Below, one piece after another: positions 1 through 64,000 of a stretch of 64,000 bases of DNA; positions within the stretch are counted from its first letter, which is position 1, and each line of letters begins with the position of its first letter. This stretch comes from Pseudomonas phage pPa_SNUABM_DT01. The notes under the pieces are model-generated. The model did not search any database, was not told the DNA's origin, and saw only the letters and a program-made list of their open reading frames with translations. The stretch lies in sequence record MW735835.1, one strand, 5' to 3'. Both the position numbers and the translations under genes were made by a program.

Positions 1-1
1 T

Positions 2-439
2 TTGCGTCGGAAACCTGACCCGTTCCTGACCTTGCTGGATCATCTGGGTTACCCACTGCGCGCCATGTCGGAAGCTGAAACGGATGAGCTGTGCAATGAG
101 GCGGATGACTTCTTCCTCAACATGACTCTGATGTTCGACCAATTCGTCGACGGTGTGGTTAAGGCTGTCGGGACCCGCAACGTGGAGTTCCGGCACATCG
201 CGTTCACCGAAGACCTGATCATCGAGGTGAAAGAAGATGCCGCTGCCGAGCGGTACAAGCGCATGCTGATGAAAGTCAAGCGGTTGACCCCTCCGACCCG
301 CGTGCAAGAGGTCGATGACCTCGGGCCGTATCAGGAATACATCGATTACGCGTTGGGTGAGGTGTTCAACAACATCCACAACCCGACGATTCATGATGAA
401 GTCAAGCGCATGTTCACCGAGAGCCTCAACCGTCAGTAA
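2..439 (+). CDS. hypothetical protein, 5'-truncated at window edge
   Basis: The open frame runs from the window start to a TAA at 437-439. The translation looks protein-like (acidic/aromatic mix) and GC3 is high, like the neighbouring genes. No recognisable motif. Confidence 0.45.
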   Translation: MRRKPDPFLTLLDHLGYPLRAMSEAETDELCNEADDFFLNMTLMFDQFVDGVVKAVGTRNVEFRHIAFTEDLIIEVKEDAAAERYKRMLMKVKRLTPPTRVQEVDDLGPYQEYIDYALGEVFNNIHNPTIHDEVKRMFTESLNRQ

Positions 440-450
440 GGTGTCGTCCC

Positions 451-894
451 ATGGTGAGTTTCCTAGTGTCAACTGGCGAGATGGAGAGCATGATCATGGA
501 CATGCTTTCCGATCAGTTTGGTGGTTGCTTCACAATGGAGGCGACCAACGTCATCGGCCGCCTGGTCGATACCTATAATCGGACGGAGTCAGCCGAACTG
601 GTTGATGCCGTGATCGAGTCGATCAGGATGCCCTTGGTTGACTACTCCCCCGTGGATGTCATCGTGGACCACTTCCTGGCTCTCGTACAGAAGCCAGTGG
701 ATCTTACGGTGTACGTGCCGAACCTGGAATACAGTGCCGCGAACGATACGATCGTGGTACGCCAGTTCAAGCGCCCGGTGCCTAACCCTACAACCCGAAT
801 AAAGGAAGACTTCAACCATGCCCAACAGCAGGGTGACTTCTTTCCTGAAAGGCTACGGCGCGCTTACGAAGAGCTTGTATCCTCAGGCATATAA
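451..894 (+). CDS. hypothetical protein
   Basis: ATG at 451 sits 8 nt after an AAGGTG Shine-Dalgarno-like element. The ORF is 147 aa and has no motif. It overlaps the next ORF by 77 nt, so its 3' end or the next gene's start is uncertain. Confidence 0.4.
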   Translation: MVSFLVSTGEMESMIMDMLSDQFGGCFTMEATNVIGRLVDTYNRTESAELVDAVIESIRMPLVDYSPVDVIVDHFLALVQKPVDLTVYVPNLEYSAANDTIVVRQFKRPVPNPTTRIKEDFNHAQQQGDFFPERLRRAYEELVSSGI

Positions 895-1306
895 GCCTTA
901 TCACGTCGACCGTGTCACGGTGGGTCCAGCCCCTGACACGGTACGTTTCGTGTTGGTGGAAAGCCCGATGGAACACGAGACCTTTAAGGAGTATTACCGT
1001 CAACTGGGACGGATAGGGATCATGATCCCCATGGTCGAGATGATTAACTGCGCTCTCAGGCGCAGGAGTGTCCTCGACACGCGTGCTGGCCGTTCATGGA
1101 TCAACAGAACATCAGAGGAGCGCGTCGCGCTCTTCAAAGCAGAGATAGCTAACATCAACCTAGCCATGCAGTTAGGGTTCAACGGACTCTTGCGCAATGC
1201 CTGTGGGGATTGCCTTGTCATGGAGTACTGTGACGGCTTGATGGTTATAGAGGTGAGAAGAGTTGTCGACTGGAATAAGCTCAATCGCTTTGAAGTTACC
1301 GTATGA
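818..1306 (+). CDS. hypothetical protein
   Basis: ATG at 818 is preceded by AAGGAAG with a 9-nt spacer. 162 aa, no motif. Confidence 0.45.
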   Translation: MPNSRVTSFLKGYGALTKSLYPQAYKPYHVDRVTVGPAPDTVRFVLVESPMEHETFKEYYRQLGRIGIMIPMVEMINCALRRRSVLDTRAGRSWINRTSEERVALFKAEIANINLAMQLGFNGLLRNACGDCLVMEYCDGLMVIEVRRVVDWNKLNRFEVTV

Positions 1307-1826
1307 CGGGGCGTTCAATATGCTCGGCAGGAAGCTGGCCGATCAAATTGGCGCCTCGGCATTACTTTATGCCGCAATAGCGTATTTTGTCTTCGATGAG
1401 GCGTTCTACCTTGAGGACCTCTCGGAGAATTTTCCCGAGTTGCATGATGATTTGCTGTGGTGGTGTGATGACATCTATTCATCGTTTTACGCCACCTTCA
1501 AGAACCTTAGGACCTTTTATGAAACTACCGATGATCCTGCCCAGGAACGCGCTCATTCGCCAATGTGCGGAAAGCGGTGGCGTCGGGCACAAAGACCGTT
1601 CCAGCTTCTCAGGGTCGTCTATTACGAACCCGATGAAGATGTCTACATTACGGCCTCGCGAGACCCGAGTGATCATCACCTTGGAAGCATCTGGCGAATT
1701 TCTGGGCAACGTCCTGAAAGTGTGCTCGGCAACAGGCATGAGCATCGAGGAATTGTTTTCCTACCTTTCCAACGCTCTCGACGCCTACCGCGCCGATCAA
1801 TTCCCACCGGCCCTGTTGATGAATGA
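1263..1826 (+). CDS. hypothetical protein; only the N-terminal ~125 aa look genuinely coding and the tail may be out of frame
   Basis: The N-terminal translation (FDEAFYLEDLSENFPELHDDLLWWCDDIYSSFYATF...) is protein-like. Beyond ~1640 this frame becomes R/S-rich, while the +1 frame becomes protein-like instead (see finding). Confidence 0.35.
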   Translation: MSTGISSIALKLPYDGAFNMLGRKLADQIGASALLYAAIAYFVFDEAFYLEDLSENFPELHDDLLWWCDDIYSSFYATFKNLRTFYETTDDPAQERAHSPMCGKRWRRAQRPFQLLRVVYYEPDEDVYITASRDPSDHHLGSIWRISGQRPESVLGNRHEHRGIVFLPFQRSRRLPRRSIPTGPVDE

Positions 1827-2064
1827 CCGCTTGCCACGAGCTGAGCAGGTCGACGTCCAGGCCACGCTTGGCAACCTGATCGAACAGTACACCGCAGAGA
1901 CGGAACAACTGGTGAAATTGATCGGTGTGCCACGCCTCGTGGAGGTACATGGAGATGATGATATTGCCGTTGTCGAAGTCAGCAAACCAGAACCTGAGCC
2001 CCTGCCAAGTCCCGATCGCATTGTGCATCCCCGTCGAAGGAGACTGGTTAAGCACGATCGATAG
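1633..2064 (+). CDS. hypothetical protein (start uncertain; the frame is open from 1387)
   Basis: From about 1633 (ATG) the frame has high GC3 and a protein-like translation (MKMSTLRPRETRVIITLEASGEFLGNVLKVC...). The upstream part of the same frame is Arg/Ser/Cys-rich and looks out of frame. No Shine-Dalgarno element at 1633. Confidence 0.35.
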   Translation: MKMSTLRPRETRVIITLEASGEFLGNVLKVCSATGMSIEELFSYLSNALDAYRADQFPPALLMNDRLPRAEQVDVQATLGNLIEQYTAETEQLVKLIGVPRLVEVHGDDDIAVVEVSKPEPEPLPSPDRIVHPRRRRLVKHDR

Positions 2065-2356
2065 AGAACTGCTCGTTGTCTGCGTTTCCTCGGCCCTAGC
2101 GGGTGTAATTAAGAACACCATTGCCGCTGAATATGGGCAAGCACTCAGTTATTGGATGAGGAAGTCTACGAATCGTCGGCATTCCATGGCACGCTTGATG
2201 GTGCAGTTGGACGAAGCTTTCGAGCTGGTGCTGGCAGTGTTTGTAGGCATTGCAGATCAACTAAGTAGATACCGGTTCATCGAATCGCTAGTCACCGAGT
2301 TGGTGGCGTACGATGCGGCTGACGGATCATTGGTAGTGAGAATTTCCGATGGCTGA
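1925..2356 (+). CDS. hypothetical protein (true start probably downstream, ~2050-2160)
   Basis: The C-terminal two thirds (LSTIDRELLVVCVSSALAGVIKNTIAAEYG...VRISDG) look coding, but the N-terminal part overlaps the previous frame and looks like junk. The stop overlaps the start of the next gene (ATGGCTGA). Confidence 0.35.
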   Translation: MCHASWRYMEMMILPLSKSANQNLSPCQVPIALCIPVEGDWLSTIDRELLVVCVSSALAGVIKNTIAAEYGQALSYWMRKSTNRRHSMARLMVQLDEAFELVLAVFVGIADQLSRYRFIESLVTELVAYDAADGSLVVRISDG

Positions 2357-2705
2357 ATGTAACATCATCCTGGACGGCGTCGACATCCATCGACGCTTCC
2401 TGGACGACCTGTCAAGGGTCTTTGACCACCAGTACGATATCGATGAGGTCTACGCCTTATATCCCGACTGGTGCCGTCGTGGGCAGATTCACGTGGATGC
2501 CTACGCCCGGCCGCTGTACCCGGTTTTCCCCGGCTCCGCAAAAGAAGAGCAAGAAGAAGCCGAAGATAACTTCATAGCCTTGCGAAATGCTATGATCAAC
2601 CTGTACTGCGCGATTGATCGTGCAACTCCCGGATTGGACCGTCGCAGCGTCGTGCATGCTGGATTCTACCCGGGCGAAGAAGCACTGATCATCACCACCC
2701 GCTAA
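2349..2705 (+). CDS. hypothetical protein
   Basis: Start/stop overlap ATGGCTGA with the upstream ORF. 118 aa with an acidic stretch (EEQEEAED). No motif. Confidence 0.5.
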   Translation: MAECNIILDGVDIHRRFLDDLSRVFDHQYDIDEVYALYPDWCRRGQIHVDAYARPLYPVFPGSAKEEQEEAEDNFIALRNAMINLYCAIDRATPGLDRRSVVHAGFYPGEEALIITTR

Positions 2706-2713
2706 GGACATCC

Positions 2714-3010
2714 ATGATCATCATCAATACTTCAGAGGTCATCGCTGACCTAATACCTGAGGTATGTCACCACCTAGACCCGGATGCGCCGTTTTACGAC
2801 GAACTCCCTCTGGATGTTCGGAAGTACTTCAAGGCACTCATTCTAAAAGCCTTCAACGCTGCCAAGCAGGAAGACCTGTACTGCAACGTGAACTGGCTTT
2901 TGCGCATCCAGTGCGACCGATCGTTTATCGCCGTCGCCGACAGGCGGTGGGTAGACGTAGAAGTGGTTGACTCCGACGGGACCTTCGTTTTACTTATCGA
3001 GGAACGCTAA
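2714..3010 (+). CDS. hypothetical protein
   Basis: AAGGA Shine-Dalgarno element 7 nt upstream of the ATG. 98 aa. Confidence 0.55.
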   Translation: MIIINTSEVIADLIPEVCHHLDPDAPFYDELPLDVRKYFKALILKAFNAAKQEDLYCNVNWLLRIQCDRSFIAVADRRWVDVEVVDSDGTFVLLIEER

Positions 3011-3012
3011 TC

Positions 3013-3420
3013 ATGATTTCTGAATACGTCGGTAAGACGGTGCGTTTCAACACGCTGGCGCCCAATGTCCTGGGCGCTAACCGTGACAACGTCATCGTCA
3101 AGGCCGTCCTCGACCTCGACACTGCGCGACTGCTCAGCGATGTGCGGTCCAAGCACGCTCAGGTCAAGCCTTACATCGCCAATCTGCCGGAAGCGGCTGG
3201 TTCGTACAGTTACGTCAAGCTGGTTCACGGCAACGGTCAGTCAGAAGTTCTGGGTGTGCCGTGGGTAGACAGCAGCACCATTGAAATCATCTCCGATCGG
3301 AAACTGGTCGTCACCATCGACAAGGTGAGCGACTCCACCGAACAACTCGTGCGTGAGGCGCTGTTGCAAAATGGTGTTTCGAACTTCAAGATCGACTACG
3401 CGGGCACCGTGGCCTCCTAA
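3013..3420 (+). CDS. hypothetical protein
   Basis: The stop of the previous gene (TAA) is followed directly by TCATG, giving tight coupling. 135 aa with codon bias typical of this genome. Confidence 0.55.
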   Translation: MISEYVGKTVRFNTLAPNVLGANRDNVIVKAVLDLDTARLLSDVRSKHAQVKPYIANLPEAAGSYSYVKLVHGNGQSEVLGVPWVDSSTIEIISDRKLVVTIDKVSDSTEQLVREALLQNGVSNFKIDYAGTVAS

Positions 3421-3499
3421 GCCTCGCCGCCCTGATTACCGCCTCGACAGACGGGAGGGCTATGAAAACCAAGTCCTCCTTCCTTTTGATGACCGCTTC

Positions 3500-3880
3500 A
3501 TGTCCGGTTACGGCGATTTCCTTGACAAGGTCGATTCGATCGCCTGTCAGTACGAGGTCTCCGATGACGCTCGACACGGGATGTTCCAGCTCACCCAGTT
3601 GGCCGTCCATGTCGAGATCATGATAGAAGAGAAGAACGGGGAAACAGCCCTTGCTGATAACTTCATGGAAGACGTCTACAGCACCCTTGGTGATGTCGTG
3701 GGCGGAGCTTTCATGGATGCTGTGCTGGAGTTTCACAACGACAAGCCACCCCCGCGTGATCTGGATACCTTGAGGATGGTGCATGCTCAGTCTGAAGGCT
3801 TTGTCCTGATGGGCGTGACCCCTGTACGTGAAGAAGACACGATCATCTACACGTTCGTCAACTTGGGATTCAGTCAATAA
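3500..3880 (+). CDS. hypothetical protein
   Basis: This is the first in-frame ATG after the stop of the upstream gene. The ORF track begins at 3353, but that part overlaps the previous gene and translates to junk. 126 aa, acidic. Confidence 0.4.
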   Translation: MSGYGDFLDKVDSIACQYEVSDDARHGMFQLTQLAVHVEIMIEEKNGETALADNFMEDVYSTLGDVVGGAFMDAVLEFHNDKPPPRDLDTLRMVHAQSEGFVLMGVTPVREEDTIIYTFVNLGFSQ

Positions 3881-3883
3881 AAA

Positions 3884-3935
3884 CGGAGAGTAGCTCTATT
3901 ATGAGCTACTCTCCGATACTTTATTTTTTCTTTTG
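3884..3935 (+). terminator. rho-independent terminator
   Basis: Perfect 13-bp stem CGGAGAGTAGCTC / GAGCTACTCTCCG with a TATTAT loop, followed by ATACTTTATTTTTTCTTTTG. Confidence 0.8.
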
Positions 3936-3954
3936 TTGGGACAAGGCACGAGCG

Positions 3955-6240
3955 ATGGAAAACCCATTTGTACTTCCAAAGGACGCCTACGTTCGCGATC
4001 TCGATCTGCTGAAAGGCTACTTCAACCAGAACACCCTCTTCCTGCACCGGATGACCGGTCAGCCAAAGGAAAAATGCCTGACCTTCCTCAAGAAGACCCT
4101 GTCTCGTGGCGGCGCATTCCCTCTGCGCGACCCGAACATGCTGGTCCTCAAGCAAGAGAGCCCGGGCAACCGCGTCAAAGACGAGATGACCCTGCTGTCG
4201 TACGTCAATACGGTCACCTCGACCAACCGTATCATGTCGCCGTCGATGGTTTGCTACGAAAACCCGAAGGTATTGAAGTCCCCTTCGGCCAAATTCGTGG
4301 AATCCGGCATCGCTGGGCGTAAGAAAGCCAAGAACGAGATGTTCGTGGCCAAAGTAAACGGTGATGAAGTCCTCGAAAAGATCAAGGACGCCGAGCAGAA
4401 CGCCAAAAAGATCGCGATCAACTCGCTGTCGGGCATGCACGGCTTCACCGGCAACATTCTCTACGTGAAATCGGGCCATTCCAGCCTGACTTCCATGTGC
4501 CGTTCGGCTACGGGCTACGGTAACGCCAACAACGAGAAGCTTTTGGCGGGCAGTCGACACTATCACTCGCCCAAGATAGCCATATCAAACATGCTGGCGC
4601 TGATTGATAGCCAACCGCACGACAAATTCCAGGCGGCGATGGATCATTGCGGCTTTGTGTACCCGACTGTTGAGCAAACCGCCGAGTGCATCAAGCGCAG
4701 CACCGACCTCTACTGGCGTAACGCTGGCAATTTCCAGAAGATCGTGGACTTCATTGTCCGTCTGACCCCGCTGGAACGCGCCATTGTCGTCTACACTGGC
4801 GATCTGTACCATATCGCCAAGTACAACGGTGACTATGTCCGTGGGTTCATGGACAAAATCATCAAGTACGACCCGAAAGCCGACCCGACAGTCGTGGACG
4901 ATGGCTACGCTGTACTTACCGGCAAGAAAATCGACGACGATACCAAGATGCTGGCAACCTACCTCAACGCGGAATACACCCGTGGCGAGAACTTCGACTC
5001 CTTGAAGGAGAAGGGCATGCACGATGTGCTTGCCATGGTAGCCAAAACCGCGTTCAACGTCCAGTCTGTAGTCCAGGAGTACTTCGTGTTCATCCGCACG
5101 ATGCTGACTCCGGTGCTGTTGGCGCCGACCGTGGCAAACATCAAGGGCATCCTGCGTCGTGTGGTGCTGGCTTCTGACACCGACTCGACCATCTTCACCA
5201 CGCAAGAGTGGGTGAGCTGGTACACTGGTAGCGACCATCGCACCAAAGAAGGTGACGGTATCTGGTACACCACGACCTACGTGGCTTGCCAGTGCATCGT
5301 GCACGTCCTGGCCCAATTGTCCGCCAACATGGGGGTGATCCAGGAAGACCTGCACCGCCTGACCATGAAGAACGAGTACGCCTTCCCGGTGTTCACCCTG
5401 ACCAACCGGGCCAAGCACTACTACGCCTTCATGAGCTGCCGTGAGGGCAACGTGTACAAGGACTACGACATGGAGATCAAGGGCGTGGCTCTGCGGTCTT
5501 CTACCGTACCTGTCGCAATCATCAAGCAGGCGAAAGCCATGATGAAGGAGGTCATGACCCGTGCCGACCAGAACCGTCAGTTCACGCTCGAAGAGCTGTA
5601 CCTGACTGTCTGGAAGCTGGAGCAGGACATCTACACCTCCATCAAGAAGGGTGAGCACCGTTACCTGAAGTCGGCACAGATTCAGGCCTTCTACAACAAC
5701 ATGAACAAAGACAACCCGTATCTGGAGAAGACGAACCTTCGTCACTATCACATCTGGGAAATGGTCTTTGCTCCGAAGTACGGTCACGTTGAAAACCCGC
5801 CCTACTCGGTCATTAAGGTTCCGCTGGCGATCAACAACAAGACCGACATGCAGAACTGGTTTGCCCACATGGAATCGGTCGATCCTGACTTCGCAGCGCG
5901 GATGAAGGACTACTGTGACAAGGCAGGCCGGACCGAGATTGGTACGCTGATGCTGCCTCTGTCGATCCTGGCAGGCGTGGGGATGCCCGATGAAGTGATG
6001 GCAGTGATCGACATCCGTCGACTCACCTACGAGATCCTGGAGTCGTTCTACATGATCCTGGAATCGTTGGGTGTGTTCCAGGTGGACAGCAAATACGTCC
6101 GCTTGATCAGTGACATCTATACACCGGAAGGCGAAGTCAACCTGCAACCGGAAGCAACCGATGCGAACAGCCTCATTGAAGAAGATGAGGACCTTCTGTA
6201 CGAGGAAGACGACGATGGAGAAGATTGGCTCGCCGACTGA
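3955..6240 (+). CDS. family B DNA polymerase, polymerase (palm/thumb) module without an exonuclease domain
   Basis: Motif C (LASDTDSTIF) is present. Downstream there is a KKRY-like AKHYYAF followed by MEIKGVALRSSTVP, which together resemble the RB69/T4 region AKKRYAL...LKIMGLETQKSSTP. A degenerate motif B candidate (KTAFNVQS) lies ~50 aa before DTDS, and an NSLS element (KKIAINSLSGMHGF) further upstream resembles motif A but lacks the catalytic Asp. The start is set at ATG 3955, after the terminator. The track start at 3901 lies inside the terminator hairpin. Confidence 0.6.
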   Translation: MENPFVLPKDAYVRDLDLLKGYFNQNTLFLHRMTGQPKEKCLTFLKKTLSRGGAFPLRDPNMLVLKQESPGNRVKDEMTLLSYVNTVTSTNRIMSPSMVCYENPKVLKSPSAKFVESGIAGRKKAKNEMFVAKVNGDEVLEKIKDAEQNAKKIAINSLSGMHGFTGNILYVKSGHSSLTSMCRSATGYGNANNEKLLAGSRHYHSPKIAISNMLALIDSQPHDKFQAAMDHCGFVYPTVEQTAECIKRSTDLYWRNAGNFQKIVDFIVRLTPLERAIVVYTGDLYHIAKYNGDYVRGFMDKIIKYDPKADPTVVDDGYAVLTGKKIDDDTKMLATYLNAEYTRGENFDSLKEKGMHDVLAMVAKTAFNVQSVVQEYFVFIRTMLTPVLLAPTVANIKGILRRVVLASDTDSTIFTTQEWVSWYTGSDHRTKEGDGIWYTTTYVACQCIVHVLAQLSANMGVIQEDLHRLTMKNEYAFPVFTLTNRAKHYYAFMSCREGNVYKDYDMEIKGVALRSSTVPVAIIKQAKAMMKEVMTRADQNRQFTLEELYLTVWKLEQDIYTSIKKGEHRYLKSAQIQAFYNNMNKDNPYLEKTNLRHYHIWEMVFAPKYGHVENPPYSVIKVPLAINNKTDMQNWFAHMESVDPDFAARMKDYCDKAGRTEIGTLMLPLSILAGVGMPDEVMAVIDIRRLTYEILESFYMILESLGVFQVDSKYVRLISDIYTPEGEVNLQPEATDANSLIEEDEDLLYEEDDDGEDWLAD

Positions 6241-6601
6241 GTGCAAGATCCTGCAATTCCCGGAAAGGAAGCCTGAACCCAAGCTGGTATCTGGTTATGG
6301 TGACCTGGTCGGTACGAGCATCACGGCTGCCATTGTGCAGCCGTCGCTTCACCAAACGGTGGCTGATTTCCTTGCTGCCATGATGAAGGAAGCGACAGCA
6401 CTCTCGGAGACCAGTGGGGTTCCTGTACTTCGTTTGATCGAAGATAGGATTCGTCGGGAAACGGGCATAAACAGCTACGTGAAGAAAGTTCTAGCGGACG
6501 CGATGAGGGAGTTAAGGAAAGCTGATGAAAATCAACGAACTCGACTTGCCGAGGCCTCTCGGTTGCACCAAGGTCCATGCGTTCCAGATCAAGACGCTTG
6601 A
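6215..6601 (+). CDS. hypothetical protein (start uncertain)
   Basis: The track frame opens at 6110 inside the polymerase gene. The first ATG with a Shine-Dalgarno-like GAGGAAGA element is at 6215. The ORF overlaps the next gene by 77 nt. Confidence 0.35.
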   Translation: MEKIGSPTECKILQFPERKPEPKLVSGYGDLVGTSITAAIVQPSLHQTVADFLAAMMKEATALSETSGVPVLRLIEDRIRRETGINSYVKKVLADAMRELRKADENQRTRLAEASRLHQGPCVPDQDA

Positions 6602-7109
6602 ACGCCTCGACTGGATGAACTGGGAAATGGGCGGGACTTCCTCGTCCTATACAGCGTACGGTCATCATCCGCTGCACACGGTTTCCATCCCCCACAGTCT
6701 CATGGAACTCTACAAGCCTGAGGAAGGCTGGTGGATAGTCCGGTGGCCCACGGGAATCGTGACCTTCCGCAGTGATGAATCCTTCAAGCGGGACTTCGAA
6801 CCAGGCAATGGAACGCTGTACTACACCTGGCTGGAGGGCATTTTCCAACGGGGATGGGAACATCCTGAAGGGCAGCGCCGTCACGCTGAGGAGCGGGCAG
6901 CTGAGAAAGAGCGCCAGCGCAAGCTGCACGAAGAATGGATGGCCAGACGTGCCACTGAGCCCAAGGTCCGTGATCTGGGGAACGGCTGCATTGTCAGGCG
7001 AGTTGACGTGGGATTGGTCGAGATGCCTAAAGGTATTCAAGTCCAACCCCTGTCTGAGCATGTTTCCATCCTTCCGCTGCTCAAGGCACTGACCAGGCCT
7101 AACTTCTAG
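6525..7109 (+). CDS. hypothetical protein
   Basis: Strong Shine-Dalgarno element AAGGAAAG 4 nt upstream of the ATG. 194 aa, Trp-rich, no motif. Confidence 0.55.
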   Translation: MKINELDLPRPLGCTKVHAFQIKTLERLDWMNWEMGGTSSSYTAYGHHPLHTVSIPHSLMELYKPEEGWWIVRWPTGIVTFRSDESFKRDFEPGNGTLYYTWLEGIFQRGWEHPEGQRRHAEERAAEKERQRKLHEEWMARRATEPKVRDLGNGCIVRRVDVGLVEMPKGIQVQPLSEHVSILPLLKALTRPNF

Positions 7110-7115
7110 TGAGGC

Positions 7116-7150
7116 AGCATAGAGAGCGGCCAGTGGCCGCTCTCTATGCC
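7116..7150. terminator. bidirectional rho-independent terminator (CATAGAG...CTCTATGCC family)
   Basis: Stem GCATAGAGAGCGGCC / GGCCGCTCTCTATGC lies between convergent genes ending at 7109 (+) and 7151 (-). Confidence 0.7.
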
Positions 7151-8278
7151 TTATGCTGGCTCGACGTTGCGATACAAGAACGGACGGATGTTCTTGTCGA
7201 TGTACTGCTTCACCCAAGCGGCCACGTCCGACGGGATCTGATTGACCAGGTACTTGCCGCTGTCTGCTTCGAGCAGGGCACGGCGAATCCGGTTCTTGTC
7301 CGCGTCGTTCTTCTGGTTATTGTTCAGCTGGTCGAACTTGAGCAGCATCGCAATAGCCGGCATCCGAGCAATGGTGAGCGCCCAGATAGCTTGGTTGGTG
7401 AAGGCAATGTCCGGCAGACGTACCGTCTGAAGCAGGTTATCCTGCCCAAACACCGGTACGTTCGCCAGCATCGTCGTGTAGGTGTAGGTTTCCCGGGAGA
7501 ACCGCGCAGCGATCTCTTTAAGGCCTGCCTCCAGCTTGGGGTAGAGGTCAGCCGTATAGAAAGGCATGTCACTGGGTTCCCGTACGTAACCTTCCCCGCC
7601 GATCAAGCTGTGCAGGGTGTTGAGCACCGCCACGTCCAGATGACTGGTCAGCATGTTTGGGATGATCACTTGGCTGATGAAGTGCGCCGTTGGGAGTTGG
7701 AATCCGTCCGGTGCCATCGAAGCCGTGGCCATCCGCCACAGATGGTACTGACACGCCAACAACGGGATGTTAATCTCCAGCACAGCAGTAGCGCCTGCGC
7801 CCAAACCCTTGAAGGTGTGCTCACCATCCAGTTCCAGAATACCGCACCCGGATATAGGATGAGACAATACCCTCACGGGGCTCATATTCCGCCAGTTGAA
7901 CCAGATGTCGATCGGAGAAATGGAGTCATCGGCAATGGCAATGACGATCTCGTTCACGCCTTTGCCGTAGAAATGGCTGTGGTTACGGACTCGTCCGTGG
8001 TGCGCGCCGGTGCACAACCCCATCTGGCCAGAGATGCGATCGACGATGCTGGAGACACGCAGGTAGTAGTCTGGAAGGTTGCCATCGAAACTGATGTCGA
8101 CCATGGCGAGGATCTTGAGCAGCAAGTGGTCGCTCTTGATGTACCCTGGGTTCACCCGGCGGTACTCTTTATAGCGGTCCACCTGATTGGCCATCAACTC
8201 GCGCTTTACATAGTCCAGGCCCATGGTGGCGATGTTAGTCTGCCGTAGCCTGGCCTCAGTGTTGAAGAGTGTGTACAT
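7151..8278 (-). CDS. hypothetical protein
   Basis: 375-aa minus-strand ORF with an ATG start, flanked by a bidirectional terminator. It is a lone reverse-strand gene inside a plus-strand block. No recognisable catalytic motif. Confidence 0.6.
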   Translation of the reverse strand: MYTLFNTEARLRQTNIATMGLDYVKRELMANQVDRYKEYRRVNPGYIKSDHLLLKILAMVDISFDGNLPDYYLRVSSIVDRISGQMGLCTGAHHGRVRNHSHFYGKGVNEIVIAIADDSISPIDIWFNWRNMSPVRVLSHPISGCGILELDGEHTFKGLGAGATAVLEINIPLLACQYHLWRMATASMAPDGFQLPTAHFISQVIIPNMLTSHLDVAVLNTLHSLIGGEGYVREPSDMPFYTADLYPKLEAGLKEIAARFSRETYTYTTMLANVPVFGQDNLLQTVRLPDIAFTNQAIWALTIARMPAIAMLLKFDQLNNNQKNDADKNRIRRALLEADSGKYLVNQIPSDVAAWVKQYIDKNIRPFLYRNVEPA

Positions 8279-8341
8279 GGCGGGGTGTCCAGTGACGGTT
8301 AAAGTCTCAAAGGATAGCCGACGTTATAGAAGGAAATCACA

Positions 8342-8629
8342 ATGAATGCTGAAGAGCAGCGTAAAGTCATCACGCCCCTGATCCAGTCGGCGTACAACCT
8401 TACCTTCAATCCTGCGCTGCGTGGTGGGACTGAGCGTCAGGATGGTAAACAGTTGGAAGAAGGCATTACGCTCTTCCCCAACGGGATTGACGTTACCCTC
8501 AACGGGGCAACCCAGGCTATTCGCTGGGAGCTGGATGACCACAAGGTCATCAACGTCACCTACGTTCCCTTGGCCTACTTCAACCTGGCCTGGGAAGCCT
8601 TGTCCAAATACCTGAAGCACACCGAGTGA
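8342..8629 (+). CDS. hypothetical small protein
   Basis: Shine-Dalgarno element GAAGGAAA 7 nt upstream. 95 aa. Confidence 0.5.
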   Translation: MNAEEQRKVITPLIQSAYNLTFNPALRGGTERQDGKQLEEGITLFPNGIDVTLNGATQAIRWELDDHKVINVTYVPLAYFNLAWEALSKYLKHTE

Positions 8630-8836
8630 GAACTGAATCGTAAAAAATAACTCGATAGTGCATATGGTATAGGAGATCTGCTCCGGCCAGGGTTTAGCCT
8701 TGGCGAATGGGAGGGTATTTCCTTTTCTCGGACAGGCAGGGCGGTAAAACCACCAAACCCCGCCCGTAAATTTAAACGCACCGCCTGCATCATGTTGAGG
8801 CTAGGAATGTAAATTCCATTCGAAAAACTCACGGGG

Positions 8837-8846
8837 ATACATTATC
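8837..8846 (+). promoter_or_regulatory. candidate phage promoter motif ATACATTATC, followed by GTGAATATCGG
   Basis: The motif recurs upstream of at least five genes in this window, here ~80 nt upstream of the 8925 gene. Confidence 0.3.
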
Positions 8847-8924
8847 AACGTGAATATCGGAGCCAAGCTTCAAGATGTTCACTAGGCCCTAGTAACATTC
8901 TTTTCCATCCCAAGGAGTAACACC

Positions 8925-10832
8925 ATGGCTGTAAACAACGACGAAACCCTCGACACCGGCGCCGGCAGCGAGCAACCCCGTCGCAACGAACCGCGCGGCG
9001 AACCGCGTGGTGAGCGTCGTGAGACCAACATGAACGCCGGTCTGCTGGACATCAACCGCCTCCTGGGCGCCCCGATGAGCCGCCGTATCTCCGGCGAAGT
9101 TCTGGTCAATGCCGTCAAGGCCATCAAGCACTGGTTCGCTCCCGAGCGTCAAGTAGCCGGCGGCGGTCTGATCGATCTGACCAAGATCCAGGTTCTGGGT
9201 CTGGAAGCCTCCGAGCACAACGTCTCGATCTCCAGCGCCATCCTGGCCTACCCGGTCGAAGAAAACGGCACCGTCAAGGTGCTGGTGCACTCCATCGCTC
9301 TGGCTCAGAGCCTGACCGACGACGTCGGTGTGCGTACCGCCGAGATCAACCACCGCAGCTACACCCTGCCGGTGATCCCCTCGGACTACATCACCGAGAG
9401 CTACCTGGCTCTGATCGACGAAATCGTCAAGAAGAACTTCGAGCAGTCCCGCAAGAACGTCGAAATCGTTCGTGCCGGCTGGCGTGTGGTTTCGCCGAAG
9501 GTCGACTTCAGCGAGCCGGAAAACACCGAAGTGCGTCAGGTCGTGTTCTTCGCGCAGGCTGCGCTGGCCGCCATCTACGGCGACCTGTACAACGAGAACC
9601 TGTACTTCTCGCTCGACTGGCTGACCAAGGCCTCCACCCTGGAGATCAACGTCGACCTGTCCGGCCGCGAAGTGTTCACCGCTGACGGCCTGCCGCGTCG
9701 TTCCGACCTGGCCGTGCAAGTCGCCGGTATCGTCCGCAAGGGCGACCAGAACATCCCGGTTCCGCTGGCCAACCTGGGCGGCTACGTCAACATCATGTAC
9801 ACCCCGCCGGCGCAAGAAGAGCGTTGGGCCCGCAACCAGCGCCGTGATCAGCCGTACTTCACTCCGGTGTACGTGATCAACCGCATGGACACCGGCACCA
9901 ACGGCATCACCCCGGAACTGCTCCTGCTGGCCATGGCCGGCGCCTCGGTCATCTCCAAGGACCAGGCCTGGGCGCAGGGCTTCCTGCCGGGCGACGTGCA
10001 GCGCGGTGAAGTGGACTACCGTGACGCCGGTCTGCTGAACATCCTCGGCCCGGATCAGGACAAGCAGCCTGTCGTGTTCGACAGCCGCTCGAGCCTGGAC
10101 ACCAACAAGTGGGCCCAGTACTTCTTCAGCCTGGTGGACGACAACCTGGCCTGGGCAATCGAGCTGGAAGAAGGCGGCGACAACAGCTGGATCACCAGCC
10201 TGCTGTCCGACGCTGCAACCGACGACAGCCCGAACAAGGACGCCATCCGCCGTCTGTACGACTACGCGGACCGTCTGACCAACGGCAACTTCACCCGTCG
10301 TGCCAAGGAGCTGGGCGTCGAAGTCCCGCTGCAAATGTCCGGTGCCCGTTACCTGACCGGTACCTGGATCGACGAGAACGGCAAGGAGCGCGACCTGCGC
10401 GACTGGGACCTGCTGCGCTGGATGGCTTCCAACCCGAGCGACGAGGGCGAATCCGCTCTGCGCTACCAGGACGTCATCGACCGCACTGACCTGGACGTGG
10501 AAATCCGCGTTTCCGAGCAGTTCGACCAACTGACCCAAGCCCTCGGCGCGAGCAACGTCAAGTTCGCCCGCTACGTGGACCTGGCCTTCATCAACCCGGC
10601 CTTCATCGAGGCCCTCGCCATGGCCGTTGCTGATTGCAAGATCAACATCGACCAGCGCTCTGCGCACTACACCTTCGGCAACCGTCGCCTGCGTGGTAAC
10701 ACCCGCATCCGCGACTTCGTCGGTGGTGACCTGACCCACGGCATGCTCTCGAGCCGCCGCATGGGCAACGACGGTCAGCGTGGTCTGCGTTCCGTAGTCG
10801 GCAACGGCTTCGGTTTCGGCAACACCTACTGA
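8925..10832 (+). CDS. highly expressed 635-aa protein; candidate chimallin (phage-nucleus shell protein ChmA) by size and synteny
   Basis: Extreme codon bias (CTG, GGC, CGT, AAC, ATC). Canonical AAGGAGTAACACC translation-initiation region and a long structured 5' leader. It lies immediately upstream of the RNAP beta-prime N gene, as the shell-protein gene does in phiKZ-like phages, and the size is comparable. No sequence identity could be checked. Confidence 0.55.
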   Translation: MAVNNDETLDTGAGSEQPRRNEPRGEPRGERRETNMNAGLLDINRLLGAPMSRRISGEVLVNAVKAIKHWFAPERQVAGGGLIDLTKIQVLGLEASEHNVSISSAILAYPVEENGTVKVLVHSIALAQSLTDDVGVRTAEINHRSYTLPVIPSDYITESYLALIDEIVKKNFEQSRKNVEIVRAGWRVVSPKVDFSEPENTEVRQVVFFAQAALAAIYGDLYNENLYFSLDWLTKASTLEINVDLSGREVFTADGLPRRSDLAVQVAGIVRKGDQNIPVPLANLGGYVNIMYTPPAQEERWARNQRRDQPYFTPVYVINRMDTGTNGITPELLLLAMAGASVISKDQAWAQGFLPGDVQRGEVDYRDAGLLNILGPDQDKQPVVFDSRSSLDTNKWAQYFFSLVDDNLAWAIELEEGGDNSWITSLLSDAATDDSPNKDAIRRLYDYADRLTNGNFTRRAKELGVEVPLQMSGARYLTGTWIDENGKERDLRDWDLLRWMASNPSDEGESALRYQDVIDRTDLDVEIRVSEQFDQLTQALGASNVKFARYVDLAFINPAFIEALAMAVADCKINIDQRSAHYTFGNRRLRGNTRIRDFVGGDLTHGMLSSRRMGNDGQRGLRSVVGNGFGFGNTY

Positions 10833-10863
10833 TCGGCGCTGAGCGTCAGCAGTAAAGTAGCAA

Positions 10864-10905
10864 GGGGGAGCTAACGCTCCCCCGAGCTATTCCTTTTTAT
10901 TTTCA
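10864..10905 (+). terminator. rho-independent terminator
   Basis: GGGGGAGC-TAAC-GCTCCCCC followed by GAGCTATTCCTTTTTATTTTC. Confidence 0.7.
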
Positions 10906-10924
10906 CCGGAGCACGGAAAGGCCA

Positions 10925-12388
10925 ATGAAAGAACGCAATGGCGTTTACTTGCGTGTGGTGAGTTACGACACCATGTTCATGCATCAGAGTCACCCTGCGA
11001 CCCTGATGAACGACTTCAACATCGATCTTGAGGCTGATCGTCTCAAGCTGAACAACCTCATTTATGCCTCTCTGGATGGCGACTCGCTGAACAACACGGC
11101 GAGCTGTGACTGTGGGCACATCACCGGCATGGACAACTATGGCATCCGCTGCCACGAGTGTCTGAGCCTGGTCATGCCCATCACCGAGAAACCACTGGAG
11201 ACTCTCCTGTGGATCAAGGTGCCGGCTGGCATCAACAAATTCATCAACCTGACGGTGTGGCGGATTCTGTCGAAGAACCTGACGCACTCGAACTTCAACA
11301 TCCTGGAGTACTTGTGTAACCCGCGTTACAACGCACCGAGTCCGTTAGCCGCGGACAAGATGCGCAAGTTGGAGCGCCTGGAAATCCCGCGTGGCTACAA
11401 CCACTTCGTTGACAACTACGAGGCCATCCTGGTCGCGTTGTTCAAAGCGGGGCTCATCGGTCCATCCGCTTCTGCCCGTAAGCGCCGCAAGATCATGCGC
11501 TTCTTGCAGGAGAACTTTGACCGGACGTTCTCGGAGTACCTGCCGTTCCCAACTCGGCTGGGCTTCATCAAGGAGAGCAGCAACAACCGTATCACGGCCG
11601 ACCCGAAGATGGTGGCTGCGGTCAACGCCGCGCACATCCTCATCGGTATCGACAACCGCGAGACGGTCGAGAACCAACCCAAGCTGTCCCAGGCCCAGAA
11701 AGAAGGACGCGTGGTCAACGCGCTCCAGAACTTCAACGATTACTACAAGACCTTCGAGTCCGAGGTGATCTTCAAGAAGCCTGGTATCGCTCGTAAGCTG
11801 ATTTACGGCACCCGGCCGTACTTCGGGTTCCGTGCGGTGATCACCTCCCGTCAGAAGCCTCACCGGCAAGATGGCATGGAGATGCCGTGGTCGGCAAGTA
11901 CACTGCTCTTTAAGGTGCACTTGCAGAACAAGCTGATCACCCAGGGCTACATCCCTAACGAGATGCAGGCCCTGATCTACGAGAACACGCTGCGCTGGCA
12001 CCCAGAGCTGGATCGGCTGTTCAAGGAGTTGCTGGCAGAAGCTCCCAACGGGACTATTCCCACCACCTTCGGTCGTAACCCGACCCTGACGCGTGGTTCG
12101 ATCGGCTACAACCAGATCGACACCATTAAGAGTGACCCAACGGACAACACCATCTCGATCAGCCCGCTGAACTTGATCGACAAGAACGCGGACTTCGACG
12201 GTGACGCGCTCTGGGGCGAGCTGCCGCTTGACCACAAGAACGCGAAGATCATGTCCCGCCTGGACCCGGTCACTGGCGTCATGGACCTCGACAAACCGTT
12301 TACCATCTCGCGAAATACGACGCTGCCGGCGCCGTTGATTGCGACGATGACGAATTGGCTCATCGAGGGCGATAAGGTATCCACATGA
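10925..12388 (+). CDS. multisubunit RNA polymerase beta-prime subunit, N-terminal fragment
   Basis: NLIDKNADFDGDALWGE contains the universal NADFDGD Mg-binding loop. CDCGHITGMDNYGIRCHECLSLV matches the beta-prime N-terminal Zn finger (C-x-C-x12-C-x2-C). The ORF ends ~50 aa after the catalytic loop, i.e. a split beta-prime as in phiKZ-like phages. Confidence 0.9.
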   Translation: MKERNGVYLRVVSYDTMFMHQSHPATLMNDFNIDLEADRLKLNNLIYASLDGDSLNNTASCDCGHITGMDNYGIRCHECLSLVMPITEKPLETLLWIKVPAGINKFINLTVWRILSKNLTHSNFNILEYLCNPRYNAPSPLAADKMRKLERLEIPRGYNHFVDNYEAILVALFKAGLIGPSASARKRRKIMRFLQENFDRTFSEYLPFPTRLGFIKESSNNRITADPKMVAAVNAAHILIGIDNRETVENQPKLSQAQKEGRVVNALQNFNDYYKTFESEVIFKKPGIARKLIYGTRPYFGFRAVITSRQKPHRQDGMEMPWSASTLLFKVHLQNKLITQGYIPNEMQALIYENTLRWHPELDRLFKELLAEAPNGTIPTTFGRNPTLTRGSIGYNQIDTIKSDPTDNTISISPLNLIDKNADFDGDALWGELPLDHKNAKIMSRLDPVTGVMDLDKPFTISRNTTLPAPLIATMTNWLIEGDKVST

Positions 12389-12398
12389 GGAGTGAGTT

Positions 12399-13022
12399 AT
12401 GGCGATAGCTATCTACGCTGACGATCAGGAGTTCGGGGTCATGCACTACGGCCTCCCGCGATCCGAGGACCGGGCGGCTATCCGACAGCGTATGGAGAAC
12501 ACGGCTCGGTCATTTGGTTTGACCGGCAGTGACCTCTTCAGCAAGGCGATCAGCCGGTTCGAGTCGTTCGACTTCGATAAGGTGGAGCGCAAGCTCGATG
12601 CCTTGAAGCGGAAAGTCACCCACCTCTTCGACCGGGATGAAATCCGGCCGATGTGGAAGATCGGTCAGTTCCAACAGGCCGGTCCTGTCCAGCAGCGGTG
12701 GCTGATGGCAAACCCACGGGCTCAGAAGCTCTTCGAAGCGGACATGATGTATGGCTGGCGTGATACCTTCGTCAACCATCACAAAGGCCGCTACGGCGAG
12801 GAGAACCCGGACTACCGCGCCGTCATGGACGGTCTGGTGGTGTTCAACGAGGAAGGCGGGGCGGTATGCACGCAGTTCTTGACCGACCGTGATGCCGACA
12901 ACCGAGGCGTCCTCAACTTCTCGGACCAGACTCTGGTTCACGGAAGCATGTGGGCCAACTTCGGGGCATTCCTGGACGAAGGGCTGGACGATCCGGGCGA
13001 TCCGAACAACGGTTCGCTCTGA
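12399..13022 (+). CDS. hypothetical protein
   Basis: GAGGAG Shine-Dalgarno element 7 nt upstream. 207 aa. Confidence 0.7.
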   Translation: MAIAIYADDQEFGVMHYGLPRSEDRAAIRQRMENTARSFGLTGSDLFSKAISRFESFDFDKVERKLDALKRKVTHLFDRDEIRPMWKIGQFQQAGPVQQRWLMANPRAQKLFEADMMYGWRDTFVNHHKGRYGEENPDYRAVMDGLVVFNEEGGAVCTQFLTDRDADNRGVLNFSDQTLVHGSMWANFGAFLDEGLDDPGDPNNGSL

Positions 13023-13030
13023 CCGACCTG

Positions 13031-13091
13031 CACCGCACATATCTCAATGGTATGTGCGGTGTACCCCCTCACGGGTACCTTTCTTTTTTCG
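13031..13091 (+). terminator. tandem hairpins / terminator
   Basis: An 11-bp perfect stem CACCGCACATA...TATGTGCGGTG is followed by GTACCC-CCTCAC-GGGTAC and then CTTTCTTTTTTCG. Confidence 0.6.
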
Positions 13092-13106
13092 TCCCGAGAT
13101 AATCCC

Positions 13107-13532
13107 ATGGCCCGTGTAGTCCCTGTTCTTGGCAGTGCCGGATTCGCCACTGACCTGACCATCAAGGCCGACGAAGCCTTGTCCAATTTCTACCTCTCCC
13201 AGCGGTCTCAGTCTGACCTGTACCGTGGCAGCATTGCCAGTCTGGGGGAGATCATCAGTGCCCACGGTAACAACCCTCCTGTCCTCGAATCCGAGACCCG
13301 GAAGGTGCTGCAAGGGTATTTTGAGCGCCAGTTTGAGGAAGTCACCCTCGATGTCAAGTCCGTAGTGAAAGGACCCAGTATTGATTTACAGATCTCTGTT
13401 ATCCTACGAGACGGAGACAAATCAATCGACATTGCCCACGTGGTTTCGTCCTCTGATTCCAAAATTCGCAGCATCATTGATCTGCAAAACGAAGGAAGGC
13501 CGTTCATCTCGGCCGACCTACTTTCGACCTAA
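13107..13532 (+). CDS. hypothetical protein
   Basis: First ATG after the terminator. 141 aa. The track start at 13047 lies inside the hairpins. Confidence 0.55.
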   Translation: MARVVPVLGSAGFATDLTIKADEALSNFYLSQRSQSDLYRGSIASLGEIISAHGNNPPVLESETRKVLQGYFERQFEEVTLDVKSVVKGPSIDLQISVILRDGDKSIDIAHVVSSSDSKIRSIIDLQNEGRPFISADLLST

Positions 13533-13545
13533 GGAGTAACACCCG

Positions 13546-14391
13546 ATGTCCGAACATGAAGCCCGCCAAGACCAGCGCATTGCTGAACTGGAAGCCCGCC
13601 TGGAAACCGCCGAGAAAAGCCTGACCACCGCGAACAGCGTCATCCTCGGCCTGCAACGCAGCATCGTCGATATCACCGCTGACCACGTTCACCGCGTGTT
13701 CAACGACCCGGTGCTGGTCGACAGCCTGGCTCAGCGCTTCTTCATCGCCGCTGCCAACGCGATCGCCTTCAAGGCCAAGTCCTCCAAGCAGCGCACCCCG
13801 CAGCTGGTCGTGATCGAGCAGTACATCCCGGGCGCCATCCGCGCTACCCTGCAAGAAAACGGCGACGTCTTCATCGAAGAGCAGACCGAAGGCGGCGAGT
13901 GGAAGTCCGGCGAAGCACTGTCCGAGCAGATGCGCACCCCGGAAGTGCAGACTGCCTTCGGCAACCTGCTGATCTCCTACACCGCCGAAGTCGGCAAGCC
14001 CTACTTCATCACCGAGGACGTGTACCTCGAAGAGTTCCGCGCTCAGGCTTCCCAGCAAGCTCTGGCCGTGGTCAAGGGCGTGGAAGACACCGCCGCCAAG
14101 GCGCAAGTGCGCATCACCACCCGTCCGGCCCCGCTGGGCGACGCCCCGGTGAGCGAAGACGCCAGCAACGACCTGACCATGGACGTACCGTTCGACGCGG
14201 TCTTCCACATCAAGCAAGCTGACGGCTCCGTCGTGGAAACCCTGGCCAGCGCCGTGAAAGAAGGCGACGTCGCCATCGTTTCCCGCAACGAGCAGGTCAT
14301 CCAGGAAGTGATCATCGCTGCCGTGCCGGTCGTGGCCGAAGAAGCTCCGGTTGAAGCCGAAGCGCCTGCCGCCGAAGCTGCCGCGCAGTAA
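13546..14391 (+). CDS. abundant protein with coiled-coil N-terminus and Ala/Glu/Pro-rich C-terminal tail
   Basis: CTAAGGAGTAACACCCG translation-initiation region almost identical to that of the 8925 gene. Very strong codon bias. N-terminus QRIAELEARLETAEKSL and C-terminus AEEAPVEAEAPAAEAAAQ. Followed by a strong terminator. Confidence 0.8.
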   Translation: MSEHEARQDQRIAELEARLETAEKSLTTANSVILGLQRSIVDITADHVHRVFNDPVLVDSLAQRFFIAAANAIAFKAKSSKQRTPQLVVIEQYIPGAIRATLQENGDVFIEEQTEGGEWKSGEALSEQMRTPEVQTAFGNLLISYTAEVGKPYFITEDVYLEEFRAQASQQALAVVKGVEDTAAKAQVRITTRPAPLGDAPVSEDASNDLTMDVPFDAVFHIKQADGSVVETLASAVKEGDVAIVSRNEQVIQEVIIAAVPVVAEEAPVEAEAPAAEAAAQ

Positions 14392-14397
14392 GTCAGC

Positions 14398-14428
14398 ATA
14401 GAGGGAGGCTTCGGCCTCCCTCTTTTAT
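14398..14428 (+). terminator. rho-independent terminator
   Basis: GAGGGAGGC-TTCG-GCCTCCCTC followed by TTTTATGG. Confidence 0.8.
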
Positions 14429-14440
14429 GGAGATAAGGTC

Positions 14441-15040
14441 ATGCAACTGACTCCCGATGATTTTGCCCGTCTGGAAGAGATGGATCGTGAAGCCAATGCC
14501 CGCCTGAGCGAGCGTGACTTTGTCGGTCGTCTGCTTCCGCACCTGATCCCGAACGAAGATGGCTCGGTGAGCAATCGCCGTGTAGACATCTATGTGGAAG
14601 CCGCTGGCCACGCTCAGCGCATGATCGACGTCTACGCTGACAACGATCCCACCAAGATCCTCTACACCGTTCCGCCGCTGATCAGCCCGACCCCGATGGT
14701 CATCCGTTCGGTCCAGGCCAACCCGGAAACCGACATCGGCGAACTGTCCGCCACGTTCGAGGCCCAGATCACCACCGCTCACCCGGGTGCTGTGATCGAA
14801 GCGTTCGTTCACCGCCTGATGGCGCTCAACTACAGCCCGGCTGACGCGATCTCCACCGTCTACAGCATGATGTGGGCGAAGATCTACCGTCGCTACAACA
14901 TCCCGCTGGAACGCCTGTTCGGCGAGAACGCCGCTGCCGTCGAGAAGCAGCTCGGCCTGGCTCCACAGGAAGAAGACGCCCAAGCGTCGAAAAGGACCGT
15001 ACTCAATGAGATTGCAGACGACGACATCGAACCGCTCTGA
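14441..15040 (+). CDS. hypothetical protein
   Basis: Shine-Dalgarno element GGAGATAAGG upstream. 199 aa. Confidence 0.7.
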   Translation: MQLTPDDFARLEEMDREANARLSERDFVGRLLPHLIPNEDGSVSNRRVDIYVEAAGHAQRMIDVYADNDPTKILYTVPPLISPTPMVIRSVQANPETDIGELSATFEAQITTAHPGAVIEAFVHRLMALNYSPADAISTVYSMMWAKIYRRYNIPLERLFGENAAAVEKQLGLAPQEEDAQASKRTVLNEIADDDIEPL

Positions 15041-16172
15041 TTTGGTCATGGCGTTCATCTCGGATATCCACCTGGCCCATCCGCGTACTTCCACGTACCA
15101 CATCATCCAGAACCTCCGCAAGGCGTTCCCGGACGATGAAGCCACGGGTAAGCTGGACATCCTGTTCTTCGCAGGCGACGTCTTTGACCGCCTAATGAAC
15201 CTGCCTCAGGATGAGGTGGACGCCATCCAAGAGTGGATTGGTGACGTTCTTCGCATCTGCGCCAAGCGTAACATCTTGGTGCGTGTTCTCGAAGGTACGC
15301 CCAGTCACGACTGGCGTCAGTCCAAACAGTTCGTCAACGTCAACAACACCCTGGATAAGCCAGCCAACCTGAAGTACGTCGATACCTTGAGTGTCGAAGT
15401 CATCAGTGAGCTGAACAACCTGAGTGTGTTGTACGTGCCGGACGAATGGAACGCTGACGCCAGCGTGACGCTCCAGCAAGCCAAGGAACTCCTGTCTATC
15501 CACGGGATGGAACAGGTGGACGTCGCTTGCATGCATGGCTCGTTCGATTACCAGCTTCCGATCGAATCGGTCAAGAACCACAACAGCGAAGCTTACTTGG
15601 CCATGGTGCGCCACTTCATCGGTATCGGTCACGTGCACATTCGCTCGGATCGGTCCATGCCAGCGTACAAGTCCATCATCCTGGCTCAGGGGTCGTTCGA
15701 TCGCCTGTCCCACGGTGAGGAAGCCGCCAAAGGACACTACAGGGCTTGCATCTCGTCTGTCGGTAACTACCACTGGTTTGTGGAGAACACCGGCGCACGG
15801 ATCTACAAGACCCTGGACTGCCGCGAGATGTCGGTGGATGAAACCATCGAGATGCTCGAGCATTACGAAGAGTACCCGGACGAGTCTTGCTTCCGTCTGG
15901 TGATCAAGCGCAACAGCACGGTGCAGCACGGCATGCGTGACTTGCGCAAGCGGTTCCCGCAGTTCAAGTTGACCACCCAGATGGATGACCTGAAAGCCCA
16001 GGAAGAAGTCAACCTGGTGCAGCCGCAGGTCAAGGCCGTCAAACCCATCAGCATCACGCCCACCAACATCGTGCATTTGGTCAGTGAGCGTTTGAAGCGG
16101 CGTTACGCCGAAGACGACCCTCGTGCCCAGAAGGTACTCAAGGTGTTGGTCAAGCATAAGGAGGCGTTATGA
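15006..16172 (+). CDS. Mre11/SbcD-like calcineurin-type metallophosphoesterase (putative nuclease)
   Basis: Phosphoesterase motifs appear in order: FISDIHLAHP (D-x-H), FFAGDVFDRL (GDxxDR), LEGTPSHD (GNH[DE]-like), CMHGSFD, and GIGHVHIRS (GH-x-H, as in SbcD GHEH). Confidence 0.75.
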   Translation: MRLQTTTSNRSDLVMAFISDIHLAHPRTSTYHIIQNLRKAFPDDEATGKLDILFFAGDVFDRLMNLPQDEVDAIQEWIGDVLRICAKRNILVRVLEGTPSHDWRQSKQFVNVNNTLDKPANLKYVDTLSVEVISELNNLSVLYVPDEWNADASVTLQQAKELLSIHGMEQVDVACMHGSFDYQLPIESVKNHNSEAYLAMVRHFIGIGHVHIRSDRSMPAYKSIILAQGSFDRLSHGEEAAKGHYRACISSVGNYHWFVENTGARIYKTLDCREMSVDETIEMLEHYEEYPDESCFRLVIKRNSTVQHGMRDLRKRFPQFKLTTQMDDLKAQEEVNLVQPQVKAVKPISITPTNIVHLVSERLKRRYAEDDPRAQKVLKVLVKHKEAL

Positions 16173-17035
16173 GTGATCCACGGGCCATTGAGGCCGTCTC
16201 CAGCCGTGAGGTGGGGCAAATCCCCATCTCCATCGGTAGTAGTCTGGCCCTTGAGGGTGCGTTTGGCATCCTTGAGGATCACCCCAACCCGAACCCCATC
16301 ATCAACAATGTGGACGTCCTGTACGTCAACATCCGGACCCTGATCCGGAACATGGTGGGGGCCATCAACAGTGAGCAATTGACCTACGTCTTCCCCGAGG
16401 ACTTGGCCAATGCTTTGCTGAATGAGATCACGGTCCTGGAAGGGGCAGTGACTCGGGTGAGCAACGGCCGCGTCAAGGTCGTTCCTTATCTGTGCAACTA
16501 TCGGGGAATTCCCAAGAAGTTCCCGTACGCCATCCTGAAGAACGCTAACACCGAACGACAGAAAATGGCAGCGTTGAGGGAAGAGAACACGGTCATCGAG
16601 TTCCTCCACCTCTTGCAGCACCGTCCGGACATCCGGATCATCGAGACGGACATTGATCTTCAGCAGGATAACCGCAAGGTCCTGATGATGACCAGTTACG
16701 CCGTTGACTTGCTGCAACGCTACAAGTTCTCGTCCCTCACCCTGCTGGAGTCTCACACTGGCGCGGCGAAGCCGCCCGCTTTGTGGTACACCAAACTCAC
16801 CAATGGTAAGGAGTTGGAGCACATTCCGTTCGATCGGATGACGCTTCAGTTCTTTGGCGACAACGGCAACCTCTTTACCGGTTTTCCGATAAAGTTCCGC
16901 CGGGTGATGCTTGACATCGCCAAGAAAAACCGCTGGACAGCGCTGACGACCAAGGACTACATCATCCAATCCGTGAAGAAGGCTTACGAGCCGGAACTGG
17001 AGAAATTGGTGATGAATCTGTACGCGAAAGCCTGA
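16169..17035 (+). CDS. hypothetical protein
   Basis: Overlaps the upstream stop by ATGA and has a TAAGGAGG Shine-Dalgarno element. 288 aa. Confidence 0.7.
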   Translation: MSDPRAIEAVSSREVGQIPISIGSSLALEGAFGILEDHPNPNPIINNVDVLYVNIRTLIRNMVGAINSEQLTYVFPEDLANALLNEITVLEGAVTRVSNGRVKVVPYLCNYRGIPKKFPYAILKNANTERQKMAALREENTVIEFLHLLQHRPDIRIIETDIDLQQDNRKVLMMTSYAVDLLQRYKFSSLTLLESHTGAAKPPALWYTKLTNGKELEHIPFDRMTLQFFGDNGNLFTGFPIKFRRVMLDIAKKNRWTALTTKDYIIQSVKKAYEPELEKLVMNLYAKA

Positions 17036-17116
17036 GGGGAATCCCGCGGGTAAAAAAGAAACTCTAGGTCCTATTGTTTGGACAAAAGCGATCACATCTG
17101 TTTCGGAGATCAGTAA

Positions 17117-17890
17117 ATGAGTGAACAGAACCAGCGTCCGGAAACCATTCTGGACGATCCCAGTCTGGCCCTCAAAGCAAAGCGCCAGGACGGCATGGAG
17201 GGTGATCCCACTCTGCGCCCGGCCTATTACGAGAACAACCCGCGTCTGGTCGTGAAGACCAAGGTGCCCAACGACAAGAACAACGGCAAGATCGAGGCAG
17301 CGCTGTCCAACCGCGCTTTCTACTCCGTGCTGCGTGCTCTGGAAATGGTCGCCGAGTCCTCCAGTCCGATCGTGGTCTTCCTGGACAACAAAGGTCACCG
17401 CTTCGTCGACAAGAAGCGCGACCCGAACCCGTCCATCATGAGCTGCATCAAGCTCGAGAAGAACAACGAAGGCGTGATTTCGATCTGTATCAGTGCCGGT
17501 AAGAACCGTCCGCTGATCGAGTTCCCGTTCCTCGACTGCACCTATCACCAGTTCCGCGATGGCAACGGCAGCATGCCGGTGAGCACCGCGTCCAAGCTGT
17601 ACTGCCTGGGCTGGATCGACGTGATGCGCGAATACCTGCCTGCGGTCATCGAGAAGCACTACGCCAAGCCGGCGTGGATGGCTCGTCGTGAACAAGGCGG
17701 TGGCGGTAACAACAACTGGGGCAACCGCGGTGGTAACAGCGGTGGCGGCGGCAACTGGAACAACGGCGGCAATCGTGGCGGACAGCAGTCCGGCGGTGGC
17801 GGTGGTTGGGGCGGTGGTGGCGGTCAGCAACAGTCTGCAAGTGTGTCCGGCGGAAGTGATTTCAACTTCGACGACGACGTGCCTCTCTAA
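17117..17890 (+). CDS. single-stranded DNA-binding (SSB-like) protein
   Basis: Gly/Asn/Gln-rich C-terminal linker ending in the acidic tip SGGSDFNFDDDVPL, which matches the bacterial SSB DFDDDIPF tail. Strong codon bias. Confidence 0.7.
   Translation: MSEQNQRPETILDDPSLALKAKRQDGMEGDPTLRPAYYENNPRLVVKTKVPNDKNNGKIEAALSNRAFYSVLRALEMVAESSSPIVVFLDNKGHRFVDKKRDPNPSIMSCIKLEKNNEGVISICISAGKNRPLIEFPFLDCTYHQFRDGNGSMPVSTASKLYCLGWIDVMREYLPAVIEKHYAKPAWMARREQGGGGNNNWGNRGGNSGGGGNWNNGGNRGGQQSGGGGGWGGGGGQQQSASVSGGSDFNFDDDVPL
17690..17830 (+). repeat. low-complexity GGY/GGC repeats encoding the Gly-rich SSB linker
   Basis: GGTGGCGG / GGCGGCAAC units reiterated. Confidence 0.6.
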
Positions 17891-17919
17891 GGACTAATCC
17901 CATCATCGAGTAGATGAAT

Positions 17920-17949
17920 CGTCACAGGGTCGGACTCGACCCTGTGACG
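17920..17949 (+). terminator. stem-loop (terminator-like, no T-tract)
   Basis: Perfect 13-bp stem CGTCACAGGGTCG-GACT-CGACCCTGTGACG, 30 nt after the SSB stop. Confidence 0.4.
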
Positions 17950-17998
17950 ACCTTATACCCTGTTGACGGGAGGATTTCTGCTGAAGCGTTTTATAGCG

Positions 17999-18008
17999 AT
18001 ACATTATA
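17999..18008 (+). promoter_or_regulatory. candidate promoter motif ATACATTATATC
   Basis: Same motif family as at 8837. Lies 37 nt upstream of the 18045 start. Confidence 0.3.
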
Positions 18009-18044
18009 TCCTTGAATACCAGTAACCATTGAGGTTGTTAGACG

Positions 18045-19607
18045 ATGCAGATTCATATCCATGAACTGTCGGGCAAGGGCATCACGATGCTCCGACTCGA
18101 GCACAAGGGTGAGCAGTTGCTGCTATCTGCGGGCAGCTATCACTCGGCGGCTATCATCAATCGCGAAGTGCTGTTCAAGGAGACCAACGAATTTCTGAAG
18201 TCCCTTCCGGACGAAGACCAGGATCGACTGTGGAGCATCTACCAGCGTGTGGATGACTACCTGTCGTCTGAAGAGATTCGTTCGTCCTTCTTTATCCGCG
18301 CCGAAGTGGAGCGGGTGGTCAAGGAGCTGTACCAGATCATCGGGTACCCGCAGCTTCGTGCGTTCATCGACAAGATTCGTCCGGACATCCCGGGCGACGT
18401 GAGTGAGAAGTTCGAGGAATTCAACGAACGTGGCCGGAACTACCGGAGCCGTACCTACATCAAGCCGGATTACCTGGACTTGGTGGCAATGGCCTTGGGC
18501 CTGCGTTTCATGGTGCCGGTCTGGGGCATGTACATCCAGAACGTCTCGTCCATCAACGGCAACGGCTACAAGGAATCCGAAGCGGTCAAGCTCATCGAGC
18601 TGGCTGGCGTGGATAAATGGCCGCCGTACATCCGGATGAACGAGTACATCGAAGCGAGCGTGGAGAAAGAAGTCAGCATGACCATGGTCATGGCCGGCCT
18701 CTCCTCCGAGGAAGTCCCGCGGCACCTGATGGCGATGGCCTTGGTCCGCAAGATTTCCATCGGCCCGCTGAGCACCACTCAGGAACGCGACAGCTTGGCG
18801 CGCATCCTGTTCAACTACGTTACGGGCACCCACCTGCGTATGGATGGGCGGTTTGCGAGTGTGACTGGCATCGTCCAGGCCAAACGCCACCGCAATCTGG
18901 ACAAAGGTGACGAGGACAACTCCTCGGTGCTGGACGACTACAACCAGACGACTGAGATCACCGAGGGTGATCGTCAGATGATCGAGGTCTTCAGTGAGAA
19001 TGTCGCGGTGATTGTGAACCGTGCAGCTCCTGACTTGGACCTGGCCCGGGTGCAGCAGTGCATCTCGGTCTGCTCACGGCACGAGGCCCGTCCGGTCGAA
19101 GCGTTCCAGAAAGCCATCGTGTTCTGGGTTCTGCGTTCCATCTCGCCGGAAGCGCGTGAGCTGCTGCTCAAGCGTACCCATTTCCGCCTGATGGGCATTG
19201 CGCAAGCAATCCTGGATCACTGGGGTTTCCACGAACTGGCCATCCTGGTCTCGGCGGAGGAGTACATCCACGAGGACGGTGAAGCTTTCATTCCGATGGA
19301 GACCCGTAACAAAATCACCCGTCAGCAAGCCGAGATTCTCGACAAGCAGTATCCGTACTACCGTCAGGAATCGAAGCGTCAAGACCCCGGCAAACGCGGC
19401 AACGTCGCGGTAATCGCCATCGACCAAGTCGTCGATTGGATGAGCGGCCGGGCTTGGAAGCCACATGCACCGCGCGACATCATCGAGAAGATCCCGTTGC
19501 TTTCTCAGACCGGGTACCTGTACATCTCTGGTGATATTCGCCGTCAACTAGCCGACATGATCATTCGTGTCAACAACAACCTGGGGAGCCAACATGCAAC
19601 TGCTTGA
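18045..19607 (+). CDS. hypothetical protein, 520 aa
   Basis: GAGG Shine-Dalgarno element. Strong codon bias. No recognisable motif. Confidence 0.8.
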   Translation: MQIHIHELSGKGITMLRLEHKGEQLLLSAGSYHSAAIINREVLFKETNEFLKSLPDEDQDRLWSIYQRVDDYLSSEEIRSSFFIRAEVERVVKELYQIIGYPQLRAFIDKIRPDIPGDVSEKFEEFNERGRNYRSRTYIKPDYLDLVAMALGLRFMVPVWGMYIQNVSSINGNGYKESEAVKLIELAGVDKWPPYIRMNEYIEASVEKEVSMTMVMAGLSSEEVPRHLMAMALVRKISIGPLSTTQERDSLARILFNYVTGTHLRMDGRFASVTGIVQAKRHRNLDKGDEDNSSVLDDYNQTTEITEGDRQMIEVFSENVAVIVNRAAPDLDLARVQQCISVCSRHEARPVEAFQKAIVFWVLRSISPEARELLLKRTHFRLMGIAQAILDHWGFHELAILVSAEEYIHEDGEAFIPMETRNKITRQQAEILDKQYPYYRQESKRQDPGKRGNVAVIAIDQVVDWMSGRAWKPHAPRDIIEKIPLLSQTGYLYISGDIRRQLADMIIRVNNNLGSQHATA

Positions 19608-21096
19608 GATCGTATTCCGTGAGCGTCAGGGATACCGCGACATGCCGATTCGTCCGTTTGGTAGCGATGCTACTCCGGACTTGATCCGTATGCTCGACCA
19701 TGACACTCGTGGTGGCTCTGACATCGCGCCTGCTGCCCTTAGCCGCGTAGCTGGCCGTATCATCCGTCCATTGGCCAACACCCAAGGCCAGGCAATCATT
19801 GCCAACGGCTGGGGTGAGAAGCGCTTCATGTTCATCATGACCGTCCTGGTTCGTAAGACCACGACCGCGGTGTCGACGCTGGAAATCTCCGGCTACACCG
19901 ACCACGTAGGTGCTCACCAAGGCCTGCGTGGCATCTCGCTGGACGAAGACATGGCGATGTACTTCAACTCGATCACCGAGCTGAACCAGAGCTACATGGA
20001 CACCCCCACCGGTGGCGGCTGGCGCACCCAGATCGCTTCCTCCAACCACCTCATCACCCCGCAGACTCTGCCGGACTTCAGTCGTGACCGCCTCTCCCCG
20101 GGCACCATGACCATGCGCCCCGAGGACGTGTTCCACAACAACCCGAAGAACGTGGTGCAGAATGCGTTCCAGCGCCGTGCCTCGCAAGAGAACTGGCTGG
20201 ACATGCGCCATGGCTTCACGGGCAATGCCCTGCGGATGTCGAACCGCCTGAACGACAGCTCGACTCGCTTCCTGCACCGCTCCCTGCGAGCGCTGGCAAC
20301 GGCGAACGAAGGCGAAGTGTTCGGCCAAGATGGTCAATTCGACCGCGACACCAGCAAGATCCTCAAGGATGCCCGCAGTCAGGTCCGTGAAAAGACCCTC
20401 AGCGGTATTCCGGCTCTGGCCGAATTGGCCCGCGACACCAACATCCTCGACCAAGGTTTCATCACCTATGGCGAGCTGGTCGCAATGAACCCGGACTACC
20501 AGTGGAACGACGTCAAGATCTACTTCGCTACGCCGGAGATGACTCGTGACCACCGTAACCTGACCGGCTGGGGCGGCAAGGATAACACCACCATCGCCGC
20601 CAACCAGATCGCCCGGGCCCTGCCGACCTTCATGGCGTTCCACCACATCGGCTACGTCGAGTTCCATGCTGACAACATGTCGGCAATGGGTGAGCCGGTC
20701 GTGGTCATGCCGCAAGTCCTGCCGATGCTGGGCAAGCGTGTGACCGAACGGTCGCTGATGGCGTTCGAAGAGCGCCTGATCACCGAGATGTTCGTGGACA
20801 TGCTGCCGTGGGAGAACTGCATGTTCGACCTGGAGGTGAAGGCTGGCCTGAACAACGACATCGACATCTGGATTCAGCTCGAAGGCGAAGACCCGGGCGA
20901 GTTCAAGTTCCCGGTGTTCTGTGACTCCCTGGTAGCCCCGATCATCGTGGACGACCAGCGCACCATCGAAAGCATGAGCGAAACCATCAGCGGCATCGTT
21001 GACAGCCTGGGTAGCACTTATCGTGGCGACGACGACACCGGCTTCGAAGAAGGTCCGAGCATTCTCGATTCCACTGGCAACAAATTCAAGTTCTAA
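19594..21096 (+). CDS. putative RNA polymerase beta subunit, N-terminal fragment
   Basis: [27 protein letters not shown] resembles the beta region [37 protein letters not shown] resembles the beta Rif-region HKRRISALGPGGLTRE. The ORF begins at ATG 19594 (GGGGAG Shine-Dalgarno) and overlaps the upstream stop. Confidence 0.5.
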   Translation: [500 protein letters not shown]

Positions 21097-21105
21097 GGAG
21101 TAAGC

Positions 21106-22491
21106 ATGGATCTCCCCGAGTTCAACCAACGGGTGCTGAATAGCATCGGCATCGTCGATGAGACCGGCAAGGGTCACCTGAGCCGTGTCATCGGCCCTGG
21201 CCAGCTGAGCCCGCTCACCATCGGCGGTAAACGTGTGGTGCTGCCCACCAGCGAGCACATGCGCGAAGGTGGCGACAACATCATCATCTTCCACCCGCTG
21301 TCGGAGAACATCACCCGCAGCGAATCCGACATGATCAAGTCCATGCGTGACCAGATCATGTACCGCCTGACCCTGGTTGCCGTCGATCTGATCGACAACC
21401 TGGGCCGGGTGGCCGCCACTGACAGCCTGCACGCCAAGCTGGACAAGGAATCGCAGAAGTACCTCAAGCTGGTCTCCGGCATGGACGTACGCACCTACGA
21501 GTTCCTCAAGAAGCTGATCCTGCGTATCGGCCCGCAGCCCGAGAAGCGTCTGATCTCCATCAGCCTGCGTAAGGGCAAGAACGCCGACGGCGTGCTGCGC
21601 TCTGCCCAGTTCAAGTTCCCGGTCCTCCAGGAAATGCTGGCGAACGAGCAGGAAGTCCTGGGCCTGAAATACCCGTCGAAGAAAGCCCGCAACACCCTCA
21701 TCGCCCTGTTCGAGATCGTGTTGGGCAACGAGGAGCAGCGCGCTCAGTACGACTACGGCAGCAAGAACATGACGGCACCGTACTTCGATGCGCTGATGAT
21801 GGGCTTCCACCGCATCGCCACGCACCTGAACGACGTGACCCGACGCCACCGGAAGTTGCTGGGCAAAGCCGTCAATGCCGAAGGTGAAACCCAATCGCAC
21901 GATCTGGCTGACGACCTGCTGTTCGACCTGACCTGGGAAGAAGGTATGGACCAGCTCGCTGAGCTGCGCCGTATCGTTCCGCCGCAGGAAGGTAACGAAG
22001 GTGCCATCATCGTTGCTGAACCCGGTCAGCTGGACAAGGAGAAGGTGACCCAGCGTGCCGCTGCTCGCCTGGCTCCTGCTGCACGTGCATCCAGTGAAAC
22101 GAAGAAGGAAGAAGTGGTCGACGTACCGTGGGACACCGACGACAACCAGGGTGCCCGTAGCCCGCGCCGCGAGGAAACTCGCCGTGATGCTCCGGCCCCG
22201 GCCCGTAGCGGTAAGTCGCTCGATGACTTCCTGTATGGCGACCAGCGTCGTGATGACCGCCGTGACAGCCGTGACGATCGTCGCTGGGGTCGTGATGACC
22301 GCAGTCAGGCACGTTGGGGCCGTGACAGCCGCGATGACCGCGGTGGTCGTCGTTTCGACCTGGGTCTGAGCGATGACCGCGGTGGCGATAGCCGTTGGTC
22401 CAGCATGGACTTCCGCCGTGAAGAGCGTGGCAGTGGTTCGGGTCGCCGTCCCTTCGGGTCTGGTAACCAGGACAACCGCCGTCGCTACTAA
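21106..22491 (+). CDS. hypothetical protein with Arg/Asp-Arg/Gly-rich C-terminal tail, located between the beta-N and beta-C genes
   Basis: CTAAGGAGTAAGC translation-initiation region. The C-terminal ~90 aa are RRDDRRDSRDDRRWGRDDRSQARWGRDSRDDRGGRRF... It may be an RNAP-associated extra subunit. Confidence 0.8.
   Translation: MDLPEFNQRVLNSIGIVDETGKGHLSRVIGPGQLSPLTIGGKRVVLPTSEHMREGGDNIIIFHPLSENITRSESDMIKSMRDQIMYRLTLVAVDLIDNLGRVAATDSLHAKLDKESQKYLKLVSGMDVRTYEFLKKLILRIGPQPEKRLISISLRKGKNADGVLRSAQFKFPVLQEMLANEQEVLGLKYPSKKARNTLIALFEIVLGNEEQRAQYDYGSKNMTAPYFDALMMGFHRIATHLNDVTRRHRKLLGKAVNAEGETQSHDLADDLLFDLTWEEGMDQLAELRRIVPPQEGNEGAIIVAEPGQLDKEKVTQRAAARLAPAARASSETKKEEVVDVPWDTDDNQGARSPRREETRRDAPAPARSGKSLDDFLYGDQRRDDRRDSRDDRRWGRDDRSQARWGRDSRDDRGGRRFDLGLSDDRGGDSRWSSMDFRREERGSGSGRRPFGSGNQDNRRRY
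22230..22400 (+). repeat. imperfect tandem CGTGAYGACCGC-type repeats encoding the RD/RG tail
   Basis: Reiterated CGTGATGACCGC / CGTGACAGCCGC units. Confidence 0.5.
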
Positions 22492-22502
22492 CGGTCGGAC
22501 GG

Positions 22503-22540
22503 CATAGAGGAGAGGGGCGACCCCTCTCCTCTTTCTTTGC
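22503..22540. terminator. bidirectional rho-independent terminator
   Basis: GAGGAGAGGGG-CGA-CCCCTCTCCTC followed by TTTCTTTGCC, between a (+) stop at 22491 and a (-) stop at 22541. Confidence 0.75.
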
Positions 22541-22879
22541 CTAGATTCGCCCCGGCGTAAGACGGTACAGGTTCTTCAGGTTATCGACCACTCCTGGGTC
22601 GGGAACCATGATCTGTTTGAAATCCATTGTCATCTGGGTAGGACAATCGAAATTGTTGACGACCATGAAGATCAGCAAGTTTTCTATCGGGTACCCCAAT
22701 TCGATCATCAAGGAAGCGAAGTTGTACTCGAACTTGTGAACCACGCCCGGATCAAGGGCTGCCGGTACGCAGTTCGCTTTTAAGTAGGCTTCGTGAGCAT
22801 GCACAAAGCTAAGGAAGTCCGGCGAATGAAACATCGTATCGCCGCTGGCTACCATGAGTGAGTTCAATGCAGCAGTCAT
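22541..22879 (-). CDS. hypothetical small protein (lone reverse-strand gene)
   Basis: Good Shine-Dalgarno element (GAGGA, 6-nt spacer) on the minus strand. 112 aa. Codon usage is more A/T-ending (tta, aaa, ttt) than the surrounding genes. Confidence 0.55.
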   Translation of the reverse strand: MTAALNSLMVASGDTMFHSPDFLSFVHAHEAYLKANCVPAALDPGVVHKFEYNFASLMIELGYPIENLLIFMVVNNFDCPTQMTMDFKQIMVPDPGVVDNLKNLYRLTPGRI

Positions 22880-22909
22880 GCTCAGTCCTCGTTTGAATTT
22901 TCTTCAGAA

Positions 22910-22919
22910 ATACATTATC
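22910..22919 (+). promoter_or_regulatory. candidate promoter motif ATACATTATC
   Basis: Lies 45 nt upstream of the RNAP beta-C start. Confidence 0.3.
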
Positions 22920-22963
22920 TAGTTGGCAAGCCAATGCTCACCTGTAGTGTAAGGGAGTCACCG

Positions 22964-25189
22964 ATGACAAGTAACCAGTCTGTCCAGGAGCAACTGGCTC
23001 AGTACTATGCTCAGTCCGCCCGTAATCCGGTGGAACTGCATCCTGAGTTGATGTCGCTCTATGGGCTCAACCCGTTTATCCGGCACATCTCCGCATCCCG
23101 TGCGGCTATGTTCACCGGCAACCTGGCACAAATGGTGGTAATCAAGGAGCCCACCAGGAAGCACATCATGACCCTGATGGAGCGTCCGTTTGCCGATACG
23201 ACGTTCTCGATTGAATTCGAGGACAACGTGCAGATCCTTAAAATCATCCCGCGCTTCGGCCACACCGCCGGTGCCAACCGTATCCGGCATTCGCCGCAGA
23301 CGGCCATCATTTACGAGAACCAGCGCACCAACGAGATCGGGGTGACGATGCTGACGGACTACCACGTCACGCACCAGCACTTCGGCACCGAGTTCAAGCG
23401 CAATCGTGACGTGATGGACCTGATGCGCGAGAAGGCGTACTTCAAGGCTGGTACCAAGCTGGCCCACAGTCCGCTGATTGACCAGTATGGCAACTACATG
23501 TACGGCCGCGAGACGAACGTGCTCATGGCGTCTGACGTGGCAGGGACTGAGGACGGTGTGAAGGCCCGTCGGGGATACCTGGAGAAGTTGGCCCCCACAG
23601 GATTTGAGACTCGTGTCTTCGAATTCGGGCGTGAGTTCTTCCCGACCAACCAATCCACAGTCCCCGGCATCTATAAGGTCATGCCTGACCTGGGCGAGAA
23701 GGTAAGCAGCACTGGCTTGCTGGTAGCGCTGCGCCGGTATGACCCGATCAGTGGCGTGGCCAACATGACCACCGAGGCGCTGCAACAGCCGGACTACATC
23801 TTCGACCGGAAGCGGTTCGTCCAACACATCGATGCTGAAGTGGTGGACATCAAGGTCGAACGCAACACCTCGATCAACATCCCGCCGTTGCCGGTGGGCA
23901 TGGAAGATCAGCTGCTCAAGTACTACAACGCCGACACCGAGTTCTACAAGAAGATCGTGGACTTCTGGTGGGAAAAGCGTAAAGAAGCGCGCAAGCGTGG
24001 GTACGAAGAGCTGCCGATGGAGCCGGAGTTCAACCATCTGGTGTTCGAAGCCATCGGCCGGGTTGGTCCTGACCATCTGCGGTCGGACCATGGGTTCAAC
24101 CGGAAGGTCGATGAAGCCGTCTCGGGCGGTAAAGTCGACAAGGTCTACCGCGGCGTGAAGCTGGACGCATGGCGCGTGGAGATCACCTTCAAGTACCTGT
24201 CCATCCCGAACAAGGGCTATAAGATCACCGACATCAACGGCAACAAGTCCGTCGTGGTCGAGGTGGTCGATGACGAAGACATGCCGGTCGACGAGAACGG
24301 AATCGTCGCTGACATCGTCGTAGACCCGAACTCCCGTTGGAACCGGGTAACACCAGCATCCCCGATCGAAATGGTGATCTCGGGTGCCGGGCGTGACCTG
24401 GGCAAGCGCCTCCAGCATGCCTTCGGGTTCCCCATGAACGATCAGTTGAAGGAGGATGAAGTAAACGACGTCGTCTATTCTCCCGAGAACCGTGATCTCG
24501 TGGAGTATTGGTTCGACGAGCTGATGGAGTTCTACAAGGTAGTCGCTCCGTACCAGTACGACGACCTCTCGGACCCCGAGTACCACCGCTTCAACCCGGA
24601 GTACAAGCACACGCAAGTGGCCGCAGTCATGCTGGATCACCTGCTGGGCATCGACCTCACCATGCCGACCGATAACCCGGTCCACATGCCGGATGTCATC
24701 CGCGCCATTCAGGAGCGCTGGCCTCCGTTCATCACCCCTGTCCGCTTCCGCGGCCGGGACGGCAAGATGAAGGTGTCCCGTGAGCCGATGCTGATTGCTC
24801 CGTCCTACTACATCAACCTGGAGAAGACCGCAGAAGACTCGTGGATGGCTGCATCGTCCGCGAAGTGCAACGTGTTCGGTACCACTGCGCGTCTGTCCAA
24901 CAACGACAAGTACGACTCTCCCGGTCGTCAGTCGTCCATTCGTGTCGGTGAGTCCGAGATTCGCTCGGAGTCCGCTGTCTGTGGTGGTGAAGCCACTGCC
25001 GATCAGAAGGACGCCTCCAACAACCCGATTGCGCACAAGTTCGTGCTCCGTCGGCTGTTGACCCACCCGACCCCGACCAACATCGAGGAGGTTCTCGATC
25101 GGAAGGTGGTTCCGGTAGGCGGGCATAGACCGTTGGCCTACATGCGCAACATGTTCGAATGCTCGGGCAAACAACTCACCAACGAATAA
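22964..25189 (+). CDS. multisubunit RNA polymerase beta subunit, C-terminal fragment
   Basis: [23 protein letters not shown] matches E. coli beta [43 protein letters not shown] matches [20 protein letters not shown]. A degenerate GDK-RHGNKG region is present ([16 protein letters not shown]). Start at ATG 22964 (AAGGGAG, 6-nt spacer). Confidence 0.9.
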   Translation: [741 protein letters not shown]

Positions 25190-25201
25190 GCGGAGTAAGC
25201 A

Positions 25202-27304
25202 ATGCGTCGAATCAAAGCACGTGAGTTCATGAACCGCGACGTAATCGCGGAGTGGCCGCTGCCCGATGAGAAGTTGATTATCGAGTTCGACGACGGGGTT
25301 CTTGAGACCACCACTCGCCGTACCACGACGAGCTGGTTTTGCTGGGAGCTGCACCGGCAGTTCCCCCGCACCCCGCTGAACATCAACCACCACATCGGCA
25401 ATGGGTTCCCCAGCGCTGACATGATCCCCAAGACGCTGTCCAACATCGTCCGGGATCTGCACTACACGTACTTCACGCCAGGCAGCGAACTGGCAAACCA
25501 CGATCTGTGCTACGACCGGGAGGATGTGTGGCGCGTGGTGAAGGACGTCGGTAACGAGATCTACAACGTCCTGTCGGTCAATCTGGAAGAGTGGCATGTC
25601 CACATCAACGCCTTCCACCTGCTCGAGCTGTACGACTACCCGCCGTTGGTGGCGATTCGTGCGACGCTCAAGGATAACCAGCTCTCCATCTCCAACGCGA
25701 TGGACCGGACCTCTGAAGTCCTGATGAAGGACCCAGCGATCCTGCACAACCCCATCGTACGGGGGCTGCGTTCCAAGCAGATCAAGATGGGTCAGTTCTT
25801 GCAGATCATCCTCTGCTTGGGCTACCGGACCGACCTGGACCAGGTAATCTTCCGCAAGGCCATCACGGTCGGCTTCTTCGAGGGCCTGACCAAGATGCAC
25901 GACATCATGATCGAGTCGTGCTCGGCCAAGAAAGCGCTCATGTTCACCAAGAAGCCGCTGCGGATCGTCGAGTACTTCAACCGGAAGATGCAGCTGTCCA
26001 CCACCGTGGTCGACAAGCTCATCTGGAACGACTGTGGTTCGGACGTGTACGCCGAGATCCCGGTCGACACCCACCTCTGGTCCCACCTCGACGGCAAGTT
26101 CTACCTCGATGAGTCCACCCGCAAGTTGACTGCTATCCATGCGGACAACAAAGAGCAGCAGAAAGCGCTCAAGGGTAAGACCATCAAGATGCGCTCGGCC
26201 ATGTTCTGCCGTTACCGTGGTCGTGGTGAAGTTTGCCACGTCTGCTTCGGCGAGCTGGCTTGGTCCATCCCGCGGGAAACCAGCCTGGGTCACGTCTGTG
26301 CTACCGAACTCTGCCGGGAAGGTTCCCAGCGGACGCTGTCTGTGAAACACTTGGACGGCTCGTCGGTAGTGGAGGAAATCGTCATTGCGGAGGAACACCT
26401 GCCGTACATTGACGTCTGTGCCTCGGACCCAGCAGTGAACGACAACGGGGATGTGGAGGTGATGTCTGCCGCCACCGAAGAACTCCTGGGTGAAGCTGTC
26501 CCGGAAACCGCCCGTGAATCCTCGCTGCTGAAGTTCAACCCACGGCTGAAGAAGATGAAGCCGGTCATGATCCTGCCTGCCGCCCCGGACAAGAACACCG
26601 AGAACGCAGCGGGCCTGGCCGCCATCAACAGCGACACCGTCATCGAGCGCTTGAACATCCACCGGTTCACTTCGTTCCGCGAAGTTCAGATCCGTGTGAC
26701 CAACCTGCGCGAAGAAACCACCGATGCGTTCATCCCGGTCAGCCAGGGTGCACGGTTGGGTTCGCTGTCCCGCGTCATGCTGCACTACATCAAGGACCAC
26801 GGCTACACCGTTGACGAAGATGGCAACTATTGCATCGACCTCAGCGAGTGGGACTTCGGTGCTCCGGCGTTCTCCCTGCCGCGCCGCCATGCCAGTACGC
26901 TGGACTTCATGGCTGCGGTAGAGGCATTCATCCGCTCCCCGGCGAAGAAGTCGGAACGCAACGGCTTCAACGGCCGCATGCTGACCAGCTACGACGACCC
27001 GGTAGCAGCATTGCTGGACTTCAGTGATCTGGTGAACTCGCAACTGCGGGTATCCATCAGCCACCTCGAAGTGATCCTGCTGTCGCTGTCCCGTCCGGCG
27101 GATGACCCTGACGACTACCGTCTGCCGGACTTTGACCGGCCGATGAAGTTCGAAGAGCACCGGACCCTGATGCAGTATCGTTCGGCTGGCCAGCAACTGG
27201 CCTACGAGCGGCAGCCTGACATGATCGAAGATCCGGACAGCTACCTGATCACCAAGCGTCCGGCGGGTCTCCTGGACCCGTTCGTGTTCCCGGAAGTTAT
27301 CTGA
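25202..27304 (+). CDS. multisubunit RNA polymerase beta-prime subunit, C-terminal fragment (paralog 1)
   Basis: MRSAMFCRYRGRGEVCHVCFGELAW...SLGHVCATELCREGSQRTLSVKHLDGSS aligns to the beta-prime region [23 protein letters not shown]...[26 protein letters not shown] (Zn-binding Cys cluster plus trigger-loop region). Tightly coupled to the beta-C gene (TAAGCGGAGTAAGCAATG). Confidence 0.8.
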   Translation: MRRIKAREFMNRDVIAEWPLPDEKLIIEFDDGVLETTTRRTTTSWFCWELHRQFPRTPLNINHHIGNGFPSADMIPKTLSNIVRDLHYTYFTPGSELANHDLCYDREDVWRVVKDVGNEIYNVLSVNLEEWHVHINAFHLLELYDYPPLVAIRATLKDNQLSISNAMDRTSEVLMKDPAILHNPIVRGLRSKQIKMGQFLQIILCLGYRTDLDQVIFRKAITVGFFEGLTKMHDIMIESCSAKKALMFTKKPLRIVEYFNRKMQLSTTVVDKLIWNDCGSDVYAEIPVDTHLWSHLDGKFYLDESTRKLTAIHADNKEQQKALKGKTIKMRSAMFCRYRGRGEVCHVCFGELAWSIPRETSLGHVCATELCREGSQRTLSVKHLDGSSVVEEIVIAEEHLPYIDVCASDPAVNDNGDVEVMSAATEELLGEAVPETARESSLLKFNPRLKKMKPVMILPAAPDKNTENAAGLAAINSDTVIERLNIHRFTSFREVQIRVTNLREETTDAFIPVSQGARLGSLSRVMLHYIKDHGYTVDEDGNYCIDLSEWDFGAPAFSLPRRHASTLDFMAAVEAFIRSPAKKSERNGFNGRMLTSYDDPVAALLDFSDLVNSQLRVSISHLEVILLSLSRPADDPDDYRLPDFDRPMKFEEHRTLMQYRSAGQQLAYERQPDMIEDPDSYLITKRPAGLLDPFVFPEVI

Positions 27305-27310
27305 CCATTC

Positions 27311-27340
27311 GAGGGGCCTTCGGGCCCCTCTTTTATTTTG
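27311..27340 (+). terminator. rho-independent terminator
   Basis: GAGGGGCC-TTCG-GGCCCCTC followed by TTTTATTTTG. Confidence 0.8.
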
Positions 27341-27353
27341 CATGGAGGGCCTC

Positions 27354-27638
27354 ATGGGCCAACTGCGTATCAAAGAAGCTACCCTGTCCATGGAAGTCGG
27401 CGCCAAAGGCCACTTCTGCGTGGACAGTCTGTTCAGCGACCGTGAGATCGACGTGATCGATCAACTGTCCGTCCGGCTGGATGAGAAAGAAATCCAGGCC
27501 GACAACCCCAAGTTCGACATCACGATCAAGGACAACCACATCCACTACGTCCTGAAGGAAGGCCAGAATTCCTGGAACGACACCATCTCCTTCACTGCGT
27601 ATTTCGATCAGCCGGTGAATTGGCACCCGCATCGCTGA
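27354..27638 (+). CDS. hypothetical small protein
   Basis: ATG 27354 is preceded by GGAGGG (6-nt spacer). 94 aa. Confidence 0.5.
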   Translation: MGQLRIKEATLSMEVGAKGHFCVDSLFSDREIDVIDQLSVRLDEKEIQADNPKFDITIKDNHIHYVLKEGQNSWNDTISFTAYFDQPVNWHPHR

Positions 27639-27646
27639 GTGGGTAT

Positions 27647-27695
27647 CATGGACGTCTTCGGACGTCCATGGACTTCTATGGACTTAGTTTTTTAT
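27647..27695 (+). terminator. rho-independent terminator
   Basis: Perfect 10-bp stem CATGGACGTC-TTCG-GACGTCCATG, followed downstream by TTAGTTTTTTATCATCTTTTCG. Confidence 0.6.
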
Positions 27696-27750
27696 CATCT
27701 TTTCGAGGTTTGTTATGTAACAGTCGTATGCCGCCAGTTAGGGATACCAG

Positions 27751-29304
27751 ATGAAAATTGATGTCTATAGCCACGCACTCAAGGTTACTGGCGTAACCAC
27801 AGAGCGTGACCTTCAGGCGATGTTGCAGTTCTGCCGACCCCTAATCGAGATGGGCTACGAGAAGAGGGGGAAGCGGTTTATCCCCAAGGGACTGCGAACA
27901 TTCGCCGCTGCTACGAAGAACCGACAGGAGTTCAGTTTCCACCGAAACCAGCTCCAGCAACTGAAAAGACACCTGTTCCAGAACTGCGGTTACGCAGAAC
28001 ACCTGGTCCCCATCACGCACCACCTTGTCGAAGACATCAAAGTCGAGAAAGTCAAGTTCGACGTCCGTCACATGCACCCGCCTCGTGAACGACAAGTGGG
28101 CATTATTCAGTACGTGCTTGATGATCAAGACCCCAAGTGGGACCCGATCATCAAGATGGTCACCTTGCAGACCGGCGGGGGTAAAACCTTCGTTGCGCAA
28201 TTCTGCATGAATGAGTTGGGTGTCCGCACCGTCATTCATTTCAAAGGTGGCTACGTGGAGCGCTGGAAGAACGACTTGGAGGAAACCTTCAAGTTCAAGC
28301 GCGGGGAGTTCCTGATCGTTCGGGGCTCCAAGGACCTGATCGCTCTCCAGCAGATGGCACTGGATGGCGACATCAAGGCCCAGGTGATCATCATCACCTC
28401 CGCCACCATGCGTGACTACATCAAGAACTACGAGGAATCCAACGGCAACAGCAAGATCTACCCGATCAAGCCGATTGACTTCTACCCGAAACTGGGTGTG
28501 GGTTTCCGTACCACTGACGAACTGCACCAAGAGTTCCACAACAACTACCGCATCGACCTGTACACGCACATCCCAAAAGCGCTCGGTCTGTCTGCCACGA
28601 TGACCAGCTCGGATGCGTTCAAGAACCGGATGTACGACATCGGCTACCCTGTCATGCAGCGTCACGACGGCGGTGGGTACAACGTCTACATCGGTGTGAC
28701 AGCTATCCTCTACCACATGGACCCCGAGGTCCGTATCCGCTACATGGGTGGTCAGGGTTACTCGCACACCACGTTCGAAGAATCCATCATGCGGCACAAG
28801 GGCCTGCTGAAGAACTATCTGCGCATGATTGACCACGCGATTTACAATCGCTACGTCTCGGTGCGTGAGGAAGGTCAGAAGGCACTGGTGTTCTTCGCCC
28901 GGGTGGACCTGTGCACGCTCATGGTGGAACGTCTCAAGAAGATGTACCCTGAGCTGAACGTCGTGCGGTACGTGGGTTCTGAAGGCGACTCGTACGAAGA
29001 ACTGCTGGAAGCGGATATCGGTGTCACCACCATCGGCTCTGGCGGTACGGCGATTGACATCAAGAACCTGCGGTGCTCGTTCATGACTACCGCGATTGAC
29101 TCCCGTCAATCCAACGAACAAGTGCTTGGTCGGACCCGTCCCCTCAAGGACTGGCCTGATATCACGCCTGAGTTCATTTACTTCGGCTGCCTCGAGATCG
29201 AGCAGCACTGTAAGTACCATCGCAACAAGATCGAGTTCTTCAAGGGCAAGGTCCTGTCGCACATGGAGGTCATGTCCAAGTACGTGCTCCAGCTGCAAGG
29301 TTGA
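27751..29304 (+). CDS. superfamily 2 helicase
   Basis: Walker A LQTGGGKTFVA (motif I). Motif VI-like QVLGRTRP near the C-terminus. LVFFARVD and TTIGSGGTAIDI match helicase motifs IV/V. AGGGA Shine-Dalgarno element. Confidence 0.85.
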   Translation: MKIDVYSHALKVTGVTTERDLQAMLQFCRPLIEMGYEKRGKRFIPKGLRTFAAATKNRQEFSFHRNQLQQLKRHLFQNCGYAEHLVPITHHLVEDIKVEKVKFDVRHMHPPRERQVGIIQYVLDDQDPKWDPIIKMVTLQTGGGKTFVAQFCMNELGVRTVIHFKGGYVERWKNDLEETFKFKRGEFLIVRGSKDLIALQQMALDGDIKAQVIIITSATMRDYIKNYEESNGNSKIYPIKPIDFYPKLGVGFRTTDELHQEFHNNYRIDLYTHIPKALGLSATMTSSDAFKNRMYDIGYPVMQRHDGGGYNVYIGVTAILYHMDPEVRIRYMGGQGYSHTTFEESIMRHKGLLKNYLRMIDHAIYNRYVSVREEGQKALVFFARVDLCTLMVERLKKMYPELNVVRYVGSEGDSYEELLEADIGVTTIGSGGTAIDIKNLRCSFMTTAIDSRQSNEQVLGRTRPLKDWPDITPEFIYFGCLEIEQHCKYHRNKIEFFKGKVLSHMEVMSKYVLQLQG

Positions 29305-29305
29305 G

Positions 29306-29335
29306 TGGGAGGGCTTCGGCCCTCCTCTTATGCCG
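29306..29335 (+). terminator. rho-independent terminator
   Basis: GGGAGGGC-TTCG-GCCCTCC followed by TCTTATGCCG. Confidence 0.7.
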
Positions 29336-29395
29336 CGTGTCAATGAAAACCAACTCTACCCATTATCTGAATACCTCATCGCTAAGGAGTTAGCC

Positions 29396-30430
29396 GTGCT
29401 CGAGAAACATGAAAACGAAGTCTACCATCAGATGATGATCCTTGCTCAGGGTAGCGGTCAACATCACGCCCTGAGCGCTTACCCTCATCTGCAAGCTCTG
29501 TTCTTCGAGCAGGCTTCCAACATGCAGAACCTGACCAACATGTTCTTCCAGCGACATCGCGAAGAACTGTTCTACGGGTTGACTCCCTGGGCTATGCTCT
29601 ACAAGTTGCAGACGGGTCGTGATATCAAGTTGCCTACCCCAGCCATCGTGAAATATTTGGCCGATTCCAATCGGGTTGAGGTGTCACCGATCCCCATCAA
29701 GGAAATTGCCAGGTATGCCAAGAGCTATCGCCTGGACAAACTCCCTGCATCCATGCGTGAAAGTGAGCGCTGGGGACATTCGTTCAAGAAAGATACTGTC
29801 ACGGTGGACATCTCGCTGGCTGACCAGAGCGCCACCATTAGCTGGGATAACAACGACATGTACCTTAACATGCCCGACTTCGGCGCTAGTCGTGCAGAGG
29901 TGCATTGTCCGCTGTTCCATGCACCATACACCATCCATCTCGAACACAGCTTCTTGAACTCGGTCCTGTATGACCCTCTGGTCGACATGTTGATCGGCGA
30001 CGAGGCTATCACCCTGGACTTCGAATCGAAGTACCTACTCATGGACCATTACTTCGGCACCCGCCAAGAGCCGAAGGAACTGCCTACCGAACACCCGTTC
30101 GTCCAACTGCGCCATCTGCTCAACACCAGCTCCTATGGTAAAGCAGGTAAGAGCACCATCCGCCTGAAGGTGAACAACGACTACTCTATCGCGATCAGCG
30201 CTACCCGCGATTGGAACTTCCACGAGAGCCTGGTCGTCAAGATCGATTCCGCCTATCGCCATTACGAGAAAGACGGCGAGATGAAGGAAGACAGCATCTG
30301 GAACTCCACGTGGGAGAAGAACCCGTTGTTCGTCCGCGACATCATCGCCAACCTGCCTCGCATGATCGATGAAGCGTTGGCTGAACACGAACGGCAACTG
30401 GCCGGCACTGACGGTTACGTGGCGAAATAA
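29396..30430 (+). CDS. hypothetical protein (probable GTG start)
   Basis: The frame is open from 29096, but the upstream part overlaps the helicase gene and the terminator. GTG at 29396 has AAGGAG 6 nt upstream. 344 aa, no motif. Confidence 0.55.
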   Translation: MLEKHENEVYHQMMILAQGSGQHHALSAYPHLQALFFEQASNMQNLTNMFFQRHREELFYGLTPWAMLYKLQTGRDIKLPTPAIVKYLADSNRVEVSPIPIKEIARYAKSYRLDKLPASMRESERWGHSFKKDTVTVDISLADQSATISWDNNDMYLNMPDFGASRAEVHCPLFHAPYTIHLEHSFLNSVLYDPLVDMLIGDEAITLDFESKYLLMDHYFGTRQEPKELPTEHPFVQLRHLLNTSSYGKAGKSTIRLKVNNDYSIAISATRDWNFHESLVVKIDSAYRHYEKDGEMKEDSIWNSTWEKNPLFVRDIIANLPRMIDEALAEHERQLAGTDGYVAK

Positions 30431-30432
30431 AT

Positions 30433-30462
30433 AGAGGGGCCTAGGCCCCTCTTTTCTTTTGT
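30433..30462 (+). terminator. rho-independent terminator
   Basis: AGAGGGGCC-TA-GGCCCCTCT followed by TTTCTTTTG. Confidence 0.8.
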
Positions 30463-30652
30463 TTCGGATGGTTTAATTCCGGAGTAAACTTTCTTCAGAA
30501 TTTCATGATACCATCGAAAGCGTTCTTTGGTTTTTTCACGGTGCAGCCATTGATTTTCTTCCCGTTGATTTACGGTGCGGGTATTATGCTTTATTGAACC
30601 GTTTTATAGCCCTACATTAAACTACTGAGAATCCAATCACCTAGGAGCTATC
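30463..30652 (+). promoter_or_regulatory. AT-rich ~190-bp intergenic region (candidate promoter region)
   Basis: Markedly lower GC than the flanks. Direct repeat TTGATTT...TTGATTT, and a CCTACATTAAAC variant of the ATACATTATC motif 33 nt before the HD gene start. Confidence 0.3.
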
Positions 30653-31246
30653 ATGGATATTGCGGAACTGCGTAATCAGATCGTCACAGCCTTCGAAGAG
30701 AAGTGGTCGATCAACGATAAAGCGCACCAACAGAATCACTTCGAGGCTGTGTTCCAATGCGGCCTGAAAATCAATGAACGGCTGAACTGTGGGTTCGATC
30801 CCAAGTTGATCCTGTTCGCTGCCTACTTCCACGATCTGTTTGCGTGGAGTCGGGTGAACCACCATGAACTGTCATTCCACTGGATGATGACCACCGATCA
30901 CAAGGTGATTACGGATAACCTCGATCCGATGGAAAACCAGTTGGTAGCCTGGGCGTGCCATCAACACCGGGCATCGTTCAAGGGTAACTTCAAGTACATC
31001 TTCTGCGAGCTGATTAACTCAGCAGATCGGGAGTTCCCGGGCAATGTGGCGATGATGCTGGAGCGGGCGGTGCTCTATCGTCAGAAGAACTTCCCCATGA
31101 TGTCGGTGGAGCAAGGTTTCGAAGATGCTGTCAAGCATCTGAAGGAGAAGTTCGGCCATGGCGGATATGCCCGTTACCCGGACATGTATCTGAAATGTTT
31201 CGCTGAGGAGTTGGAAGCTCAGCGCGACCACATCATGGCGTTGTAA
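30653..31246 (+). CDS. HD-domain phosphohydrolase
   Basis: NHFEAV...LILFAAYFHDLFAW gives the H...HD metal-binding signature of the HD superfamily, with a conserved D downstream (ELINSADREF). AGGAG Shine-Dalgarno element. Confidence 0.75.
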   Translation: MDIAELRNQIVTAFEEKWSINDKAHQQNHFEAVFQCGLKINERLNCGFDPKLILFAAYFHDLFAWSRVNHHELSFHWMMTTDHKVITDNLDPMENQLVAWACHQHRASFKGNFKYIFCELINSADREFPGNVAMMLERAVLYRQKNFPMMSVEQGFEDAVKHLKEKFGHGGYARYPDMYLKCFAEELEAQRDHIMAL

Positions 31247-31313
31247 GTAGGGACGGGAGAGCGATGCTCTCCCGTATGTCCGTCTCACCGTTCTATTCAA
31301 TGTGGAGGTTCGT

Positions 31314-31547
31314 ATGAACATGCTGTACAAAAACATCAATGCGAACTTCCGCATTGTACTGGACTTCGGCATGGAGTTTGACCATGCCAAGATCATCGTT
31401 GCGAGGTTGGCCGGTCGGGTCATCCTCAACATGATCCATGATGGCCCTGATCACGTGAAGATCGAGTTCACGGAGAATGGGTTGAAGAACCGTAAGCGTT
31501 TCACCAAGGTCATGGCCAAAGGTAACGCTCTCGATCTGGCGGTTTGA
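31314..31547 (+). CDS. hypothetical small protein
   Basis: ATG 31314 with GGAGG 5 nt upstream. 77 aa. Confidence 0.45.
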   Translation: MNMLYKNINANFRIVLDFGMEFDHAKIIVARLAGRVILNMIHDGPDHVKIEFTENGLKNRKRFTKVMAKGNALDLAV

Positions 31548-31561
31548 CGAACATGCAGAAT

Positions 31562-31600
31562 AGAGGAGAGCCCGAAGGCTCTCCTCTTTCTTTTTTCTTT
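31562..31600. terminator. bidirectional rho-independent terminator
   Basis: AGAGGAGAGCCC-GAA-GGCTCTCCTCT followed by TTCTTTTTTCTTTTG, between a (+) stop at 31547 and a (-) stop at 31604. Confidence 0.8.
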
Positions 31601-31603
31601 TGC

Positions 31604-34510
31604 TTACTTGCCGTAGTAAGCGAGCAGGTTCTGACGAGCCTTCTCGTTGGCCAGATCTTTCAGGCTGGCGTTCCAGTCGATGGTGCGCAGGGCGCGCTCA
31701 CGCTTGGCCGGATCAGCAGTGGAGATCAGGATGGAGGTCAGGCTGTTGAAGTTGCGCAGGCCCTTCGGAGTGATGGTCATCTGACCCACGCCGGTGTAGA
31801 CCTTCTTGGGCGACATGATGCCGTTGCTGTTCTTGAAGAAGAACGTCAACAGCTCGGTCCAACCCTGGACGAAGTCTTCGCCATCCAGACGCAGCACACG
31901 GTTGATGCAGCGATCCAGCAGGGTCTGGTAAGGCGCAGCTTTCACCACGTCATCACCAGCTTCCTTACGGCCGTCTTCGTAGGCTTTCAGGTCTTCGGTC
32001 ACGAATTTCACGGTCATTGTCATCGACTCCTCGGTAATGTCGCTGATACGTTTCTTGATCGACTCATCGTCGAGCAGAGTGGAGACCCCGAACAACGCCG
32101 CCGCACGACGGATCATTGCTTGAGGGGTTGTGTTGATACCTGGCAGGATCTGTCCACGTGCCCAGGCCTTGATTTCACGGCGAGTCCAGTGGTCGAGCTT
32201 ACGTGCGTCCCGGTAACGGTCACGGACGTAGATGCCCGACGGAGTGGACGGAACCACAGTGCCGTGCAGTACAAAGGATTTGGCATCCTCGTGGTACCAG
32301 AACAGCGGAACCCGGAAGCGCAGGTAGACTTCTTCCCAGAGGACGTCTTCCGACGCCTTCTCGGTTGCCGGAATCTCGCCTTTGAGCCATGCCTTGACCT
32401 CAGCGTCACGCCATTGGCCGGCCACCTTCAACGGGCGGGTCGGATCATTGAGGTAAACGCCGCTTTCCAACGCCTTGGGCTTGGTGCTGGTCTTGAGGTA
32501 CTCGATCACTTCGTTATCGGCCCAGTGAGCAGGGCTGACACCGAACTGGACGTCGATCAGTCGACGAACACGTGCTTGAGCTGCCGGATCAGTGAGGGCA
32601 AACTTCGCCACCACTTGTTCATTGGCCAGGGCCTTCAGTTCGTTCCACGACCAGTTCGACGGATCATCGCAGTTACGCAGACGATCTTCGACGTAGGTGC
32701 CGTCCGGCAGGCGCTTGGGCTCACTTCCATTACGGAAATACGCCAGGATGTGCTGGTTGGTCCAGTGCGAGTTGATCTGGTAGATCGAACGCACTTGGCT
32801 GTAGAGGAACTCGCGGTTGATGCTCTTATCGACTTCGATCTCGCCTTTGAGCCATGCCAGCAGCTGGCGTTCAGAACATGGCTTGCCTTCGACGATGGGT
32901 GGGACCGGATTGTTGGGGAGAACACCGGACACGGCAAACTCCTTGACTTCGTTGTCGTCCAACCGATCAGGAACCCTGAACCGAGCACGGATGTTCAGCA
33001 GGATTACATTGGCCGGTACGGTGGTGATGATTTTGCCAGCTGCCCAAGCTTTCAGCTCTTCTTCCGACCAATCACCTGGATGTTTACTGTCCCGCACACT
33101 GTCCTCGACCAGAACCCCCTCATCAAAGCCCGCAGGAAGCGTTTTAGCGCTTACAAACGCCTTGACTGCACCATCGGTCCAGTTCTTGACGAACGCGCCA
33201 CAGGCGATGCGTAGAGCGGCTGTGAGGGTAGCGACCGTGGTGTTCATGCCAGGAGCAATCTCACCACGAGCCCAACCTACCAACTCGACCATGGTCCACT
33301 TGCTGGCGCTGATGAATTTCCGGCGAGCATCATCGAGGATTACTTCTTCCGGAGTTTCCGCAGCCATTGCTGCGCGCAGCTCAGAACCATCAGGAACCAG
33401 TTCGGTCCAGAGGGTAGGAGTTTTCTCTTCAGGAGGGTCCACAGGGTCGACAGGATCTGTCTCTCCCGGCTCTTCCTCGTCTGTTCCTTCACCCTCTTCA
33501 GGTTCTGGTTCAGTAGGTTCAGGTTCGGTCTCTGGTTCTGGCTCATCGACCGGGTCCTCCGGTTCTGGTTCTGGCGGGGTGGGCTTGACACCCGTTTCGA
33601 TGAAGGTGAGGGCCTGGTCTTCAGTCCACCACTCTTCCATCTCATCCATGTGCCGGCTGATCAGGGTCAGCTTGGCTTTGGCGTCAGCATCATTGCGCAC
33701 CAGGCTGAGCAACTGAGCATCGGTGTACTCAGTGTACGCATGCTCAACCTCAGGGATCTTCTGATCGACCACCCAGACCTTGAGGTCCTCGCGCTTCCAG
33801 TACCATTCGCCGCCGAACACTTCCAGCGCCACAGGCAGCAGGTTGAGGTCAGATTCGAGTTCACCGGCCACCCAGGCGGTCAGTTCAGCTTCTGACCAAT
33901 CCGCAGCCAGCTTCGAGGGCCGGTTACGGTCATTGATCAGAACACCGTTGCTGGTTTCCGCAGGCTTGATGCCTTTCTGGATGTACGCGCAGTAGTCTTC
34001 CCAGGTGATTCCCATGGGCAGATCAAACCGCTGGCAGGCTTCGTCGAGGATGTAGTACTGGCTACGCTCGAGGTCACCGAAGAAGCCCGCACCGAGGTCG
34101 GACAGCTCACTGTCGTTCCAGTACTTGGCTTCCTTGACCCAGCGGTTCGGGTCATTGATGTAATAACCACCCGGGCTCTTGGCCGGTTTGCGGTCAAACA
34201 TCAGCCAGTCGTAGAGGTCTTCCTCGCCCCAATTGACAGCATCGCTGTCGGTCAGGGCGGCGCGACCCCGCAGGGCCTTGTAGAAGTCCTCCCCACCACT
34301 GACGTGGTTGGTGAACAGCTCGTTGTTGGCCAGAGCGAAGAGTTCTGCCAGGCTCCAGTCCCCGAGTTCCTTTGCTTCCCGTTCGATGTCGGAGACCCAG
34401 AGGTCATTCGACGTCTTCGGTGGCTCCTGACCCAAGGACTCGTACACGGCAATCTCTTGCTCGCTCCAAGCCTTGGGGTAGACGCCCCTGTATTTATCGC
34501 TCATGCGCAC
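31604..34510 (-). CDS. 968-aa tandem-repeat protein (about ten ~85-aa repeats plus a Pro/Glu-rich linker), unknown function
   Basis: Recurrent unit W[ST]xxE[LI]xAWxxGEI ... RF[RG]VP ... G[TV]xPxxxxGxY[VL]xDxxR ... W. Examples are WSEAELTAWVAGELESD, WTMVELVGWARGEIAPGMNTT, WSEEELKAWAAGKIITT, WRDAEVKAWLKGEIPATEK and WTRREIKAWARGQILPGINTT. The linker is PTPPEPEPEDPVDEPEPETEPEPTEPEPEEGEGTDEEEPGETDPVDPVDPPEE. Last gene of a three-gene minus-strand operon. Confidence 0.85.
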   Translation of the reverse strand: MRMSDKYRGVYPKAWSEQEIAVYESLGQEPPKTSNDLWVSDIEREAKELGDWSLAELFALANNELFTNHVSGGEDFYKALRGRAALTDSDAVNWGEEDLYDWLMFDRKPAKSPGGYYINDPNRWVKEAKYWNDSELSDLGAGFFGDLERSQYYILDEACQRFDLPMGITWEDYCAYIQKGIKPAETSNGVLINDRNRPSKLAADWSEAELTAWVAGELESDLNLLPVALEVFGGEWYWKREDLKVWVVDQKIPEVEHAYTEYTDAQLLSLVRNDADAKAKLTLISRHMDEMEEWWTEDQALTFIETGVKPTPPEPEPEDPVDEPEPETEPEPTEPEPEEGEGTDEEEPGETDPVDPVDPPEEKTPTLWTELVPDGSELRAAMAAETPEEVILDDARRKFISASKWTMVELVGWARGEIAPGMNTTVATLTAALRIACGAFVKNWTDGAVKAFVSAKTLPAGFDEGVLVEDSVRDSKHPGDWSEEELKAWAAGKIITTVPANVILLNIRARFRVPDRLDDNEVKEFAVSGVLPNNPVPPIVEGKPCSERQLLAWLKGEIEVDKSINREFLYSQVRSIYQINSHWTNQHILAYFRNGSEPKRLPDGTYVEDRLRNCDDPSNWSWNELKALANEQVVAKFALTDPAAQARVRRLIDVQFGVSPAHWADNEVIEYLKTSTKPKALESGVYLNDPTRPLKVAGQWRDAEVKAWLKGEIPATEKASEDVLWEEVYLRFRVPLFWYHEDAKSFVLHGTVVPSTPSGIYVRDRYRDARKLDHWTRREIKAWARGQILPGINTTPQAMIRRAAALFGVSTLLDDESIKKRISDITEESMTMTVKFVTEDLKAYEDGRKEAGDDVVKAAPYQTLLDRCINRVLRLDGEDFVQGWTELLTFFFKNSNGIMSPKKVYTGVGQMTITPKGLRNFNSLTSILISTADPAKRERALRTIDWNASLKDLANEKARQNLLAYYGK
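33440..33600 (-). repeat. low-complexity GGTTCTGG/GGTTCAGG repeats encoding the Pro/Glu-rich linker
   Basis: Reiterated short units on the plus strand (CAGGTTCTGGTTCAGTAGGTTCAGGTTCGG...). Confidence 0.6.
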
Positions 34511-34514
34511 ACCC

Positions 34515-35891
34515 TTAGGTAAAGGCTTCCAGAATGTTCAGTTTGGCCGTCTTCAGTTCTTTGGCGTGTGCCGAGGCCATCATGATGTCCATGAACTTGG
34601 ACGCCACAGAGGTGTTCTCAGCGCCGATGGCGTGCGGGATGGCCGCCAGGGCTTCACCTACGCACTTAGCGCAGAAGTCGGTAGCACCGGTCTTGCAGAA
34701 GATCGGCGAACGGGTAAGGACGGTCTTACCTTCGAGGCTGATGGCACGTTGCTCATCGAGCAGTACCGGACCTTTCGGGGTGATTTCCCAAAGGCCAGCG
34801 TAGTACGAACCTTGACCTTTCTCGATGGTCCGTTCCAGCCCCAGCGTAGCGCCGCAGTCGTCTTCGGAGATCGCGACGTTCTGGAACACCCGCATGAAGA
34901 ACTTCACCGCTTCCCCGCCGAGTGCAGTCAGTGCACCCCGGTAGAAGGAACCGGCACGAGTGGAGTTGAACATCGCCACCAGCTTGTCGGTGTCCCAGCC
35001 CTCGGTCAGCGAGTTGACCACGAGTTCGGCGCTACCGCCCTCGTTGAAGCCCGCTTCAGGACCGTGGATGAGGAACATACGCTTACGTGCCGTGCCCCAG
35101 GTCTTGTTCGACAGGAGGAAGCCTTCAGACGGGTCGTCTTTCAGCCAAGCCTTGTCCATGTCGATCAGTTCGTTCTGGATCTTCGAGACCACAACCGGGT
35201 CGTGCAGACGCTCTTGGTTCTCTTCGAGCAGCTTGGCACGACGACCGTAGACCGCCGGGTCAGTCATCAGCGACTTGGGCGTCAGGGTCGGCACGAACAA
35301 CTGGGTGAAACCAGCCAGTGCGCCCATGCAACGACCAAAGCGCATGTACATCTTCACCGGGATCTGGTCAGGCCGGGGTTCGACACCACTGACCTCAGGA
35401 TCGTCGCACAGCTTGGAGGCGATGATGCGTTCGATCTTGCTGATCTTCACCGGACCGACCTGGTAAGGGATACGGTCTTCGAAGGGTTCGACCAGCGCGA
35501 TGTAGTTGAACAGCAGATCGCCGTAGGTGGAGTCCACTTCCTCATGGAGGTTGGCGATCATGTCCGGGGTGACCTTGAGGTCATCGGCCGGGTAGAACAG
35601 CGGGGTCATCGGGACGGTATCCTCGATGGGTACCCATGCTTCTGGGTCTTCCACCGGGATGTGGCGCACCTGAGGGACACCATGATGATCACCGAGGATC
35701 ACCGTGCCTTCCGGCTCATGTTTCTCACCGGGCAGGTAGACTTCGGTGACATCGGCCTTGTAGCGGATGTCGTAAGCCTGAGGGACGATGCCGTTCTCAG
35801 GACGGACGACTGAGAAGGCACTGATGACCCAGTCCTTACGGCGGTAGCACCCTGCTCGCAGGGCGGCTACGTAGAGGTCTTGCTTCTTCAC
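34515..35891 (-). CDS. multisubunit RNA polymerase beta-prime subunit, C-terminal fragment (paralog 2)
   Basis: [20 protein letters not shown] matches the beta-prime region [71 protein letters not shown] matches [25 protein letters not shown]...[26 protein letters not shown]. The N-terminus ([13 protein letters not shown]) resembles SPANGEPIIVPSQDV just after the catalytic loop, so this is the natural partner of the 10925 N-fragment. Confidence 0.85.
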   Translation of the reverse strand: [458 protein letters not shown]

Positions 35892-36721
35892 GGCGTATCC
35901 TCCGGAAGGGTAGAGAGCACGGCGGTGACGCGCTTGTAGGACTTCTGCACGACGAACGGATCATCATGCATCTCTTCTACGAAGAACATCACTTCGTCAC
36001 GCAGTGCATCGCGAGGGGTCTTGGCCAGGATGGCAATGGACAGCAATTGGTCAGCAAGATCCTCAGGACCGAGATCAGCCAATTGAGGCCGGGCGCTCTT
36101 GACCAGTTCTTCTGCCGAGGAACCGATCTCCACACCTGCGTTCAGGGATTCCATGCCGACGGTCAACTTCTCACCGACGATCTTCTGGTGAGCGTTCAGC
36201 AGACGGGTAGCGTTCTGTACGCCGTCTTCACCCTGCACGGTGTAACCCAGGTTACGTTCGACCCGTTCCTTGATGGCAAGGATCACGTCGCCGGAACACC
36301 CCAGCACGTACTCCATCAGTTCTTCAGGTTCGACCGCCATGTGGATGGCCAGTACGTTGCAGAGGGTATCGACCCCGTCTTCCCCGGCATTGACCGCGGT
36401 GAGGAATTCGTAGTCGTTGTCATTCGGGTTGAACAGCAAGCACTCGAGGATGCTTGCCAGCGGATCGAGCTTCAGGATGTCGAGGTCCAGTTCGATCTGC
36501 ATCTGCGCCAGCAAGGCACGGACCTGGTCCATGACGATGGTGCGGGCTTCGTCAACGAGGGTGATACTGTCGTGCTCGTTGGCGTTCATGCGCAGGATCA
36601 GGATACGGTCTTTGTAACCGGTAGCCTTGTACTTCTCCAGCGCTTGAGTCAGGGCCTCGAAACCATCGTAGACGGACGGGTCAACCTTATCCTGAAGGAT
36701 ATCGGAAAGTTCTTGCAACAT
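35888..36721 (-). CDS. hypothetical protein (first gene of the minus-strand RNAP-containing operon)
   Basis: ATG with AAGGAA Shine-Dalgarno element. 277 aa. Its stop overlaps the start of the beta-prime C gene. It could be an accessory RNAP subunit, but there is no motif support. Confidence 0.75.
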   Translation of the reverse strand: MLQELSDILQDKVDPSVYDGFEALTQALEKYKATGYKDRILILRMNANEHDSITLVDEARTIVMDQVRALLAQMQIELDLDILKLDPLASILECLLFNPNDNDYEFLTAVNAGEDGVDTLCNVLAIHMAVEPEELMEYVLGCSGDVILAIKERVERNLGYTVQGEDGVQNATRLLNAHQKIVGEKLTVGMESLNAGVEIGSSAEELVKSARPQLADLGPEDLADQLLSIAILAKTPRDALRDEVMFFVEEMHDDPFVVQKSYKRVTAVLSTLPEDTP

Positions 36722-36817
36722 GGCGGTTTCCTTAATAAAAAAAGTTTACCCGACCTAATATGAGTAAAGTACAAATAATTGGCCAGGCCGTAAACAAATT
36801 AACTGGGGTACAAATGA
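36722..36817. promoter_or_regulatory. AT-rich divergent intergenic region
   Basis: A 96-bp A/T-rich spacer (TTAATAAAAAAAGTTTACC...GTAAAGTACAAATAATTGG) between divergent gene starts at 36721 (-) and 36818 (+). Confidence 0.35.
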
Positions 36818-37216
36818 ATGAACACCACCGTCCAGACGCCTGCTCAGGCGTTGAGTGAGCTGCGCCAACAAGCGCTCAGACTCCTGTACAAATTCGCTGA
36901 ATCCACCCGTGATATCGCCCGCTTCCGTCAGTGGACCGATACCAACCGTCAAGCCCGTTGCAACCAACTGGTGCAGTGCATCAAGCGTGATCTCAACGAG
37001 TTCCATGGTCGGGTGCAAGCGCTCGACAACAAACACAAGCGCGAGATCTCCAGCAACGTACTGGCTCACCCGCATCACCCGGTCATGCTGGCCGCTGGCG
37101 GTGAGTGGTACTCCCTGATCGACGACATCACCAGTGTCGTCACCCCTAACTCGGCTGAACTTGCTGGCCTGCTGGCCCAAGAAGGTGCAGCCTCTCAACA
37201 AGCCGCTGTTGTATAA
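36818..37216 (+). CDS. hypothetical protein
   Basis: 132 aa. Of two adjacent ATGs, only the second (36818) gives a long frame. Confidence 0.6.
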   Translation: MNTTVQTPAQALSELRQQALRLLYKFAESTRDIARFRQWTDTNRQARCNQLVQCIKRDLNEFHGRVQALDNKHKREISSNVLAHPHHPVMLAAGGEWYSLIDDITSVVTPNSAELAGLLAQEGAASQQAAVV

Positions 37217-37225
37217 GGTACTACC

Positions 37226-38830
37226 ATGAGCGACAATCAAAACGGCCAAGGTGGCATGGACGAGATCGATGGCGATCCGGCTGAGAACATGATCCAGGAC
37301 CCTGACGCGCCTCAAGGTGCTGATGCCTTTGCCGCTGCCGCGCAACAAGCCGCTGCTGCTGGTCCCGAGACTCCGGCTGAGAAACAGCCTGAGCCGAAAG
37401 TGGAAATCGAAGGTCTGTGGGATGAGGTCGACCAACCCAACCCGCACGTAACCCACAACGCCTCCATGTTCCATCGTCAGGCTCTGGCACCGACTCAGGT
37501 CGGCCTGGCAGCCCTGCACGTGGGCATGCGTGAGCTGGACATGATCATGGAAGCCCGTGGTCTGAACAACCTCACCGAAGAGAAGGCCAAGTCCCTCTCG
37601 AACGCTGACCGTCGCATGGTCAACCTAGCTCGTAACCTGACCACCATCTACCAAGACATCTACTTCGACGATGTCGACAAGGCCGGCAACTGGCACGCCA
37701 CGGTCATGCACAACGAGACCGCCCTCGGCGCTGGTAAGGTGAAAGCCGCCAACATCAAGGACCCGGTACTCGCCATTCGTGCGACCTTCGGCCAGGGTTC
37801 TCAGGTTCAGATCCCGCTGTGGTCCACTGGCCTGTGGGTGACCTTCCGTGCGCCGACCATCCAGGAACTGCTGGACTTCGAACAGAAGTGCCGCCTGGAG
37901 AAGATGAACCTCGGTCGTTCTTCCAACGGCATGGTCTTCTCGGCCGTCGAGGTGTACACCGTCGAGACTTACATGCGCTTCGCTCTGGAGCACGTGATCT
38001 CGGTGAACTACGCCTTCGAGACCGCTGACCACGTCGAAGAACTGCTGACCGTGATCCGTTCGCGCGATTACCAGCAGGTCGTGTGGGGCATGGTCTGTGC
38101 CATGTATCCGGATGGCTACCCGCTGCGTCAGCCGTGCGTGGCCAACCCCGATACCTGCGACCACCTGGACGAGGTTCTGCTGAACTTCGCCCGCATGGGC
38201 TTCGTGGACCGCGACAAGATCAGCGACAAGCAAGCGTTGATGATGGCCTCGCGTTCCACCAAGCGTGATCGCAAGTGGCTGGAAGAATACCAGGCCGAGT
38301 TCCCGTTCTTCGAGAAGCGCATCAACGTCGGCAATGGCCTGACTGCGGTACTGCGTTGCTCCTCGCTGGCCGAACAGATCGATGCAGGCCACCTGTGGGT
38401 GGACGGTATCTCCAAGGCAACCAACGAAGCCTTCGGTGCCCGTCTGTCCGAGATGGACCGCATCCGTCACATCATGCGTTCGGGCGCATTGACCAACCTG
38501 CGTCAGTACGGCCACTGGGTCGCCCAGTTCGAACACAAGACCGACCCGGAAGCTGCGCCGATCATTCACGCCGACTTCGAGAACAAGGACCGCATCCTCG
38601 AGTTGCTGTCTGAAGACCCGCAAGTCAGCGAGATGCTGACCAACGAGATCGTCGAGTGGATCAAGAAGTCGACCGTGTCCTACACTGCGCTGGCCAAGAC
38701 ACCGTGCCCGGCCTGCCAGAAGGAACCGGAAGACAAGACTCATCCGCACCTCATCCCGATCGACATCGGTTACGTTTTTTTCACCCTAGCCGCACTGAAG
38801 ATCAGCCAAGTAGAAGGCGCGGCGGTGTAA
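37226..38830 (+). CDS. hypothetical abundant protein with acidic disordered N-terminus
   Basis: AAGG Shine-Dalgarno element and strong codon bias. The N-terminal ~70 aa are D/E/P/A/Q-rich. 534 aa, probably structural. Confidence 0.85.
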   Translation: MSDNQNGQGGMDEIDGDPAENMIQDPDAPQGADAFAAAAQQAAAAGPETPAEKQPEPKVEIEGLWDEVDQPNPHVTHNASMFHRQALAPTQVGLAALHVGMRELDMIMEARGLNNLTEEKAKSLSNADRRMVNLARNLTTIYQDIYFDDVDKAGNWHATVMHNETALGAGKVKAANIKDPVLAIRATFGQGSQVQIPLWSTGLWVTFRAPTIQELLDFEQKCRLEKMNLGRSSNGMVFSAVEVYTVETYMRFALEHVISVNYAFETADHVEELLTVIRSRDYQQVVWGMVCAMYPDGYPLRQPCVANPDTCDHLDEVLLNFARMGFVDRDKISDKQALMMASRSTKRDRKWLEEYQAEFPFFEKRINVGNGLTAVLRCSSLAEQIDAGHLWVDGISKATNEAFGARLSEMDRIRHIMRSGALTNLRQYGHWVAQFEHKTDPEAAPIIHADFENKDRILELLSEDPQVSEMLTNEIVEWIKKSTVSYTALAKTPCPACQKEPEDKTHPHLIPIDIGYVFFTLAALKISQVEGAAV

Positions 38831-38919
38831 CCCTAGCAATAGGAGAACACGTCGGAGACCGAAGCTTCGGCTTAAAGCAGATCGGCAATCGTGATGAGCC
38901 TTCGCACCTGGACAGAATC

Positions 38920-39285
38920 TTGGGTACCTACGACAAGACGCTGGACAGTATCCAAGCGGAGATCATCACGAGGGAGTGTTACGACGAGTACTTCGGCATT
39001 TACGCTCAGAGTACCCAAGGAGCTTCTCCTTGGGCTTTGGCCGCGATGCATGAGCCGGAAGACCTAGGTAAGGTGGACCCGTTCGATGTGTACCTTGAGC
39101 GATACTTGGTCGCCAACGTGCTGAAGTACACGGGAATCAACTTTCAAGATTTCATGAAGTTGCCCCGTGATCGAGCGGAAGCCATGTTGAAAAGGTGTGA
39201 CTCGTTGTCCTCGAAAGAAGACAGTGATGTGGCCAACCTCGTCAACGGGCGGAACGCCAAGCAACCGACGATGAAACCGAAATAA
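38920..39285 (+). CDS. hypothetical protein (start unresolved)
   Basis: The frame is open from 38656 inside the previous gene. There is no in-frame ATG or Shine-Dalgarno element near the intergenic region, so TTG 38920 was taken arbitrarily. Codon bias is weaker. Confidence 0.3.
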   Translation: MGTYDKTLDSIQAEIITRECYDEYFGIYAQSTQGASPWALAAMHEPEDLGKVDPFDVYLERYLVANVLKYTGINFQDFMKLPRDRAEAMLKRCDSLSSKEDSDVANLVNGRNAKQPTMKPK

Positions 39286-39315
39286 GGAGGAGGGGTTCGC
39301 CCCTCCTCTATTCCA
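39286..39315 (+). terminator. terminator-like hairpin
   Basis: GGAGGAGGGG-TTCG-CCCCTCCTC followed by a weak T-tract. Confidence 0.5.
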
Positions 39316-39328
39316 TCTCACAGTGACG

Positions 39329-39338
39329 ATACATTATC
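39329..39338 (+). promoter_or_regulatory. candidate promoter motif ATACATTATC
   Basis: Lies 27 nt upstream of the 39365 start. Confidence 0.3.
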
Positions 39339-39364
39339 CAACTGTCTATCCATCGGAGTTCATC

Positions 39365-39871
39365 ATGTCTGATAAACGCAGTGGTATCGAGAAACTGACC
39401 AACCCGGAAGCACTTTTGCAGGGCTATTGGCAATCAGTGGTCCACCAGTACCGGGAAACCGATTACATTATCGTGGACGAGGACATCCGCGATATCGTCG
39501 CCAAGATCAACGAAGTTTCCGGGGTCTTGGTGACCGACTGCTGCGCCTCCCATCCGGAGCGTGAGCGTCATAACCTCTACCTGGCCTTCCTCCCAACCAC
39601 CGAAGGCTTTGATTTCCTCGCCGACCTGTATAACCACTTCGTGGGCCAGGTGTTGAACGAGGCAGTCATTGGTAATCTGGTCTCGCAGATCCAATTCCGT
39701 GTTCGTCATCGACAAGTCGATGTGAAATTCCAGGAGTGGGGCACCATTTGGAGCATCCGTCTCCCGGTGGACGATCAGAACGTGAAAGATCGTGCACTCA
39801 CCTGCCTCAGGAGGGCTGTTGACAATGCCATTGGAGATCTTAGACGAGAACCTGTGGGCGATCCAAGCTGA
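39365..39871 (+). CDS. hypothetical protein
   Basis: ATG 39365 with GGAG 8 nt upstream. 168 aa. Confidence 0.6.
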   Translation: MSDKRSGIEKLTNPEALLQGYWQSVVHQYRETDYIIVDEDIRDIVAKINEVSGVLVTDCCASHPERERHNLYLAFLPTTEGFDFLADLYNHFVGQVLNEAVIGNLVSQIQFRVRHRQVDVKFQEWGTIWSIRLPVDDQNVKDRALTCLRRAVDNAIGDLRREPVGDPS

Positions 39872-40286
39872 CACCCGCGTCATCACTGTCAACATGGTGG
39901 GTGCCATGGGTGCAGGAGTCGCCAGAACGGCCAGGAATACCATCCCTGGGCTGTACAAGCACTACCGCAAGATGATCACCCAGATCGAACCCACCCAGTT
40001 CATCACTTACCAACATGACGGCATCCGTTATTTGCTGATTCCCACGAAGCTGGATTGGCGAGACCCTTCGCCACGTGGGTTGGTGGTGCACAATTTCTGT
40101 AAACTGGTGGTCTTAGCCAACCGCCACCGCTTAGGCACCATCGTACTGCCGCCCATGGGGTGTGGGAACGGCCAGTTGGACTGGGAGAATGACATCCAGT
40201 ACCTCTACAAGTCGTTGTTGCCGTATCAAGAGACCAAGTTCATCGCCGCGTTAGGCGACATGAGGAGCAGGAATGGAAGGTCCTAA
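39825..40286 (+). CDS. macro domain protein (ADP-ribose binding / processing)
   Basis: VITVNMVGAMGAGVARTARN resembles the macro signature VNAAN..L..GGGV. TIVLPPMGCGNGQLDWE resembles the second macro motif IAFP.ISTG.YG. AGGAGG Shine-Dalgarno element with a 9-nt spacer. Confidence 0.75.
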   Translation: MPLEILDENLWAIQADTRVITVNMVGAMGAGVARTARNTIPGLYKHYRKMITQIEPTQFITYQHDGIRYLLIPTKLDWRDPSPRGLVVHNFCKLVVLANRHRLGTIVLPPMGCGNGQLDWENDIQYLYKSLLPYQETKFIAALGDMRSRNGRS

Positions 40287-41166
40287 TTACTTCCGCGATG
40301 CGTTCGGGTATTTCAAGCGAAAGACAGTGATCCCTGGGACCGATGGACTCGCCAATGCGATGCAGTCGGCCATCAAGGCTCACAAGTTCGTGTTGCCGGA
40401 AGGTGGGCGGGTGCTGGATAACGACTTGCGGGCTCTGCCTGACATCGTTCGTTTGCCGTACCCTACGTTGGTGCTCGAATATGCCTGCGAAGAAGACGTC
40501 CTCAGACCAATTGCTCAAGAGGCTGTTGACAAGGGCAGTGATGACGCCGAGATCCAGTTCATGCTCAAGGGCGGTTTCCGTCGAGACAAGCTGATCGTCA
40601 TCGCCATGCAGAAAGATGACAAGGACATCGACGTCTTTATCATCTTCCATTCCCCATTGCAGAACAACTGGGCTAGCCCGCCGTTCGAATGCACCATTCC
40701 GTCGAAAAAAGAAGAAGTGATGAACTTCCTTGATTCGGCTATCATCCCTGTTCGGGTTGAAAGTGACCATGGGATGTCGCAGGAATGGTTCCAGAAGATC
40801 GTCTGGGCCACCATGCAAGGACCTGTGCGTGCTATTTACGAGGTCGTTGAGGCGCTCTCGTTCAGTAACATCACGGAGATGGACATCCCTGCGAAGAAGA
40901 TGACCTTCACCGAAAGCCGGAAGAAGGCCTTGCCCTACGACAGCTACAAAGTGCTCGTGGTGGACAAGACTCAGAAGATCGTTGGTGCAGGGCGAAGCGA
41001 ACAACGAGCACCGGTGCAGCCTGGCGAGCGTCGTCAGAGCCGTGAGCACACCCGTCGAGGTCATGACCGTACCTATAAACGGTCCGGCAAGAAGATCTGG
41101 ATCAATCCCATGGTGATCAACGCCGGAGTGGGCGGAACGATCATCAAAGACTACTCAGTGAAATAG
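40273..41166 (+). CDS. hypothetical protein
   Basis: GAGGAG Shine-Dalgarno element. 297 aa with a basic C-terminal region. No motif. Confidence 0.7.
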   Translation: MEGPNYFRDAFGYFKRKTVIPGTDGLANAMQSAIKAHKFVLPEGGRVLDNDLRALPDIVRLPYPTLVLEYACEEDVLRPIAQEAVDKGSDDAEIQFMLKGGFRRDKLIVIAMQKDDKDIDVFIIFHSPLQNNWASPPFECTIPSKKEEVMNFLDSAIIPVRVESDHGMSQEWFQKIVWATMQGPVRAIYEVVEALSFSNITEMDIPAKKMTFTESRKKALPYDSYKVLVVDKTQKIVGAGRSEQRAPVQPGERRQSREHTRRGHDRTYKRSGKKIWINPMVINAGVGGTIIKDYSVK

Positions 41167-41177
41167 GAGCGTCACCT

Positions 41178-41651
41178 GTGAAAGAGAAGAAACAAGTCCG
41201 TCTGGTCAACATCAGCAAAGCCCGCGTACAGAAGATCGATCCGAAGCTGCCATTGGTGTCCATCACCGACCGTTACAGCAACGGCGTCTCCATTCCGTAC
41301 AAGGATCAGCGCCCCTTGTTGCAACTGGAGTTCTTCCCGCGCGACCATGCGCCGGAGATCGCAGTCGAGCACTGCATGACCATCGAGCGCGCAGATCAGC
41401 TGATCAAGTTCGTCGAAGAGCAGCGTGAGGCCGGTGCTGAGGTGATCTACATCCACTGCACCGAAGGTCGTGTGCGCTCCTATTCGGTCTGTGCTGCACT
41501 GGAAAGCCTGCCGGGCTTCTACCATGACCACTCCGATGCCTGCATCAAAACGGGTATCCTGGACCGCTACACCTACAACCTCCTGGGTGATCGTTGCGAC
41601 GCTTACGACGAAGCCCGCTCGGCTGGCGCCGAAGAGGAAGCAGCCTCGTAA
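41178..41651 (+). CDS. Cys-based protein phosphatase (CX5R, dual-specificity-phosphatase-like)
   Basis: VIYIHCTEGRVRS carries the HC-x5-R(S) phosphatase P-loop. GTG start with AGGAG upstream. Confidence 0.7.
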   Translation: MKEKKQVRLVNISKARVQKIDPKLPLVSITDRYSNGVSIPYKDQRPLLQLEFFPRDHAPEIAVEHCMTIERADQLIKFVEEQREAGAEVIYIHCTEGRVRSYSVCAALESLPGFYHDHSDACIKTGILDRYTYNLLGDRCDAYDEARSAGAEEEAAS

Positions 41652-41909
41652 AAAAGTACCACGAGGGGATAGTGTATGCGAAATACGTTGGCACGCCGTG
41701 ATGCCAGCGCCCCTTTCGGATCGCCAGTCACGCGTGATCACATCCTCGGCCTCTCACGGCGGCGCGAGGACTGGTCACCGGCTGGCGATCCCCATACAGG
41801 GGACCTGTAGAGGGCTCTCTAACCCGTTCTCGCCGCCCGTACCCGTCCGTGGCACAATGGCGTGACTACGAGGTCCCCGCCTATCCTCAACCTCGGTAAG
41901 GATCTACCG
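41652..41909 (+). other. 258-nt GC-rich structured intergenic region (candidate regulatory RNA / leader)
   Basis: No ORF. A 10-bp long-range complement GGATCGCCAG (~41720) / CTGGCGATCC (~41775) and several further local hairpins. Confidence 0.3.
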
Positions 41910-42701
41910 ATGAAACAAGTCTACCTCGGCGTCAAAATCATCGTGGGCCAGCCCATGACTCGTGGTGCTTACAACGAGTACCGCGGATGGCAAACCCCGG
42001 AGCGTGAAAACGCTGAAGACGAAGGCTATCTGGTGGAATACCCGGACAGCGCGCCGAACCACCCGGACCATGCCGGGTACATCAGCTGGTCACCCAAGTC
42101 GGTCTTCGATAACAGCCACATCGCCCTTGGCGACGTGTCGAACTTCCCGCCCTTCGCCGTCCGTCTGATCGGCGAGCGCAACCAGCTGGCCAGCAACCTG
42201 GGCAAGCTGAAGACCTTCCTGGAAGGTGACGTTACCCACCTCAGTGAGCGTAACCTCGATCTGCTGAACCGTCAGGTACAGGCACAAGAAGTCCTGCTGG
42301 ACATCCTGAACCAGCGCCTGGATTCGGTTGACCTGGGCGTGAGCGTGTCCACTTCGGTTCGCGTCGAGCTGGACCTGGCCAACAACAACGCCAAAGACCT
42401 GATGGGTCTGGCAATTGCTGCTGGTGCTGAAGGTCAAGGCCCCACCGACGTCATCGTGGCACTCGAAGATGCCAAGATCGTCGATGCCGAGGGCAACGAG
42501 ATCGCCGACTCCAGCGTCGAGATCGAGAACCTGGTGCGTGGTTTCTCCGTGAGCGGCAACATCGGCGAGAACCTCTACGGTGTTGCAGTCTGCCGTGAGC
42601 GTTGCGTAGCCAACGTGCACAGCTCCTTCGTTGAAGAAGGCACCAAGCTGTCCCTGCTGGTCAAGATCGGCAGCCACAACCGCGCGCCAGCTTTCGCGTA
42701 A
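41910..42701 (+). CDS. hypothetical protein
   Basis: AAGGA Shine-Dalgarno element with an 8-nt spacer. 263 aa. Confidence 0.7.
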   Translation: MKQVYLGVKIIVGQPMTRGAYNEYRGWQTPERENAEDEGYLVEYPDSAPNHPDHAGYISWSPKSVFDNSHIALGDVSNFPPFAVRLIGERNQLASNLGKLKTFLEGDVTHLSERNLDLLNRQVQAQEVLLDILNQRLDSVDLGVSVSTSVRVELDLANNNAKDLMGLAIAAGAEGQGPTDVIVALEDAKIVDAEGNEIADSSVEIENLVRGFSVSGNIGENLYGVAVCRERCVANVHSSFVEEGTKLSLLVKIGSHNRAPAFA

Positions 42702-42761
42702 ATCGTTACGGCCTCCGTAGATAGATATGTGAAACCACTATTCATCTTACGGAGGCTTTCG

Positions 42762-42938
42762 ATGTATCGCGTCCTGTCACTCGAAAAGATTCGCCAGCAA
42801 CAAACCCCCGAGGAACTGGAGAACAATCGCCAGAAGACCTTGGAAGCATGCGCTCGTTTCAAAGAGGCTCAAGAATCCTTGGAGAAGCTCTGTGCAGAAC
42901 GAGGCATCGAAGTGCCCGTGATGATGTGCGCTGCCTGA
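42762..42938 (+). CDS. hypothetical small protein
   Basis: GGAGG 8 nt upstream of ATG 42762. 58 aa with a predicted coiled-coil. Confidence 0.4.
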   Translation: MYRVLSLEKIRQQQTPEELENNRQKTLEACARFKEAQESLEKLCAERGIEVPVMMCAA

Positions 42939-42939
42939 T

Positions 42940-43350
42940 GTCGGAGGCTCCCTAGACGTGGATGCGTTGCACGGCTTGCGTCCATTCATGTCAGGGGTGG
43001 TTCCCGGGGTACGGGGAGCCTCCACATTCTCAAGCCTGTACTCTGCCTATGGTATGTCGACCGAAGATTTCTTCCCTCGATGTGCTATGGCCCGAGACGA
43101 ACTGCGATTCAGGGGCGGTCCTGGCTTGAGAAAGGCTCCAGCTTCAACTGGAGTCGAGTCCCAACGAATTACGACAGCTCAAGGCGCTGCTGCGCTTGGA
43201 TTGGGAGATCCCGGTCGGCTGTCACCTGTTCGGAAAAGGCCCGGGTTAGCGGGCATCGGGCCAGCGGCAGCCTTTTGGCAGCGCGCGATAATGGCCGGCA
43301 GCCTACGTGGTAGCCATCCGCCGGCGCCCGGGCCTTTTCCACCTAGTTGT
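42940..43350 (+). ncRNA. candidate structured non-coding leader upstream of the tRNA pair
   Basis: About 410 nt without a credible ORF. Perfect long-range complements GGAGGCTCCC (42946-42955) / GGGAGCCTCC (43012-43021) and GGAAAAGGCCCGGG (43238-43251) / CCCGGGCCTTTTCC (43327-43340). Also a hairpin CTCCAG-CTTCAA-CTGGAG. Confidence 0.35.
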
Positions 43351-43426
43351 TCCGCGATAGCTCAGTTGGTAGAGCAGCAGACTGTTAATCTGTTGGTCCC
43401 TGGTTCGAGTCCAGGTCGCGGAGCCA
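43351..43426 (+). tRNA. tRNA-Asn (anticodon GTT)
   Basis: Cloverleaf by hand. Acceptor TCCGCGA/TCGCGGA, D-arm GCTC-AGTTGGTA-GAGC, anticodon arm GCAGA-CTGTTAA-TCTGT, T-arm CCTGG-TTCGAGT-CCAGG, discriminator G and encoded CCA. Confidence 0.9.
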
Positions 43427-43435
43427 GCTTCACCC

Positions 43436-43512
43436 GGCTCCATAGTTCAGTTGGTTAGAATGCTAGCCTGTCACGCTAGAGGTCAGGGGTTCGAGTCCCC
43501 TTGGAGTCGCCA
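43436..43512 (+). tRNA. tRNA-Asp (anticodon GTC)
   Basis: Acceptor GGCTCCA/TGGAGTC (one G-U pair), D-arm GTTC-AGTTGGTTA-GAAT, anticodon arm CTAGC-CTGTCAC-GCTAG, T-arm AGGGG-TTCGAGT-CCCCT, discriminator G and CCA. Confidence 0.9.
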
Positions 43513-43529
43513 TTTTCACGGATACGATC

Positions 43530-43763
43530 ATGCACGATAGAATCGTTGAACTCGCCAACGCCCATGACGTCACCACCGCTGCTTTCGAAGCGCTCCTGAG
43601 TCAGGAGTTCTTGGCAAGAGTGAGTGTGTTCCATCGTCAGGCGAAGCATGTCACCGAAGTCATCAATCGTTTGCTGGTCGTGGTCCAAGGTGAGGAAACT
43701 CACTACATTGAACTCATGATGATCTTGATTGCTCCTGATCCGAAGTGGGTTCTCGCTCAATGA
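43530..43763 (+). CDS. hypothetical small ORF between the tRNAs and the tRNA-like element
   Basis: 77 aa with a weak Shine-Dalgarno element and mixed codon usage. It may be spurious. Confidence 0.3.
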   Translation: MHDRIVELANAHDVTTAAFEALLSQEFLARVSVFHRQAKHVTEVINRLLVVVQGEETHYIELMMILIAPDPKWVLAQ

Positions 43764-43836
43764 GGACGTGGGGCCAGCCGGTACGGCAGTCGCTCTTGAT
43801 GCTTCTAGGAGTGGGTTCAATTCCCACCCGTCCTCA
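43762..43836 (+). other. tRNA-like element (acceptor stem plus T-arm only; probable degenerate tRNA or tRNA-like structure)
   Basis: GAGGACG...CGTCCTC forms a 7-bp acceptor helix. GTGGG-TTCAATT-CCCAC is a canonical T-arm. No D-arm or anticodon arm can be folded, and there is one extra nucleotide between the T-stem and the acceptor stem. Confidence 0.35.
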
Positions 43837-44219
43837 ACCCATTCAAAGTTTCTGTTGTGCGGCGGCCGCTGTGCAACGGGATGCCGAGAGATAACTCTAG
43901 AAGGTCCAGAATCCGCCGTGGGAGGCAGACTTCCGACCTCTGGGGGCGATTGCAGTCGTCGTTCTCTTGGTTACAGTGCTAGGGACCATCCCGCCCGATA
44001 CGGTGCAAGGCTGCGACGAATTCCACAAACACGACTCCCTAGAGTGCACGCTAGAGGAGCAGCCGTACCTGAGGTCCATCCAGGTGGCGGTGTTGTAGTG
44101 TCACCCTGATGGACTGCTGTACGTTCTGGACTGGTTCCAGCCGCGGCACGTGACTACGGTAGAATAGCAACCGGTTCCGCCTCTGGCTGCCCGCTTGACC
44201 CTCGTTGGCGAGCGGGCAG
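43837..44219 (+). ncRNA. candidate ~400-nt non-coding RNA ending in a terminator hairpin
   Basis: GC-rich with no credible ORF. It ends with a perfect 9-bp hairpin CTGCCCGCT-(15 nt)-AGCGGGCAG followed by TTATGCCG, the terminator family used elsewhere in this window. Confidence 0.3.
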
Positions 44220-44270
44220 TTATGCCGTTTCAACTACTTGGAACTGACTATAACAAGGACATCGGCCAAC

Positions 44271-44648
44271 ATGCACTACTTCCTGTTCTACCCAGCTCTC
44301 AACGCCTCATTCAACGACAGCACGGAACTGCTCGCTAAGTTCATGTGCCTGGGGGAGAATATCGTCGTGGCGATGGAGAAGGGTATTGAGAAGACTAAGC
44401 GAGTGGAGGAGGACGAACTCGAAGCACCACTGCTGCACCTTGTGACTGGCTTCAATGTCCGGCGCATTGAGCAGAAGTTCAACGCCATTGTAGAGAAAGT
44501 GATTGCTCGTTTCGGACAAGGATTGGAGCCCTCTCAGCCGAGCGAGAAAGGTAAACTGTCGATGATCGCCCTCCTGCTTGTACAGGACCGCTGGGACATC
44601 ATCGAGCAAGTAATAGACACTACGCCTTTGGCAATGCTGAGGCCGTAA
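44271..44648 (+). CDS. hypothetical protein
   Basis: AAGGA 12 nt upstream of ATG 44271. 125 aa. Confidence 0.55.
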   Translation: MHYFLFYPALNASFNDSTELLAKFMCLGENIVVAMEKGIEKTKRVEEDELEAPLLHLVTGFNVRRIEQKFNAIVEKVIARFGQGLEPSQPSEKGKLSMIALLLVQDRWDIIEQVIDTTPLAMLRP

Positions 44649-44658
44649 CCATTTCATG

Positions 44659-44685
44659 AGGGGCGGCTGTCCGCCCTTTATGCCG
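44659..44685 (+). terminator. rho-independent terminator
   Basis: GGGCGG-CTGT-CCGCCC followed by TTTATGCCG. Confidence 0.75.
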
Positions 44686-44705
44686 TCACCCAAGGAGACT
44701 CATCT

Positions 44706-45143
44706 ATGCTGTCCAATCGTGAACTGTCCAAAGCCGTGCGTTGTGAAGTGCTCGGTAAAGTCAACCGCCGCATCAACTCGCTGTGTCGCATCCACAAACC
44801 GCTGCTGTCCAAGTTGGGACGTTGCTATTACGTCGTCTCGCTGAGTAACATCAAGCGGATCAAGATCCGCGTCATGTCGGCAGAGGCGCCGCTCGACCCG
44901 ACCAAACGCTGCCTGCTGGTGAACAGAGACCTCTACTCCCAGAATGCCTACTACGGTTGGGTCAAATACGACGACGGCAAGTGCCGGTTCGAGCGTCAGA
45001 AGAAAGTCAAAGAAGGGGTGACCTACGCCGATGGTCAGATCCTCTTCGAGATGACTTTGACGGGCATGGACGATCACTTCAGTCAAGAAGACGTCCGCCA
45101 GGCGTTCAAATACTACCGGGCGAAGAAGGAGTCGAAGAAATGA
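44706..45143 (+). CDS. hypothetical protein
   Basis: CAAGGAGAC Shine-Dalgarno element. 145 aa, basic. Confidence 0.65.
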   Translation: MLSNRELSKAVRCEVLGKVNRRINSLCRIHKPLLSKLGRCYYVVSLSNIKRIKIRVMSAEAPLDPTKRCLLVNRDLYSQNAYYGWVKYDDGKCRFERQKKVKEGVTYADGQILFEMTLTGMDDHFSQEDVRQAFKYYRAKKESKK

Positions 45144-45616
45144 AGAGCCCTTTCTTTTACCTAGGCAAGCTCACTGGGTATATCCATGGCTGGTTCACGG
45201 GCTGGATGGAGGGTCGGCGTGTTGCTGCCCTGTGGCGTCAATACGGGGCACTGGAGGCCATCCCCACTCGTCTCCTGCGTAACACCGGTCCATCGGCACC
45301 GATGATGGTGCGGCGCCAACAGGTGAAGATCGCCACGTTCCATCTGCTCAACGCCCTGGACATGACCAATGGCCCGCAGATCCCCAACACAATCGCGATG
45401 GTGGAAGCCTGGCTGAGCTTCAACTCTCAAGGCGAAGACATCATCACCATGGAGAACATCTCACGTTCAAACGGGATCGTCCACTCGCTGATTGACCTCG
45501 CTGTCCGTAAAGACGGTCTGGACAAGACCCAGTTACAAGAAGCCTTCAAGGCCATGAACAAGGTGTGGGTCTGGGAGCAGTACCGTACCAACAGATTCTT
45601 GTCCGTGGGCGATTGA
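45140..45616 (+). CDS. hypothetical protein
   Basis: ATGA start/stop overlap with the upstream gene. 158 aa. Confidence 0.6.
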   Translation: MKSPFFYLGKLTGYIHGWFTGWMEGRRVAALWRQYGALEAIPTRLLRNTGPSAPMMVRRQQVKIATFHLLNALDMTNGPQIPNTIAMVEAWLSFNSQGEDIITMENISRSNGIVHSLIDLAVRKDGLDKTQLQEAFKAMNKVWVWEQYRTNRFLSVGD

Positions 45617-45621
45617 CATAA

Positions 45622-45658
45622 ACGGGAGGGGTGCACCCCTCCCTTTCTTTTTGTTTTG
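45622..45658 (+). terminator. rho-independent terminator
   Basis: GGGAGGGGTG-CA-CCCCTCCC followed by TTTCTTTTTGTTTTG. Confidence 0.8.
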
Positions 45659-45677
45659 ATTCGAATTATTTTCGACA

Positions 45678-45687
45678 ATACATGATA
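45678..45687 (+). promoter_or_regulatory. candidate promoter motif variant ATACATGATA, followed by GTGAATATCC
   Basis: It shares both halves (ATACAT.AT. and GTGAATATC) with the element at 8837-8860. It lies 34 nt upstream of the 45721 start. Confidence 0.25.
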
Positions 45688-45720
45688 GCGGTGAATATCC
45701 CCACCAATGTCTAAGGAGAC

Positions 45721-45978
45721 ATGATGAACCGTATCGAAAACGATGTAATGGGTACTCACGTCCTGCTCAACCTGGTCAAAGAGATCATGGACTGTGCCAT
45801 CAACATGAAGGACGAAACCACAGCCGAACGTATCCAGATGGTCCGCATCTGGTTCAACCGCGCCAAGCCGTCCGTTCAGCAGGATGTTGAAATGTTCCTG
45901 CGCCACATCCTGGCTGGGGAAGAAGAACACCAGACTCGTCTGGTTCGTTCTGCTATCGACATCATCATCACGAAATAA
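45721..45978 (+). CDS. hypothetical small protein
   Basis: CTAAGGAGAC Shine-Dalgarno element. 85 aa. Confidence 0.55.
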   Translation: MMNRIENDVMGTHVLLNLVKEIMDCAINMKDETTAERIQMVRIWFNRAKPSVQQDVEMFLRHILAGEEEHQTRLVRSAIDIIITK

Positions 45979-45987
45979 GGGATCGCC

Positions 45988-46710
45988 ATGCACAACCTGA
46001 ATGAGTTCACTGAAGACCAGTACGGCAACTTCATCATCGAGCACGATGGTGTAGAGGTCAACTACGGTCGTCTGCGCCTGATCGGGACCGAGTCGGGCAT
46101 GATGTTTGTGACCGATCTTCGTAACTACGGCGACATGGTCGAGATCTTCATGGAGGATTCGCTCTCCATGGAGAAATTCGATGGGCGGGCTAACTTCCAC
46201 CTTACCATCGAGATCGGTGAGCGAGGGGAAAGCAACTTTGTACGTTTGTGGCCGGTGCTCAATGAGGATGTCGATCGCCTCTGTCGAGTACTGACCGTGG
46301 AAACAGGTAACATCGTCGAGGTGTCGCACGAAGGCCATGTCTTGGCGGTTTATGACCGCCATGAGCTGAAGGAACAGTCTCACAACCTGGACTACTTCGA
46401 CAGCGAAGTCGCTCCCGATGCCGTCGAGGCCACTTCCTGGCCTCGACTGGAAATGGACTTCGACCTCGCGGCGAAGATCCTCAGTGAGTCCATCCGCGAC
46501 GAACTGCGTGATCATGCATTCGGCGATAAGGAAATCTACTGGCGAGATCAACACGGCCACCAAGTTGCCACGGGTTACTACGGTTCCTCTGGCGTCGAAG
46601 TGGGGATGTGCGGGTTCGACATCAACTTCTCTGAAGAAGAAGCTCGTCAGCTGGTTGGGCTGGGGACTCTGGGTGAAGTCCAGCGAAACGACTCCCAGGG
46701 GGACGAGTAA
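45988..46710 (+). CDS. hypothetical protein
   Basis: AAGGGA Shine-Dalgarno element. 240 aa, acidic. Confidence 0.7.
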   Translation: MHNLNEFTEDQYGNFIIEHDGVEVNYGRLRLIGTESGMMFVTDLRNYGDMVEIFMEDSLSMEKFDGRANFHLTIEIGERGESNFVRLWPVLNEDVDRLCRVLTVETGNIVEVSHEGHVLAVYDRHELKEQSHNLDYFDSEVAPDAVEATSWPRLEMDFDLAAKILSESIRDELRDHAFGDKEIYWRDQHGHQVATGYYGSSGVEVGMCGFDINFSEEEARQLVGLGTLGEVQRNDSQGDE

Positions 46711-46833
46711 GAAATAACCAGGTCTGCTAGATGTATGATAGCAGGCCTGGTCTTGCAATAAATCGTATGAGGGTGTAAACTCTCTGCCACACAAACAAGA
46801 AACCACCACTAACCAGACGCCAAGGAGTGTCTA

Positions 46834-47163
46834 ATGAACGAAGCGCTTGGAAAGCGTGATTTGAAACGGATTCTTTCCGTTCGTTTGGATCAACTGGTGC
46901 ACGTCCCGAAGTTCTTTGACGATACTGGTTTTTCCACCCTGGGCCATTGCCTCCACGTGGAGGTAGATCGTGAAGACGGGTTGATCAAGTACGACCTGTA
47001 CGGTAACGTGGTAGCCCAAGCTCGTATCACCACTGGCGGCGTCGGTGACATTGAAGTCGTCGACAAGAAAGTGTGGGACGAGGATGAGTTGGGATTGGAT
47101 ACCCTGATCGAGTGCACGTGCGATTGCATGGGTATCTCTCCCAGGGAGATGTACAACATCTGA
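46834..47163 (+). CDS. hypothetical protein
   Basis: CAAGGAG Shine-Dalgarno element. 109 aa with a C-terminal CTCDC motif. Confidence 0.6.
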   Translation: MNEALGKRDLKRILSVRLDQLVHVPKFFDDTGFSTLGHCLHVEVDREDGLIKYDLYGNVVAQARITTGGVGDIEVVDKKVWDEDELGLDTLIECTCDCMGISPREMYNI

Positions 47164-47170
47164 TCCGAAA

Positions 47171-47200
47171 AGAGAGGGGCTTCGGCCCCTCTTCTTTTGC
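47171..47200 (+). terminator. rho-independent terminator
   Basis: AGAGGGGC-TTCG-GCCCCTCT followed by TCTTTTGCCG. Confidence 0.8.
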
Positions 47201-47227
47201 CGTTTGACCATAACCAGGAGAAAGCCA

Positions 47228-47644
47228 ATGCGGAACCTCACCGCCAAGCTGTTGGTCTCAGCCCTCAAGGTACTGCATGCCGAAGAGACGTTCTTAGACA
47301 CGTGCGATTGGGAAACCTTACCCGATTACCGGATCGTCCGCATCACCCATGATGGGGAATGGAACAGCATCATCACCTTCGGCAGTAATAAGAACAAACT
47401 GACTGGCACAGTCAGAGTCAACTACAATGTACTCCGTCGTCATCTGATGGATCTCAGTTACAGCATCATCGAGACGGCTGGTGCTTCTTTCCAGACCTTC
47501 TCCAAAGCGGGTTATCCCGGGTTCTTCTTCAAGATCATGGAAAAGAAGAACCGCAAAGGAGAAACCACATTGCAGCGCCTAGAACGTGAAGCCGCAGAAG
47601 TTCAGGCCAAGCACGAACGCATGATCGCTGACAAGAAGAAATAA
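47228..47644 (+). CDS. hypothetical protein
   Basis: AGGAGA Shine-Dalgarno element 6 nt upstream of ATG 47228. 138 aa with a basic coiled-coil C-terminus. Confidence 0.6.
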   Translation: MRNLTAKLLVSALKVLHAEETFLDTCDWETLPDYRIVRITHDGEWNSIITFGSNKNKLTGTVRVNYNVLRRHLMDLSYSIIETAGASFQTFSKAGYPGFFFKIMEKKNRKGETTLQRLEREAAEVQAKHERMIADKKK

Positions 47645-47747
47645 ACGGATAGGGGACTTCGGTCCCCTCCCCCGTCAAGCCGACGAACGGTAATTGACAC
47701 GTAGCTGGGTTATGCTACAATTCAACTAAGGCCACATGGAGGGCAAC

Positions 47748-48014
47748 ATGAATGCAATAAATAACAAGAAAGGTACGAGAATGAAGAAAGTTGTAAACTG
47801 GTTCACCAATCGCTTGGACAAATGGTTCAAGTTCAAAACTGTCAAGCTGTTCAATTTCGAGGCTGAAGACATGAAGGTAGTAGGCTACGGGCTGATCACT
47901 CTGGCATTCGCAATCGTCATCAACGCGGGTGTCAACGCTTACGCGATACATGAAGGTAAGACTATCCATCAAACCTTTGAAGTCAACATCATCAAGAAGG
48001 AGGAGGCTAAATAA
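47748..48014 (+). CDS. small single-pass membrane protein
   Basis: GGAGGG Shine-Dalgarno element. 88 aa with a hydrophobic segment VVGYGLITLAFAIVINAGVNAYAI. A/T-richer codon usage than the neighbours. Confidence 0.5.
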   Translation: MNAINNKKGTRMKKVVNWFTNRLDKWFKFKTVKLFNFEAEDMKVVGYGLITLAFAIVINAGVNAYAIHEGKTIHQTFEVNIIKKEEAK

Positions 48015-48031
48015 GAGCGGCACGAAAATAA

Positions 48032-48070
48032 ACCCAGGCCAAGACGGCCCGGGCTTTATTTTTTGTTTTG
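48032..48070 (+). terminator. rho-independent terminator
   Basis: CCCAGGCC-AAGAC-GGCCCGGG imperfect stem followed by CTTTATTTTTTGTTTTG. Confidence 0.6.
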
Positions 48071-48117
48071 AAGGAATCCTATGCGTTAATTTTTCTTTTG
48101 TCCGCTAGGGATTCATT

Positions 48118-48723
48118 ATGAGATCTTTACTTATGGCGGGAGCCATGGTCAAGTCCGACATCAGAGGCAGTGTACTGTTCCAGACCAGTGGAACATTCAA
48201 ATGGAAATGTCCTGAAGGAGTCACCAAGGTATCGATAGCCCTTGTAGGTAGCGGTGGCTCTGGTTATTGGGAGAACCGTCAGATTGGTGCTGGCGGTAAC
48301 GTGCGGTTCGTCAACGACGTTCCCGTTGTTCCAGGTACAGAATACAACATCACCATCCCCAGTCAACGTGCAGCGAAGAACCTCAACGCCGATAACAGCA
48401 CCAGCGCTCTTGGCTATACGGCTAACTCTACGTTGTCCGCCACTGTACTGGGTGGTAACGGTCAACAACCACTCCAATCTCTTGGTAGCTCGATGCGAGC
48501 AGGCGGCGCGGTAGGTTATGTTGCCAGTGGTACCACTGGTCAAGGTATCAATCTCCTGACCTTCACTGCAACCGCCCCTTCCAGCGGTGGACGTTACGAT
48601 GGCCAAACCGCCGGCGGTGGTGGTGGCTACAATGGATCGAGTGCAGGTCTTGGTGCCGTGGGTGCCGTCCGCATTCTTTGGGGTAAAGGTAGAGCCTTCC
48701 CTTCCACCGATATTGTGGACTGA
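48118..48723 (+). CDS. glycine-rich protein (possible fiber/structural glycine-rich domain)
   Basis: VSIALVGSGGSGY, GAGGN and a GGGGGYNGS tract. 201 aa. AGGGA Shine-Dalgarno element. Confidence 0.6.
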   Translation: MRSLLMAGAMVKSDIRGSVLFQTSGTFKWKCPEGVTKVSIALVGSGGSGYWENRQIGAGGNVRFVNDVPVVPGTEYNITIPSQRAAKNLNADNSTSALGYTANSTLSATVLGGNGQQPLQSLGSSMRAGGAVGYVASGTTGQGINLLTFTATAPSSGGRYDGQTAGGGGGYNGSSAGLGAVGAVRILWGKGRAFPSTDIVD

Positions 48724-48724
48724 C

Positions 48725-48758
48725 AGCATAGAGCCCGGCATCTGCCGGGCTCTATGCT
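48725..48758. terminator. bidirectional terminator (CATAGAG...CTCTATGC family)
   Basis: A 16-bp stem AGCATAGAGCCCGGCA-TCT-GCCGGGCTCTATGCT between convergent genes. Confidence 0.8.
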
Positions 48759-48759
48759 C

Positions 48760-50490
48760 TTATGCTGCTTCCAGCGCCAGCTCTTTCTCGAACTCTGCCA
48801 GCAATTCCCACGGATCGGGAGCCTTCATCGTCTCGGTCATGATCTCGATCGAGTTCACAGGACCACCTGTAAGGTTGATCCCCACCAGACGTTGCTTGCT
48901 CGCCGTCACCCCGGCAATCCGACAGACCTCGTACATCGTCGTCATCTTCGACAGGTTGAGAATGATCTCACCGTTCGGATACGTCGAACCGATGTCAGCG
49001 TCAGACGTGTACCGCCGCACGTAACTGCGTACCGAGGGCAGGTCCTTGATCATGAACACGCCGTTGGCCTCTACGAGGCTAGTTGGCAAGGTCACAATCC
49101 AGTCATCTTTACCCAGAAGCAGTTTGTCCAGCTCATCTTCCATCCGGTCCGACAACGTACCCGCCACCATCCCATCTTTGAGCATGTCAAAGTAGAAGTC
49201 GTTGACGTTACGCTTCGGGTTCGAGTTGAAGATGCTGTACTCGGACGATCCCGACAGAATGCCAATCTGAGTGTTGAGGTCAGTGACTTTCTTGTCCAGC
49301 AGTTCCACACCCAAGCAGTCGTAGACGTTATACACCACGTAGTTGACTTTGTAGTGCTTCTGCATCTGCATGTGCCATTCGACACTACCAGACGCTGCGG
49401 TGGAGTCACCTGTCGGGAAGTAGAGCTTGCCCCAATCCTCGCCCAGGTTTTTCTTCAGAATTGCATCCAACGCATAGCTGGGTTCTTTACCCTTGGCCCG
49501 ACGGATGTTCCGGTAGACGGCTGCCGAGTCGATCCAGATGTGGCTGGAGGGTGTCTCCACCACGTGCCAACGATCGTACCATGCCAGGTTCTCTGACTTA
49601 CCATCGGCCTTGACCTTGGTTTCAGGACCCCGCTTATAACGGAAGTACTTGAACGGTTCCGGCACTTCCGGCGCACTGAACACCTCAGCCAGGTTGTAGC
49701 CTTCCATCTCCAGCGCACGGAGCATCACCGTGATGTCGAAGTCCATGTTCCAGAAGGACACGAAGTCTGGCTGCCATTCGTGACACTTGTCGATGCATTC
49801 CTTGACCATGGCCCCAGGGGACTTCATGATCTTGATCTCGAACTCGATCCCACGCGGCCTGGTGATGTGACCCAAGTGCTGGTCCAACGCTGCCTTAATG
49901 GTGTTGATCGGATCAGGGATACCGGCAATCCAGGTGTCCAGAATGGTCACGATGGCCTTGTTGTTGAAGGTCACCGTCGAGATGATGATGTCCTTACCCC
50001 CGTTCTCGTTCCACATGTCGGTCTCGGTGTCGAGTACCGCCACCTGGTTCGAGCGGAACAGTCCAGGCCATTTCTCCTGGTACTGACGTTTGATGAGGGT
50101 CGAAGGACTGATGTCGGCACCGTAGATGTATTGGTTCCGGCATAGGGTCTTTAACTGCTGCTTGGGGTTCCCGTAACCCAGACGGCGCACGATCTGTTGG
50201 TTCAGATCCCGCTGAGTGGTCTCACACTGGATAAGCTTATCCATGTACTCCACTTCTTTTTTGTCTTTGTGGTTGCGGTACTTCTCCTTGGTGATCCAGA
50301 AGGGTCGCTTACGGTTCGGATAGAAACGAAGTCGGGTCTGGTGAGTGCCATCCTTCAGATGGACGATCTCTTTGACCGTCAGCAGGTCATCGGTATCGTT
50401 CGCTGCTGATTCGGTATAAATGGCGTGTTTGCACTCGAGCCCAATGATGTCTTCTGGTTTGAAGACAGGTGCTTTCTTAACGACGGTCAT
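48760..50490 (-). CDS. DEDDy 3'-5' exonuclease, family B DNA polymerase exonuclease module (stand-alone)
   Basis: Exo I VAVLDTETD (D-x-E), Exo II FWNMDFDITVM (N-x2-FD) and Exo III VVYNVYDCLGV (Y-x3-D) occur in the PolB order. Start taken as ATG 50490 (AGGAAG Shine-Dalgarno). The track's GTG at 50496 is a less likely start. Confidence 0.75.
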   Translation of the reverse strand: MTVVKKAPVFKPEDIIGLECKHAIYTESAANDTDDLLTVKEIVHLKDGTHQTRLRFYPNRKRPFWITKEKYRNHKDKKEVEYMDKLIQCETTQRDLNQQIVRRLGYGNPKQQLKTLCRNQYIYGADISPSTLIKRQYQEKWPGLFRSNQVAVLDTETDMWNENGGKDIIISTVTFNNKAIVTILDTWIAGIPDPINTIKAALDQHLGHITRPRGIEFEIKIMKSPGAMVKECIDKCHEWQPDFVSFWNMDFDITVMLRALEMEGYNLAEVFSAPEVPEPFKYFRYKRGPETKVKADGKSENLAWYDRWHVVETPSSHIWIDSAAVYRNIRRAKGKEPSYALDAILKKNLGEDWGKLYFPTGDSTAASGSVEWHMQMQKHYKVNYVVYNVYDCLGVELLDKKVTDLNTQIGILSGSSEYSIFNSNPKRNVNDFYFDMLKDGMVAGTLSDRMEDELDKLLLGKDDWIVTLPTSLVEANGVFMIKDLPSVRSYVRRYTSDADIGSTYPNGEIILNLSKMTTMYEVCRIAGVTASKQRLVGINLTGGPVNSIEIMTETMKAPDPWELLAEFEKELALEAA

Positions 50491-50496
50491 TGGCAC

Positions 50497-50619
50497 TTCC
50501 TGAAACTGAGTGGAGTATATTGAAGGTGGTTATACAAATGGATATCGGGCCTTTGTAAGAATTTACGCCAATCTCTATGATTGGGTACTTACGCCAAGCC
50601 ACTTTTAAGAGACTCTGTC
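50497..50619. promoter_or_regulatory. divergent intergenic region with promoter-like element TATACAAATG-GATATCGG
   Basis: Lies between the divergent exonuclease (-) and peptidase (+) genes. The GATATCGG half matches GAATATCGG at 8852. Confidence 0.3.
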
Positions 50620-51936
50620 ATGAAACAAGCACTCGTTGCATCTCTGGAGGCCATCGACTTCCAGCGGAACTCCACCCTCATCAAGGAGATGGGGATGCAG
50701 TTCGACACCTGCCTGCGAGACCCGTCCAAAGACACCTTCAACAAGTGCTCCGAGGCGCTCTCCGCCATCGCTTTCAAGCACACCAAGATGAAGTTCCGCT
50801 TCCACTTCGTTCGTCTTGGTGGTCCGAACGCCTTCGTGATCCCGCCGCAGGCCGACATTGCCAACCCGATGCGCCCTGACGAAATCGCCACCAAGGTTCA
50901 GCGCCTGGGTCGCATGCCCACCGAGCAGGAGCTGTTCAAGGGCACGGTGGATCTGAAGACCGGCCAAGTTGGTGGCATCTACTCGGAAATCCCGATCGAC
51001 ATCTTCACTGCTGTCGAGTTCTTCACCGACCGCAACATGGGCAACATCACCGGCGACCACATCGCTGCGATCTCTGCTCATGAAATGGGTCACGGCTTCA
51101 CCTACCTGCGCTACCTGGGCCAGATGGTCCTGTCCAACTGCGCCGTGGCCGAGATCATCAAGAAGCAGCACGAAGGCGCTGACGACAAGGTGGTCCAGGA
51201 AGTCGTCAAGGTGGTCGAACAACGCACTGGCTGGCGCCTGCGCGATCTGGGCGAAATCAACCGTTCCACCGATCCACTGGTGGTCCAGCAAGTGATCATG
51301 GCTGGCATGGTGGACAGCATCCGTTCGGAACTGGGCACCAAGTTCTATGATCGTCGCGCTTTCGAGTTCTCTGCTGACCAGTTCGTGGCCCGTCACGGCG
51401 GTGCTCAACTGATCGTGGAAGCTTTGGACATCATGTACAAGTCCTACCCGGCGTACTTCAAAGAGTACCGTGGCCGCATGGCGAACATCATGTCCTCTCT
51501 GGTCGGCTACGGTCGCCTCGTTCTCGGCTCCCTGATGGTTGCCGGCGGCATCATGATGGTCCAGCCGCTGTTCTTCATCTTCGGTCTGTTCATGGTCCTC
51601 ATGAGCCTGTTCGGCGGTGGCGATGACGGTATCTACGACCCGATTCCCAAACGCTACGAAGCGATGCGTCGTGAGCTGATTGCGTCCTCCAAGGACCAGA
51701 ACCTCTCCATCGCACAGCGTAAAGAGATCATCGACCAGATCACTGCAATCGACAGCATCCTGGAAGAAGTCGCCAAGAACTCCAAGGGCTATTTCGCTCC
51801 CGACGTTGCCATTGAGTTCCTCAAGGGTATCTTCAACGGCCGACCGGCTGAGCAGAAGTTCCAGCGCATGCTCGAGAACCTGGTCAACAACCGCCTGTTC
51901 GAACTCTCCAACCAACTTCAAGCCAAATCGGTGTGA
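50620..51936 (+). CDS. membrane-anchored M48-family (HtpX/Ste24-like) zinc metallopeptidase
   Basis: HExxH as SAHEMGHGF. A downstream third zinc-ligand motif RRAFEFSADQFVARHGG (E-x-x-A-D, as in the M48/M56 family). A C-terminal hydrophobic region LVLGSLMVAGGIMMVQPLFFIFGLFMVLMSLF. Confidence 0.75.
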   Translation: MKQALVASLEAIDFQRNSTLIKEMGMQFDTCLRDPSKDTFNKCSEALSAIAFKHTKMKFRFHFVRLGGPNAFVIPPQADIANPMRPDEIATKVQRLGRMPTEQELFKGTVDLKTGQVGGIYSEIPIDIFTAVEFFTDRNMGNITGDHIAAISAHEMGHGFTYLRYLGQMVLSNCAVAEIIKKQHEGADDKVVQEVVKVVEQRTGWRLRDLGEINRSTDPLVVQQVIMAGMVDSIRSELGTKFYDRRAFEFSADQFVARHGGAQLIVEALDIMYKSYPAYFKEYRGRMANIMSSLVGYGRLVLGSLMVAGGIMMVQPLFFIFGLFMVLMSLFGGGDDGIYDPIPKRYEAMRRELIASSKDQNLSIAQRKEIIDQITAIDSILEEVAKNSKGYFAPDVAIEFLKGIFNGRPAEQKFQRMLENLVNNRLFELSNQLQAKSV

Positions 51937-51938
51937 AC

Positions 51939-52373
51939 ATGAAAATCCAGCGCCTCCTGCAACTCCTCGAGTCCGTTCCGAAACCCGAGCTGCGTAAGCC
52001 CTTCCTCGAAACCGCCCTGGCCGTCGAGATCGCCTACAGCCTGGCCCTGCCCAGTGGTCGTGTTGAAAGCGTGGTCGCCCACTTCGACCAGTTCCACGCC
52101 GAACAGGTGAAGCAGATCATCGGTGAAGTGAACGAACTGTACCCGTTCAACGTCAACGTCACCTACAACATGGTCGTCGACGCTTTCAAGAACCGCTACG
52201 TGATCTGCCACGAGCCCTGCCTGCTCACCGCCGATGACATCGCAGCCCAACTGCGCCGTCCGGCCTTCCAGATGTCCGTGGACCCGGTGCACGCCGAAGT
52301 CCTCCAGGCCGGTTACAGCAAACTGCTGCGCGATGACCTCTGCGAGTTCATCCGCCGGTTCATTCCTGCCTAA
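51939..52373 (+). CDS. hypothetical protein
   Basis: Tightly coupled to the upstream gene (stop/start GTGTGAACATG). 144 aa. Confidence 0.6.
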   Translation: MKIQRLLQLLESVPKPELRKPFLETALAVEIAYSLALPSGRVESVVAHFDQFHAEQVKQIIGEVNELYPFNVNVTYNMVVDAFKNRYVICHEPCLLTADDIAAQLRRPAFQMSVDPVHAEVLQAGYSKLLRDDLCEFIRRFIPA

Positions 52374-52380
52374 TCACACC

Positions 52381-52410
52381 GAGGGGAGCCTAGGCTCCCC
52401 TCGCTCTATG
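52381..52410 (+). terminator. terminator-like hairpin
   Basis: GAGGGGAGCC-TA-GGCTCCCCTC followed by GCTCTATGAGG (family motif, short T-tract). Confidence 0.6.
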
Positions 52411-52421
52411 AGGACTGATCT

Positions 52422-53687
52422 ATGCTGATCTCCGAATCCGGGGCAATCGTAGACCCGAACGAACTCGCGGCTTGCCTCGAGACCACGCCTGAAGAGCTGG
52501 CTGCTCAGGATCAACAGATCCTTGAAGCCTCTCTGGAGGACCTGCTGGAAGATCTCGAGGGCAATATCAACATTGCTCCTGACGAGGACATCCCGGTAGA
52601 CGTGCTCGAACCGGCCATGGAATCCATCCTGAATGTCGCCAACGGCATCCTTGATGCTGGCGCTATCTCTCGTTCGGATGCCCAAGCCCTGCGTCAAATG
52701 ACAGCGTCTTTGGAGGGCTTCCAGGACACTTTCACCAACATGCCGATGGCATCGTTCACCGAACTACCGTCGAAGGTCAACTACGACGCTTCGATGGAAT
52801 CGGTCCTGAGCACCGTGGGCCGGAAGATCGTCGAAATCATCAAGGCGATCATCAAGTGGGTGAAGGAAAAGGCCAAGGCTATTGTCGGTTTCTTCCGCGA
52901 CAACCGCATGAAGGCCAAGAAGACCGAAGAAGCTTCCAAGAAGGTCAGTGAAGCACTGAAGGCCTCTGAAAAGAGTCTGGAAGAGATCTTCCTGTCTGCG
53001 GTCAAGCCAGAGCACCTGAAGCCCGACGGTCAAACCGAATTCCGTACTCGGAAGAAAGGCCAGAAGGTCGATTTGCACATCAACTCGCTGGCTGCTCACC
53101 TGAGTGACAACCCGACGAGCATCGGCAAGGTACAGACCTTCATCAATGCCTTGTCCGGTGGTGCGAAAGCCATGTTGACCAGCACCACTGATCTTCAGAT
53201 GGCCAACGTGACCGGTCTGGATTCGATGTTGTTTGCCGAGAAGACACCGTACACCAAGGGCGACTCCGCCCTGGAATCGACTGCCTATCTGCACGCCATC
53301 GCCAAGCGCCTGGCCAGCACTGTCGCCGACGTCGACGTGATCACCACCGACACCCCTGAAGCCGATGTCAATAAACGTCTGGCAGTGTTCGATGGGTCCA
53401 AGATGGCCAATCTGGCCATGATCATGGCAGTGCCCTTGACCAACACCGCGAATGCCGCGGCAAAAGGTCTGGAAGAGGTTAAAGCCGAGATCACCACGCT
53501 GACTAAGGACAACGTCCGCCTGACGAACGAAGACCCGCTGTACGTGAAGGCTCGTCATTACAAGGCTATCACGCAGATGGTCGACGATCTGAACAGCGTG
53601 TACGGTTACGTCATGAAGGCGTGGACCGATCTGATTTCGGTCGGTGCCAAGGTGGCCAAAGATCCGGGCTACGGCATAGCGGCCTGA
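52422..53687 (+). CDS. hypothetical protein, 421 aa (probable virion/internal protein)
   Basis: GAGGA Shine-Dalgarno element. Strong codon bias. Acidic N-terminus, no motif. Confidence 0.8.
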   Translation: MLISESGAIVDPNELAACLETTPEELAAQDQQILEASLEDLLEDLEGNINIAPDEDIPVDVLEPAMESILNVANGILDAGAISRSDAQALRQMTASLEGFQDTFTNMPMASFTELPSKVNYDASMESVLSTVGRKIVEIIKAIIKWVKEKAKAIVGFFRDNRMKAKKTEEASKKVSEALKASEKSLEEIFLSAVKPEHLKPDGQTEFRTRKKGQKVDLHINSLAAHLSDNPTSIGKVQTFINALSGGAKAMLTSTTDLQMANVTGLDSMLFAEKTPYTKGDSALESTAYLHAIAKRLASTVADVDVITTDTPEADVNKRLAVFDGSKMANLAMIMAVPLTNTANAAAKGLEEVKAEITTLTKDNVRLTNEDPLYVKARHYKAITQMVDDLNSVYGYVMKAWTDLISVGAKVAKDPGYGIAA

Positions 53688-53696
53688 CATGCAACA

Positions 53697-53726
53697 TACA
53701 GGGAGGGGCAGTTGCCCCTCCCTGTA
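53697..53726. terminator. bidirectional terminator
   Basis: ACAGGGAGGGGCA-GT-TGCCCCTCCCTGT followed by ATGCCG, between convergent genes. Confidence 0.8.
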
Positions 53727-53731
53727 TGCCG

Positions 53732-56656
53732 TTACTCCGAAGCGTGCTTCATGAACACGACGTCGATGCTGTCCACCACCCCGTAGGTTCCGTTGGGGAG
53801 GGAGATCAGCTTCTTGCCGATGCACAGACGGGACGATTCGTCAGCCATGGTGATCACACTGAAGTTGCGTGGGCCACCAAAGTTCTTAATCGCCACGGCC
53901 TGGATGTCGTTACCCATGACGTTCTTGAGTGCAGTCTGCAAGTTGTCTCGCGTGACCTGCATCTCTTTGAAGTCAGCAGTGATCGACTTACGGGTCGCTT
54001 TACGCATCTCTTCCTTGAGGACTTCGTTCTTGTAGACCGAGTCATTGACGTAGTACTCGACCACCAGGTGCTGTGCCGCTTGCAGGGACATCGCCAGGCT
54101 GTCATCCACCAGTGCCTCCACCAAGCCCACCGTCGACTTCGGATGGAACCAGAGTTTGGTCTTCTCCAGAAGCTTCTTACGGATCGGTGCCAGCGTGATG
54201 TTGACCCATTCCACGATCTGGTTCGGGACCGTCTCGCGGTAGTTCAGGTCGGTCTCGTTGGTGACGAAGAAGTACACGCCGTCGAACAGGCAGAGTTCTA
54301 CCTGACGCAGTACACTGCGCGGGGACGCAATGATCGGTTCACCGTCTTGGTAGATGATGGACCCTTCTTCATGCAGCACGATGGGGAGTTCGGTCTCCTC
54401 GTCGTACTTGATGTCGCCGGCCTTGTGCTTGTACACCACGTGAGGCTTGCCTTGTCCGTCGTACTCCACGAGTACGCCACCGGTGGCCGTGGTTTCCGGC
54501 ACGTTGGTGGTCCACAGCTCGTAGACGGTCTCCTCGTAGCGAAGGTATTGCTCCTCGCCAACCGTTGAACGTGCGCGCGCCCAGAGGCCTTCCAGGGACG
54601 CTCCCAACACTAGCGTGACTTGCTCGTGGTACAGACCCGAGATCTCGTCGGTGTAGAGGAACTTGCCCATGTTCTCGTCGATGCTGGTGTACTCGCCCTG
54701 TTCCACCAGAGCCGACTTGACACCGTAGAAGATGTCGAAGACGGTGGACATCGCTGCGGGGTAGGCATGCGGTGCAATGTCCTCGGCTTGGAAGCCGTTC
54801 AGGTAGACGTTGTGTTCAGGGTCGACGTCCCAGTTCGAGTCGAAGCGGAATTCGAAGATCCATTCCTTGGACTTCGGATCACGCCCTACCAGGGTGCCGT
54901 TCAGGTACGTGCGGGTCACTTCACCCGGCGCGATGTACGCCAGCTGAGCCACCAAGCCATCGTCGTCCAACTCCTTGAGGCTGTCGGTCGAGTCAGACAT
55001 GATGCGCAGCACCCAACCTGTGTCAGTGCGCTCGAAGGTGTGACCGTTACTGTTGATGCCCACGCCCATGGTGCCGTTGTCTTCGACGAAGAACCGGCGC
55101 GTCAGCTGCGGATTGCCGAAGTAATACGGTCGTACCGTGAAGACGTTGTCCGTGATGTCGTAGACGTAATGGAACGGGGTATAGAAGTAGTTGCCGTTGG
55201 TGACCCGGTCCACCAACAGGTCTGGCGAGAGTTCCAACAGCTCTTCCTTGGTTTCCTTGTCCACGATGGACAGGTAACCCCCTTCGTCCTTATACAGGGT
55301 CGACGGCAGGATGGTCATCCGCAGACCATTGTCCTTCACGTCGGCCGTAGCCAGGATCTGGTCAATGGTCTTGCTGAGTGTGATCACGTTAGCGCCCACA
55401 CCGGTGGAGACTTCCTTGATGTCCGGTGCAGGCAGCTCACGGGAAGCGGCGTACAGACGGTTGGTCAGGTTGTCCACGTCGGTTACACAGCTGAAGCCTG
55501 CGTCAGTGAGCAGGTCAAGCTGCGATTGGATCTGCACGTTAGTGATCGGGACATCGATGCGACCAGTGGCGTTGTTGATGACACGTTCTTTCAGCTTGGC
55601 GAAGCTGATGGCATTAGAACCGCCGGTAGCGGGAGTCGATGCCATGAAGTACGCCGAGGTCAGGCGGGCCACCGGAGAGGTGTACTTGCCATTGTCGTCG
55701 TTGTCGTAGTCATCGAAGGTCGCCTTGAACATGTCCGAGCTGTAACCATTGAGCGCCAGCTCCAACACCCCACGAGTGGTGTAGATGTCGATGCGCAGGG
55801 TACGGTTCACCAAACCAGTGGTGTAGTAGACCTGCGGGATAGAGACGTTCAACTGGTTGTTGTCCAGCAGCTTCAGAACAGCTGTCGGCACCAACGGGTT
55901 GTAGACCTGGTCGCTGTGCGTGGTGTTGATCTCGGTCCACCCACCGTTACCATCGCTGGCATAGACACGACAGTGGTAGAACTGGTCACTGAACCCGTAG
56001 GTCTTGTTGAAGACCTTGGAGGCAGTCAATGGAGCCGTGACCGACTTGATCTCGACTTGCTGGCACGGCACCTCCATCTGGATGAACTCCTCGTGACCGA
56101 GGTTGTAGTTCAGCAGAGACCATTCCACGCTGTTGGTTTCCAGCGGCATGGTTGGGGAGGGTTTGCTGTTGTCGTAGACGATCTGGAGGCCGCCGTGCGG
56201 CAACACCCGGATCTCGATCGGGTACTGGAGGGTAAACGGAACATCGCCCCCAAGGATCTTGGTGTGACGCGGGATGGTCAGTTTCTTCACCCCGGCGTTG
56301 CCGGTATCGACGGCTTTCTCAATCACTTCGTTCTTGTTGAAGGCCAGCAGGATGTTGGCCACCGAAGGACTGGAGAAGACGTTGATGTAATCGACGGTGC
56401 TCATGTGACGGTAGAGGTCATCACGGGTCTGAGCCTGCTCCGGGTATTGCAGACGGTTCAGGAACTCATCCTTCCGGGTCGCGTTGGCAAACAGCGTGCT
56501 GGCGAACTCCATCAGGTAGACGAAAGCGTTCGACGCATCGGTGATCTCGACTTCGCCGTTGGTGACGCGTTCGAGGTACTCGATACCGGCGCGTTGGATC
56601 GCCATCGGATTGAGCTTGGCCAGCTCAATCATGTTGTTCAAATCTGCCCTTTGCAT
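53732..56656 (-). CDS. large hypothetical protein, 974 aa (probable virion structural protein)
   Basis: Minus-strand ATG with GGAG Shine-Dalgarno element. Strong codon bias. No enzymatic motif. Confidence 0.85.
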   Translation of the reverse strand: MQRADLNNMIELAKLNPMAIQRAGIEYLERVTNGEVEITDASNAFVYLMEFASTLFANATRKDEFLNRLQYPEQAQTRDDLYRHMSTVDYINVFSSPSVANILLAFNKNEVIEKAVDTGNAGVKKLTIPRHTKILGGDVPFTLQYPIEIRVLPHGGLQIVYDNSKPSPTMPLETNSVEWSLLNYNLGHEEFIQMEVPCQQVEIKSVTAPLTASKVFNKTYGFSDQFYHCRVYASDGNGGWTEINTTHSDQVYNPLVPTAVLKLLDNNQLNVSIPQVYYTTGLVNRTLRIDIYTTRGVLELALNGYSSDMFKATFDDYDNDDNGKYTSPVARLTSAYFMASTPATGGSNAISFAKLKERVINNATGRIDVPITNVQIQSQLDLLTDAGFSCVTDVDNLTNRLYAASRELPAPDIKEVSTGVGANVITLSKTIDQILATADVKDNGLRMTILPSTLYKDEGGYLSIVDKETKEELLELSPDLLVDRVTNGNYFYTPFHYVYDITDNVFTVRPYYFGNPQLTRRFFVEDNGTMGVGINSNGHTFERTDTGWVLRIMSDSTDSLKELDDDGLVAQLAYIAPGEVTRTYLNGTLVGRDPKSKEWIFEFRFDSNWDVDPEHNVYLNGFQAEDIAPHAYPAAMSTVFDIFYGVKSALVEQGEYTSIDENMGKFLYTDEISGLYHEQVTLVLGASLEGLWARARSTVGEEQYLRYEETVYELWTTNVPETTATGGVLVEYDGQGKPHVVYKHKAGDIKYDEETELPIVLHEEGSIIYQDGEPIIASPRSVLRQVELCLFDGVYFFVTNETDLNYRETVPNQIVEWVNITLAPIRKKLLEKTKLWFHPKSTVGLVEALVDDSLAMSLQAAQHLVVEYYVNDSVYKNEVLKEEMRKATRKSITADFKEMQVTRDNLQTALKNVMGNDIQAVAIKNFGGPRNFSVITMADESSRLCIGKKLISLPNGTYGVVDSIDVVFMKHASE

Positions 56657-56667
56657 GGGTCACTCCA

Positions 56668-57849
56668 TTAAGCGATGATCTGGACGGGCGCCGGATCGTT
56701 CGGGTTCTCGATCGGCTGGATGTCGGTCTTGTCGAAATTGCCTTTGATGACGCTTTCGTACTCAGCCCGGTCTATCCACCATTCCAGCTCGTTGTTGTTC
56801 ATCATGTTGATCCACGGGAAGCCCTTGTAGTTGAACAGCTTGCGCTCTTCAGGGCTGATCTTGACCATGGACTTCTCACGGGTGCCGTCACCCATGCTGG
56901 CATTGAACGTCACCACCAGCTTGTTGAACTCCCACAGTGCCAACGGGTCGTTGTACTCGGCGACCGTGCACTCGAAGGTGGCTTGGATCGACTTGTTCGA
57001 CTCGTTGTAGGGGTTTTCACGGCTGTAGTTGAACGCAGTACCCATCGACAGGCCAGTGGGGAAACCCGCACCGCAGATGGCCCATTTCTGGATGAAGCGA
57101 CCCGACCAATCCATCACGAACCGGTAGACCCGGGTCATGTAGTCGATCTCATTTTGGACGATGCTGTAACCTGCGGGCTGGATCTTGGTGCCCATGTAGA
57201 CACCACCGATGTACAAAATCCACGCAAACAGCGTCAATGATATAGGATCGCCTAGGGTGTTTTCAAAGGTGCAGTCCAGGGAAAAACGACCATTGATCTC
57301 TGCGATCGAGTCGTTCATCATCCACACTTCTTTCGCCATGCCTTCTGCCGAACTGTACGCGTGAAGCGTCAGGTCGGGCCATCCGGACATATTCGTCAGG
57401 GTGTTACTGAGCAACGGCATAAAAGCTTGGCGGTTGTCGAAGATGGTGTTGTCACCTTTAATATCCGATTGGATACTGTCAGGCCAGAGCATCCGACGAA
57501 TGATTCGGCTGTACGACGACGGTTCTTCACTGGCCAAAACCGACAATTGTCGGAGCGCCATCACGTTATCGTATGACAGGTTCAAATTTGGGCGTGTGAA
57601 AAACGTCAGGCCCTGCATGTCGGTATTCGCAGGTACTGCCGAACCTTGTTGTGTCCGGTTGAAACCACCGAGCAGATCATGGAAACGAGCCCCAATAGCA
57701 CCCGTGCCCTGCTCTCGGGTCAGTCGGCGCATCAAGGCATCATCACTGTCAAACCCCCCGTACTTGGCAATGGTGTCCATCACCTGCGCCATGGCACTCA
57801 GGGGATTAGGGTTCGCCCTGGAAACCCGCTGAACTTTGTAATCATTCAT
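56668..57849 (-). CDS. hypothetical protein, ~393 aa (probable structural protein)
   Basis: First gene of the minus-strand pair. ATG at 57849 is preferred over the track's GTG at 57858. Confidence 0.8.
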   Translation of the reverse strand: MNDYKVQRVSRANPNPLSAMAQVMDTIAKYGGFDSDDALMRRLTREQGTGAIGARFHDLLGGFNRTQQGSAVPANTDMQGLTFFTRPNLNLSYDNVMALRQLSVLASEEPSSYSRIIRRMLWPDSIQSDIKGDNTIFDNRQAFMPLLSNTLTNMSGWPDLTLHAYSSAEGMAKEVWMMNDSIAEINGRFSLDCTFENTLGDPISLTLFAWILYIGGVYMGTKIQPAGYSIVQNEIDYMTRVYRFVMDWSGRFIQKWAICGAGFPTGLSMGTAFNYSRENPYNESNKSIQATFECTVAEYNDPLALWEFNKLVVTFNASMGDGTREKSMVKISPEERKLFNYKGFPWINMMNNNELEWWIDRAEYESVIKGNFDKTDIQPIENPNDPAPVQIIA

Positions 57850-57880
57850 TTCTACCACGCCTTAATGAAGGGAAATGTTC

Positions 57881-59329
57881 ATGAAGAATAATGTCTCGCA
57901 AGAGAGTATCGGCGTCCTCGCCGGGATGGCGATCTCTACCGGGGCTGGCCTGTTGGTCAAATACACCCCGCAGATCGTTGCTGCTCTTTCGTCGAAGATC
58001 GGTCAACAAGCGGCAGGCGCGGTCATCGACCAAGCTAAGCAGACCATCGCCGATAGCATCAAGAACGGCAAGGAAACCGATTTGGTTCGCTTCACACAAT
58101 CTGCGCGTGTGGAGCCCATCCTGCTGATGGACAAGCGTGCGGTCCAGATCCCGTTCATTCAGGACGTGGTCCACACCGTGTTCAACATGTTCACCGGCTA
58201 CTGGTTGCTGGCCGTTTCCCTCGACACCAAGATCAACGGCGTCTCCGTTGGTAAGCGTCTCGACAAGTTCGCCACCGACCGCGACCTGAACGATGCCACC
58301 CTGACCATGCTCAGTGACGACTTCGGCATTCGTCCGTCCACCGAGTCCCTGGCCTTCGGCCTGCCGTTCATCGACGACATCATTGCTGAACAGGACGCTA
58401 CTGCTTCCATGGAAGCCGACAGCGACATCAGCGCTGAAGAGCTGGCCGCCCTGATCGGCAAAGCGCTCGACGAGCGTGAGCAGAAGGACGACAGCGAAGC
58501 TCAAAAGACCCTGAACAAGATCACCGACGAGCGTCTGCGTGACAAGCTCAAGCGTGAAATGGACAAGGTCCAGAAAGGTACCGCCAAAGACGCCACCGAG
58601 TTGGCCAAGAAAGCCCTCGATGAGTGGAAGCAGGAAAACGCCAAGAACGGCGGCACTGGCGTGACCAACGCTGCCAAGTACGTCGAGAAGATCACCAACC
58701 TCGCCGTGGGTAACGTCATTGACGTGACCATCAGCGAAGACGGCAAAGAAGCCGTGGTTCCGGTGACCATCCGTATGCGTGTGGCTGGTATGCCTTCTGA
58801 CACCATGGTCCAGACTCTGGCCGTGGGTGGTACTGATGTGACTTTCCGCAGCCGCTGGAGAGCTTGGCGTGCTGGCGAGATCGGTTTCTGGTCTGACTTC
58901 GTACTTCAGATGGACCGTGTCGACGCACACCGCGCCGCCATGATGAAGGACGAGACCGGCTACTACAAGACCGTCTACGCCCGTGCCAACCGCAACTCCA
59001 TGGCGCAGAACCTTGCCGGTGGTCCTTCGCTGGCCACTGCTTCGGCTATCCTCGTGCTGGACGCTACCACTGCGACCAACCTGGAACGCCGTATCGGCGG
59101 CAAGCTGGACAACTTCAAGACCCGCCAGGGCATCTTCGGCCACACCTACTCCATGCTGATGGCAGTGGTGGACCCGGACTGGGAATCGATCACCATCTAC
59201 ACCCGCGGCATCGAGATGCCGACCAAGCTGCGTAAGGACGACATCAAGACTGCCGGCAAGTCCGACAGTAAAGAAGTGATGGAAATCCTGAAGTCCTATC
59301 AGCTGGGTCGCGCTCCGGGCCGTATCTGA
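57881..59329 (+). CDS. hypothetical protein, ~482 aa (probable structural protein)
   Basis: Divergent from the minus-strand pair across only a ~30-bp gap. AAGGGA Shine-Dalgarno element 9 nt upstream of ATG 57881. Lys/Asp-rich coiled-coil centre. Confidence 0.8.
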   Translation: MKNNVSQESIGVLAGMAISTGAGLLVKYTPQIVAALSSKIGQQAAGAVIDQAKQTIADSIKNGKETDLVRFTQSARVEPILLMDKRAVQIPFIQDVVHTVFNMFTGYWLLAVSLDTKINGVSVGKRLDKFATDRDLNDATLTMLSDDFGIRPSTESLAFGLPFIDDIIAEQDATASMEADSDISAEELAALIGKALDEREQKDDSEAQKTLNKITDERLRDKLKREMDKVQKGTAKDATELAKKALDEWKQENAKNGGTGVTNAAKYVEKITNLAVGNVIDVTISEDGKEAVVPVTIRMRVAGMPSDTMVQTLAVGGTDVTFRSRWRAWRAGEIGFWSDFVLQMDRVDAHRAAMMKDETGYYKTVYARANRNSMAQNLAGGPSLATASAILVLDATTATNLERRIGGKLDNFKTRQGIFGHTYSMLMAVVDPDWESITIYTRGIEMPTKLRKDDIKTAGKSDSKEVMEILKSYQLGRAPGRI

Positions 59330-59355
59330 TCACCCCACCCTCAAGGAACCTTGAA

Positions 59356-60240
59356 ATGATCCTCGACTTCCTGCGCCGTCTGGCGGCATCCTTCACCAAG
59401 GATGAGTTGAAAGAAAAGCTTCGTGTGCTGGCGCAAGCCGGCCAGAAGGCCATCGAAACCTACATGAACGCCGAAACCGTGCTGACCTCCTTCAAGTCGA
59501 AGGCCGGTAAGGAGTTCGAGAACGAGATGGGCAAGGCCGTGCGCCTGCCCCCTCGCATGACCCTGGTGGCATACATCCGCCAGGTGCTGACCAACATGTC
59601 GGTGACCCTGGAGCTGCTGGGTGCCATTGCCGAGAAGTCCTACGGCAAAGACATCGTGGTGGAAGGCATCACCTACAAGCGGGCAGAGCTGCTGCGCACC
59701 ATCGGGTACATGGACTTCGTTGTCGCGTATTCGATGCAGCTGCTGCACTACCTGACTGTGGCTGAAGCCTCCGTGGTCTCGAAGGAACATGCTGACGGCC
59801 AAGAGCGTCCGCGCCCTGAGCTTCAGTACCTGAAGATGAACCAGAAAGCCTTCTTCACGCTGCTGCAAACCTTCAGCAAGCCGTCGCGTGAATTGGCAGC
59901 CCTGATCGAGTCCATTCCTGACATCACCGTCGGCGCCGACGATGAGAAGGTGATCGTTCCGCAGGTCGGCTACTCCAAGCTCGACCCGCTGAAGAACAAC
60001 TTCATCCCGGGCGTGTCCTCGACCGCGCTGGCCATCGGCATCTGGTGGGCCACCCTGCAAACGGCGAAGTACGAGCGCCTGAAAGAAGACGCTCGTTCGA
60101 TCCAGCTGCGTCTGGAGCAACTCCGTCTGCAAGCCCAGGGTAAGAGCGACGCTCAACTGGAACGCACCATCGCGACCTACGAGCGTTACCTGAACGACAC
60201 GGCGGAGAAGATCGCCAAGATGGAGGCGAAGTACGCATGA
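59356..60240 (+). CDS. hypothetical protein
   Basis: CAAGGAA Shine-Dalgarno element. 294 aa. Confidence 0.75.
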   Translation: MILDFLRRLAASFTKDELKEKLRVLAQAGQKAIETYMNAETVLTSFKSKAGKEFENEMGKAVRLPPRMTLVAYIRQVLTNMSVTLELLGAIAEKSYGKDIVVEGITYKRAELLRTIGYMDFVVAYSMQLLHYLTVAEASVVSKEHADGQERPRPELQYLKMNQKAFFTLLQTFSKPSRELAALIESIPDITVGADDEKVIVPQVGYSKLDPLKNNFIPGVSSTALAIGIWWATLQTAKYERLKEDARSIQLRLEQLRLQAQGKSDAQLERTIATYERYLNDTAEKIAKMEAKYA

Positions 60241-60764
60241 GTCAGATCAAAACTCATCGCGGCTTCACTCTGTCCACTGACCCGAACGCTGCTCGTGGTT
60301 ATATTGACCTCCCTCTGGTGGATACGCTGTACCATCATATGGAGACCAAGACCAACTTCGAGCACGACTACGGTTATGTGCAAGATGTGCTGAAAGCCGC
60401 ACGTCAGATCCTCTTCACCGCCGATGGCCGGTTCATTCTGGCCAACCAAGTGAAGGTCCCGTGCTCCCACTGGGTTCTGCACTACACCCTGTCTACTCTG
60501 GCTTTCATCGCCGGGAAAGACCGCCAGCTCTCGCTCGAGAACTACCGTGACCTGCTCGTGTTCCATCCCAAGGACATCGTAGCGGCTGACCACGGTAAGC
60601 TCATCCGTGAACTCGACCTCGGTTGGTTCTTCGGCGCATCGGCTGGCGATATCCTTTCCTGCTGGTTGGCCCGTGAAGATGGCCTCACCGATCTGGTGCA
60701 ATCCCTGCATTTGATCGGCGGCAGCCTGCCTCCTGGCTGGCACGAACACACCGATGCGGCCTAG
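60237..60764 (+). CDS. hypothetical protein
   Basis: ATGA overlap with the upstream gene. 175 aa. Confidence 0.7.
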   Translation: MSQIKTHRGFTLSTDPNAARGYIDLPLVDTLYHHMETKTNFEHDYGYVQDVLKAARQILFTADGRFILANQVKVPCSHWVLHYTLSTLAFIAGKDRQLSLENYRDLLVFHPKDIVAADHGKLIRELDLGWFFGASAGDILSCWLAREDGLTDLVQSLHLIGGSLPPGWHEHTDAA

Positions 60765-60874
60765 TGCCGCGTCGTTGTCAAAAGGCACCTATTGTGTGCA
60801 GGGATGTGGAACTGTCCTAGGTTCAGCCTGCATCCCGTTCCTTCTGTTTGCAAACACAACGGAGTTTTACACTC

Positions 60875-62104
60875 ATGCGTAGCTCGATTCTCTCTCAAGC
60901 TCTGAACGTCTCCATGGAGAACGATGACATCGTCGTCGAGAACCAGGAGATCAACCCGGTGACCGAAGAAACCACCGTTCAGGTGGACGAAGTCCTGGAA
61001 GAAGTGCGTGACGCCGGCGCCGTTGCCGACGAGCACGAAGAAGTGGTCGAAGAGCTGGACCAGGCTGCTGACAGCCTCGAGAGCCTGATCACCTCCCTGG
61101 AAAGCGCCATCGCCGACGGCGGCATGAGCCCGCAAGCCGCTGACGTCCACAGCCGCGCCCTGGCCATCGCCACCCGTCGCCTGCCGATCAACGCCAGCGA
61201 CTACACCGTTTCCACCGAATCCTTCGGCGGTACCGGCGACAAGCTGCAAGCCTCCATGGAAGCCCTCGAAGGCGCCAAGGAACTGCTGTCCAAGATCTGG
61301 AACGGCATCAAAACCGCCGTGCAGAACGCCTGGAAAGCAGTCGTCAACTTCGTCAGCACCATCGGCAAGTCGAGCGAAGCCCTGCGCCGCGCTGGCAAGC
61401 TGCTGATCGCCCAGGCCAACGGTGCCAAGGGCAACGCTGCTGGCAAGAAAGTCGACGGCACTGCCGTTGCCAAGCTGCTGCACAAGAACGGCGAAATGCC
61501 GTCCGGTTCGAGCGTCGGCGGCCTGCTGGCCACCATCGTTTCCAACGGCGGTGCCGTGGTTACCTCCGCCAAGGTTGCTCAGACCGAGCTGACCAAGCTG
61601 TCCGGCGCCATCGCCGCTGGCCGCACCACCACCGAAGAGCAGCAGGCTGGCTACGACGCCATCATCAACGCTCTGCCGAAGGGTGAGCTGCCTGGTGGCC
61701 GCGTGATCGAAGTCCAGGACTCCGGCATGCCGAAGCTGGTCCAGAAGGTCAACCTGAAGTCCGACAGCGTCGAGCTGGACGTTCCGTCCGTGAACGACAT
61801 CAAGTCGATCGGCCAAGGCATCATCAAGATCGCCGACTTCATCGCCGACTACGACAAGAAGTACTTCAAGGGCCTGGAGAAGTCCATCAACGACTTCGTC
61901 TCCAAGCAGGATCAGCTGATCAAGCGCATGGAGCTGGAAAAGGCCGAGACCAAGAAAGTCCGCGGCGAACTGGCCGGCTTCAAGAAGATCTCCTCGATCG
62001 CTCGCGCCGTCGGCCCGGACTACCTGTCCTACGCCGCCAACGCTGCCAAGGCCTCCTTCAACTTCGGTAAGAAGAGCCTGGCCCAGTACGCTGCTGCCAA
62101 GTGA
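60875..62104 (+). CDS. hypothetical Ala-rich protein, 409 aa (probable structural/scaffold-like)
   Basis: ACGGAG Shine-Dalgarno element 10 nt upstream of ATG 60875. Very strong codon bias. Confidence 0.8.
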   Translation: MRSSILSQALNVSMENDDIVVENQEINPVTEETTVQVDEVLEEVRDAGAVADEHEEVVEELDQAADSLESLITSLESAIADGGMSPQAADVHSRALAIATRRLPINASDYTVSTESFGGTGDKLQASMEALEGAKELLSKIWNGIKTAVQNAWKAVVNFVSTIGKSSEALRRAGKLLIAQANGAKGNAAGKKVDGTAVAKLLHKNGEMPSGSSVGGLLATIVSNGGAVVTSAKVAQTELTKLSGAIAAGRTTTEEQQAGYDAIINALPKGELPGGRVIEVQDSGMPKLVQKVNLKSDSVELDVPSVNDIKSIGQGIIKIADFIADYDKKYFKGLEKSINDFVSKQDQLIKRMELEKAETKKVRGELAGFKKISSIARAVGPDYLSYAANAAKASFNFGKKSLAQYAAAK

Positions 62105-62141
62105 TCAACTGATCGCTGAGCGTCAAGCGTGCTGACCGGAT

Positions 62142-62178
62142 ACCCGCCTGGCTTCGGCTGGGCGGGTGTCTTTTATTC
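62142..62178 (+). terminator. rho-independent terminator
   Basis: ACCCGCC-(12 nt)-GGCGGGT followed by GTCTTTTATTCC. Confidence 0.6.
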
Positions 62179-62233
62179 CGTTTGAACGAATTCTATGGTG
62201 AATTGTCCACTCCATCTCTGAAGAGCATCTGTC

Positions 62234-63499
62234 ATGTCTGATGAAGCCCTGCCTGAAATCCCAGGCAATGAGAGCGAGGGGTTCGTTGAAGTCCTGGAAG
62301 CTGAGCGCGAGCTGTCCAATGCCAAAGTACAACTCGAATCGCTGCTCAACGCCACTGACGCACTGGAGTCCTTGATCTCGCATCTGGACACCAATGACGT
62401 CGTCTCTGATGGTCACCGCGCCGCGGTCACTGTCAGCTTCGAGAACCTGCTCGGCAATACCGGTCTGGGTGTCAACGATATCCTGCCTGCGTTGCAAGCC
62501 CATGAGTACGGCACCGTCTCCACTGAATCGCTCAAGGATCGCCTGAAGGAGATCTGGAAGCGCTTGGTGGCGGGCATCCTGTCCGTGCTGCGTTTCCTGA
62601 AGACCTTCTGGAAATCCATCGCTACCTATCGTGGTCGTCTGCGTATCACGGCTAACCAGCTGGCTAAGCTCGGCACTGTGGCCCGTTACGCCACTGTCAA
62701 GCAGCCGCAGGTCGATCTGGGTATCGAGATCAAATCCCTCGTGCTGGGCGGTAGCGTCGTCTCCGATCCAGACGCCCTGATCCGTTCCATCTCCAACGCC
62801 CTGGACCAATACCGTGTCGTCACTGACATGTACACCTCCGGCATGTTGGAAGTCGGCAAGCAGTTCGAACGTGCGCTGACTGACGGCGGTTCGGGTTCCG
62901 ATAAGCTGGCGCAGGTCTGCGGTATCTTCACCCAGATGCCTGTCGATGCCATTGCGTCCAAGTTGTCGGCCATGGTGTACCGTGATCCGCGCTTCGGTCG
63001 TCGTCTTACCCTGACTGCTCCACCGATCATCGGTGGCTGGTCCCTGTTCTTCCTGACCCTGGAACAAGAGCAACGCAACGCTGGCGCCACTGACCTGCTC
63101 GGTTACGCCCAAGCCATCCGTACCACGGGTGTGCGCTTCGCTCTGACCAACGTCAACGTGAGTAACATCACGTCGGGCGCGGTCAAGACCGCCAATGGCC
63201 AGCAAGTCTCGGTCATGGCCAAGCGGGTCATCGAGATCCTCGACTGCATCGATGCCCAAGAACGTGCTGTCGGTGTCAACCGCATTGAAGCCCAGATCAA
63301 GAACGTCCTCCGGGCAGGCGAGCGCTATCAGGCGAACGCCATCTCCAATGACGGTTCTGGTGCTGACGAAAGTGTCCTGCGCTTCGTGCGCAACTACGCC
63401 AGCTGGGCAATCGGTCCGGTGGATCAAATGACCACCAACCTGCTCACGGTATCCCGCAACCTGTTGGTCTACGGTCGCAAATCTCTGAACGCCCGTTAA
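62234..63499 (+). CDS. hypothetical protein, 421 aa (probable structural protein)
   Basis: Strong codon bias. No motif. Confidence 0.8.
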   Translation: MSDEALPEIPGNESEGFVEVLEAERELSNAKVQLESLLNATDALESLISHLDTNDVVSDGHRAAVTVSFENLLGNTGLGVNDILPALQAHEYGTVSTESLKDRLKEIWKRLVAGILSVLRFLKTFWKSIATYRGRLRITANQLAKLGTVARYATVKQPQVDLGIEIKSLVLGGSVVSDPDALIRSISNALDQYRVVTDMYTSGMLEVGKQFERALTDGGSGSDKLAQVCGIFTQMPVDAIASKLSAMVYRDPRFGRRLTLTAPPIIGGWSLFFLTLEQEQRNAGATDLLGYAQAIRTTGVRFALTNVNVSNITSGAVKTANGQQVSVMAKRVIEILDCIDAQERAVGVNRIEAQIKNVLRAGERYQANAISNDGSGADESVLRFVRNYASWAIGPVDQMTTNLLTVSRNLLVYGRKSLNAR

Positions 63500-63510
63500 A
63501 GGATGGTTCC

Positions 63511-64000
63511 ATGAAACCCAGTCTCGAATCCCTGCTCGCCGATTCCCTCGGTGAGGTACAAGCCATTGCTGCCAAGACCGCTGGTACTGGCAACGCTGGC
63601 GATCTCGAACAACCCGGCCCCACCGAAAGCCTGGACCTGATCACTGCCGATCAGATTCAAGCCGAAGTCACCGAGCACCTGAAGGACGAGCGCTACAACG
63701 ATGGTGACATCCTGCGTGACGTCGAAAACGAGTTCTTCCTCGCCAACGAAGAAGAGCACGCTGCGATGCGTAAAGAGATCGCAGAAGTCCGTGAGATGGT
63801 CGGTGCTGTGTCGTCTTCGATGGAAATGCTCAGCGTCATCGCGTCGATGGAAAACGTCGACAGCACCGCGGTGATCACGGCGAACACCGCCATGGCCAAC
63901 ATCGCCAGTCAGTACGGCGAAGAGATGCCTCCGGTCCTCGTGGCCGAAGACGGTGCGTTCACCACGGCGTCGATGGAAGGCATGGTCGACTTCGTCAAGA
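63511..64000 (+). CDS. hypothetical protein, 3'-truncated at window edge
   Basis: AAGGATGG Shine-Dalgarno element. The frame is open from ATG 63511 to the window end (163 codons) with strong codon bias. It is absent from the ORF track because no stop falls within the window. Confidence 0.7.
   Translation, partial: MKPSLESLLADSLGEVQAIAAKTAGTGNAGDLEQPGPTESLDLITADQIQAEVTEHLKDERYNDGDILRDVENEFFLANEEEHAAMRKEIAEVREMVGAVSSSMEMLSVIASMENVDSTAVITANTAMANIASQYGEEMPPVLVAEDGAFTTASMEGMVDFVK

Follow-up and report, generated by a model that had tools for sequence, protein, structure and literature searches.

The chmA locus

The window analyzed here is a stretch of 64,000 nucleotides (record MW735835.1) from the genome of Pseudomonas phage pPa_SNUABM_DT01 (DT01), a 265.5-kb jumbo phage published in 2021. 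The locus under study is centered on two forward-strand genes, both of which lie at the coordinates given in the initial annotation, and comprises the following features.

7151..8278, minus strand: gene for a 375-aa phiKZ gp52-like protein (phrog_3938, 5.2e-67), the conserved left neighbor of the chimallin locus
8342..8629, plus strand: 95-aa open reading frame (ORF) (phrog_34139), a DT01-specific insertion between the gp52-like gene and the leader, missing in relatives
8925..10832, plus strand: chmA, whose 635-aa product matches chimallin, the major phage-nucleus shell protein, in profile, structure and identity searches
10858..10903, plus strand: intrinsic-terminator-like hairpin, TAGCAA-GGGGGAGC-taac-GCTCCCCC-GAGCTA followed by TTCCTTTTTATTTT (fold, conservation)
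10925..12388, plus strand: gene for the N-terminal subunit of the non-virion RNA polymerase (nvRNAP) beta-prime, 487 aa, phiKZ gp55 ortholog and gp148 of DT01 (PHROG, PDB, motifs)

Identity of the 635-residue protein

The product of chmA corresponds to PA10_00147 (gp147) of DT01, with 100% identity and coverage (NCBI protein). The initial annotation had taken it for a chimallin and had proposed profile and structure comparisons as the means of checking this, and both returned chimallin. The Pfam profile PF25677 (Chimallin_Phikzvirus) scored 115.9 bits, against a curated gathering cut-off of 27 bits, and aligned residues 88-599 with positions 82-598 of its 627, while PHROG 4795 ("nuclear shell protein") matched residues 30-632 at 2e-63. 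A sequence search of the PDB recovered the solved chimallins 8fne (7.8e-23) and 7sqq (4.2e-18) as well as 8igg, and in the PDB sequence match the C terminus could be aligned with PhuN as far as residue 631. When the AF2 model of the protein (mean pLDDT 74.9, pTM 0.75) was used in a Foldseek search, ranks 1 to 9 were all chimallin or PhuN, with E values from 3e-31 to 1e-26 and target-normalised TM scores of 0.77-0.84. No non-chimallin structure was significant in that search, rank 10 having an E value of 0.06.

ChmA protomers of 201phi2-1, Goslar, phiPA3 and phiKZ consist of a two-domain folded core with flexible N- and C-terminal tails. The tails dock into adjacent protomers, producing a lattice one molecule thick that encloses the replicating phage DNA, shuts out host nucleases as well as ribosomes, and keeps transcription apart from translation. 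The DT01 model has a confident core at residues 54-585 and tails (residues 1-53 and 586-635) that have pLDDT values below 50 and are predicted to be disordered. Such low values are expected, because segments of this kind become ordered only in the lattice. Across 31 homologs, the N-terminal tail keeps the motif DxNRLLG (D42, N44, R45, L46, L47 and G48) and the C-terminal tail keeps FG..R.RGN...GNGFG, with F584, G585, R587, R588, G591, N627, G628 and G630 conserved within the clade. The first ~35 residues are of low complexity, rich in R, E and P, and differ among members of the clade. The length of the protein is 628-680 aa in 45 homologs. The protein shares only 16-25% identity with the chimallins that have been studied by experiment, and no deposited chimallin exceeds 25%, in agreement with the divergent lineage that had been proposed.

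The adjacent polymerase gene and its partners

The 487-aa protein matched PHROG 2987 (2.3e-133) and, over aa 5-480 (476 of its 487 aa), the PDB chain 7ogp_A (PHIKZ055, 1.3e-72). The next-best PDB chains, at ~1e-13, are named just "DNA-directed RNA polymerase beta-prime subunit." These matches place the protein in the non-virion enzyme and not in the virion RNAP, in agreement with the DT01 authors, who assigned gp148 as nv-beta-prime-N (PMC8541153). Both motifs noted in the initial annotation are present and align with PHIKZ055: the zinc-finger string CDCGHITGMDNYGIRCHECLSLV at aa 61-83 (nt 11105-11173), with the Cys cluster C61, C63, C77 and C80, and the NADFDGD loop at aa 421-427 (nt 12185-12205). 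The stop lies 60 aa after the latter, not ~50 aa as had been stated. Two partner subunits are encoded farther along the window.

22934-25189, plus strand: nvRNAP beta-C (gp160; PHROG 3295, 1.5e-176)
25202-27304, plus strand: nvRNAP beta-prime-C (gp161; PHROG 3015, 2.4e-156)

Since beta-prime-C is encoded by a separate gene, beta-prime is truly split, as had been suspected. Gene numbers counted from gp147 agree with the RNAP assignments of the DT01 authors (PMC8541153).

The leader of chmA

The gap upstream of chmA is 295 nt long (8630-8924). It had been described as a structured leader of ~290 nt, and it does fold better than shuffled sequences (z = -2.83, 2 of 200 shuffles as good) and contains a covarying hairpin. 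Its features are as follows.

8640..8675, plus strand: distal promoter-like unit, an A-rich block and TAACT (8640-8652), N10, and TATGG (8661-8675), by likeness to the phiKZ middle promoter
8668..8731, plus strand: predicted conserved structured RNA element P1-P2-P3 of ~64 nt (covariance model, covariation)
8672-8684, plus strand: P1 of this element, GGAG/CUCC
8686-8704, plus strand: P2 of this element, a covarying hairpin
8709-8727, plus strand: P3 of this element, GGGAGGG/UCCUUUU
8735..8765, plus strand: GC-rich hairpin GGCAGGGCGG...CCGCCC, inserted where the leader is variable and relatives have alignment gaps
8812..8856, plus strand: putative proximal promoter of the common DT01 type, AATTCCATTCGAA ... 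TACATTAT-N5-TGAATA (consensus shared with other genes)
8877..8896, plus strand: nearly invariant palindrome GTTCACTAGGCCCTAGTAAC, 15 nt 5' of the ribosome-binding site (conservation)
8912..8917, plus strand: Shine-Dalgarno sequence AAGGAG, separated by 7 nt from the ATG at 8925 (sequence, conservation)

The distal unit is near-invariant in 14 leaders, and a matching unit sits 5' of chimallin in PA7 and 201phi2-1. It resembles the phiKZ middle promoter, an A-repeat plus TACT ~22 nt upstream of the transcription start site (TSS), and we infer a TSS for the distal unit. The proximal unit aligns with TATATTAC-N5-TGAATCT 5' of chimallin in PA7 and 201phi2-1, and the same consensus precedes the DT01 genes at 18045, 22934 (nvRNAP beta-C), 30653 and 39323. 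It is most likely an early promoter used by the virion RNAP; at chmA, both promoter classes and start sites are proposed from motif similarity. RNAP-encoding jumbo phages each have their own AT-rich early-promoter motif of ~10 nt centered near -10 (PMC7598289), and PHIKZ054 has a primary TSS with an early motif and a secondary TSS with a middle motif (PMC8244752).

The predicted RNA element is located between the two promoter motifs. Its covariance model has a single match in the window (72.7 bits), and its paired cells amount to 91.9%, compared to 82.0% in shuffles (0 of 500 as high). Its occurrences in IMG/VR all lie upstream of chimallin, in the DT01 clade, and the covariance model did not detect it in PA7 or RTH11. 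A comparison of region 8200-11000 with Rfam 15 gave nothing relevant at E values up to 1, and over the whole window only two tRNAs reached the Rfam gathering score.

It is possible that the conservation of the leader reflects signals in DNA, namely, the two promoters together with operators recognized by a phage regulator; RNA folding would then be incidental, and there would be no functional RNA element. The majority of the conserved blocks are AT-rich and correspond to promoter motifs found elsewhere in DT01 or in phiKZ-type phages. The whole-leader fold score is modest, and P1, P3 (whose pairing is predicted) and the palindrome are nearly invariant, as protein-binding DNA would be. P2, however, behaves differently. 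Although its letters change, a stem of 7 to 9 bp is preserved in all 15 sequences, with all 7 pairs altered on both sides. Its 17 G-U/U-G pairs would turn into A-C mismatches in the complementary strand, and the reverse complement folds worse in 12 of 13 cases. This combination of covariation and wobble pairs points to selection on plus-strand RNA rather than on duplex DNA, and we consider an explanation by DNA signals alone the less probable of the two, although a serious one. The RNA element (8668-8731) and its placement between two promoter motifs may be new.

The palindrome occurs once in the window and is kept in 15 of 15 leaders. RNAalifold predicts a hairpin at this site, which shows very little variation, and it could be either an RNA hairpin of a short 5' untranslated region or a DNA operator. 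Among the aligned relatives, the GC-rich hairpin insertion at 8735-8765 is largest in DT01. The motif AAGTCTCAAAGGAT abuts the leader in relatives; in DT01 it is at 8302, upstream of the 95-aa ORF, which is missing from 17 of 17 IMG/VR relatives.

Translation start and codon usage

The consensus initiation region described earlier is the AAGGAG at 8912-8917. Every relative retains both the CCAAGGAG site and the initial MAV.., and position 8925 is thus the true start of chmA. The claim that chmA has the strongest codon bias of the window holds for strength, not for rank. Its Nc of 27.7 (median of long window genes, 38.8) is second among 57 genes, where 13546-14391 (26.6) leads and 60848-62104 (27.8) follows chmA closely; its GC3 of 0.84 is the highest in the window. 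The GC content was likewise correctly described as far above that of phiKZ (56.6% in the window versus 39.5% in the phiKZ-type locus), but GC-rich chimalliviruses have already been deposited, as illustrated by the RTH11 locus (58.7%).

A putative terminator and a proposed model for expression

The hairpin between chmA and the polymerase gene folds better than shuffled sequences (z = -3.66, 0 of 200 as good). In 12 relatives its stem is invariant, its loop is variable and its outer stem covaries, and equivalent terminators are found 3' of chimallin in PA7, RTH11 and 201phi2-1. No promoter motif for the beta-prime N gene was found in the 92-nt spacer.

We propose the following model. chmA would be driven by the proximal early-type promoter (TACATTAT-N5-TGAATA) and the distal middle-type promoter (A-rich/TAACT-N10-TATG), and the longer transcript, starting at the latter, would open with the P1-P2-P3 element. 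The consensus ribosome-binding site and near-optimal codons would give a high output of ChmA. At the hairpin, only part of transcription would continue into the polymerase gene, and this partial read-through would result in a high shell-to-polymerase ratio. Beta-prime N, together with beta-C, beta-prime-C and other subunits, would then transcribe middle and late genes inside the compartment.

Gene neighborhood and family signatures

The order of the shell gene followed by beta-prime N, pointed out in the initial annotation as typical of phiKZ-like phages, is kept from the DT01 clade to Phikzvirus: in 17 of 17 IMG/VR relatives, in 4 of 4 deeper relatives (L021-L024), and in PA7, RTH11 and 201phi2-1. 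The neighborhood of chmA is the same on independent contigs. A larger block, consisting of DNA polymerase, the gp52-like gene (reverse), chimallin and beta-prime N, is found in the window, the four deeper relatives, PA7, RTH11 and 201phi2-1. In all of these relatives a reverse-strand gene of ~360 to 375 aa occupies the same position (matched by position), and the 201phi2-1 record labels its own "similar to phiKZ gp52."

The window also harbors further genes of the Chimalliviridae core type, comprising nvRNAP beta-prime N, beta-C and beta-prime C and a split family-B DNA polymerase. Another multisubunit-RNAP subunit is encoded at 34515-35891 and is one of four virion-RNAP genes in the DT01 paper. 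Internal head proteins (one at 60848-62104) and many phiKZ-type PHROGs are present, and tRNAs for Asn and Asp, both reported for DT01, are located at 43351-43512. DT01 thus has the combination that defines Chimalliviridae, chimallin plus core genes that include two multisubunit RNAPs with split beta/beta-prime. In the 64-kb window of the 265.5-kb genome, no PHROG annotated as PhuZ or tubulin was matched among the ~45 ORFs scanned, and the tubulin motif GGG[TS]G[STAG]G was absent from every frame. PhuZ is present in 66.2% of chimallin-encoding phages and is accessory, not defining.

Interpretation

Our results strongly suggest, with a probability of roughly 0.93, that the 635-aa protein is a chimallin, that the gene 3' of it encodes a split nvRNAP beta-prime N, and that the phage belongs to the Chimalliviridae group; this assessment is based on sequence comparison and a predicted structure. 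Judging from its sequence, gp147 would be expected to assemble a shell in vivo. We consider it improbable that the protein is a diverged homolog serving as a partial scaffold or in another structural role, with replication taking place without a true compartment. The 16-25% identity to studied chimallins and the lack of PhuZ in the window could be read in that way; the DT01 paper (PMC8541153) makes no mention of a shell or nucleus. Against it, the fold agrees with that of full-length chimallin, both tails are present with motifs kept clade-wide, and the size is maintained over 45 homologs. Other hallmarks of the family, a pair of multisubunit RNAPs and the conserved block of genes, are also present, and codon bias and expression signals point to a very abundant protein. 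Moreover, all chimallin-encoding phages so far studied experimentally are reported to form nuclei (PMC11724907). A capsid or other virion component, the alternative that the initial annotation had itself named, is refuted by the Pfam, PHROG and Foldseek results, which gave no capsid or structural family and chimallin as the only significant structural match, even though chmA shares its strong codon bias with the internal head protein gene at 60848-62104.

The identification of the chimallin gene at 8925-10832 is correct and is not new, as DT01 was among the chimallin-encoding phages that served to define the Chimalliviridae core genome (Prichard et al. 2023). PA10_00147 is still annotated "hypothetical" in GenBank, and DT01 is listed in the NCBI taxonomy as unclassified Caudoviricetes.

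Comparison with known systems

In order and strand, the two genes agree with gp54/gp55 of phiKZ (via PA7 and PDB 7OGP), and PHIKZ055 aligns end to end with DT01 beta-prime N. The phiKZ-type phage PA7 also has a gene in the gp52-like position divergently upstream, a noncoding chimallin leader (311 nt versus 295 nt in DT01) and a terminator 3' of chimallin, and PHIKZ054 combines a proximal early-type with a distal middle-type motif, as does the DT01 leader, where the motif classes are assigned by likeness. The differences lie in the chimallin sequence (~24% identity), genome GC (56.6% in DT01 versus ~40% in the phiKZ type), the chimallin-polymerase spacer (92 nt versus 394 nt in PA7) and the proximal promoter core (TACATTAT versus TATATTAC in PA7).

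The chimallins of 201phi2-1 (gp105; 7SQQ/7SQR/7SQS, 8IGG) and Goslar (7SQT-7SQV) have the same fold as the DT01 model (TM 0.77-0.84; rmsd 3.6-4.5 Å over ~550 columns for the localized reconstructions), a similar length and similarly disordered N- and C-terminal tails, although they are only 16-20% identical in sequence. In 201phi2-1, unlike in DT01, an additional gene (gp106) separates chimallin from the polymerase subunit, and further small genes flank chimallin on either side.

The closest deposited relatives are the Xanthomonas phages RTH11, vB_XciM_LucasX and Xoo-sp14 (best tblastn matches for both proteins), with 24-25% identity for chimallin and 36-37.5% for beta-prime N, adjacent genes and a similarly high GC content; they have no nucleotide-level similarity to DT01. 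The beta-prime N match in LucasX is in two pieces. Much closer are uncultured DT01-like jumbo phages from compost and other metagenomes (IMG/VR, contigs of ~250-277 kb), whose chimallins are 45-91% identical and which agree with DT01 in the order of the genes, the start site, the terminator and the leader element; in several, beta-prime N contains an insertion or an HNH endonuclease. JPTI55, a phage of 275,808 bp, has been described as a DT01 relative that mobilises a satellite island.

Identification of the chimallin and beta-prime N genes

The initial annotation had proposed, from sequence alone, a chimallin-like gene directly upstream of a gene for the N-terminal part of a split RNA polymerase (RNAP) beta-prime subunit. 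Both open reading frames (ORFs) are present at the positions proposed.

8925..10832, + strand: chmA, encoding gp147 (635 aa)
10925..12388, + strand: non-virion RNAP (nvRNAP) beta-prime N gene, encoding gp148 (487 aa)

gp147 scored 115.9 bits against the Pfam family Chimallin_Phikzvirus (PF25677; curated threshold, 27 bits), covering profile positions 82 to 598 of 627, and PF25677 is also its precomputed Pfam annotation. PHROG 4795 ("nuclear shell protein") matched gp147 at 2e-63, and solved chimallins were matched from sequence (phiPA3 PhuN 8fne, 7.8e-23; 201phi2-1 7sqq and 8igg, 4.2e-18). An AlphaFold2 model built with 31 homologs (pTM, 0.75) has a confident core at residues 54 to 585 and disordered tails. 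When this model was compared with the PDB by Foldseek, nine chimallin/PhuN chains were recovered with E values of 3e-31 to 1e-26 and target-normalized TM scores of 0.77 to 0.84, and beyond chimallin/PhuN nothing scored better than E=0.06. The profile, sequence, and structure searches all find similarity to chimallin, and none of them points to a capsid protein. gp148 carries CDCGHITGMDNYGIRCHECLSLV, the expected Zn finger, at residues 61 to 83 and the catalytic loop NADFDGD at residues 421 to 427; its C terminus lies 60 residues past the loop, rather than about 50 as first stated. It matches PHROG 2987 (2.3e-133), and its alignment with PHIKZ055, beta-prime N of the phiKZ nvRNAP (7OGP; 1.3e-72), spans 476 of 487 residues. 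The assignments of gp147 as a chimallin and of gp148 as a gp55-type subunit are as secure as homology can make them, and from the established biology of the chimallin family we predict, with a probability of about 0.9, that gp147 builds a nucleus-like shell.

AAGGAG stands 7 nt before the ATG at 8925, in line with the consensus initiation region described initially. Since CCAAGGAG-spacer-ATG and an N terminus beginning MAV are found in every relative compared, 8925 is fixed as the chmA start codon. The codon bias of chmA is indeed strong (Nc of 27.7, where long genes have a median of 38.8), and its GC3 of 0.84 is the highest, but by Nc it ranks second among 57 genes and so, contrary to the initial claim, is not the most biased in the window. 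A reverse-strand ORF of 616 aa (8889-10739) was rejected as a gene, being only a shadow cast by the GC3-rich frame of chimallin (GC1, 0.84).

The gene that precedes chmA in the Nc ranking (13546-14391, + strand; Nc, 26.6; GC3, 0.81) lies three genes downstream of beta-prime N and encodes a 281-aa protein with an Ala/Glu/Pro-rich C-terminal tail. Pfam gives no significant match to this protein (CT47 is below threshold, E=0.0085), PHROG gives none, and a tblastn search of 50,697 phage records found nothing; the product is presumably an orphan made in very large amounts. Two tRNA genes, tRNA-Asn(GTT) (43351-43426, + strand) and tRNA-Asp(GTC) (43436-43512, + strand), lie in an ORF-poor stretch of 1.5 kb, and two tRNAs, Asn and Asp, have been reported for DT01 (PMC8541153). 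The chimallin gene uses the cognate codons almost exclusively (AAC, 97%; GAC, 92%) compared with 86% and 67%, respectively, in other genes. A further region of about 1.95 kb (46810-48759) has a lower GC content (0.51 to 0.54), and the ORFs on its two strands are all short and weakly periodic; neither a confident gene call nor a known RNA family was found in it.

RNA polymerase subunit genes

Other genes for multisubunit RNAP subunits also lie in the window.

22934-25189: nvRNAP beta-C
25202-27304: nvRNAP beta-prime C
34515-35891, - strand: further multisubunit-RNAP subunit, one of four assigned to the virion enzyme by the DT01 authors

The remaining parts of the nvRNAP are thus encoded elsewhere in the window, with beta-prime C as a separate gene, and beta-prime is truly split, as initially proposed. 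The gene order counted from gp147 agrees with the published assignments of gp148 (nv-beta-prime N), gp160 (nv-beta C), gp161 (nv-beta-prime C), and gp168 (RNAP subunit) (PMC8541153).

The beta-prime N gene of DT01 is uninterrupted, and that of several relatives is interrupted. An HNH_3/NUMOD1 endonuclease ORF (7821-8282) occupies the expected place of beta-prime N in one comparison locus (L023, 5918-8876), the tblastn match stops at residues 389 to 429, just before NADFDGD, in six others (L008, L010, L011, L012, L015, and L019), and phage LucasX (hit H32) gives a match broken into two parts. These interruptions suggest that mobile introns or inteins occupy the beta-prime N catalytic site in these relatives.

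Synteny, relatives, and taxonomic status of DT01

The argument from synteny, that a shell gene is followed by beta-prime N, proved sound. The beta-prime N gene begins 78 to 103 nt after chimallin in 17/17 IMG/VR relatives, and four deeper relatives share the order DNA polymerase, small ORF, reverse-strand gene of about 370 aa, gap of about 300 nt, chimallin, beta-prime N, and 207-aa gene. The chimallin block has the same order in Pseudomonas phage PA7 (Phikzvirus) and in RTH11; 201phi2-1 has the same block, but with gp106 inserted between chimallin and the beta-prime N gene.

gp147 is identical over its full length (100%) to "hypothetical protein PA10_00147" of pPa_SNUABM_DT01 (265,520 bp). 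The 2021 paper on DT01 mentions no shell, nucleus, or tubulin (PMC8541153), and DT01 stands in the NCBI taxonomy among unclassified Caudoviricetes, although the specialist literature counts it among the chimalliviruses: the supplement of Prichard et al. 2023 includes pPa_SNUABM_DT01 (MW735835) with the chimallin-encoding phages that define the Chimalliviridae core genome, and in a 2025 paper it figures as a neighbor of a chimallivirus. Given these listings and the PF25677 annotation of the protein, the chimallin finding is correct but already known. The main result matters for curation alone, in that a cultivable, published P. aeruginosa jumbo phage with a bona fide chimallin carries the GenBank label "hypothetical"; the remaining novelty, of modest interest, is a clade-specific structured leader element.

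No tubulin was found among the about 45 ORFs of the window that were scanned, and no tubulin signature in any of its frames. Just 66.2% of the phages that encode chimallin also have PhuZ, which is dispensable, so its lack in the window has no bearing on family membership. A megablast search of window positions 1 to 25000 against a phage collection returned no nucleotide match; MW735835 is itself absent from that collection, and the result is therefore uninformative as to novelty.

The best deposited protein matches are from Xanthomonas phages RTH11, LucasX, and Xoo-sp14 (chimallin, 24 to 25% identity; beta-prime N, 36 to 37.5%). Metagenomes hold 44 homologs of gp147, 45 to 91% identical and all of 628 to 680 aa, many of them on contigs of 240 to 277 kb. 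The chimallins of four IMG/VR contigs of 276 to 277 kb (L004, L005, L017, and L020) are 82 to 83% identical to gp147, and compost-metagenome proteins reach 82 to 91%. The DT01-like clade merits some attention: it is GC-rich, lies far from the model phages, and is often met in metagenomes, those from compost included. JPTI55 (275,808 bp), a close DT01-like relative, is reported to mobilize a satellite genomic island in P. fluorescens SBW25 and to be the first satellite helper among jumbo phages. How the satellite's DNA would cross a chimallin shell is a question that follows from this, and the DT01-like clade may provide the first case of a satellite helper that forms a nucleus.

Promoter-like units of the chmA leader

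The gap upstream of chmA (8630-8924), initially estimated at about 290 nt and measured at 295 nt, is the most informative part of the locus. Its nucleotide sequence is highly conserved across relatives whose chimallins are only 45 to 85% identical.

8640-8675: distal promoter-like unit, GTAAAAAATAACT-N10-TATGG
8668-8731, + strand: P1-P2-P3 structured element, between the distal and proximal units; unique in the window
8812-8856: proximal promoter-like unit, AATTCCATTCGAA ... TACATTAT-N5-TGAATA
8877-8896: palindrome GTTCACTAGGCCCTAGTAAC, 15 nt upstream of the ribosome-binding site; nearly invariant in relatives

The consensus of the proximal unit also precedes genes at 18045, 22934, 30653, and 39323, one set being the nvRNAP beta-C/beta-prime-C operon. 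The shared form, TTC-N4-5-GAA ... TACATTAT/A-N5-TGA(A/G)AAT, is seen on the + strand at 18000, 22911, 30620-30640, and 39330. It is probably the early-promoter motif of DT01, related to TATATTAC upstream of the PA7 and 201phi2-1 chimallin genes, where TATATTAC-N5-TGAATCT lines up with the DT01 proximal unit. We take TATATTAC to be the core of the phiKZ early promoter. Conservation of this motif suggests that the proximal unit is an early, virion-RNAP promoter. The distal unit is similar to the middle motif of phiKZ, which consists of an A-repeat and a TACT some 22 nt before the transcription start site (TSS). Promoter classes and start sites of chmA are predicted here from such motif conservation; in phiKZ, PHIKZ054 has a primary TSS with the early motif and a secondary TSS with the middle motif (PMC8244752), and RNAP-encoding jumbo phages each have their own AT-rich motif of about 10 nt near -10 (PMC7598289). 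A sigma-70 promoter scan of 8000-13200 gave no sites, as expected since DT01 uses its own polymerases.

Upstream of the leader, a 95-aa ORF (8342-8629, + strand; phrog_34139, 1.1e-35; function not annotated) is an insertion peculiar to DT01, missing from 17/17 IMG/VR relatives. The motif AAGTCTCAAAGGAT, which abuts the chimallin leader in relatives, is found in DT01 at 8302, upstream of this ORF. A GC-rich hairpin (8735-8765, + strand; GGCAGGGCGG...CCGCCC) forms an insertion in the variable central part of the leader; it is largest in DT01, and relatives have a shorter form or none.

A structured RNA element in the leader

The central hairpin of the element, P2 (8686-8704), is formed in 15/15 sequences, with two to five canonical pair types at central positions and with all seven of its pairs changed on both sides. 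In total, 91.9% of the cells were paired, versus 82.0 ± 1.2% in shuffles (0/500) and 52 to 70% in slid controls. The 17 G-U wobbles and the weaker folding of the reverse complement in 12 of 13 sequences argue for an RNA on the + strand. The flanking blocks GGAG, CUCC, and GGGAGGG..UCCUUUU are nearly invariant and allow two alternative pairings; the nested foldings have one compensatory variant each (relative L034 for P1, relative L014 for the enclosing helix), too few to choose between them. RNAalifold also places GCUCC (8682-8686) in a long-range pairing with the Shine-Dalgarno GGAGU, both sides being invariant, and this pairing as an alternative fold is speculative. An Rfam search of the leader matched no family. 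In IMG/VR the element occurs solely upstream of chimallin (14/14 true matches); the other six of 20 matches to GGGAGGGTATTTCCTTT, with no chimallin nearby, are chance 17-mer hits in unrelated sequence.

The element, possibly with the palindrome at 8877-8896, could be an undescribed cis-acting RNA that is specific to the DT01-like clade and tunes shell-protein output, a reading that we regard as tentative and rather doubtful. Such an RNA might act through 5'-proximal stem-loops that stabilize the longer, middle-phase chmA transcript, or through a switch between mutually exclusive foldings of the GGAG/CUCC/GGGAGGG blocks, one of which would be able to mask the ribosome-binding site. It might also be released as a short 5'-UTR-derived RNA, as reported for phiKZ. 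If functional, the leader would offer a handle on the dose and timing of shell-protein synthesis.

A putative chmA/beta-prime N intergenic terminator

One further feature lies between the two genes.

Between chmA and the beta-prime N gene: hairpin GGGGGAGC-loop-GCTCCCCC, outer stem covarying, followed by a T-run

This hairpin has a fold z-score of -3.66 and is kept in 12 relatives, a conservation that suggests an attenuating terminator after chmA. No promoter motif was found in the 92-nt spacer; given the putative terminator and the promoterless spacer, beta-prime N would be expressed by read-through, which would yield far more shell protein than polymerase subunit.

Comparison with other chimallin loci

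In PA7, RTH11, and 201phi2-1, chimallin is likewise followed by a terminator equivalent to that of DT01, and phiKZ reportedly uses many intrinsic terminators of this kind (PMC10914365). The chimallin-gp55 spacer of PA7 (L046, 4558-4951) is non-coding over 394 nt, compared with 92 nt in DT01; it is rich in hairpins, closes with a strong terminator directly in front of the ribosome-binding site of gp55, and may hold an unannotated RNA. A covariance model of the P1-P2-P3 element detected no counterpart in 201phi2-1, PA7, or RTH11, so that any family-wide likeness is architectural only. By eye, the chimallin leaders of these three phages show TACT-N10-13-TATG, two hairpins, and then the early promoter, a layout like that of DT01. 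This raises the possibility that a structured leader is, by analogy, a family-wide feature of shell-gene control.

Follow-up and report, generated by a model that had tools for sequence, protein, structure and literature searches.

Why should a jumbo phage keep a 968-residue protein built of tandem repeats directly beside a gene for an RNA polymerase (RNAP) subunit? The question is raised by three minus-strand open reading frames (ORFs), encoding proteins of 968, 458 and 277 amino acids (Table 1), in a 64,000-nucleotide stretch of Pseudomonas phage pPa_SNUABM_DT01 DNA (MW735835.1), referred to here as the window. The original prediction, drawn from the letters of the DNA, placed all three ORFs correctly and took the repeat protein for a nucleic-acid- or RNAP-associated scaffold. 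Most likely it is instead a capsid surface decoration protein with an unusually long repeat array. The region as a whole is read, with moderate confidence, as belonging to a divergent jumbo phage of the phiKZ-like, nucleus-forming kind (Chimalliviridae-type), in which it is the conserved block of virion-protein genes gp79-gp80-gp81; the 968-aa product would form a capsid-anchored, strongly acidic fibre.

Table 1. Features of the locus (nucleotide positions in the window unless marked aa, which refers to the 968-aa protein).
Feature	Position	Strand	Remarks
Perfect G+C-rich hairpin and T-run, between convergent genes	31562..31597	+	Intrinsic terminator for the plus-strand gene 31302-31547
968-aa protein ORF	31604-34510	-	Capsid-decorator family; homologue of phiKZ gp81, Psa21 gp88, Goslar gp77
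C-terminal anchor domain (aa ~826-968, core 855-967)	31607..32035	-	Goslar gp77 homology
Repeat units 4-9 (aa 401-842)	31985..33310	-	HMM, leave-one-out
Pro/Glu-rich hyperacidic linker (aa 318-400)	33311..33559	-	Net charge -26
N-terminal half-unit (aa 10-44) and units 1-3 (aa 46-267)	33710..34483	-	Units acidic, pI 4.2-4.5
Full repeat units	aa 46-123, 125-198, 199-267, 401-474, 475-545, 546-612, 614-692, 695-767, 770-842		
Partial repeat units	aa 10-44 and 264-314		
458-aa protein ORF	34515-35891	-	vRNAP beta-prime C-terminal subunit by orthology with phiKZ gp80 / Goslar gp78
277-aa protein ORF	35888-36721	-	phiKZ gp79 / Goslar gp79 family (phrog_5038)
AT-rich divergent intergenic region	36722..36817	.	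Separates the gp79-like gene from the gp78/gp77-like genes (36818-37216, 37226-38830; +)

In order and in family, the three ORFs match phiKZ gp79-gp80-gp81 and Goslar gp79-gp78-gp77. The window is collinear with phiKZ gp50-gp81, the collinear set comprising DNA polymerase, chimallin, gp55, gp68-gp70, a fused gp71/73, gp74, a helicase, gp77 and gp79-81. Genes for proteins of ~277 aa, ~450 aa and the decorator family, divergent from genes for ~135-aa and ~530-aa proteins, recur in this order in phiKZ, Psa21 and Goslar as well as on three metagenomic contigs of up to 276 kb; here, the 534-aa product of the adjoining plus-strand gene is 26 % identical to phiKZ gp77 (E 8e-39). Within the block, the 277-aa gene is translationally coupled to the 458-aa gene through a GTGA in which stop and start overlap. 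The stop of the latter lies 4-10 nt from the start of the 968-aa gene, whose true start is probably the ATG at 34504, giving 966 aa, the length also seen in P0001, which is 99 % identical. The 277-aa protein is acidic, all-alpha and virion-associated, and its membership in the phiKZ gp79 family shows both in full-length homology and in its place upstream of the beta-prime-C gene.

The flanks had been described as a bidirectional terminator and an AT-rich divergent promoter region, which holds in part. The hairpin proper (31562-31587; 11 bp stem, 7 G-C pairs) is followed by TTCTTTTTTC on the plus strand only, and so makes a clear intrinsic terminator for that strand; the minus-strand transcript would carry a hairpin without a U-tract, and “bidirectional” is overstated. 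The intergenic region is indeed AT-rich (36.5 % GC against 56.6 % for the window), but no sigma-70-type site was found in it.

Which polymerase, then, does the 458-aa protein serve? It matches phrog_2962 over residues 1-457 (E 7e-129) and the gp74-type phrog_3015 in a weak local alignment (E 8e-7), while full-length BLASTP pairs it with LucasX gp91 (38 %, 1e-108), Goslar gp78 (32 %, 3e-69) and phiKZ gp80 (30 %, 2e-60), and tblastn matched 308 jumbo-phage records. Its translation contains both SEDDCGATLG and RSPIFCKTGATDFCAKCVGE, which are conserved beta-prime C-terminal motifs; the direct match to bacterial beta-prime residues 774-902 is weak (E 0.34). Judged by sequence, the protein is the beta-prime C-terminal subunit of the virion RNAP (vRNAP), orthologous to phiKZ gp80 and Goslar gp78. 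This polymerase would be packaged in the virion and injected along with the DNA, and would transcribe the early genes. A second, paralogous beta-prime C-terminal fragment had been predicted, and the 458-aa protein, distinct from the gp74-type ORF, bears this out. The two RNAP sets expected for the phage are likewise found; phiKZ-like phages are known to have such a pair, one virion and one non-virion RNAP (vRNAP and nvRNAP).

The proposed partnership with the N-terminal fragment encoded at 10925-12388 fails. With 31 % identity (E 8e-68), that product is orthologous to gp55 of phiKZ, which is the beta-prime-N subunit of the nvRNAP, and its gene directly follows chimallin, as in phiKZ. Its nvRNAP partner, by orthology, is the product of 25202-27304, an ORF separate from the 458-aa gene and orthologous to phiKZ gp74 (E 1e-76). 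Because the two C fragments start at nearly one and the same place in beta-prime, the “continuity” of one with the N fragment cannot discriminate between partners. A tblastn search of the window found no homologue of gp180, the vRNAP N-fragment partner of the 458-aa protein. This fixes the bookkeeping of RNAP subunits: the vRNAP beta-prime-C is encoded here, and both nvRNAP beta-prime halves elsewhere in the window.

The repeats of the 968-aa protein are real, with a mean full unit of 73 aa rather than the ~85 aa first estimated. HMM iteration resolved nine full units and two partial ones. The unit at 546-612 scored 25 bits despite its absence from the seed, and in leave-one-out trials each full unit reached 19-43 bits against a model built from the other eight, whereas 200 shuffles per unit peaked at 12 bits. 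The repetition exists at the protein level only: no long tandem repeat was found in the DNA of the gene, the PEPEPE hexanucleotide run being all that was detected. The array is interrupted, as predicted, by the Pro/Glu linker, which resembles an (EP)n rod-type spacer, and the protein is strongly acidic overall (pI 4.76, net charge -53). It matches phrog_18270 in five stretches (E 6e-60); phiKZ gp81 and Psa21 gp88 are found both by BLASTP and by the repeat HMM.

Each ~73-aa unit is predicted to fold as three helices and a small beta hairpin, and may itself be made of two half motifs of ~37 aa that resemble Ish1/HeH. The repeat had gone unrecognised, and it does belong to no curated family: the whole protein has no Pfam match at E <= 0.1. 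Among single units, 3 of 41 match Ish1 (PF10281; best E 0.037, below the gathering threshold), the sole Pfam family matched by more than one unit. Aligned by hhalign, the first half of the unit resembles the Ish1/HeH (SAP-like) motif (80 %, P 1.5e-5), and a search of 1.84 billion sequences with the repeat profile brings up an Ish1 protein (E 5e-6). DNA binding is known from SAP and HeH/LEM relatives (PMC12222759), and the likeness could point to nucleic-acid binding. Pfam detected no Ig, BACON or FN3 domain in the protein, and the AF2 model of the unit is alpha-helical.

It is the other end of the protein that speaks for the capsid. Its last ~110-140 residues are homologous, on profile evidence, to the globular capsid-binding domain of Goslar gp77. 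Against the PDB, the anchor profile matches gp77, the “Capsid Decorator” of 11fg, at E 1e-7 over ~110 residues (gp77 98-207), which covers nearly the whole modelled globular domain, and chain 7 of 36za, of the same sequence, at E 4e-8; identity to gp77 is low, about 20-25 %. Residues 855-967 also match phrog_18957 (E 6e-12), which is common to the 968-aa protein, phiKZ gp81, Psa21 gp88, Goslar gp77 and LucasX gp90. In cryo-EM maps, Goslar gp77 sits on the outside of the capsid between neighbouring major capsid protein (MCP) protomers, on empty capsids too; 60 copies are modelled and more are visible at low occupancy. By mass spectrometry, a virion contains about 290-680 copies of it and 14-33 of the vRNAP subunit gp78 (preprint 10.64898/2026.04.21.720040). 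By homology to gp77, the 968-aa protein may be assigned to the same surface.

Repeat and anchor go together almost exclusively. The repeat-unit profile has 127 matches among 1.84 billion representative proteins, and of 126 representatives with the repeat, 113 have the anchor domain at their C-terminus, the others being fragments or dubious matches. Copy number among them runs from 1 to about 17, and is typically 2-3. The 36 metagenomic homologues of the 968-aa protein (930-1270 aa) share its gene order, and even where homologues have diverged to about 33-45 % identity, each unit is conserved at its own position, with the Trp/Asp/Arg columns retained. As for the expected linkage to the beta-prime-C gene, the two are neighbours in phiKZ, Psa21, Goslar and the metagenomic relatives, but the association is loose: in LucasX and RTH11 the decorator-family gene is inverted, and in RP12 it is found five genes, or about 3.3 kb, away.

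The proposed decoration protein would thus be organised as follows. The anchor would bind the outer capsid between two MCP subunits, as in Goslar gp77, and the remainder would project outward as a flexible, strongly acidic fibre made up, from the anchor on, of six ~73-aa helical units, then the (EP)n spacer of ~80 residues and finally about four further units. Most likely the array would lend reach or avidity to weak binding of surfaces or polymers, and/or stabilise the capsid. In phiKZ, gp81 is assigned to the virion by its GenBank annotation. Counting against a decorator, two cryo-EM studies of the phiKZ capsid or virion show gp35 and gp244 as outer proteins with gp81 not modelled, so that the outer-capsid place is demonstrated in one distant, repeat-less homologue only. 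In addition, the 1422 bp of phiKZ orf81 are free of disruptive transposon insertions, although about one is expected every 42 bp (PMC12676376 Table S2). A decoration protein that can be dispensed with would not usually behave in this way; the protein may be essential, or insertions may have a polar effect on orf82, the DNA-polymerase gene downstream.

Could the anchor then be all that matters? The protein would be mainly capsid cement, its anchor stabilising a very large shell and its repeats a drifting, functionally neutral appendage. Goslar gp77 and LucasX gp90 have little beyond the anchor, a site between two MCP protomers suits a clamp, and apparent essentiality in phiKZ would parallel lambda gpD. 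This is nevertheless unlikely: position-wise conservation of the units and their Trp/Asp/Arg columns argues for selection on the array, and growth to 9-17 units in several lineages would be costly if neutral.

A capsid-anchored protein whose main role is intracellular and essential, for instance in capsid trafficking, in docking on the chimallin shell during packaging, or in the assembly of bouquets, and not in extracellular adhesion, appears improbable. It would suit the TnSeq data, in which phiKZ orf81 appears essential or fitness-conferring while insertions are tolerated in orf35, an outer decoration gene (4 sites, 2394 reads), as well as the confinement of the family to phiKZ-like phages and the fact that contact with the shell must be made by the capsid exterior. 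However, the essentiality signal is possibly a polar effect on orf82, and a repeat number varying from 0 (Goslar, LucasX) to about 17 is hard to fit to a conserved docking interface. Similarly low credence is given to the idea that some 20 Ish1/HeH-like half motifs on the capsid form an essential interaction platform specific to nucleus-forming phages, and not a passive decoration. Such a platform could tether capsids to the chimallin shell, PhuZ or the bouquet, or bind polyanion or nucleic acid, which would explain both the insertion-free orf81 and the persistence of the gene beside the vRNAP/gp79 block.

The RNAP- or nucleic-acid-associated scaffold, packaged and acting with the vRNAP, is very unlikely: its gene is adjacent to and co-oriented with the beta-prime-C gene here and in the relatives named above, the first half of each unit recalls DNA-binding motifs, and phiKZ orf81 lacks insertions as do the vRNAP genes, but the anchor is homologous to an outer-capsid protein, Goslar gp77 far outnumbers the vRNAP subunit gp78, the protein is strongly acidic overall, its distal units included (pI 4.2-4.5), the linkage is loose, and published vRNAP compositions (phiKZ gp80/149/178/180; five Goslar subunits) include no member of its family.

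Capsid decorators of this kind are recently recognised, and the expanded array would make the 968-aa protein a variant of them. One family, defined by a capsid-binding anchor, now joins three sets of “hypothetical” proteins, namely Goslar gp77, phiKZ gp81 / Psa21 gp88 and a metagenomic clade of 930-1440 aa, with lengths from about 150 to >1400 residues reached through the copy number of one helical module. Many phiKZ-like phages, phiKZ included, may accordingly carry a flexible surface protein absent from capsid models. If the array has a binding partner, it may help to determine how the phage meets its host or how capsids are handled inside the cell, and the apparent essentiality of phiKZ orf81 makes such a role testable in an existing genetic system.

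How does the locus compare with known systems? For the 458-aa protein, phiKZ gp80 and Goslar gp78 are full-length orthologues (30-32 % identity) with the same neighbours, and nothing notable differs. phiKZ gp81 and Psa21 gp88 (“virion structural protein”, phrog_18270) share the family, gene position and architecture of the 968-aa protein, with a variable N-terminus, W-x-x-x-E-L repeats and a C-terminal anchor, but they are shorter (473 and 570 aa), with no more than 2-3 units, and lack an (EP)n linker. The Goslar gp77 gene also directly follows the gp79-like and beta-prime-C genes on the same strand; its 212-aa product has a disordered Ala/Glu/Lys/Pro-rich N-terminus and no repeats, whereas the 968-aa protein has about 840 extra residues, holding its nine full and two partial units and its linker. 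T4 Hoc and other Ig-like or BACON capsid display proteins combine a small capsid-binding domain with repeated modules that project from hexamers and vary in copy number. The outline would be the same here, a small anchor carrying a projecting string of repeats, but the units are alpha-helical and acidic, with no Ig-like or beta-sandwich domain; Hoc is dispensable, and the phiKZ homologue may not be. Finally, Ish1, with the HeH/SAP-like repeats of fungal nuclear-envelope and stress proteins, appears to have a similar build: tandem ~37-aa copies of W-[ST]-D-x-[ED]-L-[KR]-x-W-L-x-x-x-G-[IV] and then a second helix with an aromatic end; in the 968-aa protein alternate copies swap that second helix for a beta hairpin, giving a ~73-aa super-unit, and the context is a phage capsid.

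All three minus-strand ORFs described in the original prediction were found where it had placed them, with products of 277, 458 and 968 aa. The first two genes overlap in the sequence GTGA, and the stop codon of the second lies 4–10 nt from the start of the third. The latter is probably the ATG at 34504, preceded by a Shine-Dalgarno-like AAGGGTG, which would yield a 966-aa product; this is also the length of a metagenomic protein (P0001) that is 99 % identical. The divergent intergenic region is AT-rich as described (36.5 % GC, against 57.9 % in the operon), but the promoter proposed for it is without a sigma-70-type site. Likewise, the hairpin beyond the third gene, taken earlier for a bidirectional terminator, has a T-run behind it on the plus strand only: it is the terminator of the convergent plus-strand gene, while in the operon it is a plain hairpin. 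An Rfam search of the operon region gave no match.

Coordinates of the operon and of other features in the window
Feature	Coordinates	Strand	Remark
277-aa ORF	35888-36721	-	first gene
458-aa ORF	34515-35891	-	second gene
968-aa ORF	31604-34510	-	third gene
Hairpin	31562-31587		
Divergent intergenic region	36722-36817		
Chimallin homologue	8925-10832		phrog_4795
gp55 orthologue	10925-12388		
751-aa ORF	22934-25189	+	nvRNAP beta C-terminal part
gp74 orthologue	25202-27304		
gp82-type DNA polymerase fragment	48760-50496	-	phrog_3011
Sizeable ORF	7109-8248	+	no PHROG match at E <= 1e-5
Sizeable ORF	29096-30430	+	no PHROG match at E <= 1e-5
Sizeable ORF	45427-46809	-	no PHROG match at E <= 1e-5
Sizeable ORF	50605-51921	-	no PHROG match at E <= 1e-5
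Sizeable ORF	57842-59143	-	no PHROG match at E <= 1e-5

No near-identical DNA was found among phage records in a DNA-level comparison. Although it has no close DNA relative, the window can be placed firmly among the phiKZ-like, nucleus-forming jumbo phages because its encoded proteins match theirs. Orthologues of phiKZ gp55, gp68, gp69, gp70, a fused gp71+gp73, gp74, a gp75-like helicase and gp77 follow the phiKZ order throughout. From 3901 to 38830 the window is collinear with phiKZ gp50 to gp81, from DNA polymerase and chimallin through gp79-81. The gp82-type DNA polymerase fragment lies away from the gp81-like gene, which gp82 adjoins in phiKZ. The sizeable ORFs lacking a PHROG match could be genes specific to this clade, or reading frames called wrongly.

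The 458-aa protein matches phrog_2962 from end to end (E 7e-129), and full-length alignments pair it with Goslar gp78 (32 %, 3e-69), phiKZ gp80 (30 %, 2e-60) and LucasX gp91 (38 %). By homology it is assigned as the beta-prime C-terminal subunit of the virion RNA polymerase (vRNAP), an enzyme composed of gp80/149/178/180 (10.1101/2024.03.24.586471). It had rightly been recognised as a second, paralogous beta-prime-C fragment, being of the gp80 type beside a separate gp74-type ORF; its proposed pairing with the beta-prime-N fragment encoded from 10925, on the other hand, is wrong. That fragment is the orthologue of gp55 (E 8e-68), the beta-prime N-terminal subunit of the non-virion polymerase (nvRNAP), whose C-terminal counterpart gp74 also has its orthologue in the window (E 1e-76). 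The two sequences seemed continuous because both C fragments begin at about one point of beta-prime. No gp180-like sequence (vRNAP beta-prime-N) was found in the window. The two RNAP sets are borne out by the gp80-type vRNAP and gp55/gp74-type nvRNAP genes, and are the known state of phiKZ-like phages rather than a new one. The C-terminal part of nvRNAP beta is a single 751-aa ORF, in which phiKZ gp71 aligns with aa 26-437 and gp73 with aa 450-748; the phiKZ gp71/gp73 split and the intervening gp72 are absent from the window.

For the 968-aa protein, about ten tandem repeats of some 85 aa had been proposed. The repeats are real, but HMM iteration resolves nine full and two partial units with a mean length of 73 aa. 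Scored against a model of the other eight, every full unit reaches 19-43 bits (shuffled controls, <=12 bits). Identity between units is about 20-30 %, no DNA-level repeat lies behind them, and 36 homologues of 930-1270 aa carry matching units at matching positions, down to about 33 % identity. On sequence grounds, the repeat is ancient. In an AF2 model of units 7-9 (pLDDT 85), the predicted unit starts with a short helix, W-S-x-x-E-L-x-A-W, and a long helix; a third helix follows, W-x-D-x-E-V-x-x-Y-L, and then a small hairpin, G-V-Y-V-N-D-P-x-R. The earlier view of the repeat as unrecognised is right. A Pfam search with all three whole operon proteins found no family, Foldseek of the three-unit model against the PDB gave nothing at E <= 1e-3, and no second copy of the repeat or of the anchor domain (discussed below) occurs elsewhere in the window. 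The top PDB-sequence match of the repeat profile, the lambda integrase core-binding domain, reached only E 0.039 and was judged to be chance.

When single units are compared with Pfam, Ish1 is the only family touched by more than one of them (E >= 0.037). Searching exhaustively with the profile brought up a fungal Ish1-repeat protein (P0153) at E 4.8e-6; it was this fungal-type secreted or ER protein, of 696 aa and with eight Ish1 motifs, that first pointed to the Ish1/HeH likeness. With hhalign, one half of the unit matches the other (87 %, P 4e-6) and the first half matches the Ish1 motif (80 %, P 1.5e-5). Judging by these profile comparisons, each unit is probably built of two Ish1/HeH-like motifs in tandem, much diverged. 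The Ish1 motif has no assigned function in the literature (PMC12222759).

The C-terminal anchor domain (residues ~855-967) matches phrog_18957, and its profile, built from 24 sequences, picks out the PDB sequence of Goslar gp77, ‘Capsid Decorator’, with E 1e-7. This link needed a profile: direct phmmer of the three operon proteins against the PDB gave sub-threshold matches only. The earlier suggestion of an RNAP- or nucleic-acid-associated scaffold is thus unsupported, the anchor being homologous to a capsid decorator. In Goslar, gp79, gp78 and then gp77 lie on one strand, divergent from gp80/gp81, an arrangement that the window matches exactly. Goslar gp77 is present on empty capsids too, with 60 copies modelled, more visible at low contour, and about 290-680 copies per virion by mass spectrometry (preprint 10.64898/2026.04.21.720040). 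Between the anchor profile and the outer-capsid domain of phiKZ gp35, no similarity in sequence could be detected. Chain 7 of PDB 36za carries the name ‘Inner-peripheral baseplate spoke gp220’, yet its aligned sequence is that of Goslar gp77 residues ~66-212, and there are 60 copies of it; this looks like a labelling mismatch. A baseplate location was rejected, the aligned chain sequence being identical to Goslar gp77, and because 60 copies is the number expected for a capsid decorator. LucasX LUCX_90 (locus L001, 10545-11009), convergent with the vRNAP beta-prime-C gene, is annotated ‘permease of the drug/metabolite transporter superfamily’. With matches to phrog_18957 (E 1.8e-14) and to the anchor domain, it is probably a mis-annotated, anchor-only capsid decorator.

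Of 1.84 billion representative proteins, the repeat profile finds only 127. The anchor closes 113 of 126 repeat-bearing representatives, and most have 2-3 copies of the repeat, within a range of 1 to about 17. The anchor would seat the 968-aa protein on capsid hexamers, from which the N-terminal ~830 residues would project as a flexible acidic fibre (pI 4.76 and net charge -53 for the whole protein; pI 4.2-4.5 for distal units). Such variation in copy number would fit a reach or avidity module like that of Hoc-type capsid display proteins.

The 277-aa protein shares phrog_5038 with phiKZ gp79 (a structural head protein by annotation), Goslar gp79, Psa21 gp86 and LucasX gp92. In the phages and metagenomic contigs compared, its gene is always directly upstream of the vRNAP beta-prime-C gene. 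Goslar virions are estimated to hold 10-24 copies of gp79, near the 14-33 of gp78 (preprint 10.64898/2026.04.21.720040), and phiKZ orf79 is without transposon insertion (PMC12676376 Table S2). Given this gene coupling and stoichiometry, a vRNAP-linked role, for example in assembly or packaging, is a reasonable guess.

Whether homologues of the third gene always adjoin beta-prime-C genes had been proposed as a check. They adjoin them, co-oriented, in phiKZ, Psa21, Goslar, KpHz_2 and a metagenomic clade. LucasX and RTH11 also have the two genes side by side, with the third gene inverted; in Ralstonia phage RP12, five inserted genes separate them and the distance is about 3.3 kb. The linkage, conserved though loose, looks like the inherited order of a conserved virion-gene block rather than obligate co-expression. 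In the RP12 locus (L010, 4961-7757), the five small genes include an RNA ligase and a membrane protein and stand between the vRNAP beta-prime-C gene and the gp81-family ORF264 (258 aa); this suggests that genes are prone to insert at the junction. The essential head protein gp243 of SPN3US, encoded beside a vRNAP gene, was rejected as an equivalent, as it corresponds to phiKZ gp177.

In phiKZ, gp81 is not modelled in the cryo-EM maps. Its gene takes zero disruptive TnSeq insertions, like essential genes, whereas the outer decoration gene orf35 tolerates them (PMC12676376 Table S2); a polar effect on orf82 could account for the orf81 result, and the authors raise polarity as a general caveat (PMC12676376). 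In the same data orf77, orf79 and orf81 are without disruptive insertions, against 6 tolerated in orf78, so the uncharacterised genes on either side of the one for vRNAP beta-prime-C may confer fitness in phiKZ.

Within the family, phiKZ gp81 and Psa21 gp88 represent a form with 2-3 units, Goslar gp77 and LucasX gp90 consist of the anchor only, and the 968-aa protein is an expanded form with an added Pro/Glu-rich (EP)n linker. The region is an ordinary conserved phiKZ-like module; what is unusual in it is how far one member of a capsid-decorator family, itself recognised only in 2026, has expanded.

Follow-up and report, generated by a model that had tools for sequence, protein, structure and literature searches.

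Results and Discussion

Large phage RNAs of the GOLLD and ROOL type are among the least understood, with structures solved and functions not. A stretch of about 1.3 kb (42940-44270) in Pseudomonas phage pPa_SNUABM_DT01 (MW735835.1) raises the question of whether a phiKZ-like jumbo phage, from the group in which the best-studied representatives build a phage nucleus, encodes structured RNAs of its own beside its tRNA genes. The window analyzed here is a 64,000-nucleotide stretch of this record, and all positions refer to it. The initial annotation regarded the stretch as an RNA island made of structured RNAs rather than junk. That view was upheld for region A, upstream of the tRNAs, and for the ~200 nt that lead up to the terminal hairpin (3′ module, E3′), but not for the first half of the ~400-nt candidate RNA proposed downstream. 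We read region A and E3′ as RNA because their conservation far exceeds that of the flanking genes, compensatory changes occur, folding is strand-specific and coding signal is absent. The features are collected in Table 1.

Table 1. Features of the island and its borders
Feature	Position	Strand	Evidence or description
58-aa small gene	42762-42938	+	directly 5′ of the RNA island; positive in-frame codon-usage score; GGAGG ribosome-binding site
Region A, conserved multi-helix structured RNA module, ~400 nt	42940-43343	+	folding, conservation, covariation
P1	42943-52/43014-23	+	region A helix; perfect 10-bp complement
P2 hairpin	42958-85	+	region A helix
P2′	42994-43005	+	region A helix
P3 long hairpin	43027-43132	+	region A helix
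P4	43134-55	+	region A helix
P5	43173-43223	+	region A helix
P6, region A 3′ domain	43232-43340	+	14-bp closing stem enclosing two small hairpins
tRNA-Asn(GTT)	43351-43426	+	encoded CCA; ARAGORN; Rfam tRNA model, 72.3 bits
tRNA-Asp(GTC)	43436-43512	+	encoded CCA; ARAGORN; Rfam tRNA model, 69.5 bits
ORF77, 77-aa protein-coding gene	43530-43763	+	codon usage, homologues, third-position strain changes
tRNA-like element	43762-43836	+	7-bp acceptor stem, canonical T-arm, no encoded CCA
Linker, first half of the ~400-nt candidate	43837-44028	+	fold z = -0.6; hypervariable patch 43981-44024
E3′, ultra-conserved structured RNA, ~190 nt	44029-44219	+	terminates in a 13-bp hairpin, 44185-44219
TATG motif	44221-44224	+	directly 3′ of the hairpin; 47 nt before ATG 44271; gene 44271-44648 downstream

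Two tRNA Genes and a Protein Gene within the Island

The two back-to-back tRNAs reported earlier were confirmed by ARAGORN and by the Rfam tRNA model. Both are canonical and are separated by 9 nt. The description of the island as protein-free, with no credible open reading frame over ~1.3 kb, was wrong, as a 77-aa gene (ORF77) lies in its middle. Judged by its sequence features, ORF77 is a genuine gene. Its codon-usage score reached 10-16 per 90 nt, compared with 16 ± 7 in training genes, and it is annotated in six public contigs. Homologues were found at 97% and 81% identity, the latter in lineage L023, and five of its seven strain substitutions fall at codon position 3. Neither Pfam nor PHROGs returned a match for the protein.

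The small gene that precedes the island is annotated at 58 aa in L022, L024 and L025 and has a 53-aa homologue at the equivalent position in L029; it probably shares a transcription unit with the RNA island. Gene callers placed no gene in region A or in stretch E (linker plus E3′) in five independent contigs, and codon-usage scoring gave no coding signal in either. Calling the downstream stretch GC-rich was only marginally justified, at 0.575-0.595 versus ~0.52-0.56 in adjacent sequence. CTAG is avoided genome-wide, yet it is common within the island.

Region A Is a Conserved, Structured RNA Module

Region A is structured on the + strand, conserved and modular, and it carries no coding signal. 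The two long-range complements noticed upstream of the tRNAs are both perfect, the 10-bp pairing forming P1 and the 14-bp pairing (43232-45/43327-40) closing P6. The folding energy of the + strand was -206.5 kcal/mol versus -169.8 ± 6.1 kcal/mol in shuffles (z = -6.0), whereas the - strand was far weaker (z = -2.9). The predicted fold holds 148 pairs, 19 of them G·U. Homologues of region A were found in two distant relatives, L027 and L029, at about 70-74% identity, and the L029 homologue folded with z = -6.2.

The helices are maintained across this divergence. RNAalifold applied to this phage and L029 yielded 79 consensus pairs, of which 18 differ on both sides, compared with 0-4 in slid controls, and not one is broken. 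When the minimum free energy structure of P3-P5, predicted from this phage alone, was tested on L029, 53 of 66 pairs were kept, versus 23-32 in slid controls; 15 of the 53 were retained via double changes. The alignment with L029 contains many indels whose lengths are not multiples of three. P6 was found in this phage, L027 (74% identity) and L029. Its two hairpins follow the pattern GCAGY-loop-RCAGC, and both contain a conserved A·A mismatch. A one-pair indel in the P6 stem is compensated (GGCCCGGG/CCCGGGCC versus GGCCGGG/CCCGGCC), and the P6b hairpin covaries as GGCAGCC/GGUAGCC versus GGCAGUC/GACAGCC. Comparison with relatives thus revealed double changes that preserve helices in region A and none in E3′. 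Four lineages were found in all, three of them informative for region A and two for E3′, which is too few for formal covariation statistics such as R-scape.

Variation among strains points to purifying selection. No substitution was found in the 511 nt of 42846-43356, while the preceding 465 nt carried 13 changes and the flanking genes of the same strains differed by 3-7%. The stretches 43743-43980 and 44025-44386 were also invariant. Region A additionally contains two short tRNA-like words, TCGAGTCCC and GTCAGGGGT.

The tRNA-Like Element Is Degenerate as a tRNA

The tRNA-like element had been placed directly downstream of the tRNAs; ORF77 intervenes, and the element overlaps the ORF77 stop codon by 2 nt. 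The 7-bp acceptor (GAGGACG/CGTCCTC) and the T-arm (GTGGG-TTCAATT-CCCAC, whose T-loop fits TTCRANN) described for it are both present. The 42 nt between acceptor stem and T-arm are as long as in a tRNA, and the T-stem is separated from the acceptor strand by one additional C. The element was not called by the Rfam tRNA model or by ARAGORN run with default settings. When the ARAGORN threshold was lowered to 60-70%, most of the tRNA and tmRNA calls, which fell on both strands, were spurious (5-6 per kb), and the element appeared as a degenerate tRNA-Gln(ttg) or tRNA-Lys(ctt). The tRNA-Gln(ttg) call at 60% had a 3-bp D stem; the relaxed anticodon stem has two mismatches in five pairs, and position 33 is C, not U. 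The element was rejected as a true tRNA on its D-arm, its anticodon arm and the covariance model. Rfam mascRNA-menRNA gave a weak match (19.6 bits, E = 0.7, gathering score 42.5), and the Rfam tmRNA families matched the T-loop only (15.2 bits, gathering score 47).

The term remnant is therefore apt in one sense, since the element is degenerate as a tRNA, but it is not decaying. Its interior is identical to L029 at 25 of 26 positions while the flanking protein is 54% identical, and no strain substitution falls within it, which together argue that the element is maintained.

Only the 3′ Half of the Downstream Candidate Is Conserved

The initial annotation proposed a single terminator-capped ncRNA of ~400 nt after the tRNA-like element. 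This proposal was not sustained, as only 44029-44219 is conserved and the linker shows neither a fold signal nor a homologue. The linker is absent from L027, and its hypervariable patch holds seven strain changes in 44 nt.

E3′ is 95.0% identical to its L027 counterpart in nucleotide sequence, compared with 67% and 61% for the flanking genes and 74% for P6. The conservation is sharply bounded by the module junction and by TTATGCCG, right after which identity falls. Substitutions relative to L027 lie in predicted loops or unpaired positions, with no double changes; E3′ is too conserved to display covariation. The fold z-score was -2.25 for the + strand and -1.4 for the - strand. Instead of constraint, recent exchange between phages could also account for the 95% identity.

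The 9-bp hairpin 44187-95/44211-19 followed by TTATGCCG is present as reported. It is G+C-rich, with nine perfect pairs extendable to 13. The same arrangement of hairpin and TTATG occurs at 3899, 7151, 14425, 29328, 44678 and 48760, giving seven intergenic sites in the 64-kb window with the island included. Since it is found after six other units, we regard it as generic punctuation. The hairpin is followed by UUAUGCCGUUU, with no U-tract, and a terminator scan gave no call at this site. In phiKZ, late promoters consist of TATG with the G as +1 (PMC4666361). The TTATGCCG tail, previously counted as part of the terminator, is better read by this analogy as the promoter of the next gene, and TATG 44221-44224 is a probable phiKZ-type late promoter for gene 44271-44648 with its start at G44224. 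A promoter of this type would be used by the non-virion RNA polymerase of the phage. The island thus probably ends in a terminator hairpin, which a phiKZ-type TATG late promoter follows.

Arrangement in Relatives and Homologue Searches

In L027, the 5′ domain of region A, P6 and E3′ are contiguous, with E3′ joined straight onto P6. No tRNAs lie between them, P3-P5 are absent, and no tRNA-like domain was found within 18.9 kb. A TTCCAC repeat stands at both edges of the segment missing from L027. In L029, a terminator-like hairpin with a U-tract comes after the full region A, and the tRNA-like element comes next. Given this hairpin, region A may be a separate transcript there and need not be tied to the tRNAs. 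The third relative, L023 (a 1.1-kb contig), carries unrelated sequence on either side of tRNA-Asp and ORF77; its flanks were rejected as homologues of A or E, since they were not alignable and the one common 14-mer was at chance (E = 1.3).

Wider searches returned few further matches. Against 50,697 phage records, blastn queries with the whole island, with region A or with the tRNA-like element plus E matched the tRNAs alone. DNA-pattern scans of IMG/VR gave only two chance hairpins, in actinophage contigs, and when flanking proteins were used as queries there, the 125-aa and 534-aa proteins had no relatives; the 263-aa flanking protein gave DUF2829-domain matches only, in unrelated phages. 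A JGI metagenome scan returned the already-known compost contig and seven chance matches, and GTDB genome scans returned no homologue. A protein search with the 125-aa neighbour had a 98% strain as its sole match. P0009 was discarded as a relative, as it belongs to an unrelated phage with a giant polymerase-sized gene. Pfam and PHROGs searches of ~20 neighbouring proteins revealed no reverse transcriptase, TnpB/IscB, Ro or RNA ligase, and thus no pointer to a guide RNA, retron or Y-RNA system.

Region A and E3′ match no described RNA family. The Rfam/Infernal scan recognized both tRNAs but returned no family for either module at E ≤ 10 in three lineages (this phage, L027 and L029). Group I and group II introns were dismissed, with no Rfam hit at E ≤ 10 and with region A bounded by a stop codon and a tRNA instead of split exons; RNase P RNA, 6S, HEARO and riboswitches likewise gave no Rfam signal. 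No base pairing between region A and E3′ conserved in this phage and L027 was found. Pairings of 43781-91 in the tRNA-like element with 44112-22 (11 bp, ~0.09 expected by a rough estimate), of 43780-87 with 44062-69, and of the P2 loop (42965-75) with 43868-78 were not above chance.

A Composite RNA and tRNA Operon as the Favored Explanation

The explanation that we favor, with odds somewhat better than even, is that the island is a composite ncRNA and tRNA operon of a phiKZ-like jumbo phage, containing two structured modules outside the described families that are processed and act in trans. Region A and E3′ would be separated by a variable cassette of tRNA-Asn, tRNA-Asp, the 77-aa gene, the tRNA-like element and the non-conserved linker; this cassette is missing in L027, where region A and E3′ abut. 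We infer co-transcription, processing and a function in trans as follows. The entire stretch would be transcribed rightward into one precursor whose 3′ end lies at hairpin 44185-44219, and the next gene would restart at the adjoining TATG promoter. Host RNase P and 3′-end tRNA processing would cut at both tRNAs and at the tRNA-like element, in the manner of tRNA punctuation, although the missing CCA and the abnormal D and anticodon arms of that element may speak against its acceptance by RNase P. The cuts would free region A with a defined 3′ end and detach the ORF77 message from the E3′-bearing RNA downstream. The freed modules may then be stable folded RNAs with a role in trans in the infected cell, comparable to GOLLD and ROOL of other phages. 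Most likely they would serve as scaffolds that bind protein or RNA, and the repeated GCAGC A·A hairpins are candidate binding sites.

The two modules may instead be the 5′ and 3′ domains of one GOLLD-like RNA that act together, by docking or in a higher-order particle, with the tRNAs, ORF77 and the tRNA-like element nested in its linker. We consider this unlikely, although the modules are directly contiguous in L027, the TTCCAC repeat flanks the segment that L027 lacks, and the layout described for GOLLD (PMC12286853) parallels the 95% conservation of E3′ versus 74% of P6. Against it stand the lack of A-to-E3′ pairing conserved in this phage and L027, the terminator-like hairpin after region A in L029, the unusual presence of a protein gene within an RNA linker, and the Rfam GOLLD and ROOL models, which give no match. 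An extended form of this proposal, which we hold only tentatively, would make the pair an undescribed large RNA of GOLLD layout, the first in a phiKZ-like jumbo phage, with a variable 5′ domain, a linker admitting tRNA genes and a protein gene, and a near-invariant 3′ domain. Host tRNA-processing enzymes would mature it at the embedded tRNAs, with the tRNA mimic as a dedicated maturation site, and it would serve as a stable machine or scaffold, possibly through self-assembly or the handling of tRNAs or ribosomes. E3′ could also be a cis-acting leader, riboswitch-like or an attenuator, that governs gene 44271-44648 through hairpin 44185-44219. E3′ does lie immediately 5′ of the orthologous gene in both this phage and L027, ends in a strong hairpin, and is highly conserved in sequence while the gene diverges. 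However, the TATG promoter would start the mRNA downstream of E3′, hairpin and TTATG serve six other units as well, and neither a U-tract, a terminator-scan call nor a riboswitch family match in Rfam was obtained, making a leader decidedly unlikely.

That the region is non-functional, a decayed tRNA array or exchanged mosaic DNA whose conservation reflects history (recombination or a selective sweep), appears very unlikely. The tRNA-like element can be viewed as a degenerate tRNA, tRNA-like words occur in region A, cassette content varies by lineage, the frequent CTAG is compatible with foreign origin, and low strain diversity extends to the surroundings of ORF77. Compensatory double changes nevertheless preserve helices across 26-30% divergence, and z of about -6 in two diverged homologues is unexpected for decaying sequence; moreover, 511 nt carry no substitution while neighbouring synonymous sites vary, and the edges of the conserved E3′ block match structural boundaries exactly. 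A hidden coding gene, whether frameshifted, recoded or overlapping, would have to be the 166-aa ORF 42958-43458 or the 43-aa ORF 43967-44098, and is highly improbable. Both frames are open, the frame +2 codon score rises weakly to 9 near 44005, and L027 conserves the final 22 codons of the 43-aa ORF. Yet the 166-aa ORF scores negative and runs through tRNA-Asn, and many indels in the L029 alignment have lengths not divisible by three. In the 43-aa ORF most strain changes are non-synonymous, the 95% conservation runs 130 nt beyond its stop, and neither a start codon nor a ribosome-binding site is conserved. We give next to no credence to a tmRNA-like RNA, or another charged, ribosome-entering tRNA mimic, composed of the tRNA-like element and E. 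The acceptor stem and T-arm would fit such an RNA, permuted tmRNAs carrying the tag EQPYLRSIQVAVL* are proposed for this phage and L027 by ARAGORN at a 70% threshold, and the stop codon of the tag frame sits in a hairpin loop. At default settings, on the other hand, ARAGORN finds no tmRNA, and its relaxed calls come at the spurious rate given above; the Rfam tmRNA match is confined to the T-loop and far below the gathering score. The third acceptor pair is G43764-C43833 (G3-C70) rather than the G3·U70 alanine identity pair, and L027 has the tag region with no tRNA-like domain nearby.

Comparison with Known RNA Systems

The closest analogue of the island in layout is GOLLD (Rfam RF01998), and the resemblance is one of layout only. 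Phages and prophages encode GOLLD, a large structured RNA that forms a homo-oligomeric nanocage, beside tRNA islands. Its 3′ region is conserved universally and its 5′ region less so, the linker in some cases holds tRNAs, and the RNA is found near phage tRNA islands (PMC12286853). Similarly, E3′ is 95% conserved, region A ~70-74%, and tRNAs lie between them. In contrast, the Rfam model hit none of the three lineages at E ≤ 10, in sequence or in structure, region A and E3′ together span ~600 nt while GOLLD exceeds 800, and the host of the locus is a phiKZ-like jumbo phage with a protein gene in the linker. ROOL (Rfam RF03087) is an ornate phage and prophage RNA of ~580 nt that is also often near tRNA islands and is not known to have a protein partner or function. 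Its model matched nothing in this phage, L027 or L029. ROOL forms a single compact pseudoknotted domain, whereas the island is modular with optional helices, as the absence of P3-P5 in L027 illustrates.

If the favored explanation is true, the locus would add an independent RNA family with the genomic habit of GOLLD and ROOL in a very different virus. The fusion of the modules in L027 and their separation by the cassette here constitute a natural experiment on linker tolerance, and this contrast points to tRNA-processing enzymes as a maturation route. The locus would also offer two short, sharply bounded, highly conserved RNAs (~400 nt and ~190 nt) that are open to synthesis and direct testing.

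Precedents for the proposed processing exist elsewhere. In the MALAT1 pathway and in mitochondrial tRNA punctuation, RNase P or RNase Z may cut a precursor at a tRNA-shaped element. As with mascRNA, the element here is tRNA-shaped, lacks a working anticodon arm and lies between two RNAs. The MALAT1 system differs in being eukaryotic, the mascRNA match is well below its gathering score, and cleavage in the phage is what the favored explanation would predict. phiKZ itself has tRNA genes mixed with small ORFs, including an Asp-Asn pair, and PHIKZ301 lies between tRNA-Pro and tRNA-Met; it differs in having no comparable conserved 400-nt or 200-nt non-coding block beside the Asp-Asn pair. In the tRNA cluster of T4, small stable RNAs (species 1 and 2) are co-transcribed with the tRNAs, and they differ from the modules described here in size, at ~120-140 nt each.

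Organization of the island and its relatives

The source of the window is a phiKZ-like jumbo phage that has not been cultivated. Encoded 4 kb upstream of the island, a 534-aa protein shares 24–33% identity with proteins of Xanthomonas, Burkholderia, Erwinia, Pseudomonas and Salmonella jumbo phages. Genes in the window run on the + strand. Among 50,697 phage records, DNA-level matches were confined to the two tRNAs and covered nothing else of the island. Exact-protein look-ups yielded strain contigs 96–99% identical to the window (L015–L022 and L024–L026). More distant lineages were represented by L027/L028 from a compost metagenome (flanking 263-aa protein 60% and 534-aa protein 79% identical), L029 (flanking protein 54% identical) and L023 (ORF77, the 77-aa gene, 81% identical). 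No further relatives were found in IMG/VR, JGI metagenomes, GTDB genomes or GenBank phages, and the comparisons rest on three informative lineages only. Few full loci are available, partly because shared tRNA-gene k-mers fragment assemblies. Contigs of the phage among L015–L021 break inside tRNA genes (Logan at about window 43397 and 43445; one ENA at 43463), and the L029 contig ends inside the tRNA-like element.

Features of the island and its flanks (window coordinates)
Feature	Position	Strand
58-aa gene	42762-42938	+
Region A	42940-43343	+
tRNA-Asn	43351-43426	+
tRNA-Asp	43436-43512	+
77-aa gene (ORF77)	43530-43763	+
tRNA-like element	43762-43836	+
Linker	43837-44028	+
E3′, conserved 3′ module with terminal hairpin	44029-44219	+
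TTATGCCG directly after E3′ hairpin, then next gene	44271-44648	+
CTAG sites in island	42952, 43343, 43463, 43476, 43805, 43897, 43979, 44039, 44051	

Conserved RNA structure in region A

Both perfect inverted repeats that the initial annotation had placed upstream of the tRNAs exist, and its reading of the sequence as structured RNA was borne out for region A by a strand-specific fold, conservation and compensatory changes in relatives. The predicted fold, containing 19 G·U pairs, reached −206.5 kcal/mol, compared with −169.8 ± 6.1 kcal/mol for shuffles (z = −6.0), and the reverse strand gave z = −2.9. A collinear homologue in L029, ~70% identical, gave z = −6.2. Independent single-sequence folds of the window and L029 recovered helices P3, P4, P5 and P6 alike. 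The RNAalifold consensus of the two sequences comprised 79 pairs, none broken, with 18 double-sided changes, against 0–4 when partners were slid by 1–3 columns. In a fairer test, the structure predicted on the window alone was scored against L029 for P3–P5. Of the 66 pairs, L029 kept 53: 31 with both bases unchanged, 7 with one base changed and 15 with changes in both. Slid controls kept 23–32.

P6, the 3′ domain, was found in all three lineages. It has two hairpins with a conserved A·A mismatch (GCAGY...RCAGC); its closing stem carries a compensated one-pair indel, and hairpin P6b covaries between lineages. Strain substitutions numbered 0 in 42846-43356, versus 13 in the preceding 465 nt and 56 across 800 nt of genes farther downstream. 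We conclude that region A specifies a conserved, structured + strand RNA, and by our estimate it very likely functions as RNA.

Coding potential

A model of codon usage, trained on 28 long window genes and scored per 90 nt, gave no sustained coding signal in either region A or E, the ~400-nt candidate downstream of the tRNA-like element. A 166-aa ORF (42958-43458) stays open throughout region A and on through tRNA-Asn; its coding scores were negative, and it is an artefact of sequence that is both structured and rich in G+C. The alignment of region A with L029 holds many indels whose lengths are not divisible by three, and gene callers left this stretch empty in five contigs. For a 43-aa ORF overlapping the start of E3′, strain changes were mostly non-synonymous, and conservation extends 130 nt past its stop. 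Hidden coding was set aside as a reading of these stretches. The same annotation was wrong, however, to see no credible ORF over ~1.3 kb: ORF77 scored 10–16 per 90 nt, as compared with 16 ± 7 for the training genes, was called in six public contigs, and has homologues that are 97% and 81% identical. Its strain substitutions fall at third codon positions in 5 of 7 cases.

tRNA genes and the tRNA-like element

Both tRNAs proved canonical by ARAGORN and the Rfam tRNA model. In L022, L024 and L025, strains 96–97% identical overall, the tRNA-Asn and tRNA-Asp alleles (43351-43512) are very different, with 13 and 6 substitutions, respectively, plus indels and one spacer change. Both divergent tRNAs are still called by ARAGORN, and the adjoining region A is identical. 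From sequence, this looks like a swap of alleles via recombination.

In the tRNA-like element, the 7-bp acceptor stem and canonical T-arm described earlier are both present and lie exactly 42 nt apart, as in a tRNA. ARAGORN and Rfam left the element uncalled; at a 60% threshold, ARAGORN drew a degenerate tRNA-Gln(UUG) fold in which the D stem has 3 bp, position 33 is C and the anticodon stem holds two mismatches. The interior of the element is identical at 25 of 26 positions between L029 and the window. The last two bases of the ORF77 TGA stop (43761-43763) are also the first two of the acceptor stem, so that RNase P cleavage at the putative site G43762, within the stop codon, would strip the stop from the ORF77 message. 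This overlap is not kept in L023, where a 10-nt gap is present. Downstream of its ORF77 homologue, L023 instead carries two aberrant tRNA genes (495-620 and 623-702) with a common acceptor stem containing an A·G mismatch. The first resembles tRNA-Arg(tcg) and is interrupted by 49 inserted nt after position 36/37. The second, whose anticodon loop spans 9 nt, is called Ser(aga) by ARAGORN default, or alternatively Val(cac) with a 2-nt "intron".

E3′ and the end of the island

Only the right half of the proposed ~400-nt ncRNA, E3′, is conserved; the left half, the linker, showed no fold signal (z = −0.6) and had no homologue. A hypervariable patch of the linker (43981-44024) lies just left of the E3′ boundary, with 7 strain substitutions in 44 nt versus 0 in the 238 nt before and the 362 nt after. 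The changes at 43986-87 lie within the loop of a small GGGA-NNN-UCCC hairpin. Over E3′, the window and L027 share 95.0% identity, compared with 67% and 61% for the two flanking genes and 74% for P6. This identity starts exactly at CACGAC and collapses right after TTATGCCG. The few substitutions fall in predicted loops. The fold was moderately better than shuffles (z = −2.25), and conservation is too high for covariation to show. Candidate long-range pairings did not exceed chance. We consider it probable that E3′ functions as RNA.

The terminal hairpin and adjacent TTATGCCG exist as claimed; the hairpin lacks a U-tract, and a terminator scan made no call there. G+C-rich hairpins with TTATG directly after occur at seven intergenic sites (3899, 7151, 14425, 29328, 44220, 44678 and 48760). 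Late promoters of phiKZ consist of TATG, with G as the transcription start (PMC4666361). By analogy with this distant relative, each site is probably a transcript-end hairpin followed by a phiKZ-type TATG late promoter of the next gene, which would make E3′ the 3′-terminal part of the transcript from upstream.

Modular layout and interpretation

The non-coding gap of L027 contains no tRNAs and runs from the A 5′ domain to P6 and then E3′, which abuts P6 directly. In the window, P6 and E3′ are separated by 684 nt comprising the tRNAs, ORF77, tRNA-like element and linker. A TTCCAC direct repeat at both edges of this segment (43337-43342 and 44021-44026) would fit either an insertion or a microhomology deletion. 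L029 has full-length region A, then a hairpin with a U-tract, and the tRNA-like element starts ~130 nt further on. Together with L023, where aberrant tRNA genes take the place of the tRNA-like element, these layouts indicate that the conserved units are A, especially P6, and E3′, and that the cassette between them is variable.

Given this modularity, strand-specific structure, conservation exceeding the coding flanks and lack of coding signal, the best-supported reading, toward which we lean slightly, is an operon of ncRNA and tRNAs whose two conserved, structured modules belong to an undescribed family. A single rightward precursor would be cut at the tRNAs and the tRNA mimic by host RNase P and 3′-processing enzymes, and the cleavage would free stable A- and E3′-bearing RNAs acting in trans. 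GOLLD and ROOL are the closest known RNAs in genomic habit. GOLLD is closest in layout too: its 3′ region is conserved, its 5′ region varies and tRNAs can lie in the linker (PMC12286853). The likeness is one of habit and layout, and the locus failed the model test for membership. We rate it unlikely that A and E3′ are domains of one GOLLD-like RNA. Rfam 15 gave no match in the window at gathering thresholds, and scans of the three lineages at E ≤ 10 were likewise empty.

E3′ as a leader element, suggested by its place ahead of the next gene, is less likely than the operon model; the probable promoter lies after its hairpin. Also less likely is a neutral history, either recent exchange, which the high E3′ identity might reflect, or decay of a tRNA array, as the degenerate tRNA-Gln fold might suggest; region A carries compensatory changes, and the tRNA-like interior is preserved in L029. 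Also set aside were a tmRNA (no G3·U70 pair, no model match, and no tRNA-like domain in L027), guide RNAs (neither nuclease nor reverse transcriptase nearby), and group I and group II introns.

Neighboring genes and CTAG avoidance

Genes just upstream (39792-40286, 41178-41651 and 41910-42701) include those for a Macro-domain protein (PF01661, 22.5 bits), a dual-specificity-phosphatase-like protein (a weak match of 18.5 bits, below cutoff) and a DUF2829/crAss001_48 ("Sequestin") protein whose C-terminal half is lineage-specific. Judged by these domains, a connection with RNA or nucleotide processing is possible. Farther downstream, strain L015 lacks ~700 nt of the window (48070-48766), including a 201-aa glycine-rich-domain ORF (48118-48723, PF21722); a related gene in L017 encodes 196 aa.

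Across the window, CTAG is strongly avoided: base composition predicts ~241 sites, and 41 are present. The 1.3-kb island accounts for nine of these, compared with a mean of 0.84 per 1.3 kb elsewhere. The island is exempt from whatever causes CTAG avoidance across the remaining genome.
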